The translations under genes and the position numbers were made by a program. The notes under the pieces are model-generated. The model saw only the letters and a list, made by a program, of their open reading frames with translations, was not told the origin of the DNA and ran no database searches. DNA of 60,455 nt, the filler included. It is 5 parts of 5 records of this genome, joined end to end, with 100 filler letters (N's around TTAATTAATTAA, not from the genome) between each part and the next. Parts side by side here need not be neighbours in the genome. Positions count along the whole stretch, not along the records: positions 16,993 to 31,286 come from DRR378314_1881; 4 more parts are not named here. The stretch is one strand, 5' to 3'. Below are positions 1 through 60,455 of the stretch, piece after piece; the stretch's first letter is position 1, and every line of letters starts with the position of its first letter.

Positions 1-1208
1 CGCTACCACCTTGATAGCCACGGCATGCTGACGTATCGAGAATGCACTGTATGCTTTCAATATGTATGACCATTACTGGGCACGAGGAAACGGTGACTCG
101 CGTACCTTGCATGGCGGCGTTTATGGACTCGTAGTCGTGAAAGGTGCGGCTGGCCTTCGAGCGCAGAGGCTGCAGCAGCAGGATGGTGTGACGGCCACTC
201 TGCAACCGCCACAAGGCACAACATCACGGAATTGTTGACTTTCGCAAGCGCGCGAACAGTGGAATATACTTTAAGCAACATCCACAGCCACCTTATCGAG
301 GAAACAGTCTCGCCTGCGCGCATCCATTTCGCCGGACGCGAGGCGGCGGACGCGACGGCGTCTCGCTTCGACGCGCAAAGAGCGAGCGTACTGCCGCCGC
401 TGCGGCCGCCCGGACGGCGAGCTGTTGCTACCGTTCCGTTAACACTACAGTCCTTCACATAGAGAGAGGTGGACACCTACGCACAACGCACGCGGAATAG
501 AGCGGTGAGGGGTCGCGTACCATACTCAGTTGCGTGTTGCGGCACGGACAGGAGAGCGCTTGCACGGCAGAGTGGAGCGGCGGGGAAAGGCGGGTGCGCA
601 GCTGCGAGGAGCGCGCGCACTCGCGACAGCAGGAGCCGCGGCAAGCACCGGGCGAACCGCAGTGCGCGGGAGGGCAGGCTGCGCGCGTGGAGTACCCACA
701 GACGGCCTTTCCATGGAAGGCATTTCAATGGATTTTCTGCTACCTGATATATTTGTAGCCGCAGCAACGAACGTGTTTGCCTTGCGCGAGGCTGCATCGC
801 ACCGTGCCGCCTCGACCGTGTTGGTTCAAATGATTCGCATTCGCTGTACAACTTAATTCCTCTACGTGCACGTTTACAACGTAATAGATGAGCGCATATG
901 GCAAGTATGCTGCAACATGCGCTGGTGTGGGGTGCTCTAACGCCTGGCGCAGGCACCGAGTGTGCGCTCAGCGTTCGCAGTTGCGCGGCGAGCGTTCATA
1001 ATTTCGAATACTCGCGATGATACATATTTCTTTACCACCACTGCACTACAGGGCTCAGTATTGTATGTGAGGGGTCTGTAAGTAGTACCCCCTTCCACCT
1101 CGCGGCCGCGTCCGGCCGCGCGGCGCGCCGCACCGGGACACACAGGCGAATCAGACCGGCGGCGCTGGGGACACTCGCAGCGTGCACAGGGCGACGCCAC
1201 AGGCAACC

Positions 1209-4200
1209 ATGAGCTTCCAGGAATTCGAGACGGGGTCCCACCGCGGATCCCGAGGCGTTGATGGAGATTCAAGCTATATCCGAAACTCTGGCACCGTGGC
1301 GGGCCTCGTCACGCAAATGTCGAACAACGTAAACTCGATTCGCGCGCTCGTCTCGAAGATCGGCACGCATGAAGACACGCACGAGCTGCGCGAGAACCTG
1401 TACGTCTTGCACGCGCTTCTAGCGCTTGGAATGCAGCCGTAAGCACCCGTCAATCGTAATGCTTTGAACGCACATCGATATGGTATATATATTTAAATAG
1501 GATTAGAGTAGATAATTCGTGCCTTTCTTGATATTTCTGCGCGAAAATTGGCCTTGTGGGAGCGCTTTTGTTTCCTCACACGGCCAAGCTCACTCGGTGC
1601 GAGCGGTTCGCGACTCGTACACCCTCGCGCGGGCCGTCCGCGCGCACGTGCTCCGGCGGGGGCGCGCACCGCGCAGAAAGGACAATCGATCCTGCAGTGG
1701 CAAGAGCATTCATACTTTTCTGCAGTAGAATTGCCCTTCCTTTCTCCGATAGCGTGTGGGCTGGTGAGAGCATGAACATCTTTCGCGCAGCGCCTCACGG
1801 GGAAGGGCGCGACGGCGGGTCTGGGCGCGCTTCCTAGGCGCTCGTCGCCGTGTACTGCGCTCGCTGCCCCGCCGCCTTCGCGAGCATCTTGATGCACATC
1901 GCACGGCTGGTCTATCAAGCTTCTTCGTTTGATGTTTGTTTGTTTTTTCGAAACGAGGGAAACAGGTGTCCGTGTCCGTGATGGCTGCGGTCTACTTCAG
2001 CGTACGTTTCGCAGCTGCGCAAGGGTAGCCGGGACGCGCGCCGCTGGCCTCGCTGACGCGACACCACTGCTGCGTGTTTCACTTGGGGCATGCCTCACAC
2101 GACTGCAGACAGGGGCTTATTTCGGGTACAACCGCGCTGGCAAAGAAAGGGAACGAGAGTCTTTTTGCCCTGAAAGATGCGGGACATGGCGACGATTTGG
2201 AGGAGGTGCGTGCGTGCTGGGATTCGCGTTGGCGAAGCGAACTGCGGTTGTGGTGCGCATCCGGTGCCCTTCTTCCTCCACGTGCGACATGGAACTCTGT
2301 AATGCGCGCCACGTGTATCAGTGAAGCTTGCAGAGAGGGAGCACGCGCACTGGTGCCTCCATGGTTGCGACGGCTGCCTTCGTTCGTCGCATGGGTGTGG
2401 TAGGGAGATCCTCGTTTCCCCTGCGCCGCGGGGTGCTTGTCTAGTGCCCTTGGAGTGCTGCTTCGACGCCGCGCGTTCCCTTGCTCGCTGTTGATTCATG
2501 CACTTGTACACTCCGTTTCCATTCGACTGTTTGGCGAGAGTACTGTATCCCATAGAGAATGCTTGAGCCAGTTCGTTTCTCTTTCTCTATCCTGTCGGTA
2601 TACCAGTTCCCATTTCCCCAGTCCCCCCTGGTGAGCGCACTCCACGCGGTTGACTATTGCGTGTTACGCGCGAGAGATCGCTACCACTCTTGATGCGCTT
2701 CGATTGTCGTGATCGCACGCAGTGCCACTGCTTTGTCCGGGTGCTTGGTGTAAGTTACGGTTGTATTCTATCTCGGTTCTGTACGCTAGAGCACGGAAGT
2801 GAGGCGATCTCACACCCCGTTGCTCTCGCTCGCTTGTTACGCTGCGATCGCTTGCATGTCCTCCGTGTAGAGACTGCGAAACCAGCAGCGACAGAAACTC
2901 AGCAGTGACTTCAAGCGCGTTCTCTCGCAATTCCAATCGGTGGCGAAAGAGGCGTCACGCAAAGAGAAGGCGTACATCGCCCGTGCGAGATCGAGTTCAG
3001 GCGATCGGTGCGTTGGTATTGAGATCGGTGAGCGCTCGCTCGTGTCCCTGTTGAGCTTCATCTGCTCGCTGCTGTGAGGTACTCGTGCTATCACTACGTA
3101 TGTGTTGTTGTGTGTGCTTGGTGTGTTCAAGTGGTTGGTACGTGCTACAGCTGTCCTGTTTATTCTGCGGGCGTGCACAGCTCCAGCTTGCTAGCTGCTG
3201 TTCTTGTGCTGCGACGGCGATGCCGGAGCGCCTCCACCGCTGACCCTGTGCGTTGCAGAAACAATATTACGCTGCACCGTGGGCACGGAAACACTCTGTA
3301 TCTGATATGGGTTTTCTTTATGCTGCTGGCGCGCAATCGAGGGCAGACGCACGTTCGACGAAGAAGCACCGGGAACGATTAACACGTACGTTCACCCCGC
3401 CTAGGACACACCGCGCTGACTCTCATGGCGCATCACAGTGTCTGCGTACAATGAGAAAACGGCGGCGCACATACCTGCAAGTGTATGACGCTGTGTATAC
3501 GCGTTCGTTCTCATTTACCCCTCTCCGCTTCTTTCCGCGAGCGAGTCTCATTGTCTCTGTAGTCTGTCCATTGCTTGCTGTCTACGTCGTCTCTGCACGC
3601 GTCGATGGCGTTGTTGCGTGACGGCGACGTCGCGCGTGTGCCGTTGCACGCACGGACACCTGCACGTGGATCGAGCGCACCGGCACGCTGCGTCGCGTTC
3701 TCGTGCAATCCTTCCCCCCCACACACACACCCCGCCCGTCCTCCCGTTTCCCGTGCGTGTGCATTGCTGTGCGTCGGGGAAGCACCGGCAGCATCGGCGC
3801 CAGCTCGTGCTCACCGCGGTGCGCACACACGATCGCTCCGGGGCCTGGGCGAGTGCAGGGATCAGGCGGATTACGCGGAGCAGGAGCAGGAAGTCATGTT
3901 CAATGAAGCTGTGCTGCGTGAGCGCCAAGAGGGTATTAAGGAAATCGAGAATACGATCCTGGAAGTAAACGATATCTTCCGCGACCTCTCGAGCATCGTC
4001 CACGAGCAGCAGGAACAGTTTGGTACGTGCATACGACAAATACGCGTGCGCCCCTGTACGCGGTGTGCGGAAGTGTGCTTGGTGCACGCGGCGCGGTTCC
4101 TCTGCGTGTGGGTTCACTGTGCCGCTCGTCGCGCGTATCGTGGCACACTGGAGGAGCGGTGCTTCGGATACGCCCCTGATGCGGTGCGCAACAAGCTGGC

Positions 4201-4644
4201 GCACGCACCGCTGCAGAGCGGCGCGGTGCCCGATCCACGCGCGGCGCCTGCGCTGATGTGCCCGGGTGCACTCCACGTACTTTCCGCCTGCTGTGCCGCG
4301 GTGCAGATAATATCGAGGACAGCATCACAAACTCGCTCATCCAGGTACGCACGGTACCGCCGTGTGTCGCATAGCGCTGCAGTGCGCGCGTAGCAAGAGC
4401 GCGCACCTTTCGCAGCGAGCGCTGACTCTGGCGCGCGCGAGAGCGATCGCGTGCTAACCCACTGTCTGCCGCCGCCGCCGCCTGGGACGTGTGCGCGCGG
4501 GAATTCCAGTCCGATCAAGCGGTGACGCAGCTCGAAAAGGCATCCACGTACCGCAGTCGCTCCCGTAAACGAAAACTGTGTCTGCTGTTCTGCCTTGTCG
4601 TAGTGATTGCTGTTTTGGTCATTATATTTGCGAAACCCAAGTAG
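1209..4644 (+). CDS. Spliced endosomal Qa-SNARE, syntaxin-7/Pep12/SYP2-like
   Basis: Phase-consistent GT-AG exons read by hand: 1209-1399 (MSFQEFE..KIGTHEDTHELRENL), 2109-2205 (QGLISGTTALAKK..), 2871-3007 (QRQKLSSDFKRVLSQFQSVAKEASRKEK), optional ~3347-3385, 3859-4022 (SNARE motif ERQEGIKEIENTILEVNDIFRDLSSIVHEQ), 4307-4344 (DNIEDSI), 4510-4644 (QLEKASTY.. basic stretch, C-terminal TM helix, TAG). Confidence 0.9.
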
Positions 4645-5014
4645 AATGCGTGGCGAGAGGGCTGTGGCTATCTGGTGTGTGGTGTTGCTGTGGATGATTG
4701 GATGCGGAACAAGGGACGGCGTGCACTGTGTGCGAGCCGCCGCTGCGCCGAGCACCAGTGCGCCACAGCTCTGCAGAGGGACCGGGGCGGAAAGAAGGGG
4801 GTGCCAGCGCATCTGGCGATAAGCAATACACTGGTGCAATGCGATGCGGGCGCGCGTCGACGGGCTGCTATTCCCACGCACGCGCTGCGCATTATGCACT
4901 GCGAGCTGCCGGTGTGCGGCGTCGCGAACTAGGGCGGGCGCGCCACCGGCCCGCGAACCGGCGCGCACGCCCGCGCACGACCACGGCGCCGCCGCTTATC
5001 CGCTCCTGTGCGCC

Positions 5015-5908
5015 ATGACCGATGCGTACGCGCGATACGACCAGTATGAGCAGCAGCATGCCGTGACTAATGGATGGCCGGACCAGAAAAGGAAGAGGAG
5101 TTCGTGGATCCTTGTGGGAATACTCGTTGCAGCAGCTGCCGGCGCAGTGGTTGTCGTCGTTGTGACAAACCCCGGCGACGCTCGCCCCCACCCAATGCCT
5201 ATTCCTTCCTCGCACGACGCAGCCTTCCCCGAAAAGTATACTGGATCGTTCTGTACAAGTTTGCACTATAAAGCAGGATCGTCAGAAACAGCGGAGGGTC
5301 CGTTCGAAAAGTCGCAGATTGACGCGCTGTACCCAACGCAGCACTGCATGACCGCGGGGGACTACGCCCTCGTGGCGAACTTTCAAGGGGACGTGCTTGC
5401 ATGCAAGAACCAGAAGGACTCTTCGTGTGCTCTCTTCGGAATGAGCGCTACTTCGAGCTCTGGACGTGTCTTTTCACATGATACCTGGTATGGTAATTTG
5501 TTCGGCTTCCGAGATATGGTCCTTGGAAATTCTACGTACGACGGAGCACAGCGCTGCTCGGCCCCGCCGGACGCCTGCGCGATCCCGGACCCCTCCGTTG
5601 TGTGCCACCAGTGGAGCGGGCACACCTGCGACTCCTTTCTGCTGCCGTCAAAAACCTGCGGAACGTGGATTTACAAAGTTGATGCGAATACGCTGTGGCC
5701 CAATAGTATTCACTACCACGCCGACACTGCGGTCGAAACGGAGTACGCACTGCTCACCGGCACCACCTTGTACTTTGATCTGCGACCGCTCAACACCTCA
5801 GACGCCTTCGACGTCGCGGCGACGTGCGTTCACTCGTCGCTCCAGGATCAACTCGATGATGCTCAGTCGTGCTTCAATATGTTTCGAGATGCAATTCGCA
5901 TACATTGA
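5015..5908 (+). CDS. Single-exon type II membrane protein with Cys-rich ectodomain, possibly ependymin-related (EPDR/LolA-like fold)
   Basis: ATG at 5015 within ORF 4844..5908. KRKR followed by a hydrophobic anchor (WILVGILVAAAAGAVVVVVV). Motifs FPEKYTGSF, STYDGAQRC..VVCHQW and AFDVAATC resemble ependymin-family motifs; the family call is by eye. Confidence 0.6.
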   Translation: MTDAYARYDQYEQQHAVTNGWPDQKRKRSSWILVGILVAAAAGAVVVVVVTNPGDARPHPMPIPSSHDAAFPEKYTGSFCTSLHYKAGSSETAEGPFEKSQIDALYPTQHCMTAGDYALVANFQGDVLACKNQKDSSCALFGMSATSSSGRVFSHDTWYGNLFGFRDMVLGNSTYDGAQRCSAPPDACAIPDPSVVCHQWSGHTCDSFLLPSKTCGTWIYKVDANTLWPNSIHYHADTAVETEYALLTGTTLYFDLRPLNTSDAFDVAATCVHSSLQDQLDDAQSCFNMFRDAIRIH

Positions 5909-6312
5909 TTTGGAAACTATCATGGCTTTATGCCCAGCTCTCTGCACGTACGCGCAGCTGTCAAGCATATGGTGGAGACGCTGCGCCGCAGAGTGGGAGA
6001 GAAGCCTTACGCGGGAATAGAGCCACCGGGGCACGAAGTGTATCCTCGCAACGCTGCTCTCTGGAAACACAACGAGACCGATACGGCATCACAAATTTGT
6101 ATACGAAAGTGTAATGATGCAAACAGAGAGAAACGCTACTGCAGGTATGCCTTCGGCCCCAAAATGCACGAGTACTGTGATCAATGGCGCTGAGGGTTGC
6201 TCGGAAGAGTGTGCGTGGTGCACGCAGCGGCTACGCGTAGTCAACCAATGCACGAGATCGCGGAAGTACAGTGCAAGAGCACTTCCCAATGATTCTACAG
6301 AAAGCAAGTTCT

Positions 6313-6980
6313 TCAACCACCTACGACATTGGACAGTCTATACTTACCCTTCTTTCGAGCTGTGTCGAAAGGGGGGCACCTGGTCGCTGCGACAGAGCGA
6401 TGGCGCCTGCGCTCGGTTGTGACCACGTGAGCTGCAGGAACCACACGGCGTTCGAAGCCGCGCTTTCGCACCAAGTAATAGCCACGCTCCGTTATCGAGA
6501 GAACGAAAATATTTTGGACATTAATTCTGAAAGGCGTGTCTAATAGGTTTTCACGTATACCGCAGGCACGGAGCCCTCCTCTCCGTATGACGGTTGTGCA
6601 CAATGACATTACGCCCGCTTCGGGCACTCGTGCCGCACAGGCGCACTCTACATCAAGGACATCCACATTCCACACAAAAACCACATGTTGCTCGGACAAT
6701 CGCAACTCGAACGAATGGAGGTCTACCAGTGATACAAGGGTATACTCTACCTCTGTCCGATGCGACGCGAAATCCAACCTGTCGTCATCACTGCGCTGGC
6801 ACTTCCAGGTCTCTGTTTGACTCGAAATTCGCTGCCAGTCACGGGCGACGTGCGCCACTAACAGCGCCTCGCTGCTAACCACCCGTCACGCCAGCGCGAA
6901 GGACGCGGTCGCTTGTCGTATAACAAACTTGATCATCCAGTACCGCGCGCACATTGATCAGGGAGCGCATGAACTGGCCG
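6313..6980 (-). CDS. Possible F-box-like protein fragment (gene structure unresolved)
   Basis: ORF 6313..6882 contains LLVAHVARDWQRISSQTETWK, which resembles the second half of an F-box. HALPDQ lies just upstream in another frame. No consistent splice model was found. Confidence 0.25.
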
Positions 6981-7145
6981 CTCTTCCTTTCTCCGCGTGC
7001 TCGTTAGAGGCAAGCGTTTCACCTTTCGCACCACGCTTGCACCGCAGTAAAGCGCCCAGCGTATTCCCGCTCCGCGCCGCCCGCGGACAACGACGACAAT
7101 AAACATCAACATGTATTAAAGTTCAGGGATAGTGGAATACATGCG

Positions 7146-10100
7146 CTACATTAAGCAAGATTTCACGAAATAATGCAACTTGCCCATGAACGAAGCGTAC
7201 GAATCACCAAACGAAGTATTGCCCTGCACAAGGCTATGCAAAGCGTCACCCTCGCTCGTGCAGGGACGGTGAATGATTCGAAGTATTCCACTGCTGGTTC
7301 CTTCACACAGCGAGTGGCATATGTTTCGTAGACGGGTAATTGCTGACCGATGCGAATCGCTTAGGCCCTGCAGCTGTGCGGGATTGAGGAGTCGTCCGCA
7401 CGCAGGGAGTGTGAGAGAGGCGCACACAGTCAAGGCCATGGGCAAACGACTCGCACGTACTCCCTTATACATCACGTCGATTGCGCCGCCATTCTAGGCA
7501 CTTATGATACTACACGTTGATCAATACCGCTAACAATGAAAAAGATGGGATAGAACGGGTAGTAGTAGAGAGAGCGGCGAAGGATTGGCACATCGAGTAC
7601 GCGTGCCTTGCACTCTACTGCAACGGTACAGCGTAGGCACTCGCAGCAACCGTGTTCCGCATTGTTTGGTGAAAATACCGAGGCGCTTGCCACTACGTGC
7701 ACAACAGCACGAACTGCGCGTGTATGATTACGTGCAAGTCCACGCAACTGCTTGTCGATGCACAATCTCTCGAAATCATGGATGGATATCATCGTGTGCA
7801 CTGTCGCTGTGGCTGCCGTACCTTGGCGTGAAACAGATCGCGCGCACTCGCAACACCGTAGCGCTCCCGCATACGCTCCGGAGGACAGTCCGGCTGCACC
7901 AGAAGGAGCACTTCGCGTCCAGTATCCAACACGTACATACCATCGCCCTGCAAGCACTGCATGTCTAGTTCCTCTCGCTTCGGCAGGACGCATCTACCAT
8001 TCACGGAGAGGACACCATACGGGTCCTGCAGCAACGTGACATCGTACAGACTGCTGACCAATGCACGCACGGTGCCTTCGACGCCCGCACTGCGTAGATA
8101 CAGCAAATCTTCCACCGCCCGTGCGTCTTTGCCGCAGCGATGTATGGAAGGGCGTTTCAATAGACCTAAAACATAGAGCGGCAGCAGACGCAGAGCTTGC
8201 GGGAGCACCATACTCGGTTTTCCGCCGCCATCTGCACAGAAGCGCCGGTACGCGGCCAGCGCGCCAACGACACTGTCTTGCACAGTCTTGCGTAGTGATT
8301 TTCCCATCGCGGGTTCCCGTTTCTGCAGCAACTTTTCGCACGCTTTTACACCACCGGATAGAAATGCCAGAACGTATAAACCTTCGTGAGTGCCAGTTGT
8401 TTGGGAGATTTGCCGATCGTAAGGAGCAGTGCAGATGCAATATACGATAGCAACGAACGCGTCGAGCTCGCCGCAGCACGACATACCTTGCCGCGTCCAC
8501 CACGCTGCAATTGCCTCAGCATCTGCGGAGCGAAACAGATCGTACATGCTACTTGTACTCTGCATGGTACATGTGTGAACAATCGTATATGCGTTGCCGT
8601 CTACATCGATATAGCGCGCCTCGCATTGGATGAATGGACGGGCGATCGGACCACCACAGGGAGAAAGCGACACAGCAGCGTGCTCGTCGCTACACCATGC
8701 AGGTGCCTCGTGCTCCCACGTGTGGGCTCCATTCACCAAAATCCCTGGAACGATGGTGCAACATACGCAGTAGGTACAAATAGTCAATGCGCATCGTGAG
8801 AAGCAAAGGGCGCAGGACGCGCGCACACGATCAACATACACACATAGACAGAGAGAGAGAGAGAGAACGGAGAAAGCACGTCACAAACCGCTCCGCTTTC
8901 GAAGTGCGAGGATCCACGAGTGCATCTCTGCCAGACACGCACGACACACACAAACGCGCGTGCTATGAAGCGCAAAACTTCAGTGCAGCATTGTTTCGTT
9001 ACTATGCGCCTGAGAAAGGACACATCAACACATGCATCGCATCGAGCAACGCGGGAACGGTACAGTCCATGCGCACTCTTGAGAGTAGTAGCACACAGAG
9101 TACCAGCACGCCGCAGATTCGCCGTCTGTGTACGAACCTTTCGACGCGCGCACAACGATGCGCACATGAAACGCGTTCCATTGTTGTAAGATTTTTCTTA
9201 CAGCAATGGGCACGTGTGGGCTTACGATCGACGACGACAGCGAGTGTACTTGCAAGGCAGCTCGGCACGCCTCTGCAGGCGGTTCACAGTGGATCGCCAG
9301 GGCCAACTCCACGCGAGCATCACCACTCCAGCACGCTTCCTCGCCCACAAAGCACGCACACCGAACCATGGGCGCGCATGCAGCGCGATGAACGTTGCTT
9401 GTTATATCGTGTATACCAATTGTCTGCAAAGTGCACACATCAGTTACACGTACACACACGATCGACCGCGAGTGGGCTTCAGAGGTGCCGCAGCGTACGT
9501 ACAGACCACTCTTGGCACTCGCTGTCCAGGAAGGAGCACGTTCAGTGTATGATGTATGCCACAGCGCACGTCCTTCACAGACTCCATCATACTTCGTACA
9601 CCAAAGTAGATATTAACATCAGAAAAAGAGCACTTCGTCCAAGTAAAACGCAGTAAGATATGTATCCAGCCTTTGCCCTTGTTCTCTGGTGGAACGGCCA
9701 AGGTGGTACGCGCTCGCGATGCACTAGGGAAAGGCGACCGTACTCGCCCCTCCACCTACCATGACTCCTGTCGTCAGCGCCGCCGCTCGACCCATGTCGA
9801 TCGACAGTCCCTTCTTTTGATTGCGCATCATAGAGAGTAATAATTGACGGGCTGTAGGCTCAGCCCATGCACTGGCCATTGGGATGCGGTCGCGGTGGAA
9901 AGCTTCGAAAGGGTCCGCTGCTTCTGCAAGCGCGACCGATACTATTTCGAGAGCTCCACGCTGCAGGTGAAGCACCGACACGGAAGGATCAAGAATGAGA
10001 CATGGCAATAAATAGACTATGCATCTCATGCAGCAGTACTTAACAGACTGGACAAATTGGTTGTTAACTTTTTAACCGATATCCACTGGAACAAGGGCTT

Positions 10101-11512
10101 GGACGCTCAAGATGCGCATTCGCAGTGACCTGGAGCCTCTGGCGCTAGCGCCCTTTGTAGTCGAGAACAAACGTCCGCACTTCAAGTGCATAGCCACAAC
10201 TTTGTGAACGGTACTCAGTGATTCAGTGCAACTGTGAGCGGAGAGTTGGTGCAATGGGCATCGCTTTGGCGCAGTGAGGCCCGTGGAACCTTCCCCGCGG
10301 TGCAGAGCGAGGCACGTTCGCTCAGCAGGACGGGTGCATGCCATCCGCTCGTACGCAGGAACCACATCACGACGGTGACCGCATTGCTGCATCAAGGTCA
10401 ACTCCATGGTTAGAACAACACTCACGCACGATCCTTTGCCGTTGGTGTCTCACAACGCAGCACATGCTCGCGCTGGGAACGCACCGCACCGCGGTTGAGC
10501 GCGAAGCCTACTTCGCCGGCACAAGCAACCGCGAAAAGGACGCGCGCGGAAGGAGGGAGCGAAGACAGAAACGCAAAGACGCCATCGATCAGCGCGTGCA
10601 TCGCGTCACTGCGATCGTCGCCCGCCGCCTGCAACAGAAAAATCCATGTCGGTTTTTCGTGCACGTGTGCGTCGTCCGTGCCTGCGCCGCACGGGCTGTG
10701 GTCAGTGGACGTGCGCTCGCGGAACCGCACGGACGACGACGCGGAGCTTGCAAGGAGCGTGCCCGTACTTGCTCCACACAGCGGACACTGCGAGCTATTC
10801 GATCCACGGAGAACCTGCTCGTGGAATGCGAGAGTAGCAGAGCATTGCAGGCAGCGCGGTGGTGCGCTGCCGTGCAGCTGTGCGACCTTGGCACGGTCGG
10901 CGGCGCGCGGGAGTGCAAACGGCGCGACGAACACCGCAGCGGGCAGGCATGCGTCACGAAGAAGCGCCGAAGTGCTCGGAAGCATCCAAGTCGTGGGACG
11001 AATGAATCTGGGCGAGCAGCTCCCAGTATCGATATTGTAAGAGTACTCAAACACAGGAGGAGGGGCTTGGCCCCTGGATTGCAGCGTTCGGAATTCCCTG
11101 TGCACGCAGCGCGCGACCACCAACAAGCGCACAGGAGAGCGCTGTGAGCGCGCACCAGCGCAGCGCAGAGCGAGCACATAGCAGAAGACAGAGCAGCACC
11201 TCCTCGAAACTGAGCTCGCCCGTACAGCGCAGCATTAACCTGCCGTATCTATTGCGACGCACACGAAACACACGCCCATACAGTACGCACACGCCACCGC
11301 ACCGTTGCAGAGTCCATACGGGTCTGCGGTTGGAAGCGCTACGGGTGCTGGCCCGTGTCTGCGCTCTGCGAGTGCGTGCAATGCTTTGCCACAGTGCCGT
11401 TTCTCCTGCGGACGCACGTGGGAAATTCACGGTGCCGCTCTGCCGGGTACCGCGGTAGACTTTGCGGATGAATGGACGGTGCCATTGCGGGGCCGCCGTC
11501 CCCGTCTTCCAT
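7146..11512 (-). CDS. SEC24: Spliced divergent Sec24-family COPII coat subunit (Sec24C/D-like)
   Basis: Domains appear in order: RGQAPPP..DTGSCSPRFIRPT..LP..APFA, zinc finger RCLQC..QCPLC, trunk start (10422..11177 ORF); beta-sandwich FIQCEARY..DLFRSADAEAI, helical LPQALRLLPLYVLGLLK, gelsolin-like DGMYVLDTG (7789..8841 ORF); last exon 7373-7146 ends SYASFMGKLHYFVK. Introns 8486-8343 and 7821-7374 are anchored; middle exons and the start codon are less certain. Confidence 0.8.
8850..8866. repeat. (AG)n microsatellite within the Sec24 gene span, probably intronic
   Basis: agagagagagagagaga read directly. Confidence 0.8.
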
Positions 11513-12389
11513 CGCAGCGCTCGTGCGCGCCGAGCGAGTGCGCCCGCGCGAGCGCGACGGCAGAGGCTCCCTCTGCACCGGCGAGGCGCTTCATATCGTT
11601 TTGCATCATAGGGTTTACTAGTGTGTACGACTCCAGCGCGGCGCGGGCTCGCCTCTGTGCACTGCGCACCCGCCGCTCCGGTGGCTGAGAGCGGGAGCGC
11701 AGTGTAGACTGTGAAGTACCTGCGAATAGTGTAGAGATACGAGAATAGATGCATTACATGTGAAGCGGGCAGAGAGTTGTGTGGCGAAACGCCGTCGCGG
11801 GCTGGAAACACCGGTGTCTGCGAGCAGCAAGTGGCGCTTCGTGCCAAGGCGAAAGGCTGGCGCGAGAGATTGGCAGCACGCTGCAACCGATGCAAACGTG
11901 CGAGGTGCCGGGTTCACTCAGAAATGCACTACTGCTACGGCAAGAAACTGGAAGACATTTGCGCAAGATATTTGCTGTCTTCTCCGCAGGGTTTCACGCA
12001 GCAATGTAACAGTATCATCGTTTATTTTTGCACGCGTACCATGCAAAAAAAATCCATTGGAACTCCAGCCAATAGGAGGCCCAAGCGAAATTACAATACA
12101 GCAGATGTACTTTAGTAAATTACAGGCAAAAAAGGGAACCATGGGACTTCTTTTCTCTGCATAGTGCGCTGAAAACTAAATTTGCAGCGGGAGCAAAAAA
12201 AAGATACGTCGAAGTCTCACGGGGAAGACACATGGCATCGACAAGAGATGCAACGGTAGGAAGCGTCAAGGCATTCCACCGTCTTCCTTGCAGGCAGCAA
12301 CATCGCAAAGCTATTCGTATCCCATACTACACAGACGACCTTTATGCGGTTGAACGCTTTTACGACAACTCATAGATGCAACCTGCGTC

Positions 12390-15065
12390 TTATTCAGCTA
12401 CTAGCGATGCGGGACACTCCACTTTCCCGCGACAGCTCGGACATATAATCTCGACTTGCTCGGTAGCCCCATCGGGTTTGTCTTCCTCGTCAGATGTTAT
12501 CGACATAACATCTAATTTGCTTGCTGGAGTTTTCGATTTTGCGTTGTATGTTCCACCTTGACGCATACGAGCCAACTGCAGGCAGAGAAGAGTACAACAC
12601 GAGCGCGTATTCGGAAACGGTTTGGCCACGTTTCCGTGCGTACGTCGCAAGAGGGCAGCAAGAGATCGCCAAGCGCTCTGCTGCCGCTTGGACGCCTTCT
12701 GAGAGCGCAGCTGCGCGCGCGTCCACAACCAACGCGATACCAACAAACATCCCAACCAGCCCCACCTCCCGTTTATGGATCGTTCTGGCTCACACATAAA
12801 CTCTACCAGAAGTGCATACAGGACGCAGGGATACATAAACAAAGGAAAAAAGAACATGTTCACACTGGGTAAAGGACGCTGTTTGTTGCTAATGGCGCAC
12901 AGGCGCGATTGATTGGAGCGCACGAAGCACAACGGCGCAGAACGGATTGAGAAATGCCGCGTACCGCAATCAGAATATCCGAACGAATGGCGTACACTCG
13001 ATTGTTTGTCGTTTTACGAGACTGAGCAATAAACTCTGATGTGAATATGGCGGTTGGTAGCGCAAACATGAGGACTCCGAACAGGGCAGCAACTGCGCCG
13101 AGAACGCGCCCAACTTCTGTCACCGGAGCGAGGTCGCCGTACCCAACCGAGGTCAGACACGACACACACCACCACAGCGAATCGCTGATAGAGGCGCCAA
13201 TGCGCGACTCATCTTTCGCCTGGTGCTCAGCCCAGTACACCAACGCCGCGATTGTGACAAGGGAGACCAGTACACCAATCACAGAGAGAGTCAATTCACT
13301 CCTTCTTCGTTTCAAAACGGCAAAAACGGGCCGAAAGATCCGCCCCGCGGAGCTGTACCGCGAGAGCTTGAACAGCCGGAGGAGACGGAAACACAGCATC
13401 AGCACCAACAGCTCGTCGCGCACGTTCACCTCGACGCCAGCAAGTGCCAGAGCGTACGAAACCAGGACAGGTAGAATTGCCTACGAACATTGCACATACA
13501 GATACGTCCATGTCACATGTCATGTAAGTCGCGTGATAATACAGGCTGGCTCGCTTCTTCGCTCCTTCGTGTGGGAACAAGAGCTCACACCGTTGGGCGC
13601 TGGAAAGGCGCTGGGCGCGGCTGAGCGTCGCAGCTGCTCGGCGAGATAGAAGCGCGCTCGACCGGCAGACGTGTGGAGGGAACAAACGCACACAACCAAC
13701 CCAGCGCAAGGCCAGAGCACTCGGGAGCACTCAGAAGGTATGTTCTACCTTCCAGCATACATATACTAAACATTCTCTCACTCGCCACGGCCTATTTGTG
13801 GAGCTCGCTCGTGCTGGCGGCGCGCCGACGCAGAGAAGTCGCGCGGCGAGCGCCCACGGAGCAACCGCCGCGCACGCAGCAGCTGCGCGCAAGCACAGCA
13901 GTACGGCAAACAAAGGAAAGAGGGAGAAAAATTACCCTACCACCATTCCAGATACGGAGAGAAATAGATGTAATGATACATAACCATACCAATAGGTCGA
14001 TGATAGCCTCAAAAGTAGTTCCAAAGCGGAGGCGCCCGCGGAATCCGTCTGCATACTCCGAGAAGAACGTGCTGCGGTAGCGTGCGCGTCGCGCACAAGA
14101 TAAACCACGCCGCACGCCCAAGCCAAGCACAAACACACGCGGCCAACCCACAGGACACCCCACCGTCAGCGAAGCCAACCGCGCATGATATGCATATAGG
14201 TTATACAATCACTGTGGGAAAGTTAACACCAATATTCACTGTCACGGGCAAAAAGACGGCGCAGAGTTCGGTTCCAGCGTGGTGCGTGGACGGCAAGCGG
14301 GTGCCCGCGTAGCTGCTGCGACCTGGTGCTGGTGGTGTGGCAGTGCGTTTGCCCGCGCTCTCCGCGTCCACGGGCGCGCCCACGAACCAGGGCGCAGCCC
14401 AACCCGCCGCACACGAAGAACTCAGCTAACCCCCGGCATGCCCATCACTAGCCCCTTCCCATCCTTGTAGGCGGGAATATATGCAAGTGAAAATGAAAGA
14501 GCCAACGGGAATCCGCAACGCGCACAAGCGGGCGCTGGACAGACTATGGAGAGCGCAGGTAAAGCTTCGGCACGCGCGAGATCACCCGCCGACGGGCGCC
14601 GCGCGACGCCACCACGACAACGCACCACACCCAGACACGAGCAACGTATTCCGCTGTAAACACCGTTACAGAAATAGCCTCAATGACATCGAATATCTTT
14701 CGAAATACGTCATCGTCTGCGAGCTCTTCAACAGTCTCAAGCATGACCGAGGCGATGGTGACGAGAATGACTGTGGTAATACCAGCCTCAAACCACTGGT
14801 TTGGGTAAATCTCGTACTGATCCGCCAGGCTCTTCGGCTGCTTCGGCGGTGCGCCCTCGAGGATGGAAAACAGGATCAGCTTCAGCTGGAGCAACGGGCC
14901 AACCTTTCCCCGCGTCGCTGCCATTTTGAATGTTTTTCCTCGCGAAACGCCACCGCTACTTCGCTCCAACTTGCGCTGCATTCGTTTCGCGGCGCCACCA
15001 GCTTTACCATACTCAGGAAGCTCGTCTTGGCGGCCAGCTTGGCCGCCAGCGCGCACAAACGCCAT
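12390..15065 (-). CDS. Spliced 6-TM voltage-gated potassium channel of prokaryotic Kv type (no T1 domain)
   Basis: Phase-consistent exons 15065-14626, 14071-13990 and 13480-12965, plus a likely last exon ending at 12390. They give S1-S2 (FTAEYVARVWVC), GRLRFGTTFEAIIDLLAILP, S4 FRLLRLFKLSRYS, pore SLWWCVSCLTSVGYGDLAPVTEVGR, S6 GVLMFALPTAIF and a tail containing CPSC. Confidence 0.88.
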
Positions 15066-16892
15066 GTCGTAGGTCAGTGCACCACAGCAAGGAACAGCTG
15101 CGATGACAGCGCCGCAGTAGCCGCAAAGCGTCAACAAGAGGAACTGTGCCAGAGCTTCAGCGAGTGGGTCCCGCAACAGGAAACGAGCGAAACACAACAC
15201 AACCACGCGCTTCTTTAAATATATATACAAATATGATCTTCCCGCCAATAATCACAGCCTTATACTATTGTTGCACTTGATGCCGACCATTGAACGTATA
15301 TTTTACCGTGTGATATATGAGCTGTTCCTCGAATCGTTTCACCCTCGTGCGGATCTCTTTCCACACGAGGTGCAAAGATCCGCTACGCGCAAGCGTGGGA
15401 GACTCCGCTTGCTACGTGTTCTCCAGAGCGGAACACAACCAGCGAAAGCCATGGACCAAATCCCAACTTCTGTAGACACGAAGAACTTTGCGGCAGTGCG
15501 TGGCAAATGCGAGGAATTCGCGGGCCGTTGGTTGTTGCTTCTTGTCAATTGCGGAGGAAGGAGTGGTAGATTTTCCGTGGCCCATTGCGGTAGATGGAAG
15601 CGCGAGCAAGAAAAGGTCAAGCGGAAGCATCATTCTTCTCACCATGCGTATCAGATGAATCGCTTCTGGATATCACGAGCGGTCGAAAAAAAGAAGATTC
15701 TCATCAGTGGCTGCGGGATGAGACCAGATTTTCTTTTGTAATCCAATGGGATCGTTTCTTTTACGCAGCGAGCTATCGATGCAGGATCTCCAGTCAGTCG
15801 CTCGGAGCTCCACTGCTGTGTCGACAATGCCAGCAAGGTGCATCACCACAAGAATATTTCCATCCATCCATGGAACGACTGGAAAATGATCATCTTTTCT
15901 CGTGCTATGCCCCATTCCCACCTGCAAGCGCCATCGACGTGCGGATGCAATACATCGCATTGCGTCGCCTCGTATTTGGATGCCGCTTTCTCCAAACCGG
16001 TTTGTCGGCGACATACACCTGCATTTTTCCGCGACGCTCTGGACACAGCGGTACAGGAACCCGCAATCACATCGTCCCGCAAGGTTTCGAAGGAATAAGG
16101 TGCTACAGCACGCGCGGCAGCTTTTCAAAGCCGTACAGCACGGCATCGTTGACCAGAGAACGGCCGTGCGTTTTCGTCTTCGATCACAGTGAAGCCGAGA
16201 GGAAAGGCAAGGGGGCTCAAAAGTGCACTGCTTCAGCAGTATGTATCCGCACCCGCAACACCGTCACCAATGAAAACGGTCGGCGAAATATGGCTCACAG
16301 CGCGCACAGCCAACCGCGGATCGGGACACACTCTCTGCGATCCCACAAATCACGCGAGCGCGGGGGTGGAGGAAAGGACTACAAGCACAGAGCCTTCTCC
16401 TCAGGCACGGAAGCGAAGCAAGGATTTCGCGTCTCTTCTGCTGCGGCTCGAAGCGCAGTGAATCTCCAGCGCAAGGATGCAGCGGCAACTTTGCAAAAGC
16501 AGTACAGCGCATCTCGTTACCTTTTGCTTTCTCCTCTCTGGAGGAGAGAGGTGCAACTCAGGATCGTACTCTGGTCGAGAGCAGTCGATCTTGTCCTAAA
16601 TCTTCGCGTTGCTGGGCTCATTCGCGTATAGAATGCCTAAAATCTTAGCGTCACGATTTCTTTCGTTTCCCAGCGTCCCAGAAAGGAAGGATATGATCCA
16701 AAATATGCTGCAATTAGAGGAAAAGGATTCTACATGGTCTCCCACGGCAGGAATGACCCAAAGTTGAAAGAGTATCTGGCGGGAGCTAGACTGTGTAGGA
16801 CGATGGACTGCGAGAACAAGGAATGGCGAGCCAAAACCATTCTCTGCCAGGTTGTCCAAGCGTCAGTGTTGTAAAAATAAATTCCACTGGAA

Positions 16893-16992
16893 NNNNNNNN
16901 NNNNNNNNNNNNNNNNNNNNNNNNNNNNNNNNNNNNTTAATTAATTAANNNNNNNNNNNNNNNNNNNNNNNNNNNNNNNNNNNNNNNNNNNN
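16893..16992. other. Artificial contig linker (44N-TTAATTAATTAA-44N)
   Basis: Identical 100-bp spacer with stop codons in all six frames. Confidence 0.99.
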
Positions 16993-17142
16993 CGTCAATG
17001 GTCAAAAGTTTGCAACAGAACCCCACCCTGTCAGGAGGCCAGCCACCAAGTCATTGCGATGATCGTAGTGTTTTCCATGAAACACTGACTATCGTCTGCG
17101 AGATTACTGGTCAATCAAATGGTAGAAGGGGCTCGAGGCTGA

Positions 17143-17264
17143 CGGCCCATAGCGGTCACTCGGCATTATGCCGAAATGCTGCGGTTGCAGCCCGCTTTCC
17201 GGACATTCGCCGCTTTAGCAAAACCTCGAGCTAAACGAACTTATAGCAAACGGACGCAGTGACC
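17143..17264 (+). repeat. Dispersed intergenic repeat R1, copy A
   Basis: Boxes CGGCCC(+0), GCTGCGG(+35), CATTCGC(+61), GCAAAA(+75), CGAAC(+93), CGGAC(+108). Ends 8 bp from the vWA gene stop. Confidence 0.85.
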
Positions 17265-17272
17265 GAAAACGC

Positions 17273-19825
17273 TTACTTCACTTCGATCGTCTTCCGCGCA
17301 AGAACTGCCTGGTTCGAAAGGTCCAAAAAGCGTATCTCGTAGACACCCGGCTCTTGCGGGAGCGCCACGGAAATGGGTGGTTCACCGGTGATCTTCGTGG
17401 CCGAAATCCAGGTAAAGATCGCCTGATCACCGCGCGCGAGCGTTATTCTCTGATCCGCGCTATCGTTTTCGACGCTCCATCTAACTTCAATGGTCGAGCC
17501 AGGTGCTCCGGAATCAGGTGCGGAAATTTCCCCTCCGGTGTTCAGTTGCGCATCTGCCGCCAAAACTTCCACCGTCTGCCGTGCCAAGACCTTACTCCCC
17601 TCGCGGAGCAGATAGCGCACTTCGTATAGGCCCGTCTCGTCTGGTGCCGTCATGTCATGCTCTGAGTTGCCCCTCACCTGCGTGTAGACACCGAATTCGT
17701 CGTCCGGCGTCCCAAGCGGCACAAGGTTCACGTAGTCGCGGCTGTTGACCGTTCCCGTCCATGTCACGCGCAGTGTATCCCCGGCACGGACCTCAGCCGC
17801 CGCTGTGATCGTCACTTCAGGTTCGGTGACCTCGACGGGCACACTTGCGATTGTTTTCGCGCCTTCGCGCAGAATGTAGCGCACCTCGTATGTACCGGGT
17901 GCCGATGGTGCCTGCACATTCCCGCTCGCAGCGTTCCGAACCACAATATAGTTTCCGAATTCGCCCTCATCGGCCCCCATCGGTACGATGCCGACGTAAT
18001 CCTGATTGCTGACAGTTTTGGTCCAGGAGACTTCGAATTCGCTACCCGCGACGATCATGTCCGGAACGTTGAGCGTGACCTCAGGTTCGGTGATCTCTAT
18101 CATCGCGGTCGCCATTGTTTTGGCTCCTTCGCGGAGGATGTAGCGCAATTCGTAGAGGCCAGGATCGGCCTGCGCCGTCAGAGTTCCGGAAGTACCATCG
18201 TGCACAACTAGGTAGTTTCCGTACACGCCTTCATCGGAACCGGCAGGTACGATGGCGACATAGTCCTGCGTGTTGACCGTGCCCGTCCAGGTTACTTTGA
18301 ATTTCTCACCAGTCGAGACGGATTCCGGTCCGACGATGGTGATCTCCGGAGCCTCGACTTCGATCAGCTCGCTCGCCAGCGTCCGCGCGCCCTCGCGAAG
18401 AACGTATCGCACCTCGTACATGCCGGTCTCGGCAGGAGCCTTTAAAACTCCTTTGTTGGTGTCACGGACAACGATGTAGTTGCCGAACTCGCCCTCGGCG
18501 GCGCCCATCGGAACGATGTTGATGTAATCCTGCTGGCTGACAGCCGCCGACCACGCGACGTCGAATTTCGACCCCGTCAGCGTCGAACCCGGCACCTGCA
18601 GCGTCACTTGTGGGGATGTGACCTCGATCTGGCGAGTGGCGACAGTGCGCTTGTCGACGTTTAGGATATAGCGCACTTCGTAAAGACCCGGATCAGCCTG
18701 TGCGGTCAGAGCGAGTTCGGTATTTGTGCCGATCCTCTGATAGTTGCCGAAAGTGCCGGGGTCAGAGCCGGCGGGAACGATGGCGACATAGTCGGCCACA
18801 TTGATCGTTGGCATCCAGGAAACGCCAAACCTTGCCCCTGTTTCCACACTGTCGGGAGCGGTAAGGTCAACAGTCGCTTCGGCCACTTCAATGCTGTCCT
18901 GGCCCAGAACGTCTTTCGTCTGGTTGTGCAGGTAGCGCACTTCGTAGATGCCTTCGTCGCCGGGCGCCATCAGGGTAACCTCGGTGGCGTTGCCGATCCG
19001 TGCATAGATTCCAAAAACGTTGGCATCGGTGCCGACGGGTACGATGTTGATATAGTCGGCTTCGGCCACTGTTGGCGTCCAGGTAACGTCGATGTTTGAG
19101 CCGGCGATTGCGGTATCGGGCGCATCGACCGCGACCTGCGGCGCTTGAGATTCAGGCTCGGGTCCCGGTTCAGGCGCGACTTCGGGCTCGGCCAGAGCGA
19201 CGGCCGTACTTACCGCACTAAAGGCCGCACCCAATTCGGTGGCATTGGTGGCAGTGATGTACTGTCCGCCTGTGTTCTCGGCGATGCACGACAGCGAGCT
19301 TGCGTCCTCATCGCTTCCAAGACCGAAGCCGACCACATGCACGGTGAAGCCGACACCGCTTTGCTCAAGCTTTTTCGCCAGAGCACAGGGATCGCGATCA
19401 CAGCTTTCCAAACCATCCGAGATCAAAACGACCGTTGCCGGAGTGTCAGCATAGGACAGCGCGATGGCCGCCTGCTCGACGGCATCGGTGAGAGGCGTTT
19501 TGCCGGTTGGTTTCACGTCTTGGGTTCTTTCAAGGATCGTCTCACGTGATGCCTGGCCTGGTTCAACCAACACCTCGATATCTCCACAATCGCCACGGCG
19601 GCGGTGGCCGTAAGCCATCAAACCGACCTGCCGTTCATCCGCCCAATCGCCGAGGAGGCTACCCATCGCGGCGCGGGCAATTTCTACCTTCGCAACCCCT
19701 TCGATTTGGCCCCACATGGAATTCGACCCGTCAAAAACTACCATGACGTTTTCGTCTCCCCAGGCGGATGTACCCAGCGAAAGCGAGATGCAGGTCACGA
19801 TTTTACAAAGACAAAGGCGTCGCAC
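17273..19825 (-). CDS. Exported vWA-domain protein with six tandem 88-aa beta-rich repeats plus a divergent seventh
   Basis: GGAGG RBS before GTG at 19825; signal-peptide-like N-terminus; MIDAS DGSNS, GKTPL and LISDGLESC; repeats of pattern APD..G..F.V.W...DY..IVP.G...G.Y...G.YEVRY. Confidence 0.9.
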   Translation of the reverse strand: MRRLCLCKIVTCISLSLGTSAWGDENVMVVFDGSNSMWGQIEGVAKVEIARAAMGSLLGDWADERQVGLMAYGHRRRGDCGDIEVLVEPGQASRETILERTQDVKPTGKTPLTDAVEQAAIALSYADTPATVVLISDGLESCDRDPCALAKKLEQSGVGFTVHVVGFGLGSDEDASSLSCIAENTGGQYITATNATELGAAFSAVSTAVALAEPEVAPEPGPEPESQAPQVAVDAPDTAIAGSNIDVTWTPTVAEADYINIVPVGTDANVFGIYARIGNATEVTLMAPGDEGIYEVRYLHNQTKDVLGQDSIEVAEATVDLTAPDSVETGARFGVSWMPTINVADYVAIVPAGSDPGTFGNYQRIGTNTELALTAQADPGLYEVRYILNVDKRTVATRQIEVTSPQVTLQVPGSTLTGSKFDVAWSAAVSQQDYINIVPMGAAEGEFGNYIVVRDTNKGVLKAPAETGMYEVRYVLREGARTLASELIEVEAPEITIVGPESVSTGEKFKVTWTGTVNTQDYVAIVPAGSDEGVYGNYLVVHDGTSGTLTAQADPGLYELRYILREGAKTMATAMIEITEPEVTLNVPDMIVAGSEFEVSWTKTVSNQDYVGIVPMGADEGEFGNYIVVRNAASGNVQAPSAPGTYEVRYILREGAKTIASVPVEVTEPEVTITAAAEVRAGDTLRVTWTGTVNSRDYVNLVPLGTPDDEFGVYTQVRGNSEHDMTAPDETGLYEVRYLLREGSKVLARQTVEVLAADAQLNTGGEISAPDSGAPGSTIEVRWSVENDSADQRITLARGDQAIFTWISATKITGEPPISVALPQEPGVYEIRFLDLSNQAVLARKTIEVK

Positions 19826-19926
19826 GGTTGGCCTCCAATACTCAAAATACAATGATCTCTGAGACTATGCACCGTCTCGCAGTTTTCGCCAATGGTTCCT
19901 GCAAGTGAACGCCACGCTCGATTTTC

Positions 19927-20059
19927 CGGCCCAGAGCTGCCGCGCACCACCGGTCTCCGCCGCTGCGTTGCCGCTCGTGAGTCCGGACATGCGCTGCGCC
20001 TGCTAAATCGGGCGGCTTTCGAATTCACACTGAGCGGGACAAAGTTCGCTTTCGCTGCG
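19927..20059 (+). repeat. Dispersed intergenic repeat R1, copy B
   Basis: CGGCCC(+0), GCTGCGT(+35), CATGCGC(+61), GCTAAATC(+75), CGAAT(+93), CGGGAC(+108), then TTCGCTGCG. Confidence 0.85.
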
Positions 20060-20422
20060 GGGCTTATGGGCTGGTCAAAGACGTTTTGCAACTAATGGAA
20101 TTAGTGGAGTTACATGGGTGTGGGCCAGCCCTGACCCGTGTGCAGATGCCTGAACATCCGCAAATCCACACGAACAAAACCTAGTTGGAATTTGATCATC
20201 CATTGGCTGGCCGACTGCGGCAGGCAGATGCTGTGGTCCAGTTCTCGAAAACTCCCACCACGATACGATTTGGTGCCCCCGCTTATGGCACAGATACCGA
20301 ATCTGTTCTTGCCGAGCTCGGTGTAAAAAAGTGAACTCGCGCCAACGCAATTCAGTGAGAGCATCGTAACATGCTGAATAAAAACACTTGTTAAGGAGAG
20401 TGAAAAAGGGTTGTAATGTTGC

Positions 20423-20440
20423 CTACCTATCGATAGGTAG
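20423..20440. promoter_or_regulatory. Perfect 18-bp palindrome CTACCTATCGATAGGTAG, probable TetR operator
   Basis: Exact inverted repeat 36 bp upstream of the GST start codon. The downstream gene cluster encodes a TetR regulator. Confidence 0.75.
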
Positions 20441-20476
20441 TTGACAAGAAACGCAAACCCCTACGGAGGTACTCAG

Positions 20477-21097
20477 ATGAAGATTTATGATGTCGAAGGG
20501 TTCCCGAACCCTGCCCGTATCCGCATCGCACTGGCTGAAAAAGGCGCGTCAGACAAGGTTGAATTCATCCCTGTGGATGTGATGGGTGGCGAACACCGCA
20601 CGCCCGAATTCAAAGCCAAGAACCCCGATGCTGCGGTGCCTTGTCTGGAACTGGAAGATGGTTCGCATATCGCTCAGTGCAACGCGATTACTGAATATAT
20701 TGACGCAGCCTTCGATGGCCCATCATTGACCGGCGTGACTGCGCAAGAGCGTGCCCGCATCTCGATGATGAACCTGCGCGTGGAAAACGGTCTGTTGAAT
20801 GCGGTAGGCGCCTACTTCCACCACGCTACACCTGGGCTGGGCCCCGACCTTGAAACTTATCAATGCGCCGAATGGGGCAATAAGCAGAAAGAGGTCGCCG
20901 GAAACACAATGGCCTATCTGGACTCGGTTCTCGCCGAAAATGAATACTTGGCCGGAGACACATTCTCGGTAGCTGATATCACCGCCTTTGCAGGATTGGC
21001 GTTCGCCGATTTTGCCAAAGTTGAAATTCCTGAAACCCTGACCAACCTTCAGGCGTGGCGTGCTAAGATGGCGGCCCGTCCATCTATCGCCGCCTAA
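20477..21097 (+). CDS. Glutathione S-transferase (GTT2-like)
   Basis: GGAGG RBS and ATG at 20477; FPNPARIRIALAEKG, KNPDAAVPCLELEDG, YLAGDTFSVADIT. Confidence 0.92.
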   Translation: MKIYDVEGFPNPARIRIALAEKGASDKVEFIPVDVMGGEHRTPEFKAKNPDAAVPCLELEDGSHIAQCNAITEYIDAAFDGPSLTGVTAQERARISMMNLRVENGLLNAVGAYFHHATPGLGPDLETYQCAEWGNKQKEVAGNTMAYLDSVLAENEYLAGDTFSVADITAFAGLAFADFAKVEIPETLTNLQAWRAKMAARPSIAA

Positions 21098-21133
21098 GCG
21101 AGAACTGCCATTCAAGTCGAAAGGACCTCTCCC

Positions 21134-21802
21134 ATGGAGCTCAACTCGGACTTCTCTTCCCGTGTCGTTGTTCACTCTGACCAGCTTGAGTGGCAGGCCT
21201 CGCCCATCAAGGGCGTGGACCGGCGCATGCTGGACCGAATTGGTGGCGAAGTCGCCCGCGCCACCACCATTGTGCGCTATGCACCGGGCAGCAAGTTTTC
21301 GGCCCACACCCATACAGGCGGTGAAGAGTTCATCGTGCTTGATGGAGTGTTTCAGGATGAGCATGGCAATTTTCCCGAAGGCACCTATGTGCGCAATCCT
21401 CCGACAACCGAGCATACGCCCAGTTCAGAACCAGGCTGCACGATCTTCGTCAAACTCTGGCAGTTCGACATGGATGACCGCAATCAGTTCCGCAAAACCA
21501 TGGCCGACGAACTGGCCGCACCCGTGAACGGGATTGCCACTGCGACCCTGCACAAGGATGACCGCGAGGTTGTCACTTACAGCCATGTTGATGCAGGCAC
21601 CGAGGTTACCTCGGATGCGCCAGGTGGTATCGAACTGTTGATGATTGGCGGATCGCTGACCTCAGGTGACGACGTTCTGAAAAAGAACGACTGGTTGCGC
21701 CTGCCCGAAGGTGAAGCGCTGTCTGCAGTTGCGGGTCCGGACGGGGCGAAGGTCTGGATGAAAACCGGCCACCTGCCTTTTGCACAACCACCGGCGGTGT
21801 GA
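21134..21802 (+). CDS. ChrR-like double cupin protein
   Basis: [61 protein letters not shown]. Confidence 0.9.
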
Positions 21803-21805
21803 TTC

Positions 21806-22489
21806 ATGAATTCTGACAAACCTCTGGCGATTGTCGCCGGTGCGGGGGCTGGCCTTGGCCAGTCACTTCTTGCGCGGTTTCAGGCGGGTGGCATGACTGC
21901 CATTGGTCTGGGGCGGACGCAGCCGCAGGAAACGATCGCGCCGTTTCATCAGGTCGATCTGTCCGATCCGAGTGCGGTTGCGCCAGTGATTTCCGAAATG
22001 ATCGCTGCGCAAGGACCACCGAAGATCGTGGTGCACAATACAGCTGAGCTGGTGATCGCACCTTTCCCCGAAACCACATTGGAGGACTACCAGAGAACGT
22101 GGACGTCGATGGTGCAGTCTCTGGTCGTGCTGGGGCAATGTGTTCTGCAACCGATGGTGCGCGGCGGTGGTGGCGCGCTGATCGTTTCCGGGGCCACAGC
22201 GTCGCTGCGCGGCGGCCCACGGTTTTCCGCTTTTGCGTCGGCCAAGTTCGCCTTGCGCGGGCTGACACAGTCGCTGGCACGTGAATATCAACCGGCTGGT
22301 GTACATGTCTCGCACGTCGTTCTGGACGGGATCATCGATACTCCCCGCTCGCGGGATTTGCACTCGCTGGATCCGTCGAAAATGATGAAACCGGACGAGA
22401 TTTCCGAGACCTACTGGCAGCTGGCTCATCAACCGCAATCCACCTGGACCCATGAGCTGGACCTGCGCCCGGCATCTGAGGGGTTCTGA
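21806..22489 (+). CDS. Short-chain dehydrogenase/reductase with F in place of the catalytic Y (FASAK)
   Basis: GAGAGLG Rossmann motif; SGATASLRG..FSAFASAKFALRGL; GVHVSHVVLDGII; WTHELDLRP. Confidence 0.9.
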   Translation: MNSDKPLAIVAGAGAGLGQSLLARFQAGGMTAIGLGRTQPQETIAPFHQVDLSDPSAVAPVISEMIAAQGPPKIVVHNTAELVIAPFPETTLEDYQRTWTSMVQSLVVLGQCVLQPMVRGGGGALIVSGATASLRGGPRFSAFASAKFALRGLTQSLAREYQPAGVHVSHVVLDGIIDTPRSRDLHSLDPSKMMKPDEISETYWQLAHQPQSTWTHELDLRPASEGF

Positions 22490-22492
22490 TCG

Positions 22493-23554
22493 ATGCAGAC
22501 GCAAACTGTGATCATTGGCGCAGGCCTTTCTGGCCTCTGCCTTGCGCGACAGCTACAGGCACAAAACCATGACTACCTGCTGATCGAAGCGCGGGGTCGT
22601 CCGGGCGGACGTATCCTGACGGAAAGGCTGGAGGGTGGGTATTTCGACATGGGTCCGGCCTGGTTCTGGCCCGGACAACCGCGCATTGCAGCGTTGATAA
22701 AACGGCTCGGACTGGAGTGGTTCGAGCAATATTCAACAGGCGCGCTCAGCTTTGAAAACGAGATCGGCCAGGTCGAGCGCGATCGCGGGTTTGCCTCGAT
22801 GCAAGGATCTTATCGCTTGAAAGGTGGTCTGGGCGCCCTCACTGATGCGCTTGCCGCTGAGATACCACCGAAGCGGCTCATCTTATCCGCGCCTATCGTC
22901 GGGTTAGAGAAGTCTGCGTCTGGGATCACCGCGACCGCTCAAACTGGGCAGGTCATCCATGCTCAGGAAGTCGTACTGGCCCTCCCTCCTCGCGTGGCGA
23001 GCAAGATCGCGTTCTCACCTGCTTTACCAGATGAAGCTTTATCGGCGATGACTGGGATCGCAACATGGATGGCCGGACAGGCCAAAGCAATCGCTGTCTA
23101 TGATACCCCTTTCTGGCGCACGGCCGGGTTGTCCGGTGACGCGATGAGCCGCAGGGGGCCGATGGTGGAAATACACGACGCATGCCCTGCCGAGGGCGGA
23201 CCTTACGCGTTGTTTGGCTTTATCGGCTTGCCCCCCCGCGCCCGCAGCAATGAAGAACGGCTGCGGCAGGCGCTTAAAGAGCAACTGGCCCGGCTGTTTG
23301 GCGCTGAAGCTGCGGAGCCAAAGACACTCTTGGTCAAAGATTGGGCCTTCGATCTGTTCACCTCTATCGAAGCGGATCAACAGCCGTTATACGCTCATCC
23401 GCAATACGGGCTGCCCCATGCGATGACCCGCCTGTGGGATGGCCGACTGATCTTTGGCGGGACCGAGGTTGCGCCACAGTTCGGGGGTTATATCGAAGGC
23501 GCTCTGGAGGCTGCGGACAACGCGCTGGCCCTGGTCATGACGGAAAAGGTTTGA
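22493..23554 (+). CDS. Flavin monoamine oxidase family protein
   Basis: IIGAGLSGL, EARGRPGGRI, DMGPAWFWP, C-terminal GTE..GGYIEGALEA. Confidence 0.9.
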   Translation: MQTQTVIIGAGLSGLCLARQLQAQNHDYLLIEARGRPGGRILTERLEGGYFDMGPAWFWPGQPRIAALIKRLGLEWFEQYSTGALSFENEIGQVERDRGFASMQGSYRLKGGLGALTDALAAEIPPKRLILSAPIVGLEKSASGITATAQTGQVIHAQEVVLALPPRVASKIAFSPALPDEALSAMTGIATWMAGQAKAIAVYDTPFWRTAGLSGDAMSRRGPMVEIHDACPAEGGPYALFGFIGLPPRARSNEERLRQALKEQLARLFGAEAAEPKTLLVKDWAFDLFTSIEADQQPLYAHPQYGLPHAMTRLWDGRLIFGGTEVAPQFGGYIEGALEAADNALALVMTEKV

Positions 23555-23560
23555 GCACGT

Positions 23561-24124
23561 ATGACGAGTGATACCAAGACTGCCCTTCTGGATGTTGCTG
23601 AACACGCCGCACGGGCGCGCGGATTTGACGGGTTCAGCTATGCCGATCTGGCCGAGGCAGTGGGTATTCGCAAGGCGTCGATCCATTACCATTTCCCGAC
23701 CAAAGCGGCGCTGTCGGCGGCACTCATGGATCGGTATCATGAGACCTTGAAGGCAGAATGCAACCGCATCCGGGTAGAACTCAAAACCGGGGCCGAGCAA
23801 TTGCTGGCCCTGATCGACCTCTATCGGGATGCACTCAACGACGGGAAAACCCTGTGCCTCTGCGTGTCGCTCATCAGCAGTCGTGAAAGCCTGTCGGATG
23901 ACGTGATCCAAAAGATCCGGAAATTCCGCGCCATGATGGTTGCCCAAATCGAAGAGATCCTGAAGCTTGGCCAAGAGGACAAGTCAATCACCGGTATTAC
24001 CTATCCGATATCGGAGTCCCGCGCGATACTGGCTCTACTAGAAGGCGCGCATCTGACCGCACGTGCGGAAGAGAATGTGAATACCTTCGATGAGGCTTTG
24101 GGCGTTTTAAAGTCCCGCTGTTGA
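23561..24124 (+). CDS. TetR/AcrR-family regulator (NemR-like)
   Basis: HTH GFDGFSYADLAEAVGIRKASIHYHFPTK; C-terminal domain with LCLC and LLEGA. Confidence 0.92.
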   Translation: MTSDTKTALLDVAEHAARARGFDGFSYADLAEAVGIRKASIHYHFPTKAALSAALMDRYHETLKAECNRIRVELKTGAEQLLALIDLYRDALNDGKTLCLCVSLISSRESLSDDVIQKIRKFRAMMVAQIEEILKLGQEDKSITGITYPISESRAILALLEGAHLTARAEENVNTFDEALGVLKSRC

Positions 24125-24187
24125 CCTGCGCCCCGACACATCAGATCGTTGCCGCAAGCAATTCATTTGATATTCGGAGCTTCCCTT

Positions 24188-25045
24188 ATGCCCAAAGTCA
24201 TTCTGATCACCGGCACGTCAACCGGCCTTGGTGTTCAAATCGCCGTACAAGCGGCCCAAGCGGGCCACACTGTCTATGCTACCATGCGAAACCTCGCCAA
24301 ACGCGGCATCTTGGATGCGGCCGCCTCTGACGCTGGTGTCAATTTCAACGTGCTTGATCTGGACGTGCAGGACAGCGCCAGCGTAAACGCCGCAGTCGAC
24401 CAGATCATCGCGAACGAGGGCCGGATCGATACGCTGATCAACAATGCGGGTGCAGGATTTGTCCGCACAACCGAACAAGCCAGCGAAGAAGACGTCGCCT
24501 GGGTCATGGATGTGAATTTCATGGGTGTCGTGCGCTGCACAAAAGCGGTGATGCCACACATGCGCGCAGCGCGCTCGGGCCACGTCATCACAATCTCATC
24601 CGTAGGCGGCCTTGTGGGTCAGCCGTTCAACGAGATCTACTGCGCCGCAAAGTTCGCCGTTGAAGGATACACTGAGGCTCTGGCCAGCTATGTCACACCC
24701 AATTTCGGCATCCATTTCTCGACAGTTGAACCGGGCGGCATTCAATCCGAATTTGCCGCCAGTGTGTTGAAACATGTCGAGGCCACGGGCGGGATGCTTG
24801 AGGATGAGTATCTGCCCATTCTCCAGAAGTACATCGGCGGCGCGCAGGCGCGAATGGATGGCAGCGATATCTATCAAACCTCGGAACAAGTGGCATCAGT
24901 TGTCATGGGCGTGGTTGACGCCTCGGACCCGCCGATCCGCATTCGCACTTCAAACTGGGGTGAGGCGTTTACACGCCTGAAAACCGAAGCCGACCCGGAC
25001 GGCAAAAAGCAACAGGCAGCCGTGATTGAGCAGTTCTTAAGCTGA
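24188..25045 (+). CDS. Classical SDR oxidoreductase
   Basis: TGTSTGLG, LINNAG, SSVGG and YCAAK catalytic motif. Confidence 0.92.
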   Translation: MPKVILITGTSTGLGVQIAVQAAQAGHTVYATMRNLAKRGILDAAASDAGVNFNVLDLDVQDSASVNAAVDQIIANEGRIDTLINNAGAGFVRTTEQASEEDVAWVMDVNFMGVVRCTKAVMPHMRAARSGHVITISSVGGLVGQPFNEIYCAAKFAVEGYTEALASYVTPNFGIHFSTVEPGGIQSEFAASVLKHVEATGGMLEDEYLPILQKYIGGAQARMDGSDIYQTSEQVASVVMGVVDASDPPIRIRTSNWGEAFTRLKTEADPDGKKQQAAVIEQFLS

Positions 25046-25054
25046 GAGCCTATT

Positions 25055-25320
25055 CATGTGATGTTGCTCGGAATGTGGCAGCCTTGCTTCGGTCGCCGCA
25101 GGTTTCCATGTTGCACTATGCGCTCGCCATTTCGCATGCAGCCGGCAACCTCGAAAAAGCAAATAAAGAAGCCGCCAAAATGCAAAAGTACTTCCCAAAG
25201 TTCATGACAGAACGGTCGGCAATAAATGCAGCGTTGCGTGTCTCGCGCGACGTCGACGTGAAATTTGCGCGAATCTGGCGGCTCTATCTTTCCAGAAAAT
25301 ACAGGCAACTTCTGGGTGGC
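25055..25320 (+). pseudogene. Possible remnant of a TPR-containing protein C-terminus
   Basis: ALLRSPQVSMLHYALAISHAAGNLEKANKEAAKMQKYFPKF resembles a terminal TPR plus capping helix. No convincing start or RBS; the ORF runs into repeat R1-C. Confidence 0.3.
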
Positions 25321-25333
25321 GATCGAATGCTCA

Positions 25334-25459
25334 CGGCCCTAACCGGACACTCGACGCCGATCACTTTTGCTGCGGCGCGGCCTGTCGAACCTGCCATTCG
25401 CTGCACCCGCAAAATCATGGGCTAGTCGAACGCGCATTCTGGCGTACGGTGCAGACGTT
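25334..25459 (+). repeat. Dispersed intergenic repeat R1, copy C
   Basis: CGGCCC(+0), GCTGCGG(+35), CATTCGC(+61), GCAAAATC(+75), CGAAC(+93), CGTAC(+109). Ends ~13 bp from the cyclase stop. Confidence 0.85.
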
Positions 25460-25472
25460 ATGAACCACTGTG

Positions 25473-26900
25473 TTATTCGCACAAATCGGCAACAATGGCC
25501 TTTAATCGACGCATGTTCTCGTCGCTTATGCGAGCCGGATCCACGGTAAGGGAATAGCCCTCATCTTCCACGTGAATGATGCGACTGTCGCGCGCCTCGC
25601 CGTCGTAGATTTTGGTTGCCGCATAAGTGCGGACGGGATTTTGAAATCCCTTCACCGGAATTGGCTCTCGCTCCTCAGCCGGCAGCCAGTCTTTTACCAA
25701 AGAATAGGTTTCGGCAGCGAGCAGGATACCTCCAGGATCACACTCTGTCTCAAGTCTTGCGGCAAGATTCACTTCGCGCCCAATTGCGGTGTAGTCCATC
25801 CGGTCTTCGGAGCCGAAGTTTCCAATTGTGCAGTAGCCCGTGTTGATGCCTATGCGGGCGTGAAATGGTCGATCGATCAATCCTTGGCGTTGCCAACCTG
25901 TTTGCAAATCGTTCAGGCTGCGTTGCATGTCTATTGCCATTCGCACACAGGCGGCTGCATCTTCCTTTGCCCCGAGGCTTTCGGGTTCACCAAAGTACAG
26001 CATCATTGCATCACCAATGAATTTGTCGAAGTATGCGCCGTGCTGCAGGGCGATCTTGGACATTTCTGTTAGATACTCATTCAGCAAAGAGGTCAGTTCC
26101 TCAGCCTCGAGTTGATCTGTTATTTCGGAAAAATCGACGATGTCGGAGAAGAAAATCGTAAGCTTCCGGCGTCGGCTTTCGATCGCCGCTTGTTGGTTGC
26201 CAGCAATGATTGATCCGTAAAGCTGGGGTGGCATGTACTTGGCAAGCTGTTTTGATACGTTTGCTAAGGTCTCATTCGCTTCACGCATTTGGTTCAACAA
26301 ATGCAAATTATCCAGCGCGATGTTCGCTTGTGACGCAAACGTCTTGAGAATATCGAACTGTTCTCTTTTTAGCTTACCGATCGAATGCCTCAACACGGCG
26401 AGAGCTCCGACGGTCTGTCCTCCTTGTGAAATCGGCACCATGGTGACCGCACGAAATCCAGAGGCAAGGAAGTTCCCAGCCCCTATTCGAAACTGATCTT
26501 GCGCAGCGGCGACGTCCGGTAAATCAATCGTATTGCCATTCAAAATGACGTGGCCGTGAATTGTCTCGGGATGAAGCGGAGCCGGAAATCGCCGCCGCCA
26601 AGCTTCAACGCCCGCTGGTTCTGGACCAGAAATTGCTCCCAAAATCAGCTTATCATCCTCCCGAAGCCCAATACTGACTGTCGACTTTGGAAACAACGCC
26701 TGGCCCGCTTCAACGATTGAGTTAAAAACAGGTTGAGGATCCTTAATCGAGCTGTTGACTACTTCTAGGATTTTGGCGGTCACCGCTTGCCGGTCCAGTG
26801 CTTCTCGCAACTGGATTTCCAAGACCTCCAAGTTCTTAGCCCCCCTTTGGGTCGGATCATGCACGAGGTCTGGTTGCGATGTGCCCCGACCCTTTGACAT
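25473..26900 (-). CDS. GAF-domain class III adenylate cyclase
   Basis: AGGAGG RBS; GAF domain ending FASQANIALDN; cyclase motifs FSDIVDFS, DKFIGDAMM, RIGINTG, GNFGSEDRMDYTAIGREVNLAARLE (Lys/Asp ATP-specificity residues). Confidence 0.93.
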   Translation of the reverse strand: MSKGRGTSQPDLVHDPTQRGAKNLEVLEIQLREALDRQAVTAKILEVVNSSIKDPQPVFNSIVEAGQALFPKSTVSIGLREDDKLILGAISGPEPAGVEAWRRRFPAPLHPETIHGHVILNGNTIDLPDVAAAQDQFRIGAGNFLASGFRAVTMVPISQGGQTVGALAVLRHSIGKLKREQFDILKTFASQANIALDNLHLLNQMREANETLANVSKQLAKYMPPQLYGSIIAGNQQAAIESRRRKLTIFFSDIVDFSEITDQLEAEELTSLLNEYLTEMSKIALQHGAYFDKFIGDAMMLYFGEPESLGAKEDAAACVRMAIDMQRSLNDLQTGWQRQGLIDRPFHARIGINTGYCTIGNFGSEDRMDYTAIGREVNLAARLETECDPGGILLAAETYSLVKDWLPAEEREPIPVKGFQNPVRTYAATKIYDGEARDSRIIHVEDEGYSLTVDPARISDENMRRLKAIVADLCE

Positions 26901-26923
26901 CTCAAACCTCCTTTTATTAGTGA

Positions 26924-27220
26924 TTAGCCTTCGACTAAGTCGTAGTGCTTGATGGACCGAGACTCGACGAGTTCTGATTCTGCTGGATCGATATGCGGAC
27001 TGTGGTAGTCTTCACCCACAAACGCCTTAAGCGCTTCCAGGCTTTCCCACACCATGACAAAACTGAACTCTCGTGGTGCCTCCTCTCTGGGAGCTCCCGG
27101 AAGAACGCGCACGATCCCTGGAGTGCTATTCATTAAGGGGATCGCGGTATCGTGGAAGAAGCGGCCGAACTCCTCTTCTTTTCCTGGTCGCGTTGTAACT
27201 TAAAAAATACGCATGATCAT
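26924..27220 (-). pseudogene. Antibiotic-biosynthesis-monooxygenase (ABM)-like small protein with in-frame TAA at codon 7
   Basis: AGGAGG RBS, then ATG ATC ATG CGT ATT TTT TAA GTT. The paralog at 29428-29721 has CAA at this codon. The remainder is intact and ~70% identical by eye. Confidence 0.8.
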
Positions 27221-27650
27221 ACAACCGTCCTCCTAAAAAGCGCGGTTTTTGAATGTATGAGTGCCTCACAAAATCCAGATTAACATACTTGATGCGGAGT
27301 GTCAGATTTGGGCTCAGAGCGCCGTTTCGCTGCCGGTGACACGAACTATGGCTGCTGAACTGCGAATGGCTGCGTATCGAACCAAACGGCGTAGAATCAA
27401 GAGTATGGCCCTGGTGGCGAACGCCCGCTCCAGTGAGGTCTGAAGGTCGACGCATTCTGCGATGGCATTCGACGGACCCGAGCCTATGGCGGACCTTTTA
27501 TCCCTTACGACCACCGACAATAGATATGGTTGGAAGCGCTCGTTCATTGCACCAATCATTCCAGCGTGCCATCTGTTGGTGCCGCGACGATTTCGGATGG
27601 TCTCTGCCTACGGTCTGTCGCTTCATAGTTTTGCAAGTGCAGGAGTGATC

Positions 27651-28106
27651 ATGACGTTTTATGACCGCAAAGACGCCGCCGCCGTCTTTATCCTGCGCCT
27701 AGGGCTCGTGTGGTTCATGTTTCTCTGGGCCGTCCACAAGATCATTACGCCCAAGCAATATCAAAACTTGGCCAAGAATATCGACGGGATCGAGATGTCC
27801 TTTGCCCAGATATACGCCGTGGGAGGCGTTCAAATTGCACTTTGTGTGCTGGCAGCTCTGGGCGTTTTTCGCGTTTTCAGCTATGGTGGTCTTGCGGCGA
27901 TGCATTTCTTTACCATCACCCGACAATGGGAGCGATACCTAGATCCCTTTGCTCTGAACGACCGCGGCTTTCCAATCAACCGAAACCCAGTGATCGCTCT
28001 TGCGGCGATGGCCGCGTTCGTCGCGCTTCTGCTCCTGATTCACCGCGATCACTTCAGCATCGGAGGCTGGCTGCGGCGCCACGCAGGCGCCCGTTGGTGG
28101 TATTAG
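27651..28106 (+). CDS. DoxX-like integral membrane protein
   Basis: AGGAG RBS and ATG at 27651; LRLGLVWFMFLWAVHKI first helix; four hydrophobic segments. Confidence 0.7.
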   Translation: MTFYDRKDAAAVFILRLGLVWFMFLWAVHKIITPKQYQNLAKNIDGIEMSFAQIYAVGGVQIALCVLAALGVFRVFSYGGLAAMHFFTITRQWERYLDPFALNDRGFPINRNPVIALAAMAAFVALLLLIHRDHFSIGGWLRRHAGARWWY

Positions 28107-28332
28107 GATCTGACTTCTAGAAAAGGTAACCGCCCCATAAAACCATCCATTTGGCGAGATTGAGGGCGTGCCGAGATCGGCTTTGTCCGCCACCTTTGAG
28201 TTCGAGTGCGAACACTTGCTGCGGCCAGCACGAGCGACCGGTCCGGTCGCCAAGTGGCGGCGCTGAAATTCTTGCATCTGCGACGAATTTCCTGCCGCGA
28301 GCGCACGCAGCGAGAATTCAATACTTTTGCTG

Positions 28333-28418
28333 TGGGCTCGGAGCTGACCTCGGTGCCGTCGCAGCAAAGCCCCCTGCCCCGCTAATCACTGAGACGTGGT
28401 CGGCCCTAACCAGACGTT
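28333..28418 (+). repeat. Intergenic direct repeat R2, copy 1
   Basis: TCGGTGCCGTCGCAGCAAAGCCCCCTGCCCCG core, 2 mismatches to copy 2; ends in a CGGCCC box. Confidence 0.88.
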
Positions 28419-28615
28419 GACCCACCTTCGACCATCCTATTTCATCGCGCAGGTCACAGCTTGATCGATATCAATATGATCACGCTGTCACTCGTTTTTA
28501 GTTGGAAGAACGTGCTCCCTGAAATTTGCTGCGGACAGATTTTTTCGAGACCGTAAAGACCCAAACCAGCGGGATCGCCGAGTCCGGGTCAAGTGCCGAC
28601 CGATCACTTGTTTGT

Positions 28616-29422
28616 CTATTCCGGCTTGCAGGCGGTCATGATGTAGGCAGTCGTCGGGAAGACCGCCTTGCCCGAAGGCGTGGCGTATTTCGAAAGTTTC
28701 ACATCGGATTCGATCAGAACTTCTGCGATTTTTTCTTCACTGAGATGTATATCAAACAGCGGCAGCCAACCCCGTAGTTCGACTTCAACCATGGTCCGGG
28801 TGCTGGGAAAGGTTGCCTGCTCGCTTTTTGTTTCAAAGGCAATGTCATCGAAGCCCGCTTGCGACAAGATGTTCGCTACCTCGTTGGGGTCGCCCAAACT
28901 GAATGGCAGCCTCACAGAATTTGCGGCCTCTGGCGATACATGCTCTTCCAACACAGCAACGATGTCACGATATGCAGGGTTCTGGTCGATAGTGTGCCAG
29001 ATCGCCACCCCCAGCCTGCCGCCCGGTTTGGTCACCCGGTACATTTCGCGTGTCGCTTTCCGCAGTTCCTGAAAAAACATCATTCCAAACTGCGAGATCA
29101 CGCTATCAAACGAACCATCTGCGAGGGGCAGCTCTTCGGCACTGCCCAGAATCCACTCGATATTGGGTTCAACTTCTCTTGCCGCTGCAATCATGCCGGG
29201 TGCAGGATCAAGTCCGACTACGCGACCAGTATGTCCAGAACACTCGTATGCTGCTCGCGTCAACACGCCTGTACCACACGCAACATCCAAAACGAGCGCA
29301 CCTTTGCGTATTCTTGCGCCGCCAGTCAAATGGTCGCACCACGGTGCAAATAGCGCTGGCACAAACAGAGCTTCGTATCCACGACCCGCTTGGAGTTCTT
29401 CTTGTGTTACTTCGGCGGCCAT
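28616..29422 (-). CDS. Class I SAM-dependent methyltransferase (UbiE-like)
   Basis: VLDVACGTG, VVGLDP, AEELPLADGSFDSVISQFGMMFF, RVTKPGGRL. Confidence 0.93.
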   Translation of the reverse strand: MAAEVTQEELQAGRGYEALFVPALFAPWCDHLTGGARIRKGALVLDVACGTGVLTRAAYECSGHTGRVVGLDPAPGMIAAAREVEPNIEWILGSAEELPLADGSFDSVISQFGMMFFQELRKATREMYRVTKPGGRLGVAIWHTIDQNPAYRDIVAVLEEHVSPEAANSVRLPFSLGDPNEVANILSQAGFDDIAFETKSEQATFPSTRTMVEVELRGWLPLFDIHLSEEKIAEVLIESDVKLSKYATPSGKAVFPTTAYIMTACKPE

Positions 29423-29427
29423 TTGCG

Positions 29428-29721
29428 CTACTCCACAAATTCGTAGTGTTTGATTGATCTGGATTCGACCAATTCGGCTTCTGAAGGATCCACATGCGGC
29501 GATTGGTAATCATCGCCTACAAACGCCTTGAGAGAAGCGAGATCTTTCCAGATCATCACGAAACTGAATTCTCTTGGACTGTCAGCCCACGCTGCGCCCG
29601 GAAGGACCTGCACGATCCCTTCGGTTCCCCGCATCAATGGTATGGCCGTGTTGTGGAAGAAGTCACCGAACTCCTCCTCTTTGCCTTCTTTCGCTGTGAC
29701 TTGAAATATCCGCATGATCAT
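29428..29721 (-). CDS. ABM-like (dimeric alpha-beta barrel) small protein, intact paralog
   Basis: GGAGG RBS; MIMRIFQV..GKEEEF..IPLM..G..EFSFVMIWKDLASLKAFVG..IKHYE. Confidence 0.8.
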   Translation of the reverse strand: MIMRIFQVTAKEGKEEEFGDFFHNTAIPLMRGTEGIVQVLPGAAWADSPREFSFVMIWKDLASLKAFVGDDYQSPHVDPSEAELVESRSIKHYEFVE

Positions 29722-29882
29722 AAAAGCCCCTCCGATTGGTAGGGTTGCTGCCTGCATGATGACCTCAAAAATACCTCATATCACATCGCGGGCCCAATGT
29801 CGCTTTGCTCAAAGGGTGGGAAGACGCGACCGCTAGGCGCATGGAAAGCTGACGTTGGTGAATTTTGCGGCATCCGACATAT

Positions 29883-29970
29883 TGAGCTCGAAACCGACTT
29901 CGGTGCCGTTGCAGCAAAGCCTCCTGCCCCGATAGTAGCTGATCACGCGGATCGGCCCGCTCCGGACCTT
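29883..29970 (+). repeat. Intergenic direct repeat R2, copy 2 (overlaps the start of R1-D)
   Basis: TCGGTGCCGTTGCAGCAAAGCCTCCTGCCCCG core. Confidence 0.88.
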
Positions 29971-30084
29971 CATCGAATTCGGCCACGCCGCGGCGCAGCT
30001 CACCAAACCTGTCATTCGCCGCGAGTGCAAACTCTGGACCCTAGCGAACTCACAGTTTGCGGGACGTTTCCGACTTTCGCTGCG
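29953..30084 (+). repeat. Dispersed intergenic repeat R1, copy D
   Basis: CGGCCC(+0), GCCGCGG(+34), CATTCGC(+60), GCAAACTC(+74), CGAAC(+92), CGGGAC(+107), then TTCGCTGCG. Confidence 0.85.
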
Positions 30085-30214
30085 TCTGCGCCAAAGGCCG
30101 CATCGCAGATAGACGCTGAAGTGCAGCGCACCTGCCGGATAACTCGGTTGGTTTCTGTGTAAGTCCGTCCGGCCATTCCCTTCGCCCACAAGACGCTCAA
30201 AGTGCGCAAAACTT

Positions 30215-31105
30215 CTAGTCAGCGGTATCGCGCAGATAAGCGATTAGCCCAATCCGCTCCTCCCTCGTCATTTCCGGCACGCGAAGCATCTCGGTCCCTG
30301 GCACAACACCGGTCGGATCATTCAGGAACGCATTGAGGGCTTCCACATCCCAAACGCCCTCCAATGCGGCCATGGCGGTGGAATAGGCATAGTCATCCCT
30401 AGCCGGACGCGTCGCGCCAAAAACCCCAACCAAACTCGGACCAACATGCGGACCTGTCGCGGGTTTGCCTTCCTCTGTCTCGTGACATGTATTGCATCCA
30501 TGCAGTACCCGTTGTCCCGCTTCGACACTGGCATTTTCAAGTTCATCGAGCGTAATTGGCTCAGGCAAATTGGGGGCCGCGCCGTTTTTGCGTAGAAATT
30601 CAACCATTTCCTGGTTGCCGGACATAGCGGCAGCATGAACGGCCGGACGCCCCTTACTGTTGCGGAAATTCACATCCGCTCCATACGCAAGCAAGAGCTT
30701 CGCAGCTTCGAAGGCCGCTCGGGCGGCCGCTTCATGTATCGGCGATTGATCGAAATCACCTGCCTTCAAGTCTGGGTTAGCACCATTTTCAAGCAAAAGC
30801 TCAACAATGACAGCGTTGTTGGCACGCGCTGCCGCGTGAATTGGGCTACCGAAAGTGAAGCTGATATTGGGGTTCGCACCATGATCCAGCAGTAACTCGA
30901 CCACCTTCGGATGTCCGCGTTGTGCGGCAAAGAATAATGGGCGATTGAGAGTGTCGGGCCCATCTATGCCAGCTTCAAGTACATCCATCACCACTGCAAT
31001 ATTACCGTCAGTGGCGGCATCGACCAACTCCGGGTTCGCTTGAGCAGAAGGGCCGATAGCAAACAGCCCAAGAAAACATCCCGCAAAGGTCACGTTCTTG
31101 AACAT
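30215..31105 (-). CDS. Exported ankyrin-repeat / class I cytochrome c fusion protein
   Basis: Signal peptide ending AQA; ankyrin repeats (PLFFAAQRGH..VVELLLDHGANPN, PIHAAA..LLLENGANPD and others); CNTCH heme motif, GPSLVGV, YAYSTAM, VPGTEM. Confidence 0.9.
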   Translation of the reverse strand: MFKNVTFAGCFLGLFAIGPSAQANPELVDAATDGNIAVVMDVLEAGIDGPDTLNRPLFFAAQRGHPKVVELLLDHGANPNISFTFGSPIHAAARANNAVIVELLLENGANPDLKAGDFDQSPIHEAAARAAFEAAKLLLAYGADVNFRNSKGRPAVHAAAMSGNQEMVEFLRKNGAAPNLPEPITLDELENASVEAGQRVLHGCNTCHETEEGKPATGPHVGPSLVGVFGATRPARDDYAYSTAMAALEGVWDVEALNAFLNDPTGVVPGTEMLRVPEMTREERIGLIAYLRDTAD

Positions 31106-31286
31106 TGATTTTTTCCTTGCAGCGATGCCCAACGGCCTACTCTGAAAGGGCTGATCTGGAGATTCGTTCAGCCGCTTGCAGCTGTGAACACACCCTTGAT
31201 CCTAGTCGATAAGCCGCCGTTCGTCAAAAAGTACGCGTCGTACAGGAAGGGCTCGATGCTTACTTCGGAGCAGACGCAGCATCGGG

Positions 31287-31386
31287 NNNNNNNNNNNNNN
31301 NNNNNNNNNNNNNNNNNNNNNNNNNNNNNNTTAATTAATTAANNNNNNNNNNNNNNNNNNNNNNNNNNNNNNNNNNNNNNNNNNNN
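31287..31386. other. Artificial contig linker
   Basis: 44N-TTAATTAATTAA-44N. Confidence 0.99.
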
Positions 31387-34300
31387 CCCCCCCCCCCCAC
31401 CCCGCCGCCGCGCGGTACACGGCATGGCGGGGCAGCACGATACGCGTGCGCGCGCGCGGGGCCAAGTGGCGCCATGCAACGGCTATGCTGCTGCGAAGGA
31501 CGCGGCTCTGGCACTGATACTCCCTGCTTTAGCGCTTTCCGTATGGCGACCTGCGCGACGCTGCACTCGGCGCGTACATGGCTACGCTGGCCCCTACCGC
31601 CACGGCACACGCGCAGGCTGCATACCTTGTCAAGAAAGATGAACATCGAGGCCATGTGCTGCGGAGGCTGCGGTTGCTGGCGGAGCCGGAGCAGGTTCAT
31701 CGACGCGTACCGGACAAACGCCTCGAGCTGCAGGCGGATGCGCGAGCTTATCTGCTCGTGTGCAACGCCTCCGAGCTCGGGGCGCACGCACTCGAACGCG
31801 GCGACAAGCGCTTGCAGCGTCGTTGCGAGCGTGTGGATGTTGTTTGCGTGCGCATCGAGCGATACGCGGTACTCGGACTCTGCCCACACTTTGCTGTACA
31901 TGGAGCATGCAAATAGCGCCGGCAACAGACCCCACAAGTCGGCCTCGTCTGCGTTGGTCTTGTACTCGGTGATGTAGAGGCGCAGCATCGGATCGGCGTC
32001 GCCGATGTCAACACCGCAGTCGTAGGCCAGCATGTCTGCGGAGACGAACGCTGGGTCGAACATGACGTACTGCGGGTACTGCTCGTTTGCCGTCTGCACG
32101 CATTCGTGCACGAGCGGCAGCCGCTCGGAGAGCACGTGCGCGAGAGCCTCGTGGAGAAGCGAGCGGAACGAGAGAAAGACGCCGATCGCGGCTGCTGTGC
32201 GCACAAAGCCGTCGAGTCCTTCGGCAGTTGTGGCGATCTTGGCGGCGGCGCTGTCGTCGGTGTACGCCTCGGTGAACCGCATGAGCGGGTCCCTGTTCAC
32301 AACGAGCGATTCGCGGATGCCCCGCACGTATCCACGGATGATATCGCATACGTCGCGGTCGATTGCTTTGACGCCGTACGGCCCGATGATCTGACAGAGC
32401 GCGCGGAGTTCCATAATGTCGAGGTACTCCTCGGCGCGTATCTTGTTTCCTGGCCGCGAGATGAAGCCCTTTCGCAGCGTCGAGAAGTACACGCCTTGCG
32501 CTTCGATGATGTAGCGCTTGATGAAGTTGATCAGCCAGTTGGAAATGTGCGCAATGAGCGGCGGCTCACTGCCGCGGTCTGCAGCGCGGGCGTCGTCGTC
32601 GCCGTCGCCTCCGGCAGCGGCAGCGGCCTTGGCGGCTTCCGCTGCCTCGATGTCGGCGGCAGTGCCTTTGTCGGGCGACACGTCGTCGAGCTCTTCGGGC
32701 GCGGAAGGGCTCAGGCTGCCCGGGACAATGCGGTTGTACAAGGCTGTCATCAAAACGCGGCGTACAATGGCGTCGACGTCGAGCGGGCAGTAGAACTCGA
32801 CCGTCTTGAGCGACGTGAGATACGCGGAGAGCCATGCGTGCGCTTGCGAGGGCCTGGCGAGCCCGCCCCCGTCTGGCATGAAGCAGCGGCGCACAAAGTC
32901 GCGCGTTGCGTTGAAGAGAATGTCGTGCAGGAACTCGAGCGGCGCGAATTCGCAGTCGTAGACGATGATCGATCCACTCTCAGTAATTGCCGTGAGCAGC
33001 AGCGAGGCAGTCTTGGAGAGCAGGCGGATATTTTCGACCGCGGCGCGGTTCCGCGGCAGGCTTTCGAATCCGGGCATGATCGACTCGGACAGCTCTTGCC
33101 CGCGCGCGACCACGGCGTGCCTGCGGGCAGCCTCGACAGGGCCCGTCGACTCTGCGAGCGCCAAGTAACCGGAGGTGGCAAGAGACTCGATTGCAGACGA
33201 CGCAGATTTGGCTACGTGCTCGATGTACTGGTTGGCAATCTGGACCGCCTTGCGGCCGATGAACTCCCGCTCGCTGGCGACAAACGGGTGCGCGTTGTCG
33301 GAAACAACGTTGAGGATCCGCACGATGGCCATGCAGTGCGAGGGGTGGTCACCGCCACGGATTTGAATGACTTGCGTAAACATCTTCTGCACCTCTTGCA
33401 TGTGCCACCATAGCTCGCGCATGCTCGATACTTCATCGAGGAAGCGGTCAATGTCGTCGACGAAGCGCGTGTGCACGCACAGCAGCCGCATGATGTCGGC
33501 GAGGTCACGGACCTTGTGAATGGCGGTGGCGCTGTTTGCCGAGCAGAACGAGGCGAGCGCGCGATACCAGTTGAGGCGGAATGCATCGAGCTTGCGCACA
33601 CTTGCATCGGCTGCCGCATCACTCGCTGCGGTGCCAGCGGCGGCCAGCAGCTCAAGATTGGCGCGGAGAATGCGCTGCACACCCTGGTCCATGGGCATTT
33701 TCAGGACCTTTTCGGTGATATGCGCAAGGTTCTCGTGGTGCAAACCTGAGCAGTACTCGACGTAGTAGGCGGAAATGACGCCGCGGTACTGCGTCACCAG
33801 GCGCGCGAGCTTGTCTGCGTAGTAGATCAGCTCACTGACGACCTCGCTGCTATAGTCTGTCGCGTACAGCGTGCGCTTCTGCGCGCCCTTCTGGCCAATG
33901 TGCTCGAAGTAGTGCAGGACCTCGCGGCGAGCCATGCTGAGAGCAACGAATACGACCTGGACCTTGGGGCCCAAAATTCCTGGCGAGTCGTTGATAAAGT
34001 TGACCAGATTGCGCATTTCCATGGCCAGATACTTACGGCGCTGGAGGCGGCGGCGGTAGATCTCCTGGTTTGTGCTCTGCACGAGCTCCTTGAAGAACTG
34101 CTTGTGCGGTTTGCGGGTCAGATCCAGCTCCGGGGTCTTGTACGTGGAGAATAGCTCGTGCACGGCGTCGTACGCATTGAACATGATGTCGCGCATGATG
34201 GGAAGCGCAAAGCCGTCGTACAGCGCGCAGCGCAGAATCTCCGTCGCGCTGTCGCGGATGAGCTCTGCTGGGCAGATGAGAAATCCGTACACGATCCACT

Positions 34301-37300
34301 CCATAAAGTCACCGAGGTGAAAGAGGTCAAGCATGAGCGGTTCCTGCACGGGGTGGTCGATTTCGTCGAGCTTCTCGAGCACTGAGAGCACGCCTTCTTT
34401 CTGGAGCCGCGTCGGATCCGACCCCTTGAGCAGCGGATTCTGCAGCGAGACGAGAACCTCTCCGATGCGCGACGACATGGACTGGAATTCGCTGCGCAGA
34501 AACTCGAGCGGCGTGTGCAAGTCCTTGACGTACGTTGACAGTCTGCATGAGCGCACGCGCAGTACCGCCGCGGTTGAGGAGGAGAAGGCGGTTCGCTGGG
34601 CAAAGAGGTAGGGGCTAGACGCGCGACGCTGCGTAGCGCGGTGGTTCGTTTTGCGTGCGGGAAGCTGTGATAAGGCCCCGAATGCACCAGGCTCGCCGCC
34701 AGGGTTGCGCGCCGGCTCGGGGGCGGGGGTTCTAGCGCTACGACAGACTGCACACGCGATGCCGTCTGGCGATATTCTGCAAGCGACTGCAAGACGCCAC
34801 TATGCAGCTATATCAGATAGAAAGAATTGGAAGCGCAGAGATTTACGTCGACGGTTACTGTGGCAAGTTCGGGAGAGCGGAGTGGGCGTGCATGTAGGGC
34901 AGAACCCAAGCTGGTCGGAAAGGAGGAGATGGGGCGCCATTCGTTCTGGGGCGACACCGCAAACTGCAACGGCAAGCGAACAAGGACCAATAAAGGTAGA
35001 GGGCTACAACCACGATTGCAGATGTGGAACATGAGGATTTGTTCAGGAATACGAACAATAGCTCACATGAACTTGCTTGCGTTTTGCACATTCCCAGCGC
35101 TTCTCCTTGCGCCCGTTTGAAAGCACCTACCCGAAGCGCAGGCTTTGCATGCATATTTCGAAAGACCTGCACGATCAACGTACTTGTTGTAGTTTTCTTC
35201 GTTTGTTCGCTGGGCTTCTTGCATGGCCAATGCGTAAAGGGACACGATGAGCTGAAAGTCCGGGCAACGCGCCACGAGCAGATGCGTCCGCGCGTACTCG
35301 CAAAACAGGTTCATGAAGCCGTGCACGAGATCAGGGCACTCCCCGTACTGCAATGCGCCAGCACCGAGAGGTTCCGCACACGGGTGTCAGGAGCATATCC
35401 ATCAGGGCGGGGTCCTTCCCGATGCCACAACGGCAATGCACATACTGGCAATAGCGGAAGGGGAAGACACACTGCGCAAGTGCACACGACAAGAGTGGTG
35501 GAGGCACTGCTCTGGGGCAGACATCTCGCCCCCGGCGGGCCCGCGATCTCGCAGATCTGATTCGTGCACTCTCCACAGCAACGTGCGCGAACAGGCGACG
35601 CAAAACGCATTCGCAAACAACAGAAGAAGTTTGCGCGTCGAACGATTTGTACGGACCGGAGTGCGGATGCAAGCAAACGCAGAAAACGCGCAAGGGTAGC
35701 GCGATGCAAACGTTTGTTATCCGGCAAACTCGGCTCGCTGGAGAACACCGCATACTGCAGCGGCGGCGAATACATCCATTGGCACTTGCATCTCGGCGTA
35801 GGCTACACGATCCGGTCGTGCGTTTTCGAGAAGAACTAGTGTCTGGTGTGCAATGCGATACGCGCTGCGCAGCCGAACCGCACCTTCATGTTCATGATGT
35901 TCTGGCTCATATCTTTAAGGAGAGCAAACGCTTCTTCTTTGAACTGGAGCAGATCCACAAACGTGCGGTAATGTGGCTTCAGCTCTTCAATTATATTTTT
36001 TGCATTGTCCCGAAACGCCGAGTATTGCGGTGCCTACGCGCACGAAAAAAAAGCGAAACAAACAAACAAACGGTAGAGTCGGGGTTGGCAACAGACACGA
36101 GCGGCTTAGCTCGCGCTCACCGCTAGCGCCACTGCTTCGGAGATGGCGCAGCGGGACCCATACATGCCAATGTACCTGCGAGGCAAGCTGTGGCTCTACA
36201 GAAGCACCATGCGACTCATTCTAGGCGATTATAACGACGCGCGGTGAGAAAAGAATTGCGTTGGCATGGAATGGCGAGGTGCCAGCGTCCAACATGGCAC
36301 AACGCCACAGTATGCAGCAGCTCGGCAATTCCACGCGTGTTGACCTGCGGAATTCTTTTCGACGCCACTACTCACAGTCTCTAGCAGAACATACCTTTTC
36401 CAAGAACTCCGGAAACTCTGGAAACGTTCGTGCAACTTCTTTGCGAAAGCGGTCTGTACGGTTGTCGTTCAGGCACTGCACGAAAACAGAGCGACATGGA
36501 AACACACCGCTGTCGTTCAGGAGCGTCTCGTGCCGGGCAGGTTGTGCACCACAGCGCAGCGCGGTTCCGAACCTGGAAACACGCCTGCAGTACCGTATGG
36601 CTTCACGCAGCTGCAGGCGCTTCAAAGCGAGCCTCCCTAGGGAGCTTTTGTACGTCGAATCAACTTTGGTGGCTTACATTCGTTTCTACATGCGTCGTGA
36701 AAGAATTAACCTCGCAAATGCACGCCCGCGCGCAGGGCAGGTGCAGCGCGATACGCGCAGCCCGCAGCAGCTGGCGGCAGAAGCGTCTGCCTGCCTGTGC
36801 CACTGTACGGTCCCATAGCGCAGCGGCGAACGAAGCGCGCCGAAGCAAGCGCCGTTCCCTGGGACACAAACACTATTTTTAAACTAGAACTCCGTCGCAA
36901 TAGTCTGACAGTTCATGCTTGAGGCGGTAGCTATTCCTTTCAAACACGGGCAATCGCTCCAGTGCACGCAGAGGCAGAGCCCGTCGAGTAGGAAAGCTGC
37001 ATGGCGACGGCGCAGCGGCAGCGTCACCGTGCGCAGGCAGCAGCGGCGACGTGTATACACAAACACTCTGCCGAGTCCTGGTGTGAAAGCGAACATCGTC
37101 GGCGCTCAGCCGGAGCACATCTGCACTAATCATGACATCATGTGATAAATAAAAGTCGCATCGGGTGCCGCTATGCGCAGAATCCTGAGCAAGCGCGAGC
37201 AAGCAGAGCTGGAGTAGCACCTGGGCCGCTCTCGTGCCTTCCCCCCCTCTTGGCGCAGGCCAGCATGCGAGGGCGTGTATGGCTACAAGCTGCACGCGGC

Positions 37301-37977
37301 TAACATTGTGTGCCCGGCATTGGAATCAAACATAGGGGTTTGGCTGGTAACGAGAAGCACCGAAACATATTTTCAATCATTCTCGACGTGGCGAGAGGCA
37401 CGGTGGCCGCCAAGGAGCGAGATATAGCAAGCCCGTTTGCGCTGTAGAGGGTAGGGCACTACGAAGCCATCTGCCTGCCAGCAGCAGAGGCTGCACGGCA
37501 GAGCAACGCCAACGCAGCGCAAGGTAGCAGGTGCTTCCTCGCCTTCCGCGCTCGCAACACAGCCCGCTGTGACAGCTGGTGACGGGACCATCCAGCCGAT
37601 ACTGCGAGTCGACCAGCGAGAACTATATATAAAAAAGGTGCAACTATGGGGAAATGGGCGCTCATGGGAAGCCTACCGCCCCGAAAGGTGGGTACGTGTG
37701 TGGCAACGGAGGGCAACCTTTCACGGAATCGGCGCACAACCGCGTCGCGCGCGCGAGCTCTCCCACGGAGCAGGCTGAGCCAAGCCGCTTCCCGTGCTGC
37801 GGCACCTTTTCGTCCTGTTGCGCTCACAGCTGCGCACCGCATGCACCGTGTCTCACTCTTTCTTGCAACGCAGACTGTGCCTACCTGGATATTCGCTCGG
37901 CATAGGTGGAACAGCCGCGTCTTGGTACCGGCCGCAACTTCTTCCAAGACAAGCAGGCGTTCTGCGTACTTCGCCAT
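31387..37977 (-). CDS. NCKAP1: Spliced Nck-associated protein 1 (Nap1/Hem, WAVE/SCAR complex subunit); 3' end probably truncated by the contig end
   Basis: Phase-consistent exons 37977-37885 (MAKYAERLLVL..TRLF), 36475-36395, 36033-35884 (YRTFVDLLQFK), 35347-35184 and 34542-31626. Motifs RRKYL..DSPGILGPKVQVVFVALSMARREV and AEEYLDIMELRALCQIIGPYGVK. Confidence 0.92.
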
Positions 37978-40079
37978 TGTCGTTGACGGTGCGCACGTTC
38001 CCGAGACCTGCGCGCCCCGACGATTTTCTGCAGCGCACGCTGTCCTGTCTTGTAGCCCCAGGCGACCGCTCTCGGTCCGGGAGTACAGTGGAACTGATCA
38101 AGTACACGGGTTAGGGCGCAGAGAATCTGTCGACATGAAAGTAGGGTTGAAAACAGAGCGAATCTGCATGCAACACGGTCGTGTACAGGCGCAGCTCAGA
38201 AGCGTGCAGTGGGGCTGATCAAGAAGTGAAATGCGGTAGGGTCTCTATATCTCTCTGAAATCCCGTAGCTGATCAGAGGTCCCTGCCTGCTGAGCGCTCC
38301 GGTTGCACCCTCTCATCGCGCAAAGGGCGCTTGCATCCGTGTATATCAGAGCGCCGTCCCTGCCCACATTGAATCACTACGCGCCAGTGTTGTCGTATGC
38401 AAAAAAATAATATAAATATAATAAAATATATTTATATTTGACGACGGAAACCACTGCCTTGGTTATAGAACCCGAAGTTGTGCTCTGCTGCAGATGCGCG
38501 GCCAAGGCGCGCGATTGCTGCTATTGAAGGTCGCCTCCCCGCTTGCGGACGTCAGTTGCTGAAGCTGGCATGGCGCCCGCTGGTCTACGTGTTTAGCGTT
38601 TGTGCTGGCGCACGCGGTTCTCCCCAAGGGCGTCCGCAGTCATGGCGGCGGGAATGTGAGCGTGCAATCCGAAGAACGTGGGCGCTTCCTCTTTCTGCCT
38701 CCTAGAATCCTTGCCTGTGCGTGGTTGTGGTGAGCAAGTGCTGCGGAGCTTGTGGCGCGCGACTTGGATAGCGGGAGCAAGATGCGGCGACCGTTGGCGT
38801 AAGGTGGTTGCTGGCTCTGCTTGGTATGGCACCGCAGTGCTTGCCTTCTCTCTTCTGGACCGCATTCCTTTGTAGACAAGTTTCCGATAGAATAGGATTC
38901 TATGCGGGATGTAGAAGTTTGGAAACGGTGCCGACTGCTGCACGTTGCGGCGCAGCGCGTTGCAACGCGGTGGCCGCGTGCAATGGCTGTGGACGGGCGT
39001 GTCGCAGAGTAGAAGTTTCGGTGACTGCGTATGCGCCGAGAACAAAATGTCGCGTTCGTGTCTAGTTCCGACTTGTGATTGCATTTGGGAGTGCGGAACA
39101 AGTGGATTCGACGACGCGGGCTTAAAGGCACCTACGCCGCTGTACTTTGCCTGTCTTGTCCATGTCCGCCACTGGCCCCTTGCGCACTCGGCGGCTTCGC
39201 CGATTGCTAGCACGCTCGGGCTGCGAGCAGCTTGGAGTTTGCGCGGCTGCAGCGAAAGCGCGTCGCTTCTTCGCTCAGAGGTTTTCCAGTGGCCCTTGTC
39301 GATTACACTGTGTGCTGGCGTTTAGTCGAGGTCGAGTTTGCGGCAATGCGTCGCTGCTCAGGTCTGAGTGGCGTCACCCGGCGAGGATAGATATGCTGAG
39401 GGATCACCGTCCGTTCTGGGCTGTCGTTTGTGGCATTTCGCACGGGTGCTGCGTTTCATCGCGGGTGAATGGCCTGGCGCGTAAACCAACTTATCGACAC
39501 ATTGCAAGAACGCCTCGTCCCACTCCAGTGTATTGCCATTGGATGGGGTACTTATCACCAGGTAGAGATGCAGAGATGCCATGGCGACTCGTGCCGGGTT
39601 GCACAGAAGGCACACGGTGCTTCTGTCCCAGTGATGCTCTCGGAAGTGTGCACCGCGAGTTGCTTACCCATGTATTGCGCAGGAAATAAAATGTTTTTGT
39701 CGTGTATGCATGCATTTTGTGTCGACAATGACCTAAGCTGCAAATCTACGCAGCAAAGTCGCTACAAGGAGGCAAGGACGTCGCATGGAGCAACGCCGTG
39801 TTTCACTCGAGAAAGTGCTCGTCAACAATGGGATACGCAGCATCCCAGACCCGATCCTCCAAGGATTCGGGCAAGGGCACACCTCCTAAGCGATTGCACG
39901 CAGCGTGCCATGCCCTCCTGCACTGCTCGAGCCGACAAGCTTCCTGAAAGAGCGCGCACAACCGACGCAAGAACCAGTGCACTCTTGTTACATTCCGATG
40001 TCGGTAACACTTGCCAGAGCGGACAACGCTGCCTTGCGAGCTTGCACAGGACAGAAAATATGCACCCTCCTTTGGCATT

Positions 40080-40808
40080 CTATAGCAGCGCAATCTGCAT
40101 TGGCAGCCGCTTCTCGCGCCGCGGGATGTTCCCGACCACATAGCCGGAGAACAGCACCTCACGGTACTGACAAGTAGCTGAACGTACGATGATTGCATCT
40201 TCCAGTGACATATCGCGCCATTGCAATCGACCAATGTGACGCTTCGCGTCGGGATGCCCGACATTATTGGCACGTGCGAGCAACATAATTCGCTCGCTAT
40301 AAAGGGCAGGATCGCGTTCGCCCATATCTAGCGCCGCTTCGGTGATGCTCGCGTGCATGGAAACAAGCCGGAGCATGGATTGTCCAGTGCGTTGCGGTGA
40401 AATACAGGGACTGGAAAGCGATATTTTCCGCACATTCGACGCTGGAGCCGCGAGCGATGCGATGAGCTCCTCCGCAGCGTGATCCGATATATGCAACGAG
40501 GATAGCGCCAGAGTCTGTAGCTTAATTCCTTGGCGAATTGCATCCGCCAACGCCATGACCGTGTTGTCGCCGATGTGATTATCTGTGAGAGTCAACGCGA
40601 TAGTGTGAGATGCAAGTAACGCAAGATCCCCCGCGCTTGATTCCGTAATGCCGCACTGGATGAAAGAGAGCTCCTTGCACAAGGGCAATACCTTCAGTTC
40701 GCGCGCCAGAGCCGGCAGAGCACCGGGTGCAAACTCGCATCCGATTGCACAGATGCTGCCCTGTGGGCCTACATGCACGTCAGGGTTAAGACCGGGAAAA
40801 AGGCGCAC
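40080..40808 (-). CDS. RNI-like leucine-rich-repeat coding block (possibly a downstream exon of the 41761-43299 gene)
   Basis: LTLTDNHIGDNTVMALADAI, LQTLALSSLHISDHAAEELIASL. Confidence 0.6.
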   Translation of the reverse strand: MRLFPGLNPDVHVGPQGSICAIGCEFAPGALPALARELKVLPLCKELSFIQCGITESSAGDLALLASHTIALTLTDNHIGDNTVMALADAIRQGIKLQTLALSSLHISDHAAEELIASLAAPASNVRKISLSSPCISPQRTGQSMLRLVSMHASITEAALDMGERDPALYSERIMLLARANNVGHPDAKRHIGRLQWRDMSLEDAIIVRSATCQYREVLFSGYVVGNIPRREKRLPMQIALL

Positions 40809-41610
40809 ATTACCGCAACGTTAGCGCTCGCTCTCGTTTCCGCTGATGCGAGCAGGTAATGTCACAACTCATCGCATTGGAGATCGCGGAGTCTTGCCTG
40901 GCAAGGACTCGAACAAATCAACATGGCATGGTCCGTCGATGGCACGGTCGCCATGAACGGTGACTCGCAGAACACATGGGCTGCTTGTCCTGGGCAAACT
41001 CGTTCGTGCAGATTGCTCCGTGCGTTGGAACACTACAAAAGCAGCGCTGTGGTCCCTACCAAGATTTCAACGAGCATACAGACGAGGAAAAATATATTTC
41101 GCACGGCTACGAAAAATGTATGCGCACCCGGGTACGAAGAAGCGGGTGGTTGCTGGTGGACAGGCTCCGGAAACTCTGAGCCACTCGGTGATACTCGTCT
41201 TTCCAACCAGCCAGGGAGCCCTCGCTGATACTGCGCGTCGGACTGCATGTACATCCTGGGGGTTTTGCGCATGCGACTTGGTACAAACGTGTAATGTTTA
41301 CTTTCTGTAGCGTCGGGCGTGCCGTGGTAGCCGGTGCTACGCTCTCTCGTCCGGGCAGCATCTCGGCATGGGGTATGGGGAGCACGAGCAACATGGTTCA
41401 GGCTCGAGATGCCATCCACTGTGTATATCCGAGAGAGCCGCGCGGGTGCGGGTACCAATTTCAAAGCAAGAAGATTCAAAACGCACGCCTAAGCTTTCCA
41501 GACACTATACGCAGAGCGAAGCGTGCCCGTATGCATGGGAAGTCGCAAACGATGGGCTAGTGGCGGGTTCGGATCGGTGCCCTGGGAGAAGAGCTTGACG
41601 TGAGCTCACG

Positions 41611-41637
41611 TGCCACCTTGCCACCTTGCCACCTTGC
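41611..41637. repeat. Short tandem repeat (TGCCACCT)x3
   Basis: tgccaccttgccaccttgccaccttgc read directly. Confidence 0.7.
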
Positions 41638-41760
41638 AATCTAGCTGCCAAAGCACCCCGCCCTCTACGAATCAAGGCGTTGTCGCCACTGTACTTCTGG
41701 GAAAGTTGAAACTACCGCACATACATCGTATTGCGTACCCGTGCTACCGAATGCACAGGG

Positions 41761-43299
41761 CTAGAGCGGCGGGGATCGTGGCTTGGGACGGGGACGATCC
41801 CCGCCGCTTTGCCATAATCCAAGACGCGCAAGCTTAGTGCTCCACCACGTACCGCAAGTCTCGCGGTTCGAAGAACAGGCGGTCGCGTGAAGACGTTGAA
41901 ACATGCCGCGAGCAAGACGCCCCGCTGCACCAGACGTTAGAACCATATTTTGGATGGCCACCGTTCCAGCGTCGGACTCTGCCAACGCTCGGTTCACGGC
42001 AAGAACAGAGGCCACTTCGCACAGCGCCGTCTGCCGTGGCGACGCGGGTGGACCAGGCATGCCAAGTTCGGATTCCACCTTGGGGCCCATTTCATTGTCT
42101 GAATCATTGCGACGCGCACGATGTGCTGAAGCAGTATCGAAAGGACACTGTACAGGCGCGAGCAGATGGGACGCGGCGTGTTCCGCGCTCGCCGCGCTCC
42201 GCGCGACCGGCTCGTGTGCGTCGGGAGCAAAGAGGTCGTGGATCAGCTCAGAACGGCCAGTGTCGCCCGCAGCCTGCGAGCGTAGCGAGACTTCGTGTGG
42301 CCCGTCGTTCGCCCCTTCATTTTCGGTGTCGAACCCGACGTATAGCGTATTGTTCCGGCTGGCAAGTGCACTTTGCAGAAGATCGCGCTGGCTTCTCGGA
42401 AGCGGATTGCCAAATAGCCCAAGCTCTTGCAGCGCTGGTGCTCCTGTAGCCAGTGCCGCCGCCAAGCACTGCACTCCGCGACCTCGAACGTCGCATCGCA
42501 CCAAGCGCAGGCTCTCCAGGGCACGAGCCTCGTCCAGAGCTTTCGATACGAGCTCGACTCCAGAGCATCCAATGTGATTTCCTTCGATGTCAAGCTCACG
42601 CATCGCGGGGCAAGTTTGCAAAATGTGCGCCAAGTGCTCGCATCCTCGCGGCCCGATGCCGCACTCGGCCAAGTTCAGGACCGCAAGCGACGAGCCGCTG
42701 TGCAGAGCGTTTGCGAGGAGCCTCACGCCCTCATCGCCGATGTGGTTCTGAGAAAGCGTAATTTTCAACCAACAGTCTTGAATTGCATCTGCTATATACT
42801 GTACACCATGTAAGCTTATATTTGCGCGGCTGAGCGAGATCGAGTGCAGCATTGGCGCGCCCGACTTGGTCGCCTCCAACAGCAGCACCGCACCTTGGTC
42901 GCCAACGGGCGCTCCGCGGCAGCGAAACTCACGTATCGTTTGCGAGAGCGCGAGTCCATTGATGACTTTTCGGATCGCGTGTGGCGCTATGTTGCAGCTC
43001 TCCAATAAAATACTTACAAACGCTGGGGTCTTGAGCTGCAAAAGCGCACAAAGAGCGTCTGCTGTGCCGTCGTCGCACTGCACGCCGATGAGCGCTAGCG
43101 AGTGCACCGGCAGCTGTTCCGCGCCGAGCGCTTGCCCAAGGCGCAAGAGAACGTCGCCACGGCAGTCGCCGTGCAAGATAGCCAGCGACTTTTGGCCCGA
43201 GCGAGCGCTGTTCAACGCAATTTCGAGCGTTTTCATACTATGTGGTACTTTTGAAAAAGCGCCAACATCTCTTGTTGCCGAGCTAGGCAGCACGTTCAA
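41761..43299 (-). CDS. RNI-like (~28-residue) leucine-rich-repeat protein, main exon; true ends unresolved
   Basis: ITLSQNHIGDEGVRLLANAL, LNLAECGIGPRGCEHLAHIL, LDIEGNHIGCSGVELVSKAL, LQELGLFGNPL. Confidence 0.8.
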   Translation of the reverse strand: MNVLPSSATRDVGAFSKVPHSMKTLEIALNSARSGQKSLAILHGDCRGDVLLRLGQALGAEQLPVHSLALIGVQCDDGTADALCALLQLKTPAFVSILLESCNIAPHAIRKVINGLALSQTIREFRCRGAPVGDQGAVLLLEATKSGAPMLHSISLSRANISLHGVQYIADAIQDCWLKITLSQNHIGDEGVRLLANALHSGSSLAVLNLAECGIGPRGCEHLAHILQTCPAMRELDIEGNHIGCSGVELVSKALDEARALESLRLVRCDVRGRGVQCLAAALATGAPALQELGLFGNPLPRSQRDLLQSALASRNNTLYVGFDTENEGANDGPHEVSLRSQAAGDTGRSELIHDLFAPDAHEPVARSAASAEHAASHLLAPVQCPFDTASAHRARRNDSDNEMGPKVESELGMPGPPASPRQTALCEVASVLAVNRALAESDAGTVAIQNMVLTSGAAGRLARGMFQRLHATACSSNRETCGTWWSTKLARLGLWQSGGDRPRPKPRSPPL

Positions 43300-44356
43300 G
43301 GAGGAGGACGTGCGCTAGGAATTGCGCACTCAAAGAGTACCGCCGAGCTGGCTGCGGCGTGGGTAGCGCCGGGGCGAGATCACCAAGGCCACAGAAACAC
43401 AACCCTGGTCCCAACCGGTATCGTGGTGGACGAGTCGGCGGCCTCCTCGTCTGGGGAGTACTGCGTGCGATTTCACATCCAGCTGGCGACCATTCATATA
43501 CATGCTCTGTTCCCAGGAGTGCAAGCAGTATGGTTTGGTTATGCATATGCCCTTTGTGCTGTTGTGTCAGACTATCGCAGTGACGGAGGGGGGGAGGGAG
43601 AGCAACGAATGCGATGTGCCGGTGCTGCGCAAACGTCACGATTTTCTGGTTTCTGATTCACGGCATTGTATACATTGGTTTCGGTATCGATTCACCTGGC
43701 AAGGTATTCCCAACTTAAGCTGAATTTGGTGTCGGTCCAGGTGAGATGGAGATGCGTTCTGGAAAGCAGATAGTTGAGCTACTTCATCCGTTGTGGTCAG
43801 GGTGCACGAAGTCAGCCGCTGGTGTGTGTGTGTGCAGCTACGTGACTTCGTGCTGATGACAGGATCTTGACGTGGCGTCATATTTGTACGTTCTCCCGCG
43901 CGTGCTGCTGTATGCGACCCCCTGCAGCAGGCTACTGAAGGAACGGATTACAAGCGTGGCAGTAAGGCACAACTGAAAACGCAGTGTGTAGTTGACGAGA
44001 AAACGTGATCTGTGCATAGAAAACCTTTGGTAGAAGAAGTCTATTGCGGCGCGGCACGTGCAATTTTTGCCAGATACAAATGCGTCTGGCGGGGGAGGGG
44101 GTTGGTCATGTTGCTCGTTCTGCAATTGCTTGGATTTTGGCAGCATGTTGGTGCGATCGGCTGAGGTTAATGATAGTGTATACGCAACAAACGCGGTAAG
44201 ACTTGCGGGTTGGACGTCCGGCCACTAGGACTGGCATGATATGCCACGTGGGGGCATTAACGTGGTGGAGCGTACAATGGAAGTTTTCTCGGTTAGGCTC
44301 TGGCATATCCCAATCTCCGCTACAGCTTGATTGATTTGATTTTATTTTCGTTAGAT

Positions 44357-44456
44357 NNNNNNNNNNNNNNNNNNNNNNNNNNNNNNNNNNNNNNNNNNNN
44401 TTAATTAATTAANNNNNNNNNNNNNNNNNNNNNNNNNNNNNNNNNNNNNNNNNNNN
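44357..44456. other. Artificial contig linker
   Basis: 44N-TTAATTAATTAA-44N. Confidence 0.99.
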
Positions 44457-44586
44457 CGAGGCGCTGCCTCGCGCTCCGAGATATTTGAGAAAAGCTGAAG
44501 GACAGGGCCACGATGTTGTGCTAGTCTGGTGTAGCACCTGCCGTGTTAGCGGTGTTCTCCCCCGATCAGAATTCAAGAGGTAGGTC

Positions 44587-45132
44587 ATGTCCGACCAACT
44601 GTTTGCCGTGACCGGCGGTCCCGGATCAGGCAAGACGACATTGCTCGAAGCACTGGCACAGCGTGGGATCACATGTATGCCGGAAGCAGGACGCGCCATC
44701 ATACGCGATCAATGCTTGATCGGCGGGCACGCCCTGCCTTGGGCGGATCGCAGCCTCTTTGCCGAAATGATGCTGTCGTGGGATCTGCGGTCCCACCACG
44801 AGGCAAGCGCCATGCCGGGCCCTGTGATGATGGATCGTGGTATTCCCGACAGTCTTGGCTACCTGCGCCTCTGTGATCTGCCCGTGCCGACGCATATGGA
44901 GCAGGCAGCCCAACGGTTCCGATACAACAGACGGGTGTTCGTCGCCCCGTTCTGGGACGAGATCTTCGAACAGGATGAAGAGCGTACACAAGACAGGGAC
45001 GACGCACGGGCGACACTATGCGCCATGGAAGACGTCTACCGCGCGCTTGGATATGAATTGATCCCCCTGCCCTTTGTCAGTGTTGCGCAGCGCGTCAGCT
45101 TTGTCCTGTCGCACCTGTCAAACGCAAAATGA
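44587..45132 (+). CDS. Small P-loop ATPase/kinase (AAA_28-like predicted ATPase)
   Basis: TGGPGSGKTT, EAGRAII, DRGIPD, YNRRVFVAP, DEERTQ. Confidence 0.88.
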   Translation: MSDQLFAVTGGPGSGKTTLLEALAQRGITCMPEAGRAIIRDQCLIGGHALPWADRSLFAEMMLSWDLRSHHEASAMPGPVMMDRGIPDSLGYLRLCDLPVPTHMEQAAQRFRYNRRVFVAPFWDEIFEQDEERTQDRDDARATLCAMEDVYRALGYELIPLPFVSVAQRVSFVLSHLSNAK

Positions 45133-45165
45133 CCTGCTCCGGGGGGAAGAAGCAGGTCATTCTTT
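45128..45165. terminator. Hairpin between convergent genes, probable terminator
   Basis: AATGACCTGCT (45128-45138) pairs with AGCAGGTCATT (45151-45161), with A/T-rich flanks. Confidence 0.65.
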
Positions 45166-45195
45166 CAGGAGGGAGTCTGTGAGAGAGTGTGGAGA

Positions 45196-45888
45196 TCAGG
45201 CGAAAGCGGCGTATTGCGGCTCTCCGGTGCCGCCGTTTCCGGCCATTGCGCCGGGGGTCCAGAAGCTGTCCTCGGTGATCATGTCGATGACCAGTTCACG
45301 CGCCTCAGTGGCGGAGAGAATGCTGTAGAGCTCATCGGCCTGTTTCGTAACGCAGTAGTGCATCAGGTCATGCTGCGCCGGGCAGAAGGCCAGTACGCCC
45401 GCTTCGATGTAGACCACCTCGTCCTCATCAAAGCTCAGCACCACGGTTTCCATGGTCACCTGCTGCGGGGCGCGGATGATGCCGCGATATCCTTCGAGAG
45501 CGCAAGCCGGAACAACTGCAAACGGATCACCAAGCGCATCTTCGAGCAAGTCATGTTCAATCACGACGCCCTGCTCCGGCTTGACCCAAAGGGGGTTGCG
45601 GTTGCCCAGTGCGTCACGGGGGATGTAGACCGGCGCCATTTCCTGAGCGGAGGCGGTGTCGCCCAGAACCAGCGTGCGACGTTCAATGGATTTGATCGGG
45701 CGCATGCCGTGGTCGAAGGTCAGGACTTCGTCACCAGCGGTGAGCGCGTCAACCGGGCGCCAACCCGCTGCCGTGGCAACCATGGTACCGGCCAGAAAAC
45801 CTGCATGCCCGGTCGCCACCATCGGAAATTCAGTGGTGAACGCTTCTGCCATCGGGGAGGCATTCCGTTTTGCAAACCAATCCAGCAT
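45196..45888 (-). CDS. Hint_2 (bacterial intein-like) domain protein, degenerate
   Basis: GFLAGTMVATAAGWRPVDALTAGDEVLTFDHGMRPI, APVYIPRDALGN, LSFDEDEVVYIEAG. Confidence 0.8.
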   Translation of the reverse strand: MLDWFAKRNASPMAEAFTTEFPMVATGHAGFLAGTMVATAAGWRPVDALTAGDEVLTFDHGMRPIKSIERRTLVLGDTASAQEMAPVYIPRDALGNRNPLWVKPEQGVVIEHDLLEDALGDPFAVVPACALEGYRGIIRAPQQVTMETVVLSFDEDEVVYIEAGVLAFCPAQHDLMHYCVTKQADELYSILSATEARELVIDMITEDSFWTPGAMAGNGGTGEPQYAAFA

Positions 45889-46015
45889 GTTCCTGTCCTT
45901 TCGACTTTCAAGTTGCTTCGGTCCTCTGGGGCTCGAAGCTCCAATCGCCGTTCCGTGATTACCTTGTAGCAAACCGGTCGGGCCTGGGCGCGGTCTCTTA
46001 GGGAGCCGCTCTCAC

Positions 46016-46681
46016 TCAAAGGGATAGGGTGTAATCGTTAAAAGAGTATTCAAATCGTTCGATTTCGGTAGCGCAGCACGTCCTTACGGCAGAAACGGCC
46101 GGTGAATCATAGTAAACACGCCAGTCGCGGTCTCGGTGCGACTCATTGATTACGGGCAAATCGAGCGCGAATCCCAAATGGTCGAACAATGGCTGCGCGT
46201 CAGACTCGAAATGTTCGAGACGAATATAGAGGCTGCAATGCTCCCGCCCATCAGATTGGCGCATATACGCAGGCGCGGGCTGGGCGGACAGTGCGCGCAG
46301 CACCAAGGGATCAGTCACAAAGTCCGAAAACACGCGCGTCCTGGCCAGCGGCACCATCGGGTGATCAAAGCTCTGCGCTTGTAACCAGTGATAGAGGCTC
46401 ACCATCCGGTCCCAGGGATTGCGCACAAGCGTGAAGGCAAACATCTGTCGCAACTCTTCAGCGCTGGCCAATCCTTCGATGTCGGACAGGGTGGAATGCT
46501 TCCACAACCGCCCTCGCGTGGTGATCCCCTGCAGGCGGCGCCGACGCTTTATCGCCTTGGGCGTGTCACCCAACATCTCATCCCCGGCCATGGCGCGATC
46601 CTCCAGCGCCAGCGCCAATGCGGTGCCACCGGTCTTGGGAATATGGATAAAGACGTAGTTGCGGCCGCGCGAAAGGATCAT
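46016..46681 (-). CDS. Sulfotransferase family 2 protein
   Basis: PAPS-binding motifs FIHIPKTGGT and VRNPWDRMVSLY. Confidence 0.85.
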   Translation of the reverse strand: MILSRGRNYVFIHIPKTGGTALALALEDRAMAGDEMLGDTPKAIKRRRRLQGITTRGRLWKHSTLSDIEGLASAEELRQMFAFTLVRNPWDRMVSLYHWLQAQSFDHPMVPLARTRVFSDFVTDPLVLRALSAQPAPAYMRQSDGREHCSLYIRLEHFESDAQPLFDHLGFALDLPVINESHRDRDWRVYYDSPAVSAVRTCCATEIERFEYSFNDYTLSL

Positions 46682-46845
46682 GCGCCGAGGCTAACTCATT
46701 CAGCCTGCTGAGGAAACACGAGGGTTCGGCGTTCTTGATTGAGATTTTCTCCCTCGAAGCATTCGATCTCTTTCAATTTCGGGATCTCCAGCGCAATATT
46801 CCGCCTCAAGGGGAAGAACTCCGGCACGACAGAGGAGGAGGACAC

Positions 46846-48474
46846 ATGGGTTGGCTGGCGGATGAAACGGGTCTGGAGCGGACGGCGGCAAACTATGTGC
46901 CACTGACGCCCTTGTCACACCTGCAGCGCGCGGCGCATGTTTTTGCGCAGGACACGGCTGTGATCTATGGTGGGGTTCGTCATAGCTACAGCGCGTATTA
47001 CGACAGATGCACCCGACTGGCCGCAGCGTTGGCTGGCATGGGGGTGAAGCCGGGCGATGTGGTGGCGACATTGCTGCCCAACATCCCGGCGCAAGCAGAA
47101 GCGCATTTCGGCGTACCCGCCTGCGGCGCGGTTCTGAACACCATAAACATCCGGCTCGATGTGGACACGGTCGCCTATATCTTTGACCACGGTGGTGCAA
47201 AGGTGGCTCTGGTCGACAGCGAGGTTCTGGTGCTCGCAGAGGCAGCCAAGGCGCAGATGGAGGGAGACGGCCCGATCCTGATCGAAGTGCCCGATGCCGA
47301 AGCGCGGATCAGCGCCAGCGGACGCCATGTGACCTATGAAGATCTGCTGGCAGAGGCGCCGCCTGCGTTCGACTGGATCATGCCCGAAGACGAGTGGGAG
47401 AGCCTTGCCCTCAATTACACCTCCGGCACCACCGGGCGGCCCAAAGGCGTCGTCTGTCACCACCGCGGCGCCTATCTGATGACCATGGGCACGGTGATCT
47501 CATGGCGACTGCAGATGCGGCCCGTCTATCTGACCATTGTGCCGCTGTTTCACTGCAACGGTTGGAACCACACCTGGATGATGCCGGTGCTGGGCGGCAC
47601 GGTGGTCTGCTGCCGCAATATCACGGCAGCTGCGATCTATGACGCCATCGCCGATGAGGGCGTCAGCCATTTTGGTGGCGCGCCCATTGTTCTGAACATG
47701 CTCGTCAATGCCAAGCCGCAGGACCGGCGCGCCTTTGATCATACGGTGGAGGTCTTCACCGCAGGCGCGCCCCCAGCCCCGGCCACCCTGACCAAGATAG
47801 AGGCGCTCGGCTTTCACGTCACGCAGGTCTACGGGCTGACCGAGACCTATGGTCATGTCACCGAATGCCTGTGGAAAGGCGCGGAGTGGAATATGCTCGA
47901 CACCACAGGGCGCGCCGCCGTCAAGGCACGACAGGGGGTCGCCTTTCCGATGATGGAGGAGGTGACGGTTCTTGACGACAGCCTTGCACAGGTTGCCAAG
48001 GACGGAACGGCGCAGGGTGAAATCGTGATGCGCGGCAACTCGGTCATGAAAGGATATCTGAAGAACTCGGAGGCCACCGCAGAGGCCTTTGCCGGGGGGT
48101 ATTTCCACTCGGGCGACATCGCGGTCCAACATCCCGATGGCTATATTCAGATCGCCGACCGCGCCAAGGACATCATCATCTCTGGGGGCGAGAATATCTC
48201 TTCGGTCGAGATCGAGGGCGTCTTGATGGCGCATCCGGATGTGAACCTGGCCGCCGTGGTCGCCAAGCCGGACGAGAAATGGGGCGAGGTTCCCTGCGCC
48301 TTTGTGGAATTGAAGGATGGCGCGACGGTGGATGAGGCCGGTTTGATCGACTTTGCGCGACGCACGCTTGCGGGGTTCAAGGCCCCCAAGGCGGTGATTT
48401 TCGAAGAGCTGCCCAAGACCTCCACCGGCAAGATCCAGAAGTTCGAACTGCGCAAGCGCTTCAAGACCTTCTGA
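46846..48474 (+). CDS. Acyl-CoA synthetase (AMP-binding), possibly DmdB-like MMPA-CoA ligase
   Basis: GGAGG RBS; ANYVPLTPLS, LNYTSGTTGRPKG, VYGLTETYG, FHSGD, DRAKDIIISGGENISS, PKTSTGKIQK. Confidence 0.92.
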   Translation: MGWLADETGLERTAANYVPLTPLSHLQRAAHVFAQDTAVIYGGVRHSYSAYYDRCTRLAAALAGMGVKPGDVVATLLPNIPAQAEAHFGVPACGAVLNTINIRLDVDTVAYIFDHGGAKVALVDSEVLVLAEAAKAQMEGDGPILIEVPDAEARISASGRHVTYEDLLAEAPPAFDWIMPEDEWESLALNYTSGTTGRPKGVVCHHRGAYLMTMGTVISWRLQMRPVYLTIVPLFHCNGWNHTWMMPVLGGTVVCCRNITAAAIYDAIADEGVSHFGGAPIVLNMLVNAKPQDRRAFDHTVEVFTAGAPPAPATLTKIEALGFHVTQVYGLTETYGHVTECLWKGAEWNMLDTTGRAAVKARQGVAFPMMEEVTVLDDSLAQVAKDGTAQGEIVMRGNSVMKGYLKNSEATAEAFAGGYFHSGDIAVQHPDGYIQIADRAKDIIISGGENISSVEIEGVLMAHPDVNLAAVVAKPDEKWGEVPCAFVELKDGATVDEAGLIDFARRTLAGFKAPKAVIFEELPKTSTGKIQKFELRKRFKTF

Positions 48475-48588
48475 CATCAGGGAAAAAAGATCCACAAGCC
48501 GGGGGTTTCGGTGGCAAAGCGGTTTGCTGCCGACATCCCTTGCATGCTAAAACAACCATAGAACAACAGGAGCAGGCATACCCGGTTC

Positions 48589-49599
48589 ATGACGGTACTC
48601 CGTGAATTTCAGCGGCTTGAGGCGGTCGGAATCTGGCGCCCGTCGCCAGAAGACCAGCGACGTGATGTGATCGTCTCGCTCGGGGACGCCACGCTCACCA
48701 TCACCGACATGCGGGACCGCCCGCTGGCGCATTGGTCTCTGGCTGCAGTGGAACGGGCCAATCCGGGTGAATTTCCAGCGCTCTACCATCCCGATGGCGA
48801 TCCCGGCGAAACGCTTGAGTTGGCCGAGGATGAAAGCACCATGCGCGAGGCCATAGAAACCGTGCAAAACGCAATCAGCCGCGCCCGCCCTCGGCCCGGT
48901 CGGCTGCGCGTCTTTGGTGGCATCGGCGTGGTGGCCTGTGCGTTGGCCCTTTTGGCTTTTGGCCTGCCTCAGACCATGCGGACACAGACGCTGGCCGCAG
49001 TGTCCGAGGTCCACCGAAAGGCAATTGGTCAGGCGCTTTTGGGGCGGATTGAACGGGTCTCCGGCCAGGCCTGCTCCACCCCCGAAGCCGATCCGATCCT
49101 GAAAAAACTCGCGGAACGCACCGGTGTACGCCGGGTTGCCGTACTGCGTTCCGGCATTGCAGAAAGCCTGACCCTGCCGGGGGGAATCGTGTTGATGCAC
49201 CGATCCTATTTCGAGGACTACGAGGATCCTGCCGTCGCAGCAGGCGCAGTTCTGGTTGAACATGTGCGCGCCGATGAACGCGATCCAATGGCAGATATTC
49301 TTGATATTGGCGGCATCGGTGCCACCTTCCGCCTGCTGACCACCGGCGAAATCAGGCGCGATACGCTGGACCGCTACTCCGAAACCATGCTGTCCTCACC
49401 ACGCCCAGATGTGGAGACCGAAGCCCTGCTGGCCGAATTTGCCCGCGCCGCGATCCCCTCCACGCCCTATGCCTATGCCCGTGATGTTACCGGCGAAAGC
49501 ACCGTCGGCCTGATCGAGGCAGACCCGATGGCGGGACGTGAACTGGCGCCGGTTCTGAATGATCGCGACTGGGTGCAGCTGCAGAACATCTGCGGCTGA
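48589..49599 (+). CDS. Hypothetical membrane-anchored protein, weakly M48-peptidase-like without a clear HExxH
   Basis: 336-aa ORF with one TM segment; LPGGIVL..; ends DWVQLQNICG. Confidence 0.7.
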   Translation: MTVLREFQRLEAVGIWRPSPEDQRRDVIVSLGDATLTITDMRDRPLAHWSLAAVERANPGEFPALYHPDGDPGETLELAEDESTMREAIETVQNAISRARPRPGRLRVFGGIGVVACALALLAFGLPQTMRTQTLAAVSEVHRKAIGQALLGRIERVSGQACSTPEADPILKKLAERTGVRRVAVLRSGIAESLTLPGGIVLMHRSYFEDYEDPAVAAGAVLVEHVRADERDPMADILDIGGIGATFRLLTTGEIRRDTLDRYSETMLSSPRPDVETEALLAEFARAAIPSTPYAYARDVTGESTVGLIEADPMAGRELAPVLNDRDWVQLQNICG

Positions 49600-49649
49600 T
49601 CCGACGAGGTAGGCAGGCGCACTGCTCCATGAGAACGACTGGGTAAATT

Positions 49650-49678
49650 GAAAAGACCGGGCAATCGCCCGGCCTCTC
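49650..49678 (-). terminator. Rho-independent terminator after the SPOR gene
   Basis: Minus strand reads CCGGGC-GATT-GCCCGG followed by TCTTTT. Confidence 0.65.
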
Positions 49679-49722
49679 ATCTCATTCTCAATTCCTCATC
49701 TCACCGTCACGCGGCGAAACAG

Positions 49723-50961
49723 CTATTTGCTGAGCCGTGCACCGCTGAACCCGGCGGCCCGGATGCGCTGCAGCGCTTGTTCGGCGCCGGCAGTGAATGG
49801 GCCAGACAGCACCACCTTGAGCGTCTGCCCATTGCGCGTCACAGAGCCCAGCCGCATCTGCAGTCCAGTTGCCGCCGCAAGGTCACGCGCCACCGCGCGG
49901 GCCTGTGCCGGATCCGCCAGCGTCGCGGCGCGAATGTACCGTGGTGCCGCTTCGACCGAAGATGTGTCCGGCAGCACCGCGTCAGGTGCGGAGCGCGTGG
50001 ACAACCGCGTCACCACAGCCCCACCGCGACGCGGCGGTACGATCCCGTATTTCGCCTTCGCATCCCACAGCACGAACGGGGTCTTGTTCAGCGCCCGTTC
50101 GACCGGGCGGCGCGGCAGGCTGTCGCTCCAGACCTGCGCCATCTGTGCATCACCTTGCGGCGTGCGCACGCCACGCAGGCGGTTCATGCGATTGTCGGCC
50201 CGGTCCGCAGGTGCGTAGCCTTCGGGGACAACCGCACGATCACTCAAGACAGTTGGTCGGATGGTCTGTTCCGCACGATGAATATTCAGGCGATCATCTT
50301 CCCAGGCCACGCGATAGCCCTCGGGCACCTGCAGATCCTCGCTCTTGCGCCGCTCCAGGTAAACATGCACGGGCAGAATGCGGGTATTGGGCGTGATCTG
50401 AGCCAATGGGTTGTCGGAAGTGCGCACGCGCGCAGTGGCAACCGGTACCGTTGTCGGCGCAACCGGGGCCGGAGCGGCAGCGACCGGCTGCGGCGCGCGT
50501 CGCACAGGGCGTGCTGGAGCAAGAGTGGCCTCTGCCTGACCGGCTGAGGTCATCTCGGGTGTGCGTTGGGGTTTGACAGCGGCAACCGGGGGATTGCTGG
50601 CCGGTGTCGGGGTGGCCGTGCGGACCGGCGCGGCCGCGCGGCTCTCCGCTTCGGGTGCAAGTGTGATAATGTCCGGCTGCGGCCCTGCAGGTTTCTGGCT
50701 CGACGTGCCCGCGACCTTGGTCGGCTCTGCCCCGCAGAGCTGCTGACGTGCCCGGTTTACCCGCGGGATCCATGCAATGTTCCCATCAACCCCGGCGCGA
50801 ATGAAGATACAGCCCCGGCTGTCGACATATTGCCGCCCCTGATAGCTTGCCGGGGGGAATTCCGCAGGCTCGGCGGTGCGTGACGAAATTTGCGCTTCGA
50901 CACCGCCTGCAAACCCACCTGCCAAGATGATGGACACTGCCGTAACTATAGTGATTTTCAT
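49723..50961 (-). CDS. Exported SPOR-domain protein
   Basis: Signal peptide; PAEFPPASYQGRQYVDSRGCIFIRAG; Pro/Ala linker; C-terminal SPOR (VVLSGPF..ALQRIRAAGFSGA). Confidence 0.85.
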   Translation of the reverse strand: MKITIVTAVSIILAGGFAGGVEAQISSRTAEPAEFPPASYQGRQYVDSRGCIFIRAGVDGNIAWIPRVNRARQQLCGAEPTKVAGTSSQKPAGPQPDIITLAPEAESRAAAPVRTATPTPASNPPVAAVKPQRTPEMTSAGQAEATLAPARPVRRAPQPVAAAPAPVAPTTVPVATARVRTSDNPLAQITPNTRILPVHVYLERRKSEDLQVPEGYRVAWEDDRLNIHRAEQTIRPTVLSDRAVVPEGYAPADRADNRMNRLRGVRTPQGDAQMAQVWSDSLPRRPVERALNKTPFVLWDAKAKYGIVPPRRGGAVVTRLSTRSAPDAVLPDTSSVEAAPRYIRAATLADPAQARAVARDLAAATGLQMRLGSVTRNGQTLKVVLSGPFTAGAEQALQRIRAAGFSGARLSK

Positions 50962-51144
50962 GGCCCCACCCCACAACATATGGGCCCAAGATGACTGAGT
51001 TTCCGGTGTGAGTAAAGGTAATGCCCGCAACAATATCGGGTGTTTCGGCCAATCGTCGCCAGATTGTCGCCGCTCAGCCCAACGTGAGGGGCGGAACGGC
51101 GCTTTGCATGAAGTGACAGCACTGCTGTCGGGCGATATGCAGGT

Positions 51145-51777
51145 TTACTTGGTGCCGAACATGCGATCGCCAGCGTCGCCGAGACCGGGCATGATATAGC
51201 CCTTTTCATTCAAGCCACGATCCAGCGATGCTGTGATGATTTTGACATCCGGATGCGCCTCTTTCATGCGCGCCACCCCTTCGGGCGAGGCCAGCAGGCA
51301 CAGGAAACGGATATTGTTGGCTCCTGCCTCCTTCAGCAGGTCGATCGCCGCCACCGAGGAGTTGCCGGTCGCCAGCATCGGATCCACCGCAATCACCATC
51401 CGGTCGGAGATCTGCTGCGGCACCTTGAAGTAGTATTGCACCGGCTGCATCGTCTCTTCGTCGCGGTACATGCCGACAAAGCCGACACGCGCCGACGGAA
51501 CCAGCTCGAGCACCCCGTCCAGCATGCCGTTGCCTGCGCGCAGGATCGACACCAGTGCCAGTTTCTTGCCCGCGAGGATCGGTGCTTCCATATCCTCCAT
51601 CGGGGTTTCAATGGTGGTGGTGGTCAGCGGCAGCTCGCGGGTGACCTCATAGGCCAGGAGCTGGGTCAACTCGCGCAGGAGCTGGCGGAATTCCGAGGTG
51701 GACGTGGCCTTGTCACGCATGATCGTCAGCTTGTGCTGCACCAGCGGGTGGTCAACAACTGTCAGGTGGTCACTCAT
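51145..51777 (-). CDS. upp: Uracil phosphoribosyltransferase
   Basis: [43 protein letters not shown]. Confidence 0.97.
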
Positions 51778-51863
51778 CAGGCACACTCCATTTTGGTTTT
51801 CGCTGTCTTAAAACAGCGCGATTGTGAACAAAAGCGCTTTTGCCGCGCATGGCAGCACGGCAG

Positions 51864-53078
51864 TTACAGAAACGACCGCCCCGGCCCCTGCGCGGCCACG
51901 CCGAGATGCGCCGCGACCGAGGCCGCCACATCCGCAAACCGCACTGAACCGATCGAGCCTGCACCCGCGCCTGCGATCAGCACCGGCACCTGTTCGCGGG
52001 TGTGGTCCGTGCCGGGCCAGCTGGGGTCATTGCCGTGATCGGCGGTCAGGATCATCAGATCCCCCGGGCGCAAGCCTTTGATGACGCGCGCGATCTCACC
52101 GTCGAACCACTCCAGCGCGCGGGCATAACCGGAGATGTCCCGGCGATGGCCATAAAGGCTGTCGAATTCGACAAAATTGGCAAATGTCAGGCTGCCGTCC
52201 TCGGCGCTCCGCACCGCTTCTGCCAGATGCACCATCAGCTCGGCGTCCGCGCCTTTCTTCAGCGTATCAATGCCTTGCATGGAGAAGATGTCGCCAATCT
52301 TGCCGATCCCATGCACACGTCCGCCGCCCTGCTGCACCCAATCGGTGAGGATCGGCGCAGGCGGAATGATGGCATAGTCACGCCGGTTTGTGGTGCGGGT
52401 GAACCCCTCTTCCGGGCGGCCCACAAAGGGGCGCGCGATCACCCGCCCCACTTTCATCGCATGCAGATACGGCGCCACATCACTGCAAAGCGTCAACAAC
52501 CGGTCGAGGCCAAAGCTCTCCTCATGCGCGGCGATCTGGAACACGCTGTCGGCGGAGGTGTAGCAGATCGGCAGACCGGTCCGCATATGCTCGGCGCCCA
52601 GATCGCCGATGATGGTGGTGCCGGAGGCGTGACAATTGCCGAGGATACCTTCTGTGCCCGCCGCCTGCGCCACATGAGCCACCAAAGCAGCGTCAAAGGC
52701 ATCGCCCTGGTCCGGAAAATAGGTCCAGTCCCAGGGCACCGGCAGCCCCGCCAATTCCCAATGCCCCGAAGGCGTGTCCTTGCCCGCACTCACCTCCGAA
52801 GCCGCGCCCCAGAGCCCCTGCGGCGCCGCGTCCAACCCGGGCACTGGCTGCGATGACGCCAGTCGCACCGCCGCCCCCAGCCCCAGCGCGTCCAGCGTCG
52901 GCAGATGCAACGGACCGCTGCGGCCCTCCTCGGCCCGCCCTTCGGCGCAGGCCTGGGCAATATGGGCCAGCGTATTGGCGCCGAGATCCGGCAGGTCCTT
53001 ATTGAAATACCCCGAGGCATCCGGCGCGCCGCCTATGCCAACGGAATCCATCACCACCAGAAAAGCACGCGCCATCAT
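51864..53078 (-). CDS. deoB: Phosphopentomutase
   Basis: VMDSVGIG, GKDTPSGHWE, YTSADSVFQIAAHE, RVIARPF, FDSLYGHRRD, TADHGNDP..TDHTRE. Confidence 0.97.
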   Translation of the reverse strand: MMARAFLVVMDSVGIGGAPDASGYFNKDLPDLGANTLAHIAQACAEGRAEEGRSGPLHLPTLDALGLGAAVRLASSQPVPGLDAAPQGLWGAASEVSAGKDTPSGHWELAGLPVPWDWTYFPDQGDAFDAALVAHVAQAAGTEGILGNCHASGTTIIGDLGAEHMRTGLPICYTSADSVFQIAAHEESFGLDRLLTLCSDVAPYLHAMKVGRVIARPFVGRPEEGFTRTTNRRDYAIIPPAPILTDWVQQGGGRVHGIGKIGDIFSMQGIDTLKKGADAELMVHLAEAVRSAEDGSLTFANFVEFDSLYGHRRDISGYARALEWFDGEIARVIKGLRPGDLMILTADHGNDPSWPGTDHTREQVPVLIAGAGAGSIGSVRFADVAASVAAHLGVAAQGPGRSFL

Positions 53079-53891
53079 GTGATCCTTTCATGCACCAGCG
53101 GCGGCAACTCGGGGGCCGCAGGCGCTATGCTCACCGCCGCCCGCAAGGCCGCCGTGGCCTCTTGCGCGGCGTCCATGTGGGCGGCATGCACCCGCGCGAT
53201 CACATCGCCCTTGGCCAGTTTGGCCCCCAGCGGCACAAGATCGGAAATCCCCACCGCCGGGTCCACCCGGTCGCTCTCCACCATGCGCCCGCCGCCCAGC
53301 CGCACCACCGCAAGGCCAAGCGCCTCGCCATTGATCGCAGCAATATGACCGGCGCTTTCGGCCGTAACTTCGACGATCACCGGCGCTTCGGGCAGAACCG
53401 TCGCCCAGGTATCGGCAAAGCCTATCGGCCCGCCCTGCGCTGCAACCATGCGGGCAAAGCGATCCGCCGCCCGGCCATCCGCCAGAACAGCCGCAATCTG
53501 CGCCTCGCCATCTGCAACATTCTCCGCCAGCCCCGCCTGGACCAGCAGCCCGCCGCCCAAGGCCACGGTGATGTCGAGGATCGGCCCTGCCGCCTGCCCC
53601 GTCAGCGCCCGCATCACCTCCGCCACTTCCAGCGCATTGCCCAACGCGGGCACCAGCGGCTGGTTCATATCGGTGATCAGTGCCTGTGTCGGGCAACCGG
53701 CAGCATTGGCGGTCTCCACCAGCGAGCTTGCCAGCGCGCGGGCCTCCTCCAGCGTTTTCATAAACGCGCCGGAGCCAATCTTCACATCCAGCACCAAGGC
53801 CTGCGGGCTGGCCGCCAGTTTCTTCGACAGGATCGAGCCGGTGATCAGGTCGAGGCTCTCGACCGTCGCCGTCACATCCCGCACCGCATAA
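53075..53891 (-). CDS. deoA: Thymidine phosphorylase, 5'-truncated by the contig end
   Basis: RDVTATVESLDLITGSILSKKLA, LVLDVKIGSGAFM, TDMNQPL..GNALEV, LGGGR. Confidence 0.95.
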
Positions 53892-53991
53892 NNNNNNNNN
53901 NNNNNNNNNNNNNNNNNNNNNNNNNNNNNNNNNNNTTAATTAATTAANNNNNNNNNNNNNNNNNNNNNNNNNNNNNNNNNNNNNNNNNNNN
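53892..53991. other. Artificial contig linker
   Basis: 44N-TTAATTAATTAA-44N. Confidence 0.99.
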
Positions 53992-54525
53992 CTGCCAGCT
54001 GGTCACACCTTCGGCCAGCGCAATGCGAAACCGCGTGTCCGCCTGTGCCTTGGTCTCCACATAGACCTCTGGCACCTCATCTGTGCCGGGCACAAACTCA
54101 GCGCGCTCTTCAAAACGGTTGCTCACCGGATCCAGCTCGCGCACCTGTACCGACACGCGGTTCACCCCGATGCGGTACACCACTTCGGTGCCGCAGGTGC
54201 TTGCGCCGCCTTTGGTCACGGTCTCGACAATATCCGACATCGACGTACCCGCTTCGACCAGAAAACTACCCGCCTTCAACTGGCTGGTTTTTTCCTCGTA
54301 ATCCGCACCCATCCGAAAAATCGCGGCAGAGCTTACCGCCCCCTGTTCGGCCAGATCCTGCGAAACCCGCCGCATGTTGGATCCCGGTTTCACCTGCAAA
54401 CAGATGGCGTTCTCCAACGGCCCTTCAGCTTTATAGGTGGACTGCCCCCAAATAATGATCCCGCCCAACAGGAACAGGATCACGACCAGAAAACTGAACG
54501 CGTTAGAGGCAACATTGCGCCACAT
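53992..54525 (-). CDS. mltG: Endolytic transglycosylase MltG, 3'-truncated
   Basis: N-terminal TM, LKAGSF, IALAEGVTSWQ; directly downstream of fabF. Confidence 0.88.
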
Positions 54526-54528
54526 GTA

Positions 54529-55785
54529 TCAGACCTTTCCGAACAGAACGCTGGCGTTGGTGCCACCGAACCCGAAGGAGTTGCTCAGCGCGACGTTAAT
54601 CTCGCGTTTCACAGCTTTATTTGCGGCCAGATCGATTTTGGTTTCAACCGCAGGGTTGTCCAGATTGATCGTGGGCGGTGCCACCTGATCACGGATCGCA
54701 AGGATCGAAAAAATCGCCTCAATCGCGCCTGCCGCCCCCAGCAAATGCCCAGTGGCAGATTTGGTCGAGGACATGGTCACTTTCGACGCATGCTCCCCCA
54801 TCATCCGCTCAACCGCACCCAATTCGATTGTATCGGCCATCGTTGAGGTGCCATGCGCGTTGATATAATCAATATCCTTGGGCTCTTTGCCCGCACCGCG
54901 CAGGGCCGCCCGCATGGAACGCTCACCACCCTCACCATCCTCGGAAGGTGCGGTGATGTGATAGGCATCCCCGGACAGACCATAGCCAATCACCTCAGCG
55001 TAAATCTTGGCACCACGTGCCTTGGCATGTTCATATTCTTCCAGCACCACAATGCCAGCACCCTCACCCATGACAAAGCCGTCACGGTCCGCGTCATAAG
55101 GACGTGATGCCTTCTGCGGCGCGTCCCCCCGTTTGGTGCTCAGCGCCTTACAGGCATTAAAACCGGCAATCCCGATTTCGCAAATCGCCGCTTCCGCACC
55201 GCCTGCAACCATCACATCCGCATCACCATGCTGGATCAACCGAGAGGCATCACCAATCGCATGGGCACCCGTGGAACAGGCGGTCACCACCGAATGGTTC
55301 GGCCCACGGAAACCGTATTTGATCGAGACCTGACCCGAGATCAGGTTGATCAAGGCACCCGGCACAAAGAACGGGCTGACGCGGCGCGGGCCCTTCTCTT
55401 TCATCATCACAGCCGTATTCGCGATGGAGTTCAGCCCGCCAATGCCAGAGCCGATCAAAACGCCGGTGCGCTCCAGATCTTCGCGATCCTCCGGCATCCA
55501 GCCGGAATCCTCAACCGCCTGCTGGGCAGCGGCCATACCGAACAGAATAAAGGTATCCACCTTGCGCTGTTCTTTCGGGGCCATGTATTTATCGGCGTTG
55601 AACGTCCCGTCGGTCCCATCGCCCAAAGGCACCTCGCAGGCGTATTGCGTCACCAATGCCGAGGCATCAAAACCGGTGATCGGCCCGCCGCCGGATTGCC
55701 CGTCCAGAAGACGGCTCCAGCTTTCTTCGACCCCATCGGCCAAAGGTGTCACCAGCCCCAACCCTGTTACAACTACTCTGCGCAT
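54529..55785 (-). CDS. fabF: 3-oxoacyl-ACP synthase II
   Basis: RRVVVTGLG, TACSTG, NAHGTST, GHLLGAAG, SNSFGFGGTN. Confidence 0.97.
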   Translation of the reverse strand: MRRVVVTGLGLVTPLADGVEESWSRLLDGQSGGGPITGFDASALVTQYACEVPLGDGTDGTFNADKYMAPKEQRKVDTFILFGMAAAQQAVEDSGWMPEDREDLERTGVLIGSGIGGLNSIANTAVMMKEKGPRRVSPFFVPGALINLISGQVSIKYGFRGPNHSVVTACSTGAHAIGDASRLIQHGDADVMVAGGAEAAICEIGIAGFNACKALSTKRGDAPQKASRPYDADRDGFVMGEGAGIVVLEEYEHAKARGAKIYAEVIGYGLSGDAYHITAPSEDGEGGERSMRAALRGAGKEPKDIDYINAHGTSTMADTIELGAVERMMGEHASKVTMSSTKSATGHLLGAAGAIEAIFSILAIRDQVAPPTINLDNPAVETKIDLAANKAVKREINVALSNSFGFGGTNASVLFGKV

Positions 55786-55867
55786 AAACCTGCCCCTTAA
55801 TTCGCTTTGTTCCGCCTATACCTTGCTGGCGGGCAAGTATTCAAGACTTCTGGTGCTTTCGCCCACC

Positions 55868-56401
55868 TCAAACCGGCGGCCCCTTGCGCGTCATCAGGCA
55901 CAGCTTGTCACCCTCCAGCTCGACCTCACGCAGCAAACCATAGCCAAGCGCCTCGGCAATTTTCAGCGAGGGTGTGTTGTCTGGTGTGATCATACAGACC
56001 GTGCGCCCCGCGATCACCCGATCAAACCAGTCATGTGCCGCCTGCACCGCGTCCAGCCCCAAACCTTTGCCCTGCATTTCCGGCGACATCACCCAACCGG
56101 CTTCGGGAAAAGGATCGAAATCCGCGCCAAGCCCCCGTGAGCCAAAGAAAAAACCGCACTGGCCCGCCATCTGTGAGGTGCCACGGGGCTGTACCGCCCA
56201 TTGCCCAAAGCCGCTGATCTGCCAATGGCCCGCGTTGCGCAGAAAGGCATCCCAGGACTCGGGCTTGCTGCGCGGCTTGCCGGTGATATGGGTGACAACT
56301 TCCGGCATCGCCCAGATCTCGGCAAAGCGGGCAAAATCCTCTGCGCGCATGGCACGCAGGGTCACACGGGACGTGTTGATGGTTGGTATGGTTCGTGACA
56401 T
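55868..56401 (-). CDS. RimJ/RimL-type GNAT acetyltransferase
   Basis: GHWQISGFGQW, PEAGW..QGKGLG, NTPSLKIAEALG. Confidence 0.9.
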   Translation of the reverse strand: MSRTIPTINTSRVTLRAMRAEDFARFAEIWAMPEVVTHITGKPRSKPESWDAFLRNAGHWQISGFGQWAVQPRGTSQMAGQCGFFFGSRGLGADFDPFPEAGWVMSPEMQGKGLGLDAVQAAHDWFDRVIAGRTVCMITPDNTPSLKIAEALGYGLLREVELEGDKLCLMTRKGPPV

Positions 56402-56493
56402 TGCTCAATCTGCCTTCACGCTTTTTTGTGGCGTTTAGCATACTGTGCGAAGAGCGCCAGCGATGAGCAACCCCCGTCAAACCGACCGAAAAT

Positions 56494-56530
56494 GAAAACG
56501 GCGTCATTCCGCTTGGAACAACGCCGTTTC
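56494..56530 (-). terminator. Rho-independent terminator after acpP
   Basis: AAACGGCGT/ACGCCGTTT stem with an inner TTCC/GGAA pair, followed by a T-rich tract on the minus strand. Confidence 0.7.
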
Positions 56531-56571
56531 ACATGATTTCTGCCGATGCCACCCGCGGCGGCAATCCGGTC

Positions 56572-56805
56572 TTAGGAAGCTTCGGAGATGAATTTCACCG
56601 CGTCGCCAAACGTCTGGATGTTCTCGGCCGCGTCATCAGGAATTTCGATGCCAAACTCTTCTTCAAACGCCATCACCAGCTCTACAGTATCAAGGCTGTC
56701 AGCGCCCAGATCGTCGATGAATGACGCATTCTCGACAACTTTGTCCTCTTCAACACCAAGGTGTTCTACAACGATCTTTTTAACGCGGTCTGCGACGTCG
56801 CTCAT
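56572..56805 (-). CDS. acpP: Acyl carrier protein
   Basis: [37 protein letters not shown]. Confidence 0.98.
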
Positions 56806-57008
56806 AATAAAGTCCTCATTCTTCCGGGCCAACCGGCCTATTTTATATCCGCACGCCCTGTCGGGCAGTTGGAGGATGCCCCCGGATCCCGGAGGCGGCT
56901 CTTACCCTTGTTTGCACAAGGCCGGGGCGACACAGCAGCCTCCCCGTTTTCGATTCTGCGCCCCCTTTAGCACATGGTACGCCATGCGCAAACGGTATCG
57001 GATGCGCT

Positions 57009-57746
57009 TTACAACATGGCCATGCCGCCATTGACATGCAAGGTAGCACCCGTGACATACCCCGCCTCCGCACTTGCCAGATAGACCACAGCACCGGCAA
57101 TTTCCGCCGGATCACCCATCCGTCCTGCCGGAATTTGCCCCATAATGCCAGCCTTTTGATCATCCGTCAGCTTGTCCGTCATCGCCGTTGCAATGAAACC
57201 CGGGGCCACTGCATTGACCGTAATGCCACGGCTTGCCACCTCATAGGCCAGTGATTTCGACATGCCGATCATACCCGCCTTGCTGGCCGCGTAATTCGCC
57301 TGTCCGGGGTTGCCCGTCGCCCCAACGATGCTGGAAATATTCACAATCCGCCCCCAACGCGCCTTCATCATACCGCGCATCACAGCTTTGCACAGTTTGA
57401 AGGTCGCTGTGAGGTTAACGTTGATCACCGCATCCCATTCCTCATCCGACATCCGCATGAACAGGTTGTCGCGGGTGATGCCGGCGTTATTGACCAGAAT
57501 ATCAACTGACCCCATCACCTCCGCCGCCTGCTTGGGCAGCGCCGTGACCGCCTCCATATCGCTCAGGTTGCAAGGCAGCACATGCGCCCGCTCACCCAGC
57601 TCTGCAGCCAGCGTTTCCAGCGGCTCTACCCGCGTGCCCGACAGGCCCACAACCGCGCCCTGCGCATGCAACTGGCGCGCAATCTCCGCCCCAATGCCAC
57701 CGGATGCGCCGGTTACCAGCGCATTTTTCCCTGTCAGATCAAACAT
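57009..57746 (-). CDS. fabG: 3-oxoacyl-ACP reductase
   Basis: TGASGGIG, NNAGITRD, GNPGQANYAASKAG, LHVNGGMAM. Confidence 0.97.
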   Translation of the reverse strand: MFDLTGKNALVTGASGGIGAEIARQLHAQGAVVGLSGTRVEPLETLAAELGERAHVLPCNLSDMEAVTALPKQAAEVMGSVDILVNNAGITRDNLFMRMSDEEWDAVINVNLTATFKLCKAVMRGMMKARWGRIVNISSIVGATGNPGQANYAASKAGMIGMSKSLAYEVASRGITVNAVAPGFIATAMTDKLTDDQKAGIMGQIPAGRMGDPAEIAGAVVYLASAEAGYVTGATLHVNGGMAML

Positions 57747-57762
57747 ATCCGTTCCTTTACTT

Positions 57763-58326
57763 TCATTCCGTCACCAGCCCGAAACCTTTAATCTCGGCCT
57801 GCGTTAATACATGTATCCCGTCCGACGGGGCTGCCTGCAAGGTAAACCAGTAAAATGCATCGCTGCCCAGCATGTCGCGGGTATAGGCCACATTGCCCCG
57901 ATGTTCGCTCGCATCGCGTGGATAGCTGCTGCCCTCGCCAAAGCCGTCTGCCCAGGAATGCACCCCCATGATCGCCCCGCGTTCCATGCTGCGCCGATTG
58001 CCCGCCAGAAACAGGTTCACCGCCCCTGAATAAATCTCGCTGTCAGCTGTCAAATGTGTGTCCAGCCCGCGCGCGCGAATGGCATCCCCCATCCGGTAAA
58101 CCGCCATTTCATCCACGGACCCGGGCATATCAAAAGGCACAATAACCTGTACCCGTGGATTGGCATCCAATACCGCAATGAAATTCGCCGGCGTGCGGCT
58201 GGTAATTTCCCCGCTCAACACCAGCCGGCTCCCATCCAGCTGCATCGTGGTGCGGTCCACCGCATTGTCAGCAACCGCACAGCCCAACACCGCTAGGGTC
58301 AGCCCAAGGACAGCCCCCAGCCGCAT
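57763..58326 (-). CDS. Exported or lipoprotein hypothetical protein, ClpP/crotonase-like fold suspected
   Basis: ATG overlaps the fabD stop; signal peptide with LGC; MPGSVD, IYSGAVNLFLAG..R, GVHSW. Confidence 0.7.
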   Translation of the reverse strand: MRLGAVLGLTLAVLGCAVADNAVDRTTMQLDGSRLVLSGEITSRTPANFIAVLDANPRVQVIVPFDMPGSVDEMAVYRMGDAIRARGLDTHLTADSEIYSGAVNLFLAGNRRSMERGAIMGVHSWADGFGEGSSYPRDASEHRGNVAYTRDMLGSDAFYWFTLQAAPSDGIHVLTQAEIKGFGLVTE

Positions 58327-59258
58327 CACGCGTCTTTCAAGGCCACCACATCTTCTGGCGTACCGATCGCGCGCATGGTGCTTTCCTTGGCAATGCGGCG
58401 GATCATGCCCGACAGGGCCTTGCCTGCACCGATTTCCCAGAACTCGGTCACGCCCTGCGCGGCCATCCACTCGACAGAAGAGCGCCAGCGCACCCGCCCT
58501 GTGACCTGTTCCACCAGCAGGGCCTTGATCCGCGTCGCATCTGATTCCGCATCCGCCAGAACATTCGCCACCAATGGCACCGCAGGGTTGTCAAACTGCA
58601 CCCCCTCCAGCGCTTTCGCCATTTCATCCGCTGCCGGCTGCATCAGCGCACAATGGAACGGTGCGGAGACCGGCAAGGGCAGCGCCCGCTTTGCACCGGC
58701 CTCTTTCGCCAGCACAACTGCACGTTCAATCGCCGCCTTACTGCCGGACAGTACATTTTGCGTTGGGTCGTTTTCATTGGCCAATTGACAGACATCGCCC
58801 TGTGCGGCGTCCTCGGCCACTTTAGCGGCTGTTTCTGCGTCCAGCCCCAAAACCGCCGCCATCGCGCCCTGCCCGACCGGCACCGCCGCCTGCATCGCCC
58901 GTCCACGGATGCGCAACAGACGCGCCGTATCCGCAAGCGATACCGCCCCCGCCGCGCATAGCGCAGAATATTCCCCCAGTGAATGCCCCGCGACAAAGCT
59001 GGCGCGGTCCAGACCGATGCCTTCGGCCTGCATCGCCGCCAGCGCCGCCATGGATGTCGCCATCAGGGCCGGCTGTGCGTTTTCGGTCAGGGTCAGTATC
59101 TCGATTTCGCCAGTCCAGATCAGCTCGGATAGTTTTTCCCCCAGCGCCTCGTCAACCTCGTCAAATACCGCGCGGGCTGCCGGATAGGTCTCGGCCAAAG
59201 CCTGCCCCATGCCGATGGTTTGGGCCCCTTGACCCGGAAAAACAAATGCGATGCTCAT
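58326..59258 (-). CDS. fabD: Malonyl-CoA:ACP transacylase
   Basis: FVFPGQGAQ, TENAQPAL, GHSLGEY, VSAPFHC. Confidence 0.97.
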   Translation of the reverse strand: MSIAFVFPGQGAQTIGMGQALAETYPAARAVFDEVDEALGEKLSELIWTGEIEILTLTENAQPALMATSMAALAAMQAEGIGLDRASFVAGHSLGEYSALCAAGAVSLADTARLLRIRGRAMQAAVPVGQGAMAAVLGLDAETAAKVAEDAAQGDVCQLANENDPTQNVLSGSKAAIERAVVLAKEAGAKRALPLPVSAPFHCALMQPAADEMAKALEGVQFDNPAVPLVANVLADAESDATRIKALLVEQVTGRVRWRSSVEWMAAQGVTEFWEIGAGKALSGMIRRIAKESTMRAIGTPEDVVALKDA

Positions 59259-59399
59259 GAATGGCCCTTTCACTGATTTGACACTTGGTCTAGCCCGCCG
59301 TGATTATGGGAACAAGAGCGCAGAACACATGTGCAGAAAACTGAGATTGCCCTTACCCGTGCCAGCAATAACTATAGCCAGACATCGCAGGAGTAACTG

Positions 59400-60455
59400 A
59401 TGGCCTTTACCAATACTGAAATCCGCTATGGCGGCGTGACCAAGGGCTTTCATTGGTTGACCGCCCTGCTGATCCTCACTCTGATCCCGCTGGGGCTGAT
59501 CGCCAACTGGCTGCCCTATGAAACCGATGCCCAATTGGCGCAAAAAGCATGGCTGTTCTCGCTGCATAAAACCCTTGGCGTAACCGCCTTTTTCGTCGCG
59601 GTGTTGCGCATCCTCTGGGCCATATCCCAACCAAAACCGGGCCTGTTAAATGCGGATAAACCCGCCGAAAGCTTCGCCGCAGAGCTGGTCCACTGGCTGC
59701 TTTACGCTGCCCTTGTGATTGTGCCCCTGTCGGGCTGGATTTCCCATGCTGCGGCTGCGGGTTTCGCGCCGATCTGGTGGCCTTTCGGGCAGGATCTGCC
59801 GCTGGTGCCCAAATCCACCAATATCGAACATATCTTCGGATCACTGCACTGGGTCGCCACCAAACTGCTTGCCCTGTCAGTGTTCCTGCACATTGCAGGG
59901 GCGCTGAAGCACCATGTCATTGATCGTGACGCCACATTGCGCCGCATGCTGCCGGGTGAGCCGGTCATCGGCCCCCTGCCCGCGCAGACCCACAGTAAAA
60001 CGCCGATGCTGGCTGCCAGCGCGATCTGGGCAGTCGTCATCGCCATTGGCACAATCATGGGAACATCTAGTGACACCGCGGAAAAAGCAGAGGTTGCCCT
60101 TGCAGATGTCGCCTCCGAATGGGCCGTTCAGGACGGTTCCATCGGCATTACCGTGGTGCAATTCGGCAATGAGGTCTCCGGCAGTTTCGCGGATTGGACC
60201 GCCGCGATCCGTTTTGATGAAGCAATTCCCAGCGGCGAAGTTGGTCAGGTCACCACCACAATTGCCATCCCCTCACTGACCCTCGGGTCTGTGACCCAAC
60301 AGGCGATGGGTGCTGACTTCTTTGACGCGGCCACCTACGCCACGGCGGTCTTTGACGCAGTGATCCGCCATGGGGTCGACGGGTTTGAGGCGGCCGGCAC
60401 GCTGACCATCAAGGACCGCAGCGTCCCGATGGTGATGCCGTTTAATCTGGCCCTG
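59400..60455 (+). CDS. Cytochrome b561 / YceI fusion protein, running off the window end (absent from the ORF track)
   Basis: AGGAG RBS and ATG at 59400: RYGGVTKGFHWLTALL..LHKTLG..VHWLLY..LHIAGALKHHVIDRDATLRRML, then YceI-like SGSFADWTAAIRFD..GTLTIKD. Confidence 0.92.
   Translation, partial: MAFTNTEIRYGGVTKGFHWLTALLILTLIPLGLIANWLPYETDAQLAQKAWLFSLHKTLGVTAFFVAVLRILWAISQPKPGLLNADKPAESFAAELVHWLLYAALVIVPLSGWISHAAAAGFAPIWWPFGQDLPLVPKSTNIEHIFGSLHWVATKLLALSVFLHIAGALKHHVIDRDATLRRMLPGEPVIGPLPAQTHSKTPMLAASAIWAVVIAIGTIMGTSSDTAEKAEVALADVASEWAVQDGSIGITVVQFGNEVSGSFADWTAAIRFDEAIPSGEVGQVTTTIAIPSLTLGSVTQQAMGADFFDAATYATAVFDAVIRHGVDGFEAAGTLTIKDRSVPMVMPFNLAL

Follow-up and report, generated by a model that had tools for sequence, protein, structure and literature searches.

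The locus raises the question of what a short repeat, hereafter R1, is doing between unrelated genes. The window, that is, the whole stretch of 60,455 nt that was analysed, is a pseudomolecule in which N44-TTAATTAATTAA-N44 linkers connect five contigs. Contig 2 (16993-31286), which is bounded by the linker at 16893-16992 and a second linker at 31287-31386, contains all four R1 copies. Copies A (17143-17265, with CGGCCC at 17143-17148), B (19927-20084), C (25334-25476), and D (29953-30105) were all found on the plus strand. A covariance model matched them at 17142-17262 (77.8 bits), 19926-20051 (69.2 bits), 25333-25459 (71.3 bits), and 29952-30076 (71.1 bits), respectively, and nhmmer placed copies C and D at 25328-25476 and 29951-30105. 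By script, the boxes were positioned at offsets 0 (CGGCCC), 35 (GCYGCG), 61 (CATKCGC), 75 (GCWAA), 93 (CGAAY), and 108-109 (CGGAC-like); copy D, which carries a single 1-nt deletion, has the four boxes after the hexamer at 34, 60, 74, and 92. The CATKCGC box lies within CCKGHCATKCGCYGC, which begins at offset 56 (55 in D). The four co-oriented copies, boxes, and offsets of the original prediction were thus all reproduced. Its length of ~125 bp holds for the window copies, which can be aligned over 126 columns, but falls short for the wider family, where conservation covers ~150 nt. Pairwise identity among copies A-D was 52-60%, with 43 of the 126 aligned columns invariant. The central-box pattern, allowing two mismatches, matched only these four copies in the window and had no match in 100 dinucleotide-preserving shuffles. 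With an nhmmer profile of the four copies, self-matches ranged from E 4e-31 to 3e-29, and the next match had an E of 0.08.

The genes between the copies differ from one interval to the next. A vWA domain protein of 859 aa (17273-19852, minus strand; Pfam VWA_2 2.1e-10, VWA 7.2e-09) is bracketed by copies A and B, its stop lying 8 nt beyond copy A. Copy B is situated between the start of this gene and a six-gene module (20441-25045, plus strand; Pfam) in the order GST, ChrR-type cupin, SDR, amine oxidase, TetR, and SDR. Counterparts of the module with ~70% identity are present on Rhodobacteraceae plasmids; a metagenome contig carries it at ~94% identity but without R1 flanks, which counts against a cassette reading. 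Copy C is located between the convergent SDR (plus) and GAF-adenylate/guanylate cyclase (25473-26900, minus; Pfam) genes, and the cyclase stop (25473) is 13 nt beyond it. The cargo between C and D (25473-29757) is on the minus strand except for one unassigned ORF (27462-28106, plus), and further includes a methyltransferase (28616-29422) and an ABM monooxygenase-like protein (29428-29757), both assigned by Pfam. After copy D, an ankyrin-repeat/cytochrome c protein is encoded at 30215-31132 (minus; Pfam), with its stop (30215) ~130 nt downstream of the copy. The predicted distances to gene ends and the bracketing of the vWA gene were therefore confirmed.

R1 showed no sign of a conserved fold. 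RNAalifold on 97 copies yielded two pairs at -0.91 kcal/mol and no covariation, mean pair probabilities were at most 0.22 on either strand, and folding z-scores ranged from -1.70 to +1.09 in 14 copy/strand combinations. Rfam gave no match in the whole window at gathering thresholds, and three matches in contig 2 at E up to 5, none of which was at an R1 copy. The attC site is an imperfect hairpin (R''-L''/L'-R') in which structure rather than sequence is conserved; no such hairpin was seen in R1 by RNAalifold, z-scores, or pair probabilities, nor did R1 form the short palindromic units of REP/BIME elements, which go with a Y1 HUH transposase (RAYT). A structured RNA, whether small RNA or 3'-UTR element, is thus a very improbable identity for R1, as are a place in a classical attC/CALIN array and membership of the REP-type elements. 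Such an identity would agree with its position just past stop codons, its attC- or VCR-like length, and its co-oriented arrays, but not with the missing fold, covariation, and Rfam family, or with the R1-linked recombinase described below, whose profile matched XerA in the PDB at 2.3e-12 and IntI4 only at 0.008. The original prediction had left room for a structured element, which these results do not bear out; its statement that the sites lack attC cores stands.

R1 was found well beyond the window. The exact central-box pattern matched 100 stretches in the genome collection, nearly all from the Roseobacter group among the 80 match titles listed, and a model search detected R1 in 94 of 151 sampled Rhodobacterales genomes (~60%). 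Its presence across Rhodobacterales agrees with the earlier view that it is not a decaying duplication. Five genomes contained at least 32, 33, 7, 14, and 16 copies, and the element is carried on both chromosomes and conjugative plasmids. As had been suspected, neighbouring copies point the same way, in 40 of 41 pairs that lie within 5 kb (56/59 within 20 kb). Copies tend to lie between gene 3' ends: of 33 upstream neighbours, 27 are on the strand of R1 itself, and of 37 downstream neighbours, 27 are on the other strand. Cassettes reach 6.6 kb and may hold several genes on both strands. In a Leisingera island of ~34 kb, GC content drops from 0.65 to ~0.50 at the first R1 copy. Within one genome, copies of 94-97% similarity may stand in unrelated flanks. 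In near-identical copies elsewhere, the similarity is confined to the stretch from 0 to +120, and many copies are left or right halves. Across genera, the boxes keep their offsets and the spacers vary freely, which points to selection on the site.

A conserved gene for a 210-aa Xer-like tyrosine recombinase adjoins R1. In all 14 loci where the 3' end of the gene is intact, including three on named plasmids, the gap from its stop codon to CGGCCC was 22-23 nt. Linkage to a tyrosine recombinase gene, which the original prediction had proposed to check, was borne out. Among 114 fetched R1 loci, 13 contained a PF00589 gene, and in 11 of these 13 a co-oriented R1 begins 15-18 nt past the recombinase ORF; order-wide scans of Rhodobacterales revealed additional adjacencies. 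Two scans of the same 151 genomes were cross-tabulated by hand, with only 22 candidates scored per genome (E up to 1e-40 for the recombinase, up to 1e-6 for R1): 58 genomes had both, 36 only R1, 11 only the recombinase, and 46 neither. The 36 of 94 R1-positive genomes without the recombinase and the 11 recombinase-positive genomes without R1 at these cut-offs, most of them drafts, count against the enzyme-site link. The window has no recombinase of this family (tblastn, E up to 1), as originally noted, and a near-identical genome (G001; 98-99.5% identity to contig 2) has an intact recombinase gene next to R1.

The protein matched PF00589 at E 1.1e-13, its Pfam catalytic domain spanning residues 45-195 of 210, and it conserves R61, H158-x-x-R161, H184, and Y193. 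Its predicted structure (pLDDT 88) gave query-normalised TM scores of 0.64-0.71 against XerA, Cre, and XerH, and the nearest solved relatives were XerA, XerD, XerH, and Cre; catalytic residues and fold are thus those of a tyrosine recombinase. It scored 20.4 bits against the NCBIfam integrase_gron model, for which the cut-off is 265. The gene lies inside arrays, where it points the same way as the sites and converges with most cargo, and a genome has several copies of it. A core of the Xer/dif type consists of two inverted arms that bind the recombinase, with 6-8 bp between them. A palindrome that would form such a two-armed core, GGGCCGYC-N6-GRCGGCCC, was detected in 11 of 114 R1 copies (at least 7 of 8 positions) and at none of 114 decoy positions, and most of the 11 adjoin the recombinase gene. 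The left flanks of the remaining copies look random; the scarcity of a second arm, which bears on how two partners would be bound at most junctions, counts against the cassette reading. On adjacency and co-occurrence, the recombinase is the likely enzyme for the exchange of R1-bounded DNA, and its conserved catalytic residues make this plausible.

Leader-like elements are also found in the window. By comparison with a leader consensus from 13 recombinase loci, the 5' part of the leader is present at 29870-29952 (plus strand), directly upstream of copy D, and the tails of copies B (at its 3' end) and D resemble the leader as well, that of B its start. In addition, a weak candidate for a truncated fifth copy (28320-28436, plus strand) consists of a leader-like element, of which G001 has a repeat, followed by CGGCCC and ~35 nt of R1 (28400-28436; covariance model positions 2-38, E 0.5). 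These leader pieces upstream of copy D and of the weak copy would fit a miniature, non-autonomous derivative of a leader-recombinase-R1 element that enters intergenic regions independently, with ordinary resident genes instead of cassettes between the copies. Derivatives with the recombinase deleted do occur: locus L051 comprises cargo, the 5' leader part, and R1, and in locus L062 the complete recombinase gene is present at the corresponding place. Like MITEs and REP/BIME elements, R1 is a short multi-copy element of intergenic regions, frequently flanked by convergent genes, and the within-genome similarity of copies in unrelated flanks would suit such spread. We nevertheless regard this origin as unlikely. 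Flank matches of 80 copies were no different from those of shuffled partners, giving no evidence of target-site duplications, and the inverted ends, hairpins, or fold of a MITE were likewise missing. The strict common orientation of neighbours is not expected from free insertion. Moreover, the intervening genes move together with R1, as seen in the low-GC Leisingera island, in the ankyrin-cytochrome cassette, which was not found in G001 (only repeated elements matched, query 7-176 of 1397), and in the plasmid cassettes described next.

Exchange points could be located by comparing strains and replicons. The window from 17143 to 29892 equals G001:C20 at 98-99.5% identity. The 150 nt to the left of copy A (16993-17142, plus strand) are 100% identical to G001:C7:230910-231059, where they are followed by CGGCCC and a different R1, identity ending after the hexamer; G001:C20 has another left flank before its copy A, and the difference sets in exactly at the hexamer. 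In Phaeobacter inhibens P92, two cassettes (99.3-99.5% identity) occur in permuted order on plasmids pP92_b and pP92_a, with overlaps of 6-8 nt between the aligned pieces. Across six junctions, four left flanks and four R1 bodies are combined in different ways, the switch falling exactly at CGGCCC. This permutation fits a circle that was excised and then re-inserted. Further, similarity between the two ends of the Leisingera island, as well as between loci L011 and L073, is confined to the upstream side and runs as far as the hexamer, and loci L073 and L077 share only R1 and what lies downstream; no compared pair of loci had upstream sequence and R1 alone in common. The predicted coincidence of gene-block boundaries with the element was thus found at its first six bases.

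Not all strain differences end at the hexamer, an observation that counts against the cassette reading. The block shared by the window and G001 has its right end 63 nt upstream of copy D, inside the leader-like element (at 29889), and the variable region of the P. inhibens plasmids starts 1.7 kb before the first R1 and ends 192 nt past a hexamer.

R1 might also be a passive scar, the remnant of an old attachment site left by islands that integrated a single time and now without activity, with the adjacent recombinase gene coincidental or serving to resolve plasmid multimers. We consider this quite improbable. With 40-48% difference between any two of them, the window copies may be inactive relics, and low similarity of this kind, the many half copies, and the frequency with which distant recombinase relatives turn up on plasmids from a wide range of genera (of 324 plasmid records, 252 were below 60% identity) are in its favour, as is the layout of a recombinase gene beside its site, which resolution systems also have. 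Scars would not be expected to conserve boxes at fixed offsets across genera; the P92 event, at its level of identity, is recent, and the difference between the window and G001 sits in nearly identical DNA. A resolution site should also be single-copy per replicon, in contrast to 30 or more R1 copies per genome.

Several known systems resemble parts of this arrangement. Xer/dif-type systems include accessory sequences such as those of cer and psi, and single recombinases (XerS, XerH, XerA) with the site beside the gene. The R1-linked enzyme is closest to XerA, XerD, and XerH by sequence and fold, recombinase-linked R1 copies have dif-like 8-bp inverted arms around 6 nt, and the ~120-bp accessory region, which flanks the exchange point on one side, is reminiscent of cer and psi. 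Unlike dif, R1 forms direct arrays with tens of copies in a genome, lies away from the replication terminus, and mostly lacks a second arm, and its recombinase is missing the N-terminal DNA-binding domain of Xer proteins. TnpI with the 116-bp internal resolution site of Tn4430, ResD/rfsF, and Rsd/crs are modules of a recombinase and an adjacent site. They share with R1 a small tyrosine recombinase and an adjoining site of more than 100 bp with a core and motifs at fixed spacing, but theirs are single and resolve one replicon or transposon, whereas R1 is multi-copy and bounds exchangeable cargo. Acinetobacter pdif modules are mentioned in PMC9771954. Like them, R1 delimits gene modules that move between plasmids.

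In integrons, attI and the Pc promoter lie beside a divergently transcribed intI, and IntI is a tyrosine recombinase with an IntI-specific extra segment. Integrons and CALINs are treated in PMC4889954 and PMC9668308. R1 arrays are integron-like in being co-oriented series of unrelated modules with one site each and a tyrosine recombinase, in having the site usually at the 3' end of the cargo gene, in exchange at one site edge, so that the site stays with the cargo, and in sites that can be homogeneous within a genome although the cargo is unrelated. They differ in that R1 has sequence boxes at fixed offsets instead of a hairpin or dyad symmetry, in the 210-aa, catalytic-domain-only, Xer-like enzyme with its far weaker IntI4 match, in recombinase genes that are multiple per genome and co-oriented within the arrays, and in cassettes that are often multi-gene and can be longer than typical integron cassettes.

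Taken together, R1 probably serves as the site of recombination in an undescribed system of gene cassettes in the Roseobacter group, an analogue of integrons and not a member of that family, and the four window copies would be recombinase-less members of one array in a Ruegeria-like bacterium. No description of such a system was found in a literature search. The arrays, the recombinase link, and the exchange at the hexamer support the original idea that R1 is recognised by a protein and marks a cassette array which resembles those of integrons but is not built on attC. A cassette would start with the near-invariant CGGCCC, followed by the ~120-bp body, whose boxes probably bind the recombinase or accessory proteins, often by a short tail resembling the start of the recombinase leader, and then by cargo of one gene to several kb, usually with a gene 3' end facing the site. 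DNA is exchanged at or within CGGCCC, so that the R1 body stays attached to the cargo lying 3' of it. A circle able to re-enter any site may arise when two direct sites recombine, and serial insertion into existing sites could build the single-orientation arrays of genomic islands and plasmids. The minimal recombinase would be the likely enzyme, its gene itself behaving as a cassette.

Contig 2 would then be a piece of an R1 island from a Ruegeria-like bacterium, set in a mixed pseudomolecule. On balance, we lean slightly toward a broader view, in which the Roseobacter group has a second, integron-independent platform for gene capture and shuffling, with double-stranded ~150-bp sites, a six-base exchange point, a box-bearing accessory arm, and a minimal, cassette-borne Xer-like recombinase without a DNA-binding N-terminal domain; multi-gene circles may move between chromosomes and plasmids and build the variable islands of a marine clade that is ecologically dominant. 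The 210-aa enzyme may be of interest as a compact recombination tool, and the system can be tested in the cultured, genetically tractable P. inhibens and Ruegeria sp. TM1040. The hexamer and boxes offer a new marker delimiting mobile gene blocks in marine metagenomes. If the cassette reading is true, the R1 system would be a natural counterpart of integrons in which the site is double-stranded and defined by its sequence and the recombinase is minimal. Few marine heterotrophs are as abundant or as well studied as the roseobacters, whose plasmids and genomic islands are very plastic, and a system present in ~60% of the sampled genomes (94/151) would provide a concrete mechanism for this plasticity.

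All four copies of R1, a repeat element of ~125-150 nt and putative gene-cassette recombination site, were present in the window as originally noted. Each started with CGGCCC (hereinafter referred to as the hexamer), at positions 17143, 19927, 25334, and 29953 (copies A to D), all on the plus strand, and the positions of the six boxes agreed with the noted offsets in every copy. Pairwise identity among the copies was 52-60%, with 43 of 126 columns invariant and a single 1-nt indel. The central-box pattern, with up to two mismatches allowed, matched only copies A to D in the window and nothing in 100 shuffles, and no fifth full copy was found there by a search with a profile of the four.

The window contained four N44-TTAATTAATTAA-N44 linkers, which are six-frame stop spacers (16893-16992, 31287-31386, 44357-44456, and 53892-53991). 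These linkers show the window to be a pseudomolecule of five contigs (GC contents of 0.565, 0.558, 0.579, 0.622, and 0.59 for contigs 1 to 5, respectively), and the neighbourhood of contigs in it is without meaning. Copies A to D all lay inside contig 2 (16993-31286), which is bacterial and encoded a vWA protein, a GST-cupin-SDR-amine oxidase-TetR-SDR module, a GAF-cyclase, a methyltransferase, an ABM protein, and an ankyrin-cytochrome c protein. Contig 3 carried an intron-free ORF for eukaryotic Nck-associated protein 1 (31387-34556, minus strand; Pfam Nckap1, E-value of 5.6e-184), which was interrupted by the end of the contig, whose start was a C-rich run; the record is therefore a mixture of eukaryotic and bacterial contigs. 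The six-gene module of contig 2 (20441-25045; GST, ChrR-cupin, SDR, amine oxidase, TetR, and SDR) also occurred with ~70% identity on plasmids of Rhodobacteraceae, Marinobacter, and Shewanella. A contig from a mollusc metagenome also carried it at ~94%, there with different flanks and without R1, which does not fit the cassette reading. From its occurrence on plasmids and in this contig, the module itself is a travelling operon.

The exact box pattern was found in 100 stretches of a collection of species-representative genomes. Nearly all of the 80 titles shown belonged to the Roseobacter group, including Ruegeria, Leisingera, Shimia, Sulfitobacter, Roseovarius, and Yoonia, and these 80 also included single matches in Maritalea and Parvularcula. 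An apparent clustering of matches at contig ends was discarded, as the loci from this search were 8-kb contig blocks. Conservation of R1 had a sharp onset at the hexamer and extended for ~150 nt. Of 140 non-redundant copies, 108 had an exact hexamer and 20 a hexamer with one mismatch. Using a covariance model built from sequence only, R1 was detected in 94 of the 151 Rhodobacterales genomes sampled, and five genomes contained at least 32, 33, 7, 14, and 16 copies.

Neighbouring copies were clustered and co-oriented: with distance limits of 5, 10, and 20 kb, the direction was the same in 40 of 41, 49 of 51, and 56 of 59 pairs, respectively. A Litoreibacter contig had 12 copies within 16 kb. A 3.9-Mb chromosome contained one cluster entirely on the minus strand and another entirely on the plus strand, so that orientation is local and independent of the replichore. 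Among homology-supported genes within 400 nt of R1 (140 copies examined, most of which had no supported neighbour), 27 of 33 upstream genes shared the strand of R1 and 27 of 37 downstream genes were on the other strand; R1 is therefore usually faced by the 3' ends of two genes. A Leisingera island of ~34 kb, lower in GC, had R1 copies at both ends and was flanked by a 477-nt direct repeat terminating at the hexamer (7470-7946 of locus L112 and 1771-2247 of locus L114, both on G005:C9). Ahead of its hexamer, this repeat contained what resembled the right half and tail of a degenerate R1, which suggests nested older sites. A tRNA-anchored island was considered and rejected: no tRNA gene adjoined the arrays in 14 regions, and a lone tRNA-Ser was ~9 kb from the nearest R1.

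Several known kinds of element were weighed as alternatives. No Rfam family matched at gathering thresholds, and copies A to D remained without a match even at E-values up to 5. Six-frame translation revealed no frame that stayed open through all copies, each being interrupted by a stop in one copy or more, and no peptide common to them. R1 as the displaced end of a target gene was also unsupported, since no ORF extended into the element. The original prediction had allowed for a structured element, an alternative that did not survive folding analysis: RNAalifold on 97 copies returned two invariant pairs and no covariation, averaged pair probabilities were at most 0.22 on both strands, and folding energies resembled those of shuffles in 14 copy/strand combinations (z-scores of -1.70 to +1.09); RNA or single-stranded DNA structure was accordingly rejected. 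No target-site duplications were found around 80 copies. From these negative results on Rfam, reading frame, folding, and target duplication, R1 is neither a structured RNA nor an attC hairpin, and it belongs to neither the REP elements nor the classical MITEs.

To find linked genes, 1,606 ORFs from 114 R1-bearing loci were clustered. Besides large generic families (LysR, ABC, and SDR), whose enrichment was attributed to family size rather than linkage, a small PF00589 protein, an Xer-like tyrosine recombinase, was picked out in 13 loci. A co-oriented R1 lay immediately 3' of its gene in 11 of these 13, in line with linkage to a recombinase. Wherever the gene end was intact (14 loci), 22-23 nt separated the stop codon from the hexamer; among these loci were two plasmids of Phaeobacter inhibens and the megaplasmid of Ruegeria sp. 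TM1040 (NC_008043.1). The recombinase has 210 residues, shares 74-97% identity across genera, and keeps R61, H158-x-x-R161, H184, and Y193; only ~28 disordered residues precede the catalytic domain. None of the NCBIfam models attained its cut-off. A phmmer search of the PDB with the single sequence gave no match, whereas a profile search identified XerA, XerD, and XerH as the nearest solved relatives (2.3e-12 to 4e-8), with IntI4 at only 0.008. By fold, the nearest were XerA, Cre, and XerH, using a predicted structure built from a more diverse alignment. The family is very large (743 clusters at E-values up to 1e-30, with generic names only) and occurs on many Rhodobacterales plasmids, 27 records of which showed identity of at least 80%.

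The recombinase was present in 69 of the same 151 genomes. By hand cross-tabulation, 58 genomes had both R1 and recombinase, 36 R1 only, 11 the recombinase only, and 46 neither; such incomplete co-occurrence does not fit the cassette reading. No recombinase gene was found in the window, as had been noted originally, and copies A to D are recombinase-less, mutually divergent members of the family. G001, a genome near-identical to contig 2, harbored an intact recombinase gene adjoining R1, a second copy with 67% identity, and fragments. This second subfamily (~67% identical, ~206-210 aa) was widespread, occurring in many of the scanned genomes (e.g., G001:C7:106165-106782 and G004:C2:1801823-1802440). 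No R1 was matched beside it in two genomes examined, and it may use another site.

The ~145 nt upstream of the recombinase gene (the leader) were also conserved, and in alignments the R1 tail was read as similar to the leader start. Pieces of the leader without the gene preceded R1 copies, including copy D and a weak copy at 28400. The 5' part of the leader, without the gene, formed a ~65-80-nt repeat (window 28320-28399 and 29870-29952; G001:C7:90068, 116706, and 188856), usually directly upstream of CGGCCC, and may be a remnant after deletion of the recombinase gene.

Comparison of the window with G001 located an exchange point. Window positions 17143-29892 corresponded to G001:C20:13234-25983 at 98.2-99.5% identity, beginning precisely at the hexamer of copy A. 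The 150 nt to the left of copy A were 100% identical to G001:C7:230910-231059, followed there by CGGCCC and a different R1. Thus, a single left flank occurred with two R1 bodies, and a single R1 body with two left flanks. Only the hexamer was common to the re-assorted junctions, and its length is insufficient to explain them by homologous recombination or an assembly mis-join. The right end of the shared block, within a leader-like element 63 nt upstream of copy D, does not fit.

The plasmids pP92_b (L120, NZ_CP010612.1) and pP92_a (L121, NZ_CP010611.1) of P. inhibens P92 shared two blocks, L120 4239-10887 with L121 5778-12425 (99.3%) and L120 10880-12662 with L121 4001-5783 (99.5%). The first cassette comprised R1, a phosphoesterase gene, ABC transporter genes, and LysR, and the second R1, a hydrolase gene, and the recombinase gene; their order was reversed between pP92_b and the conjugative pP92_a. 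Four left flanks and four R1 bodies occurred in six junctions, all joined at CGGCCC, a permutation that would be expected if a circle left through the outer sites and re-entered through the inner one. Two further strains had same-sized plasmids with the recombinase gene at identical coordinates. The variable region in P. inhibens ended 192 nt past a hexamer and started before a TniQ-family gene, which does not fit. This lone gene (L120 2674-4233) lay inside the strain-variable region, with its end 5 nt upstream of the first R1 in the pP92_b array. The pP92_a R1 closing the permuted block (L121 12420-14293) was apparently split by an IS3-family transposase gene, with the hexamer and an R1-like left part before it and the right half at 14204-14293.

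Among other fetched loci, the Leisingera island ends and L011/L073 were alike only upstream, up to the hexamer; L073/L077 had only R1 and downstream sequence in common; and no pair was alike in upstream sequence and R1 alone. L051/L062 shared R1, cargo, and the leader start at 93%. After removal of twice-fetched DNA, 36 pairs of near-identical R1 copies at different places remained, and all but L073/L077 had only positions 0 to +120 in common. Because of half copies and this divergence after +120, crossover at the CATTCGC...GCAAAAT centre or between GGAC and AAGC was considered; junction comparisons favoured the 5' hexamer, and a further exchange point is possible. An inverted second arm (GGGCCGYC-N6-GRCGGCCC) was found in only 11 of 114 copies, mostly beside the recombinase gene, a rarity that does not fit. 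Public contigs from four runs contained five apparent joints with sides of 20-29 nt, rejected as excision evidence: three, linking two R1 copies, were repeat artefacts, and the other two lay inside the vWA gene.

No description of R1 was found in the full-text literature searched, including passages of the Roseobacter papers PMC4809877 and PMC5730936. Accessory binding sites are known at cer/psi and the Tn4430 site, and the R1 boxes may, by analogy, play such a role. The recombinase probably catalyses the exchange at R1, with the hexamer as the putative strand-exchange region and cassettes presumably passing through a circular intermediate. For R1, a family of defined size with arrays, a linked gene, and an exchange point, the originally proposed non-attC, integron-like cassette array is the best-supported reading: both site and enzyme fail the tests for membership of the integrons, yet R1 would work alike, as a site-specific cassette system that is integron-like in operation.
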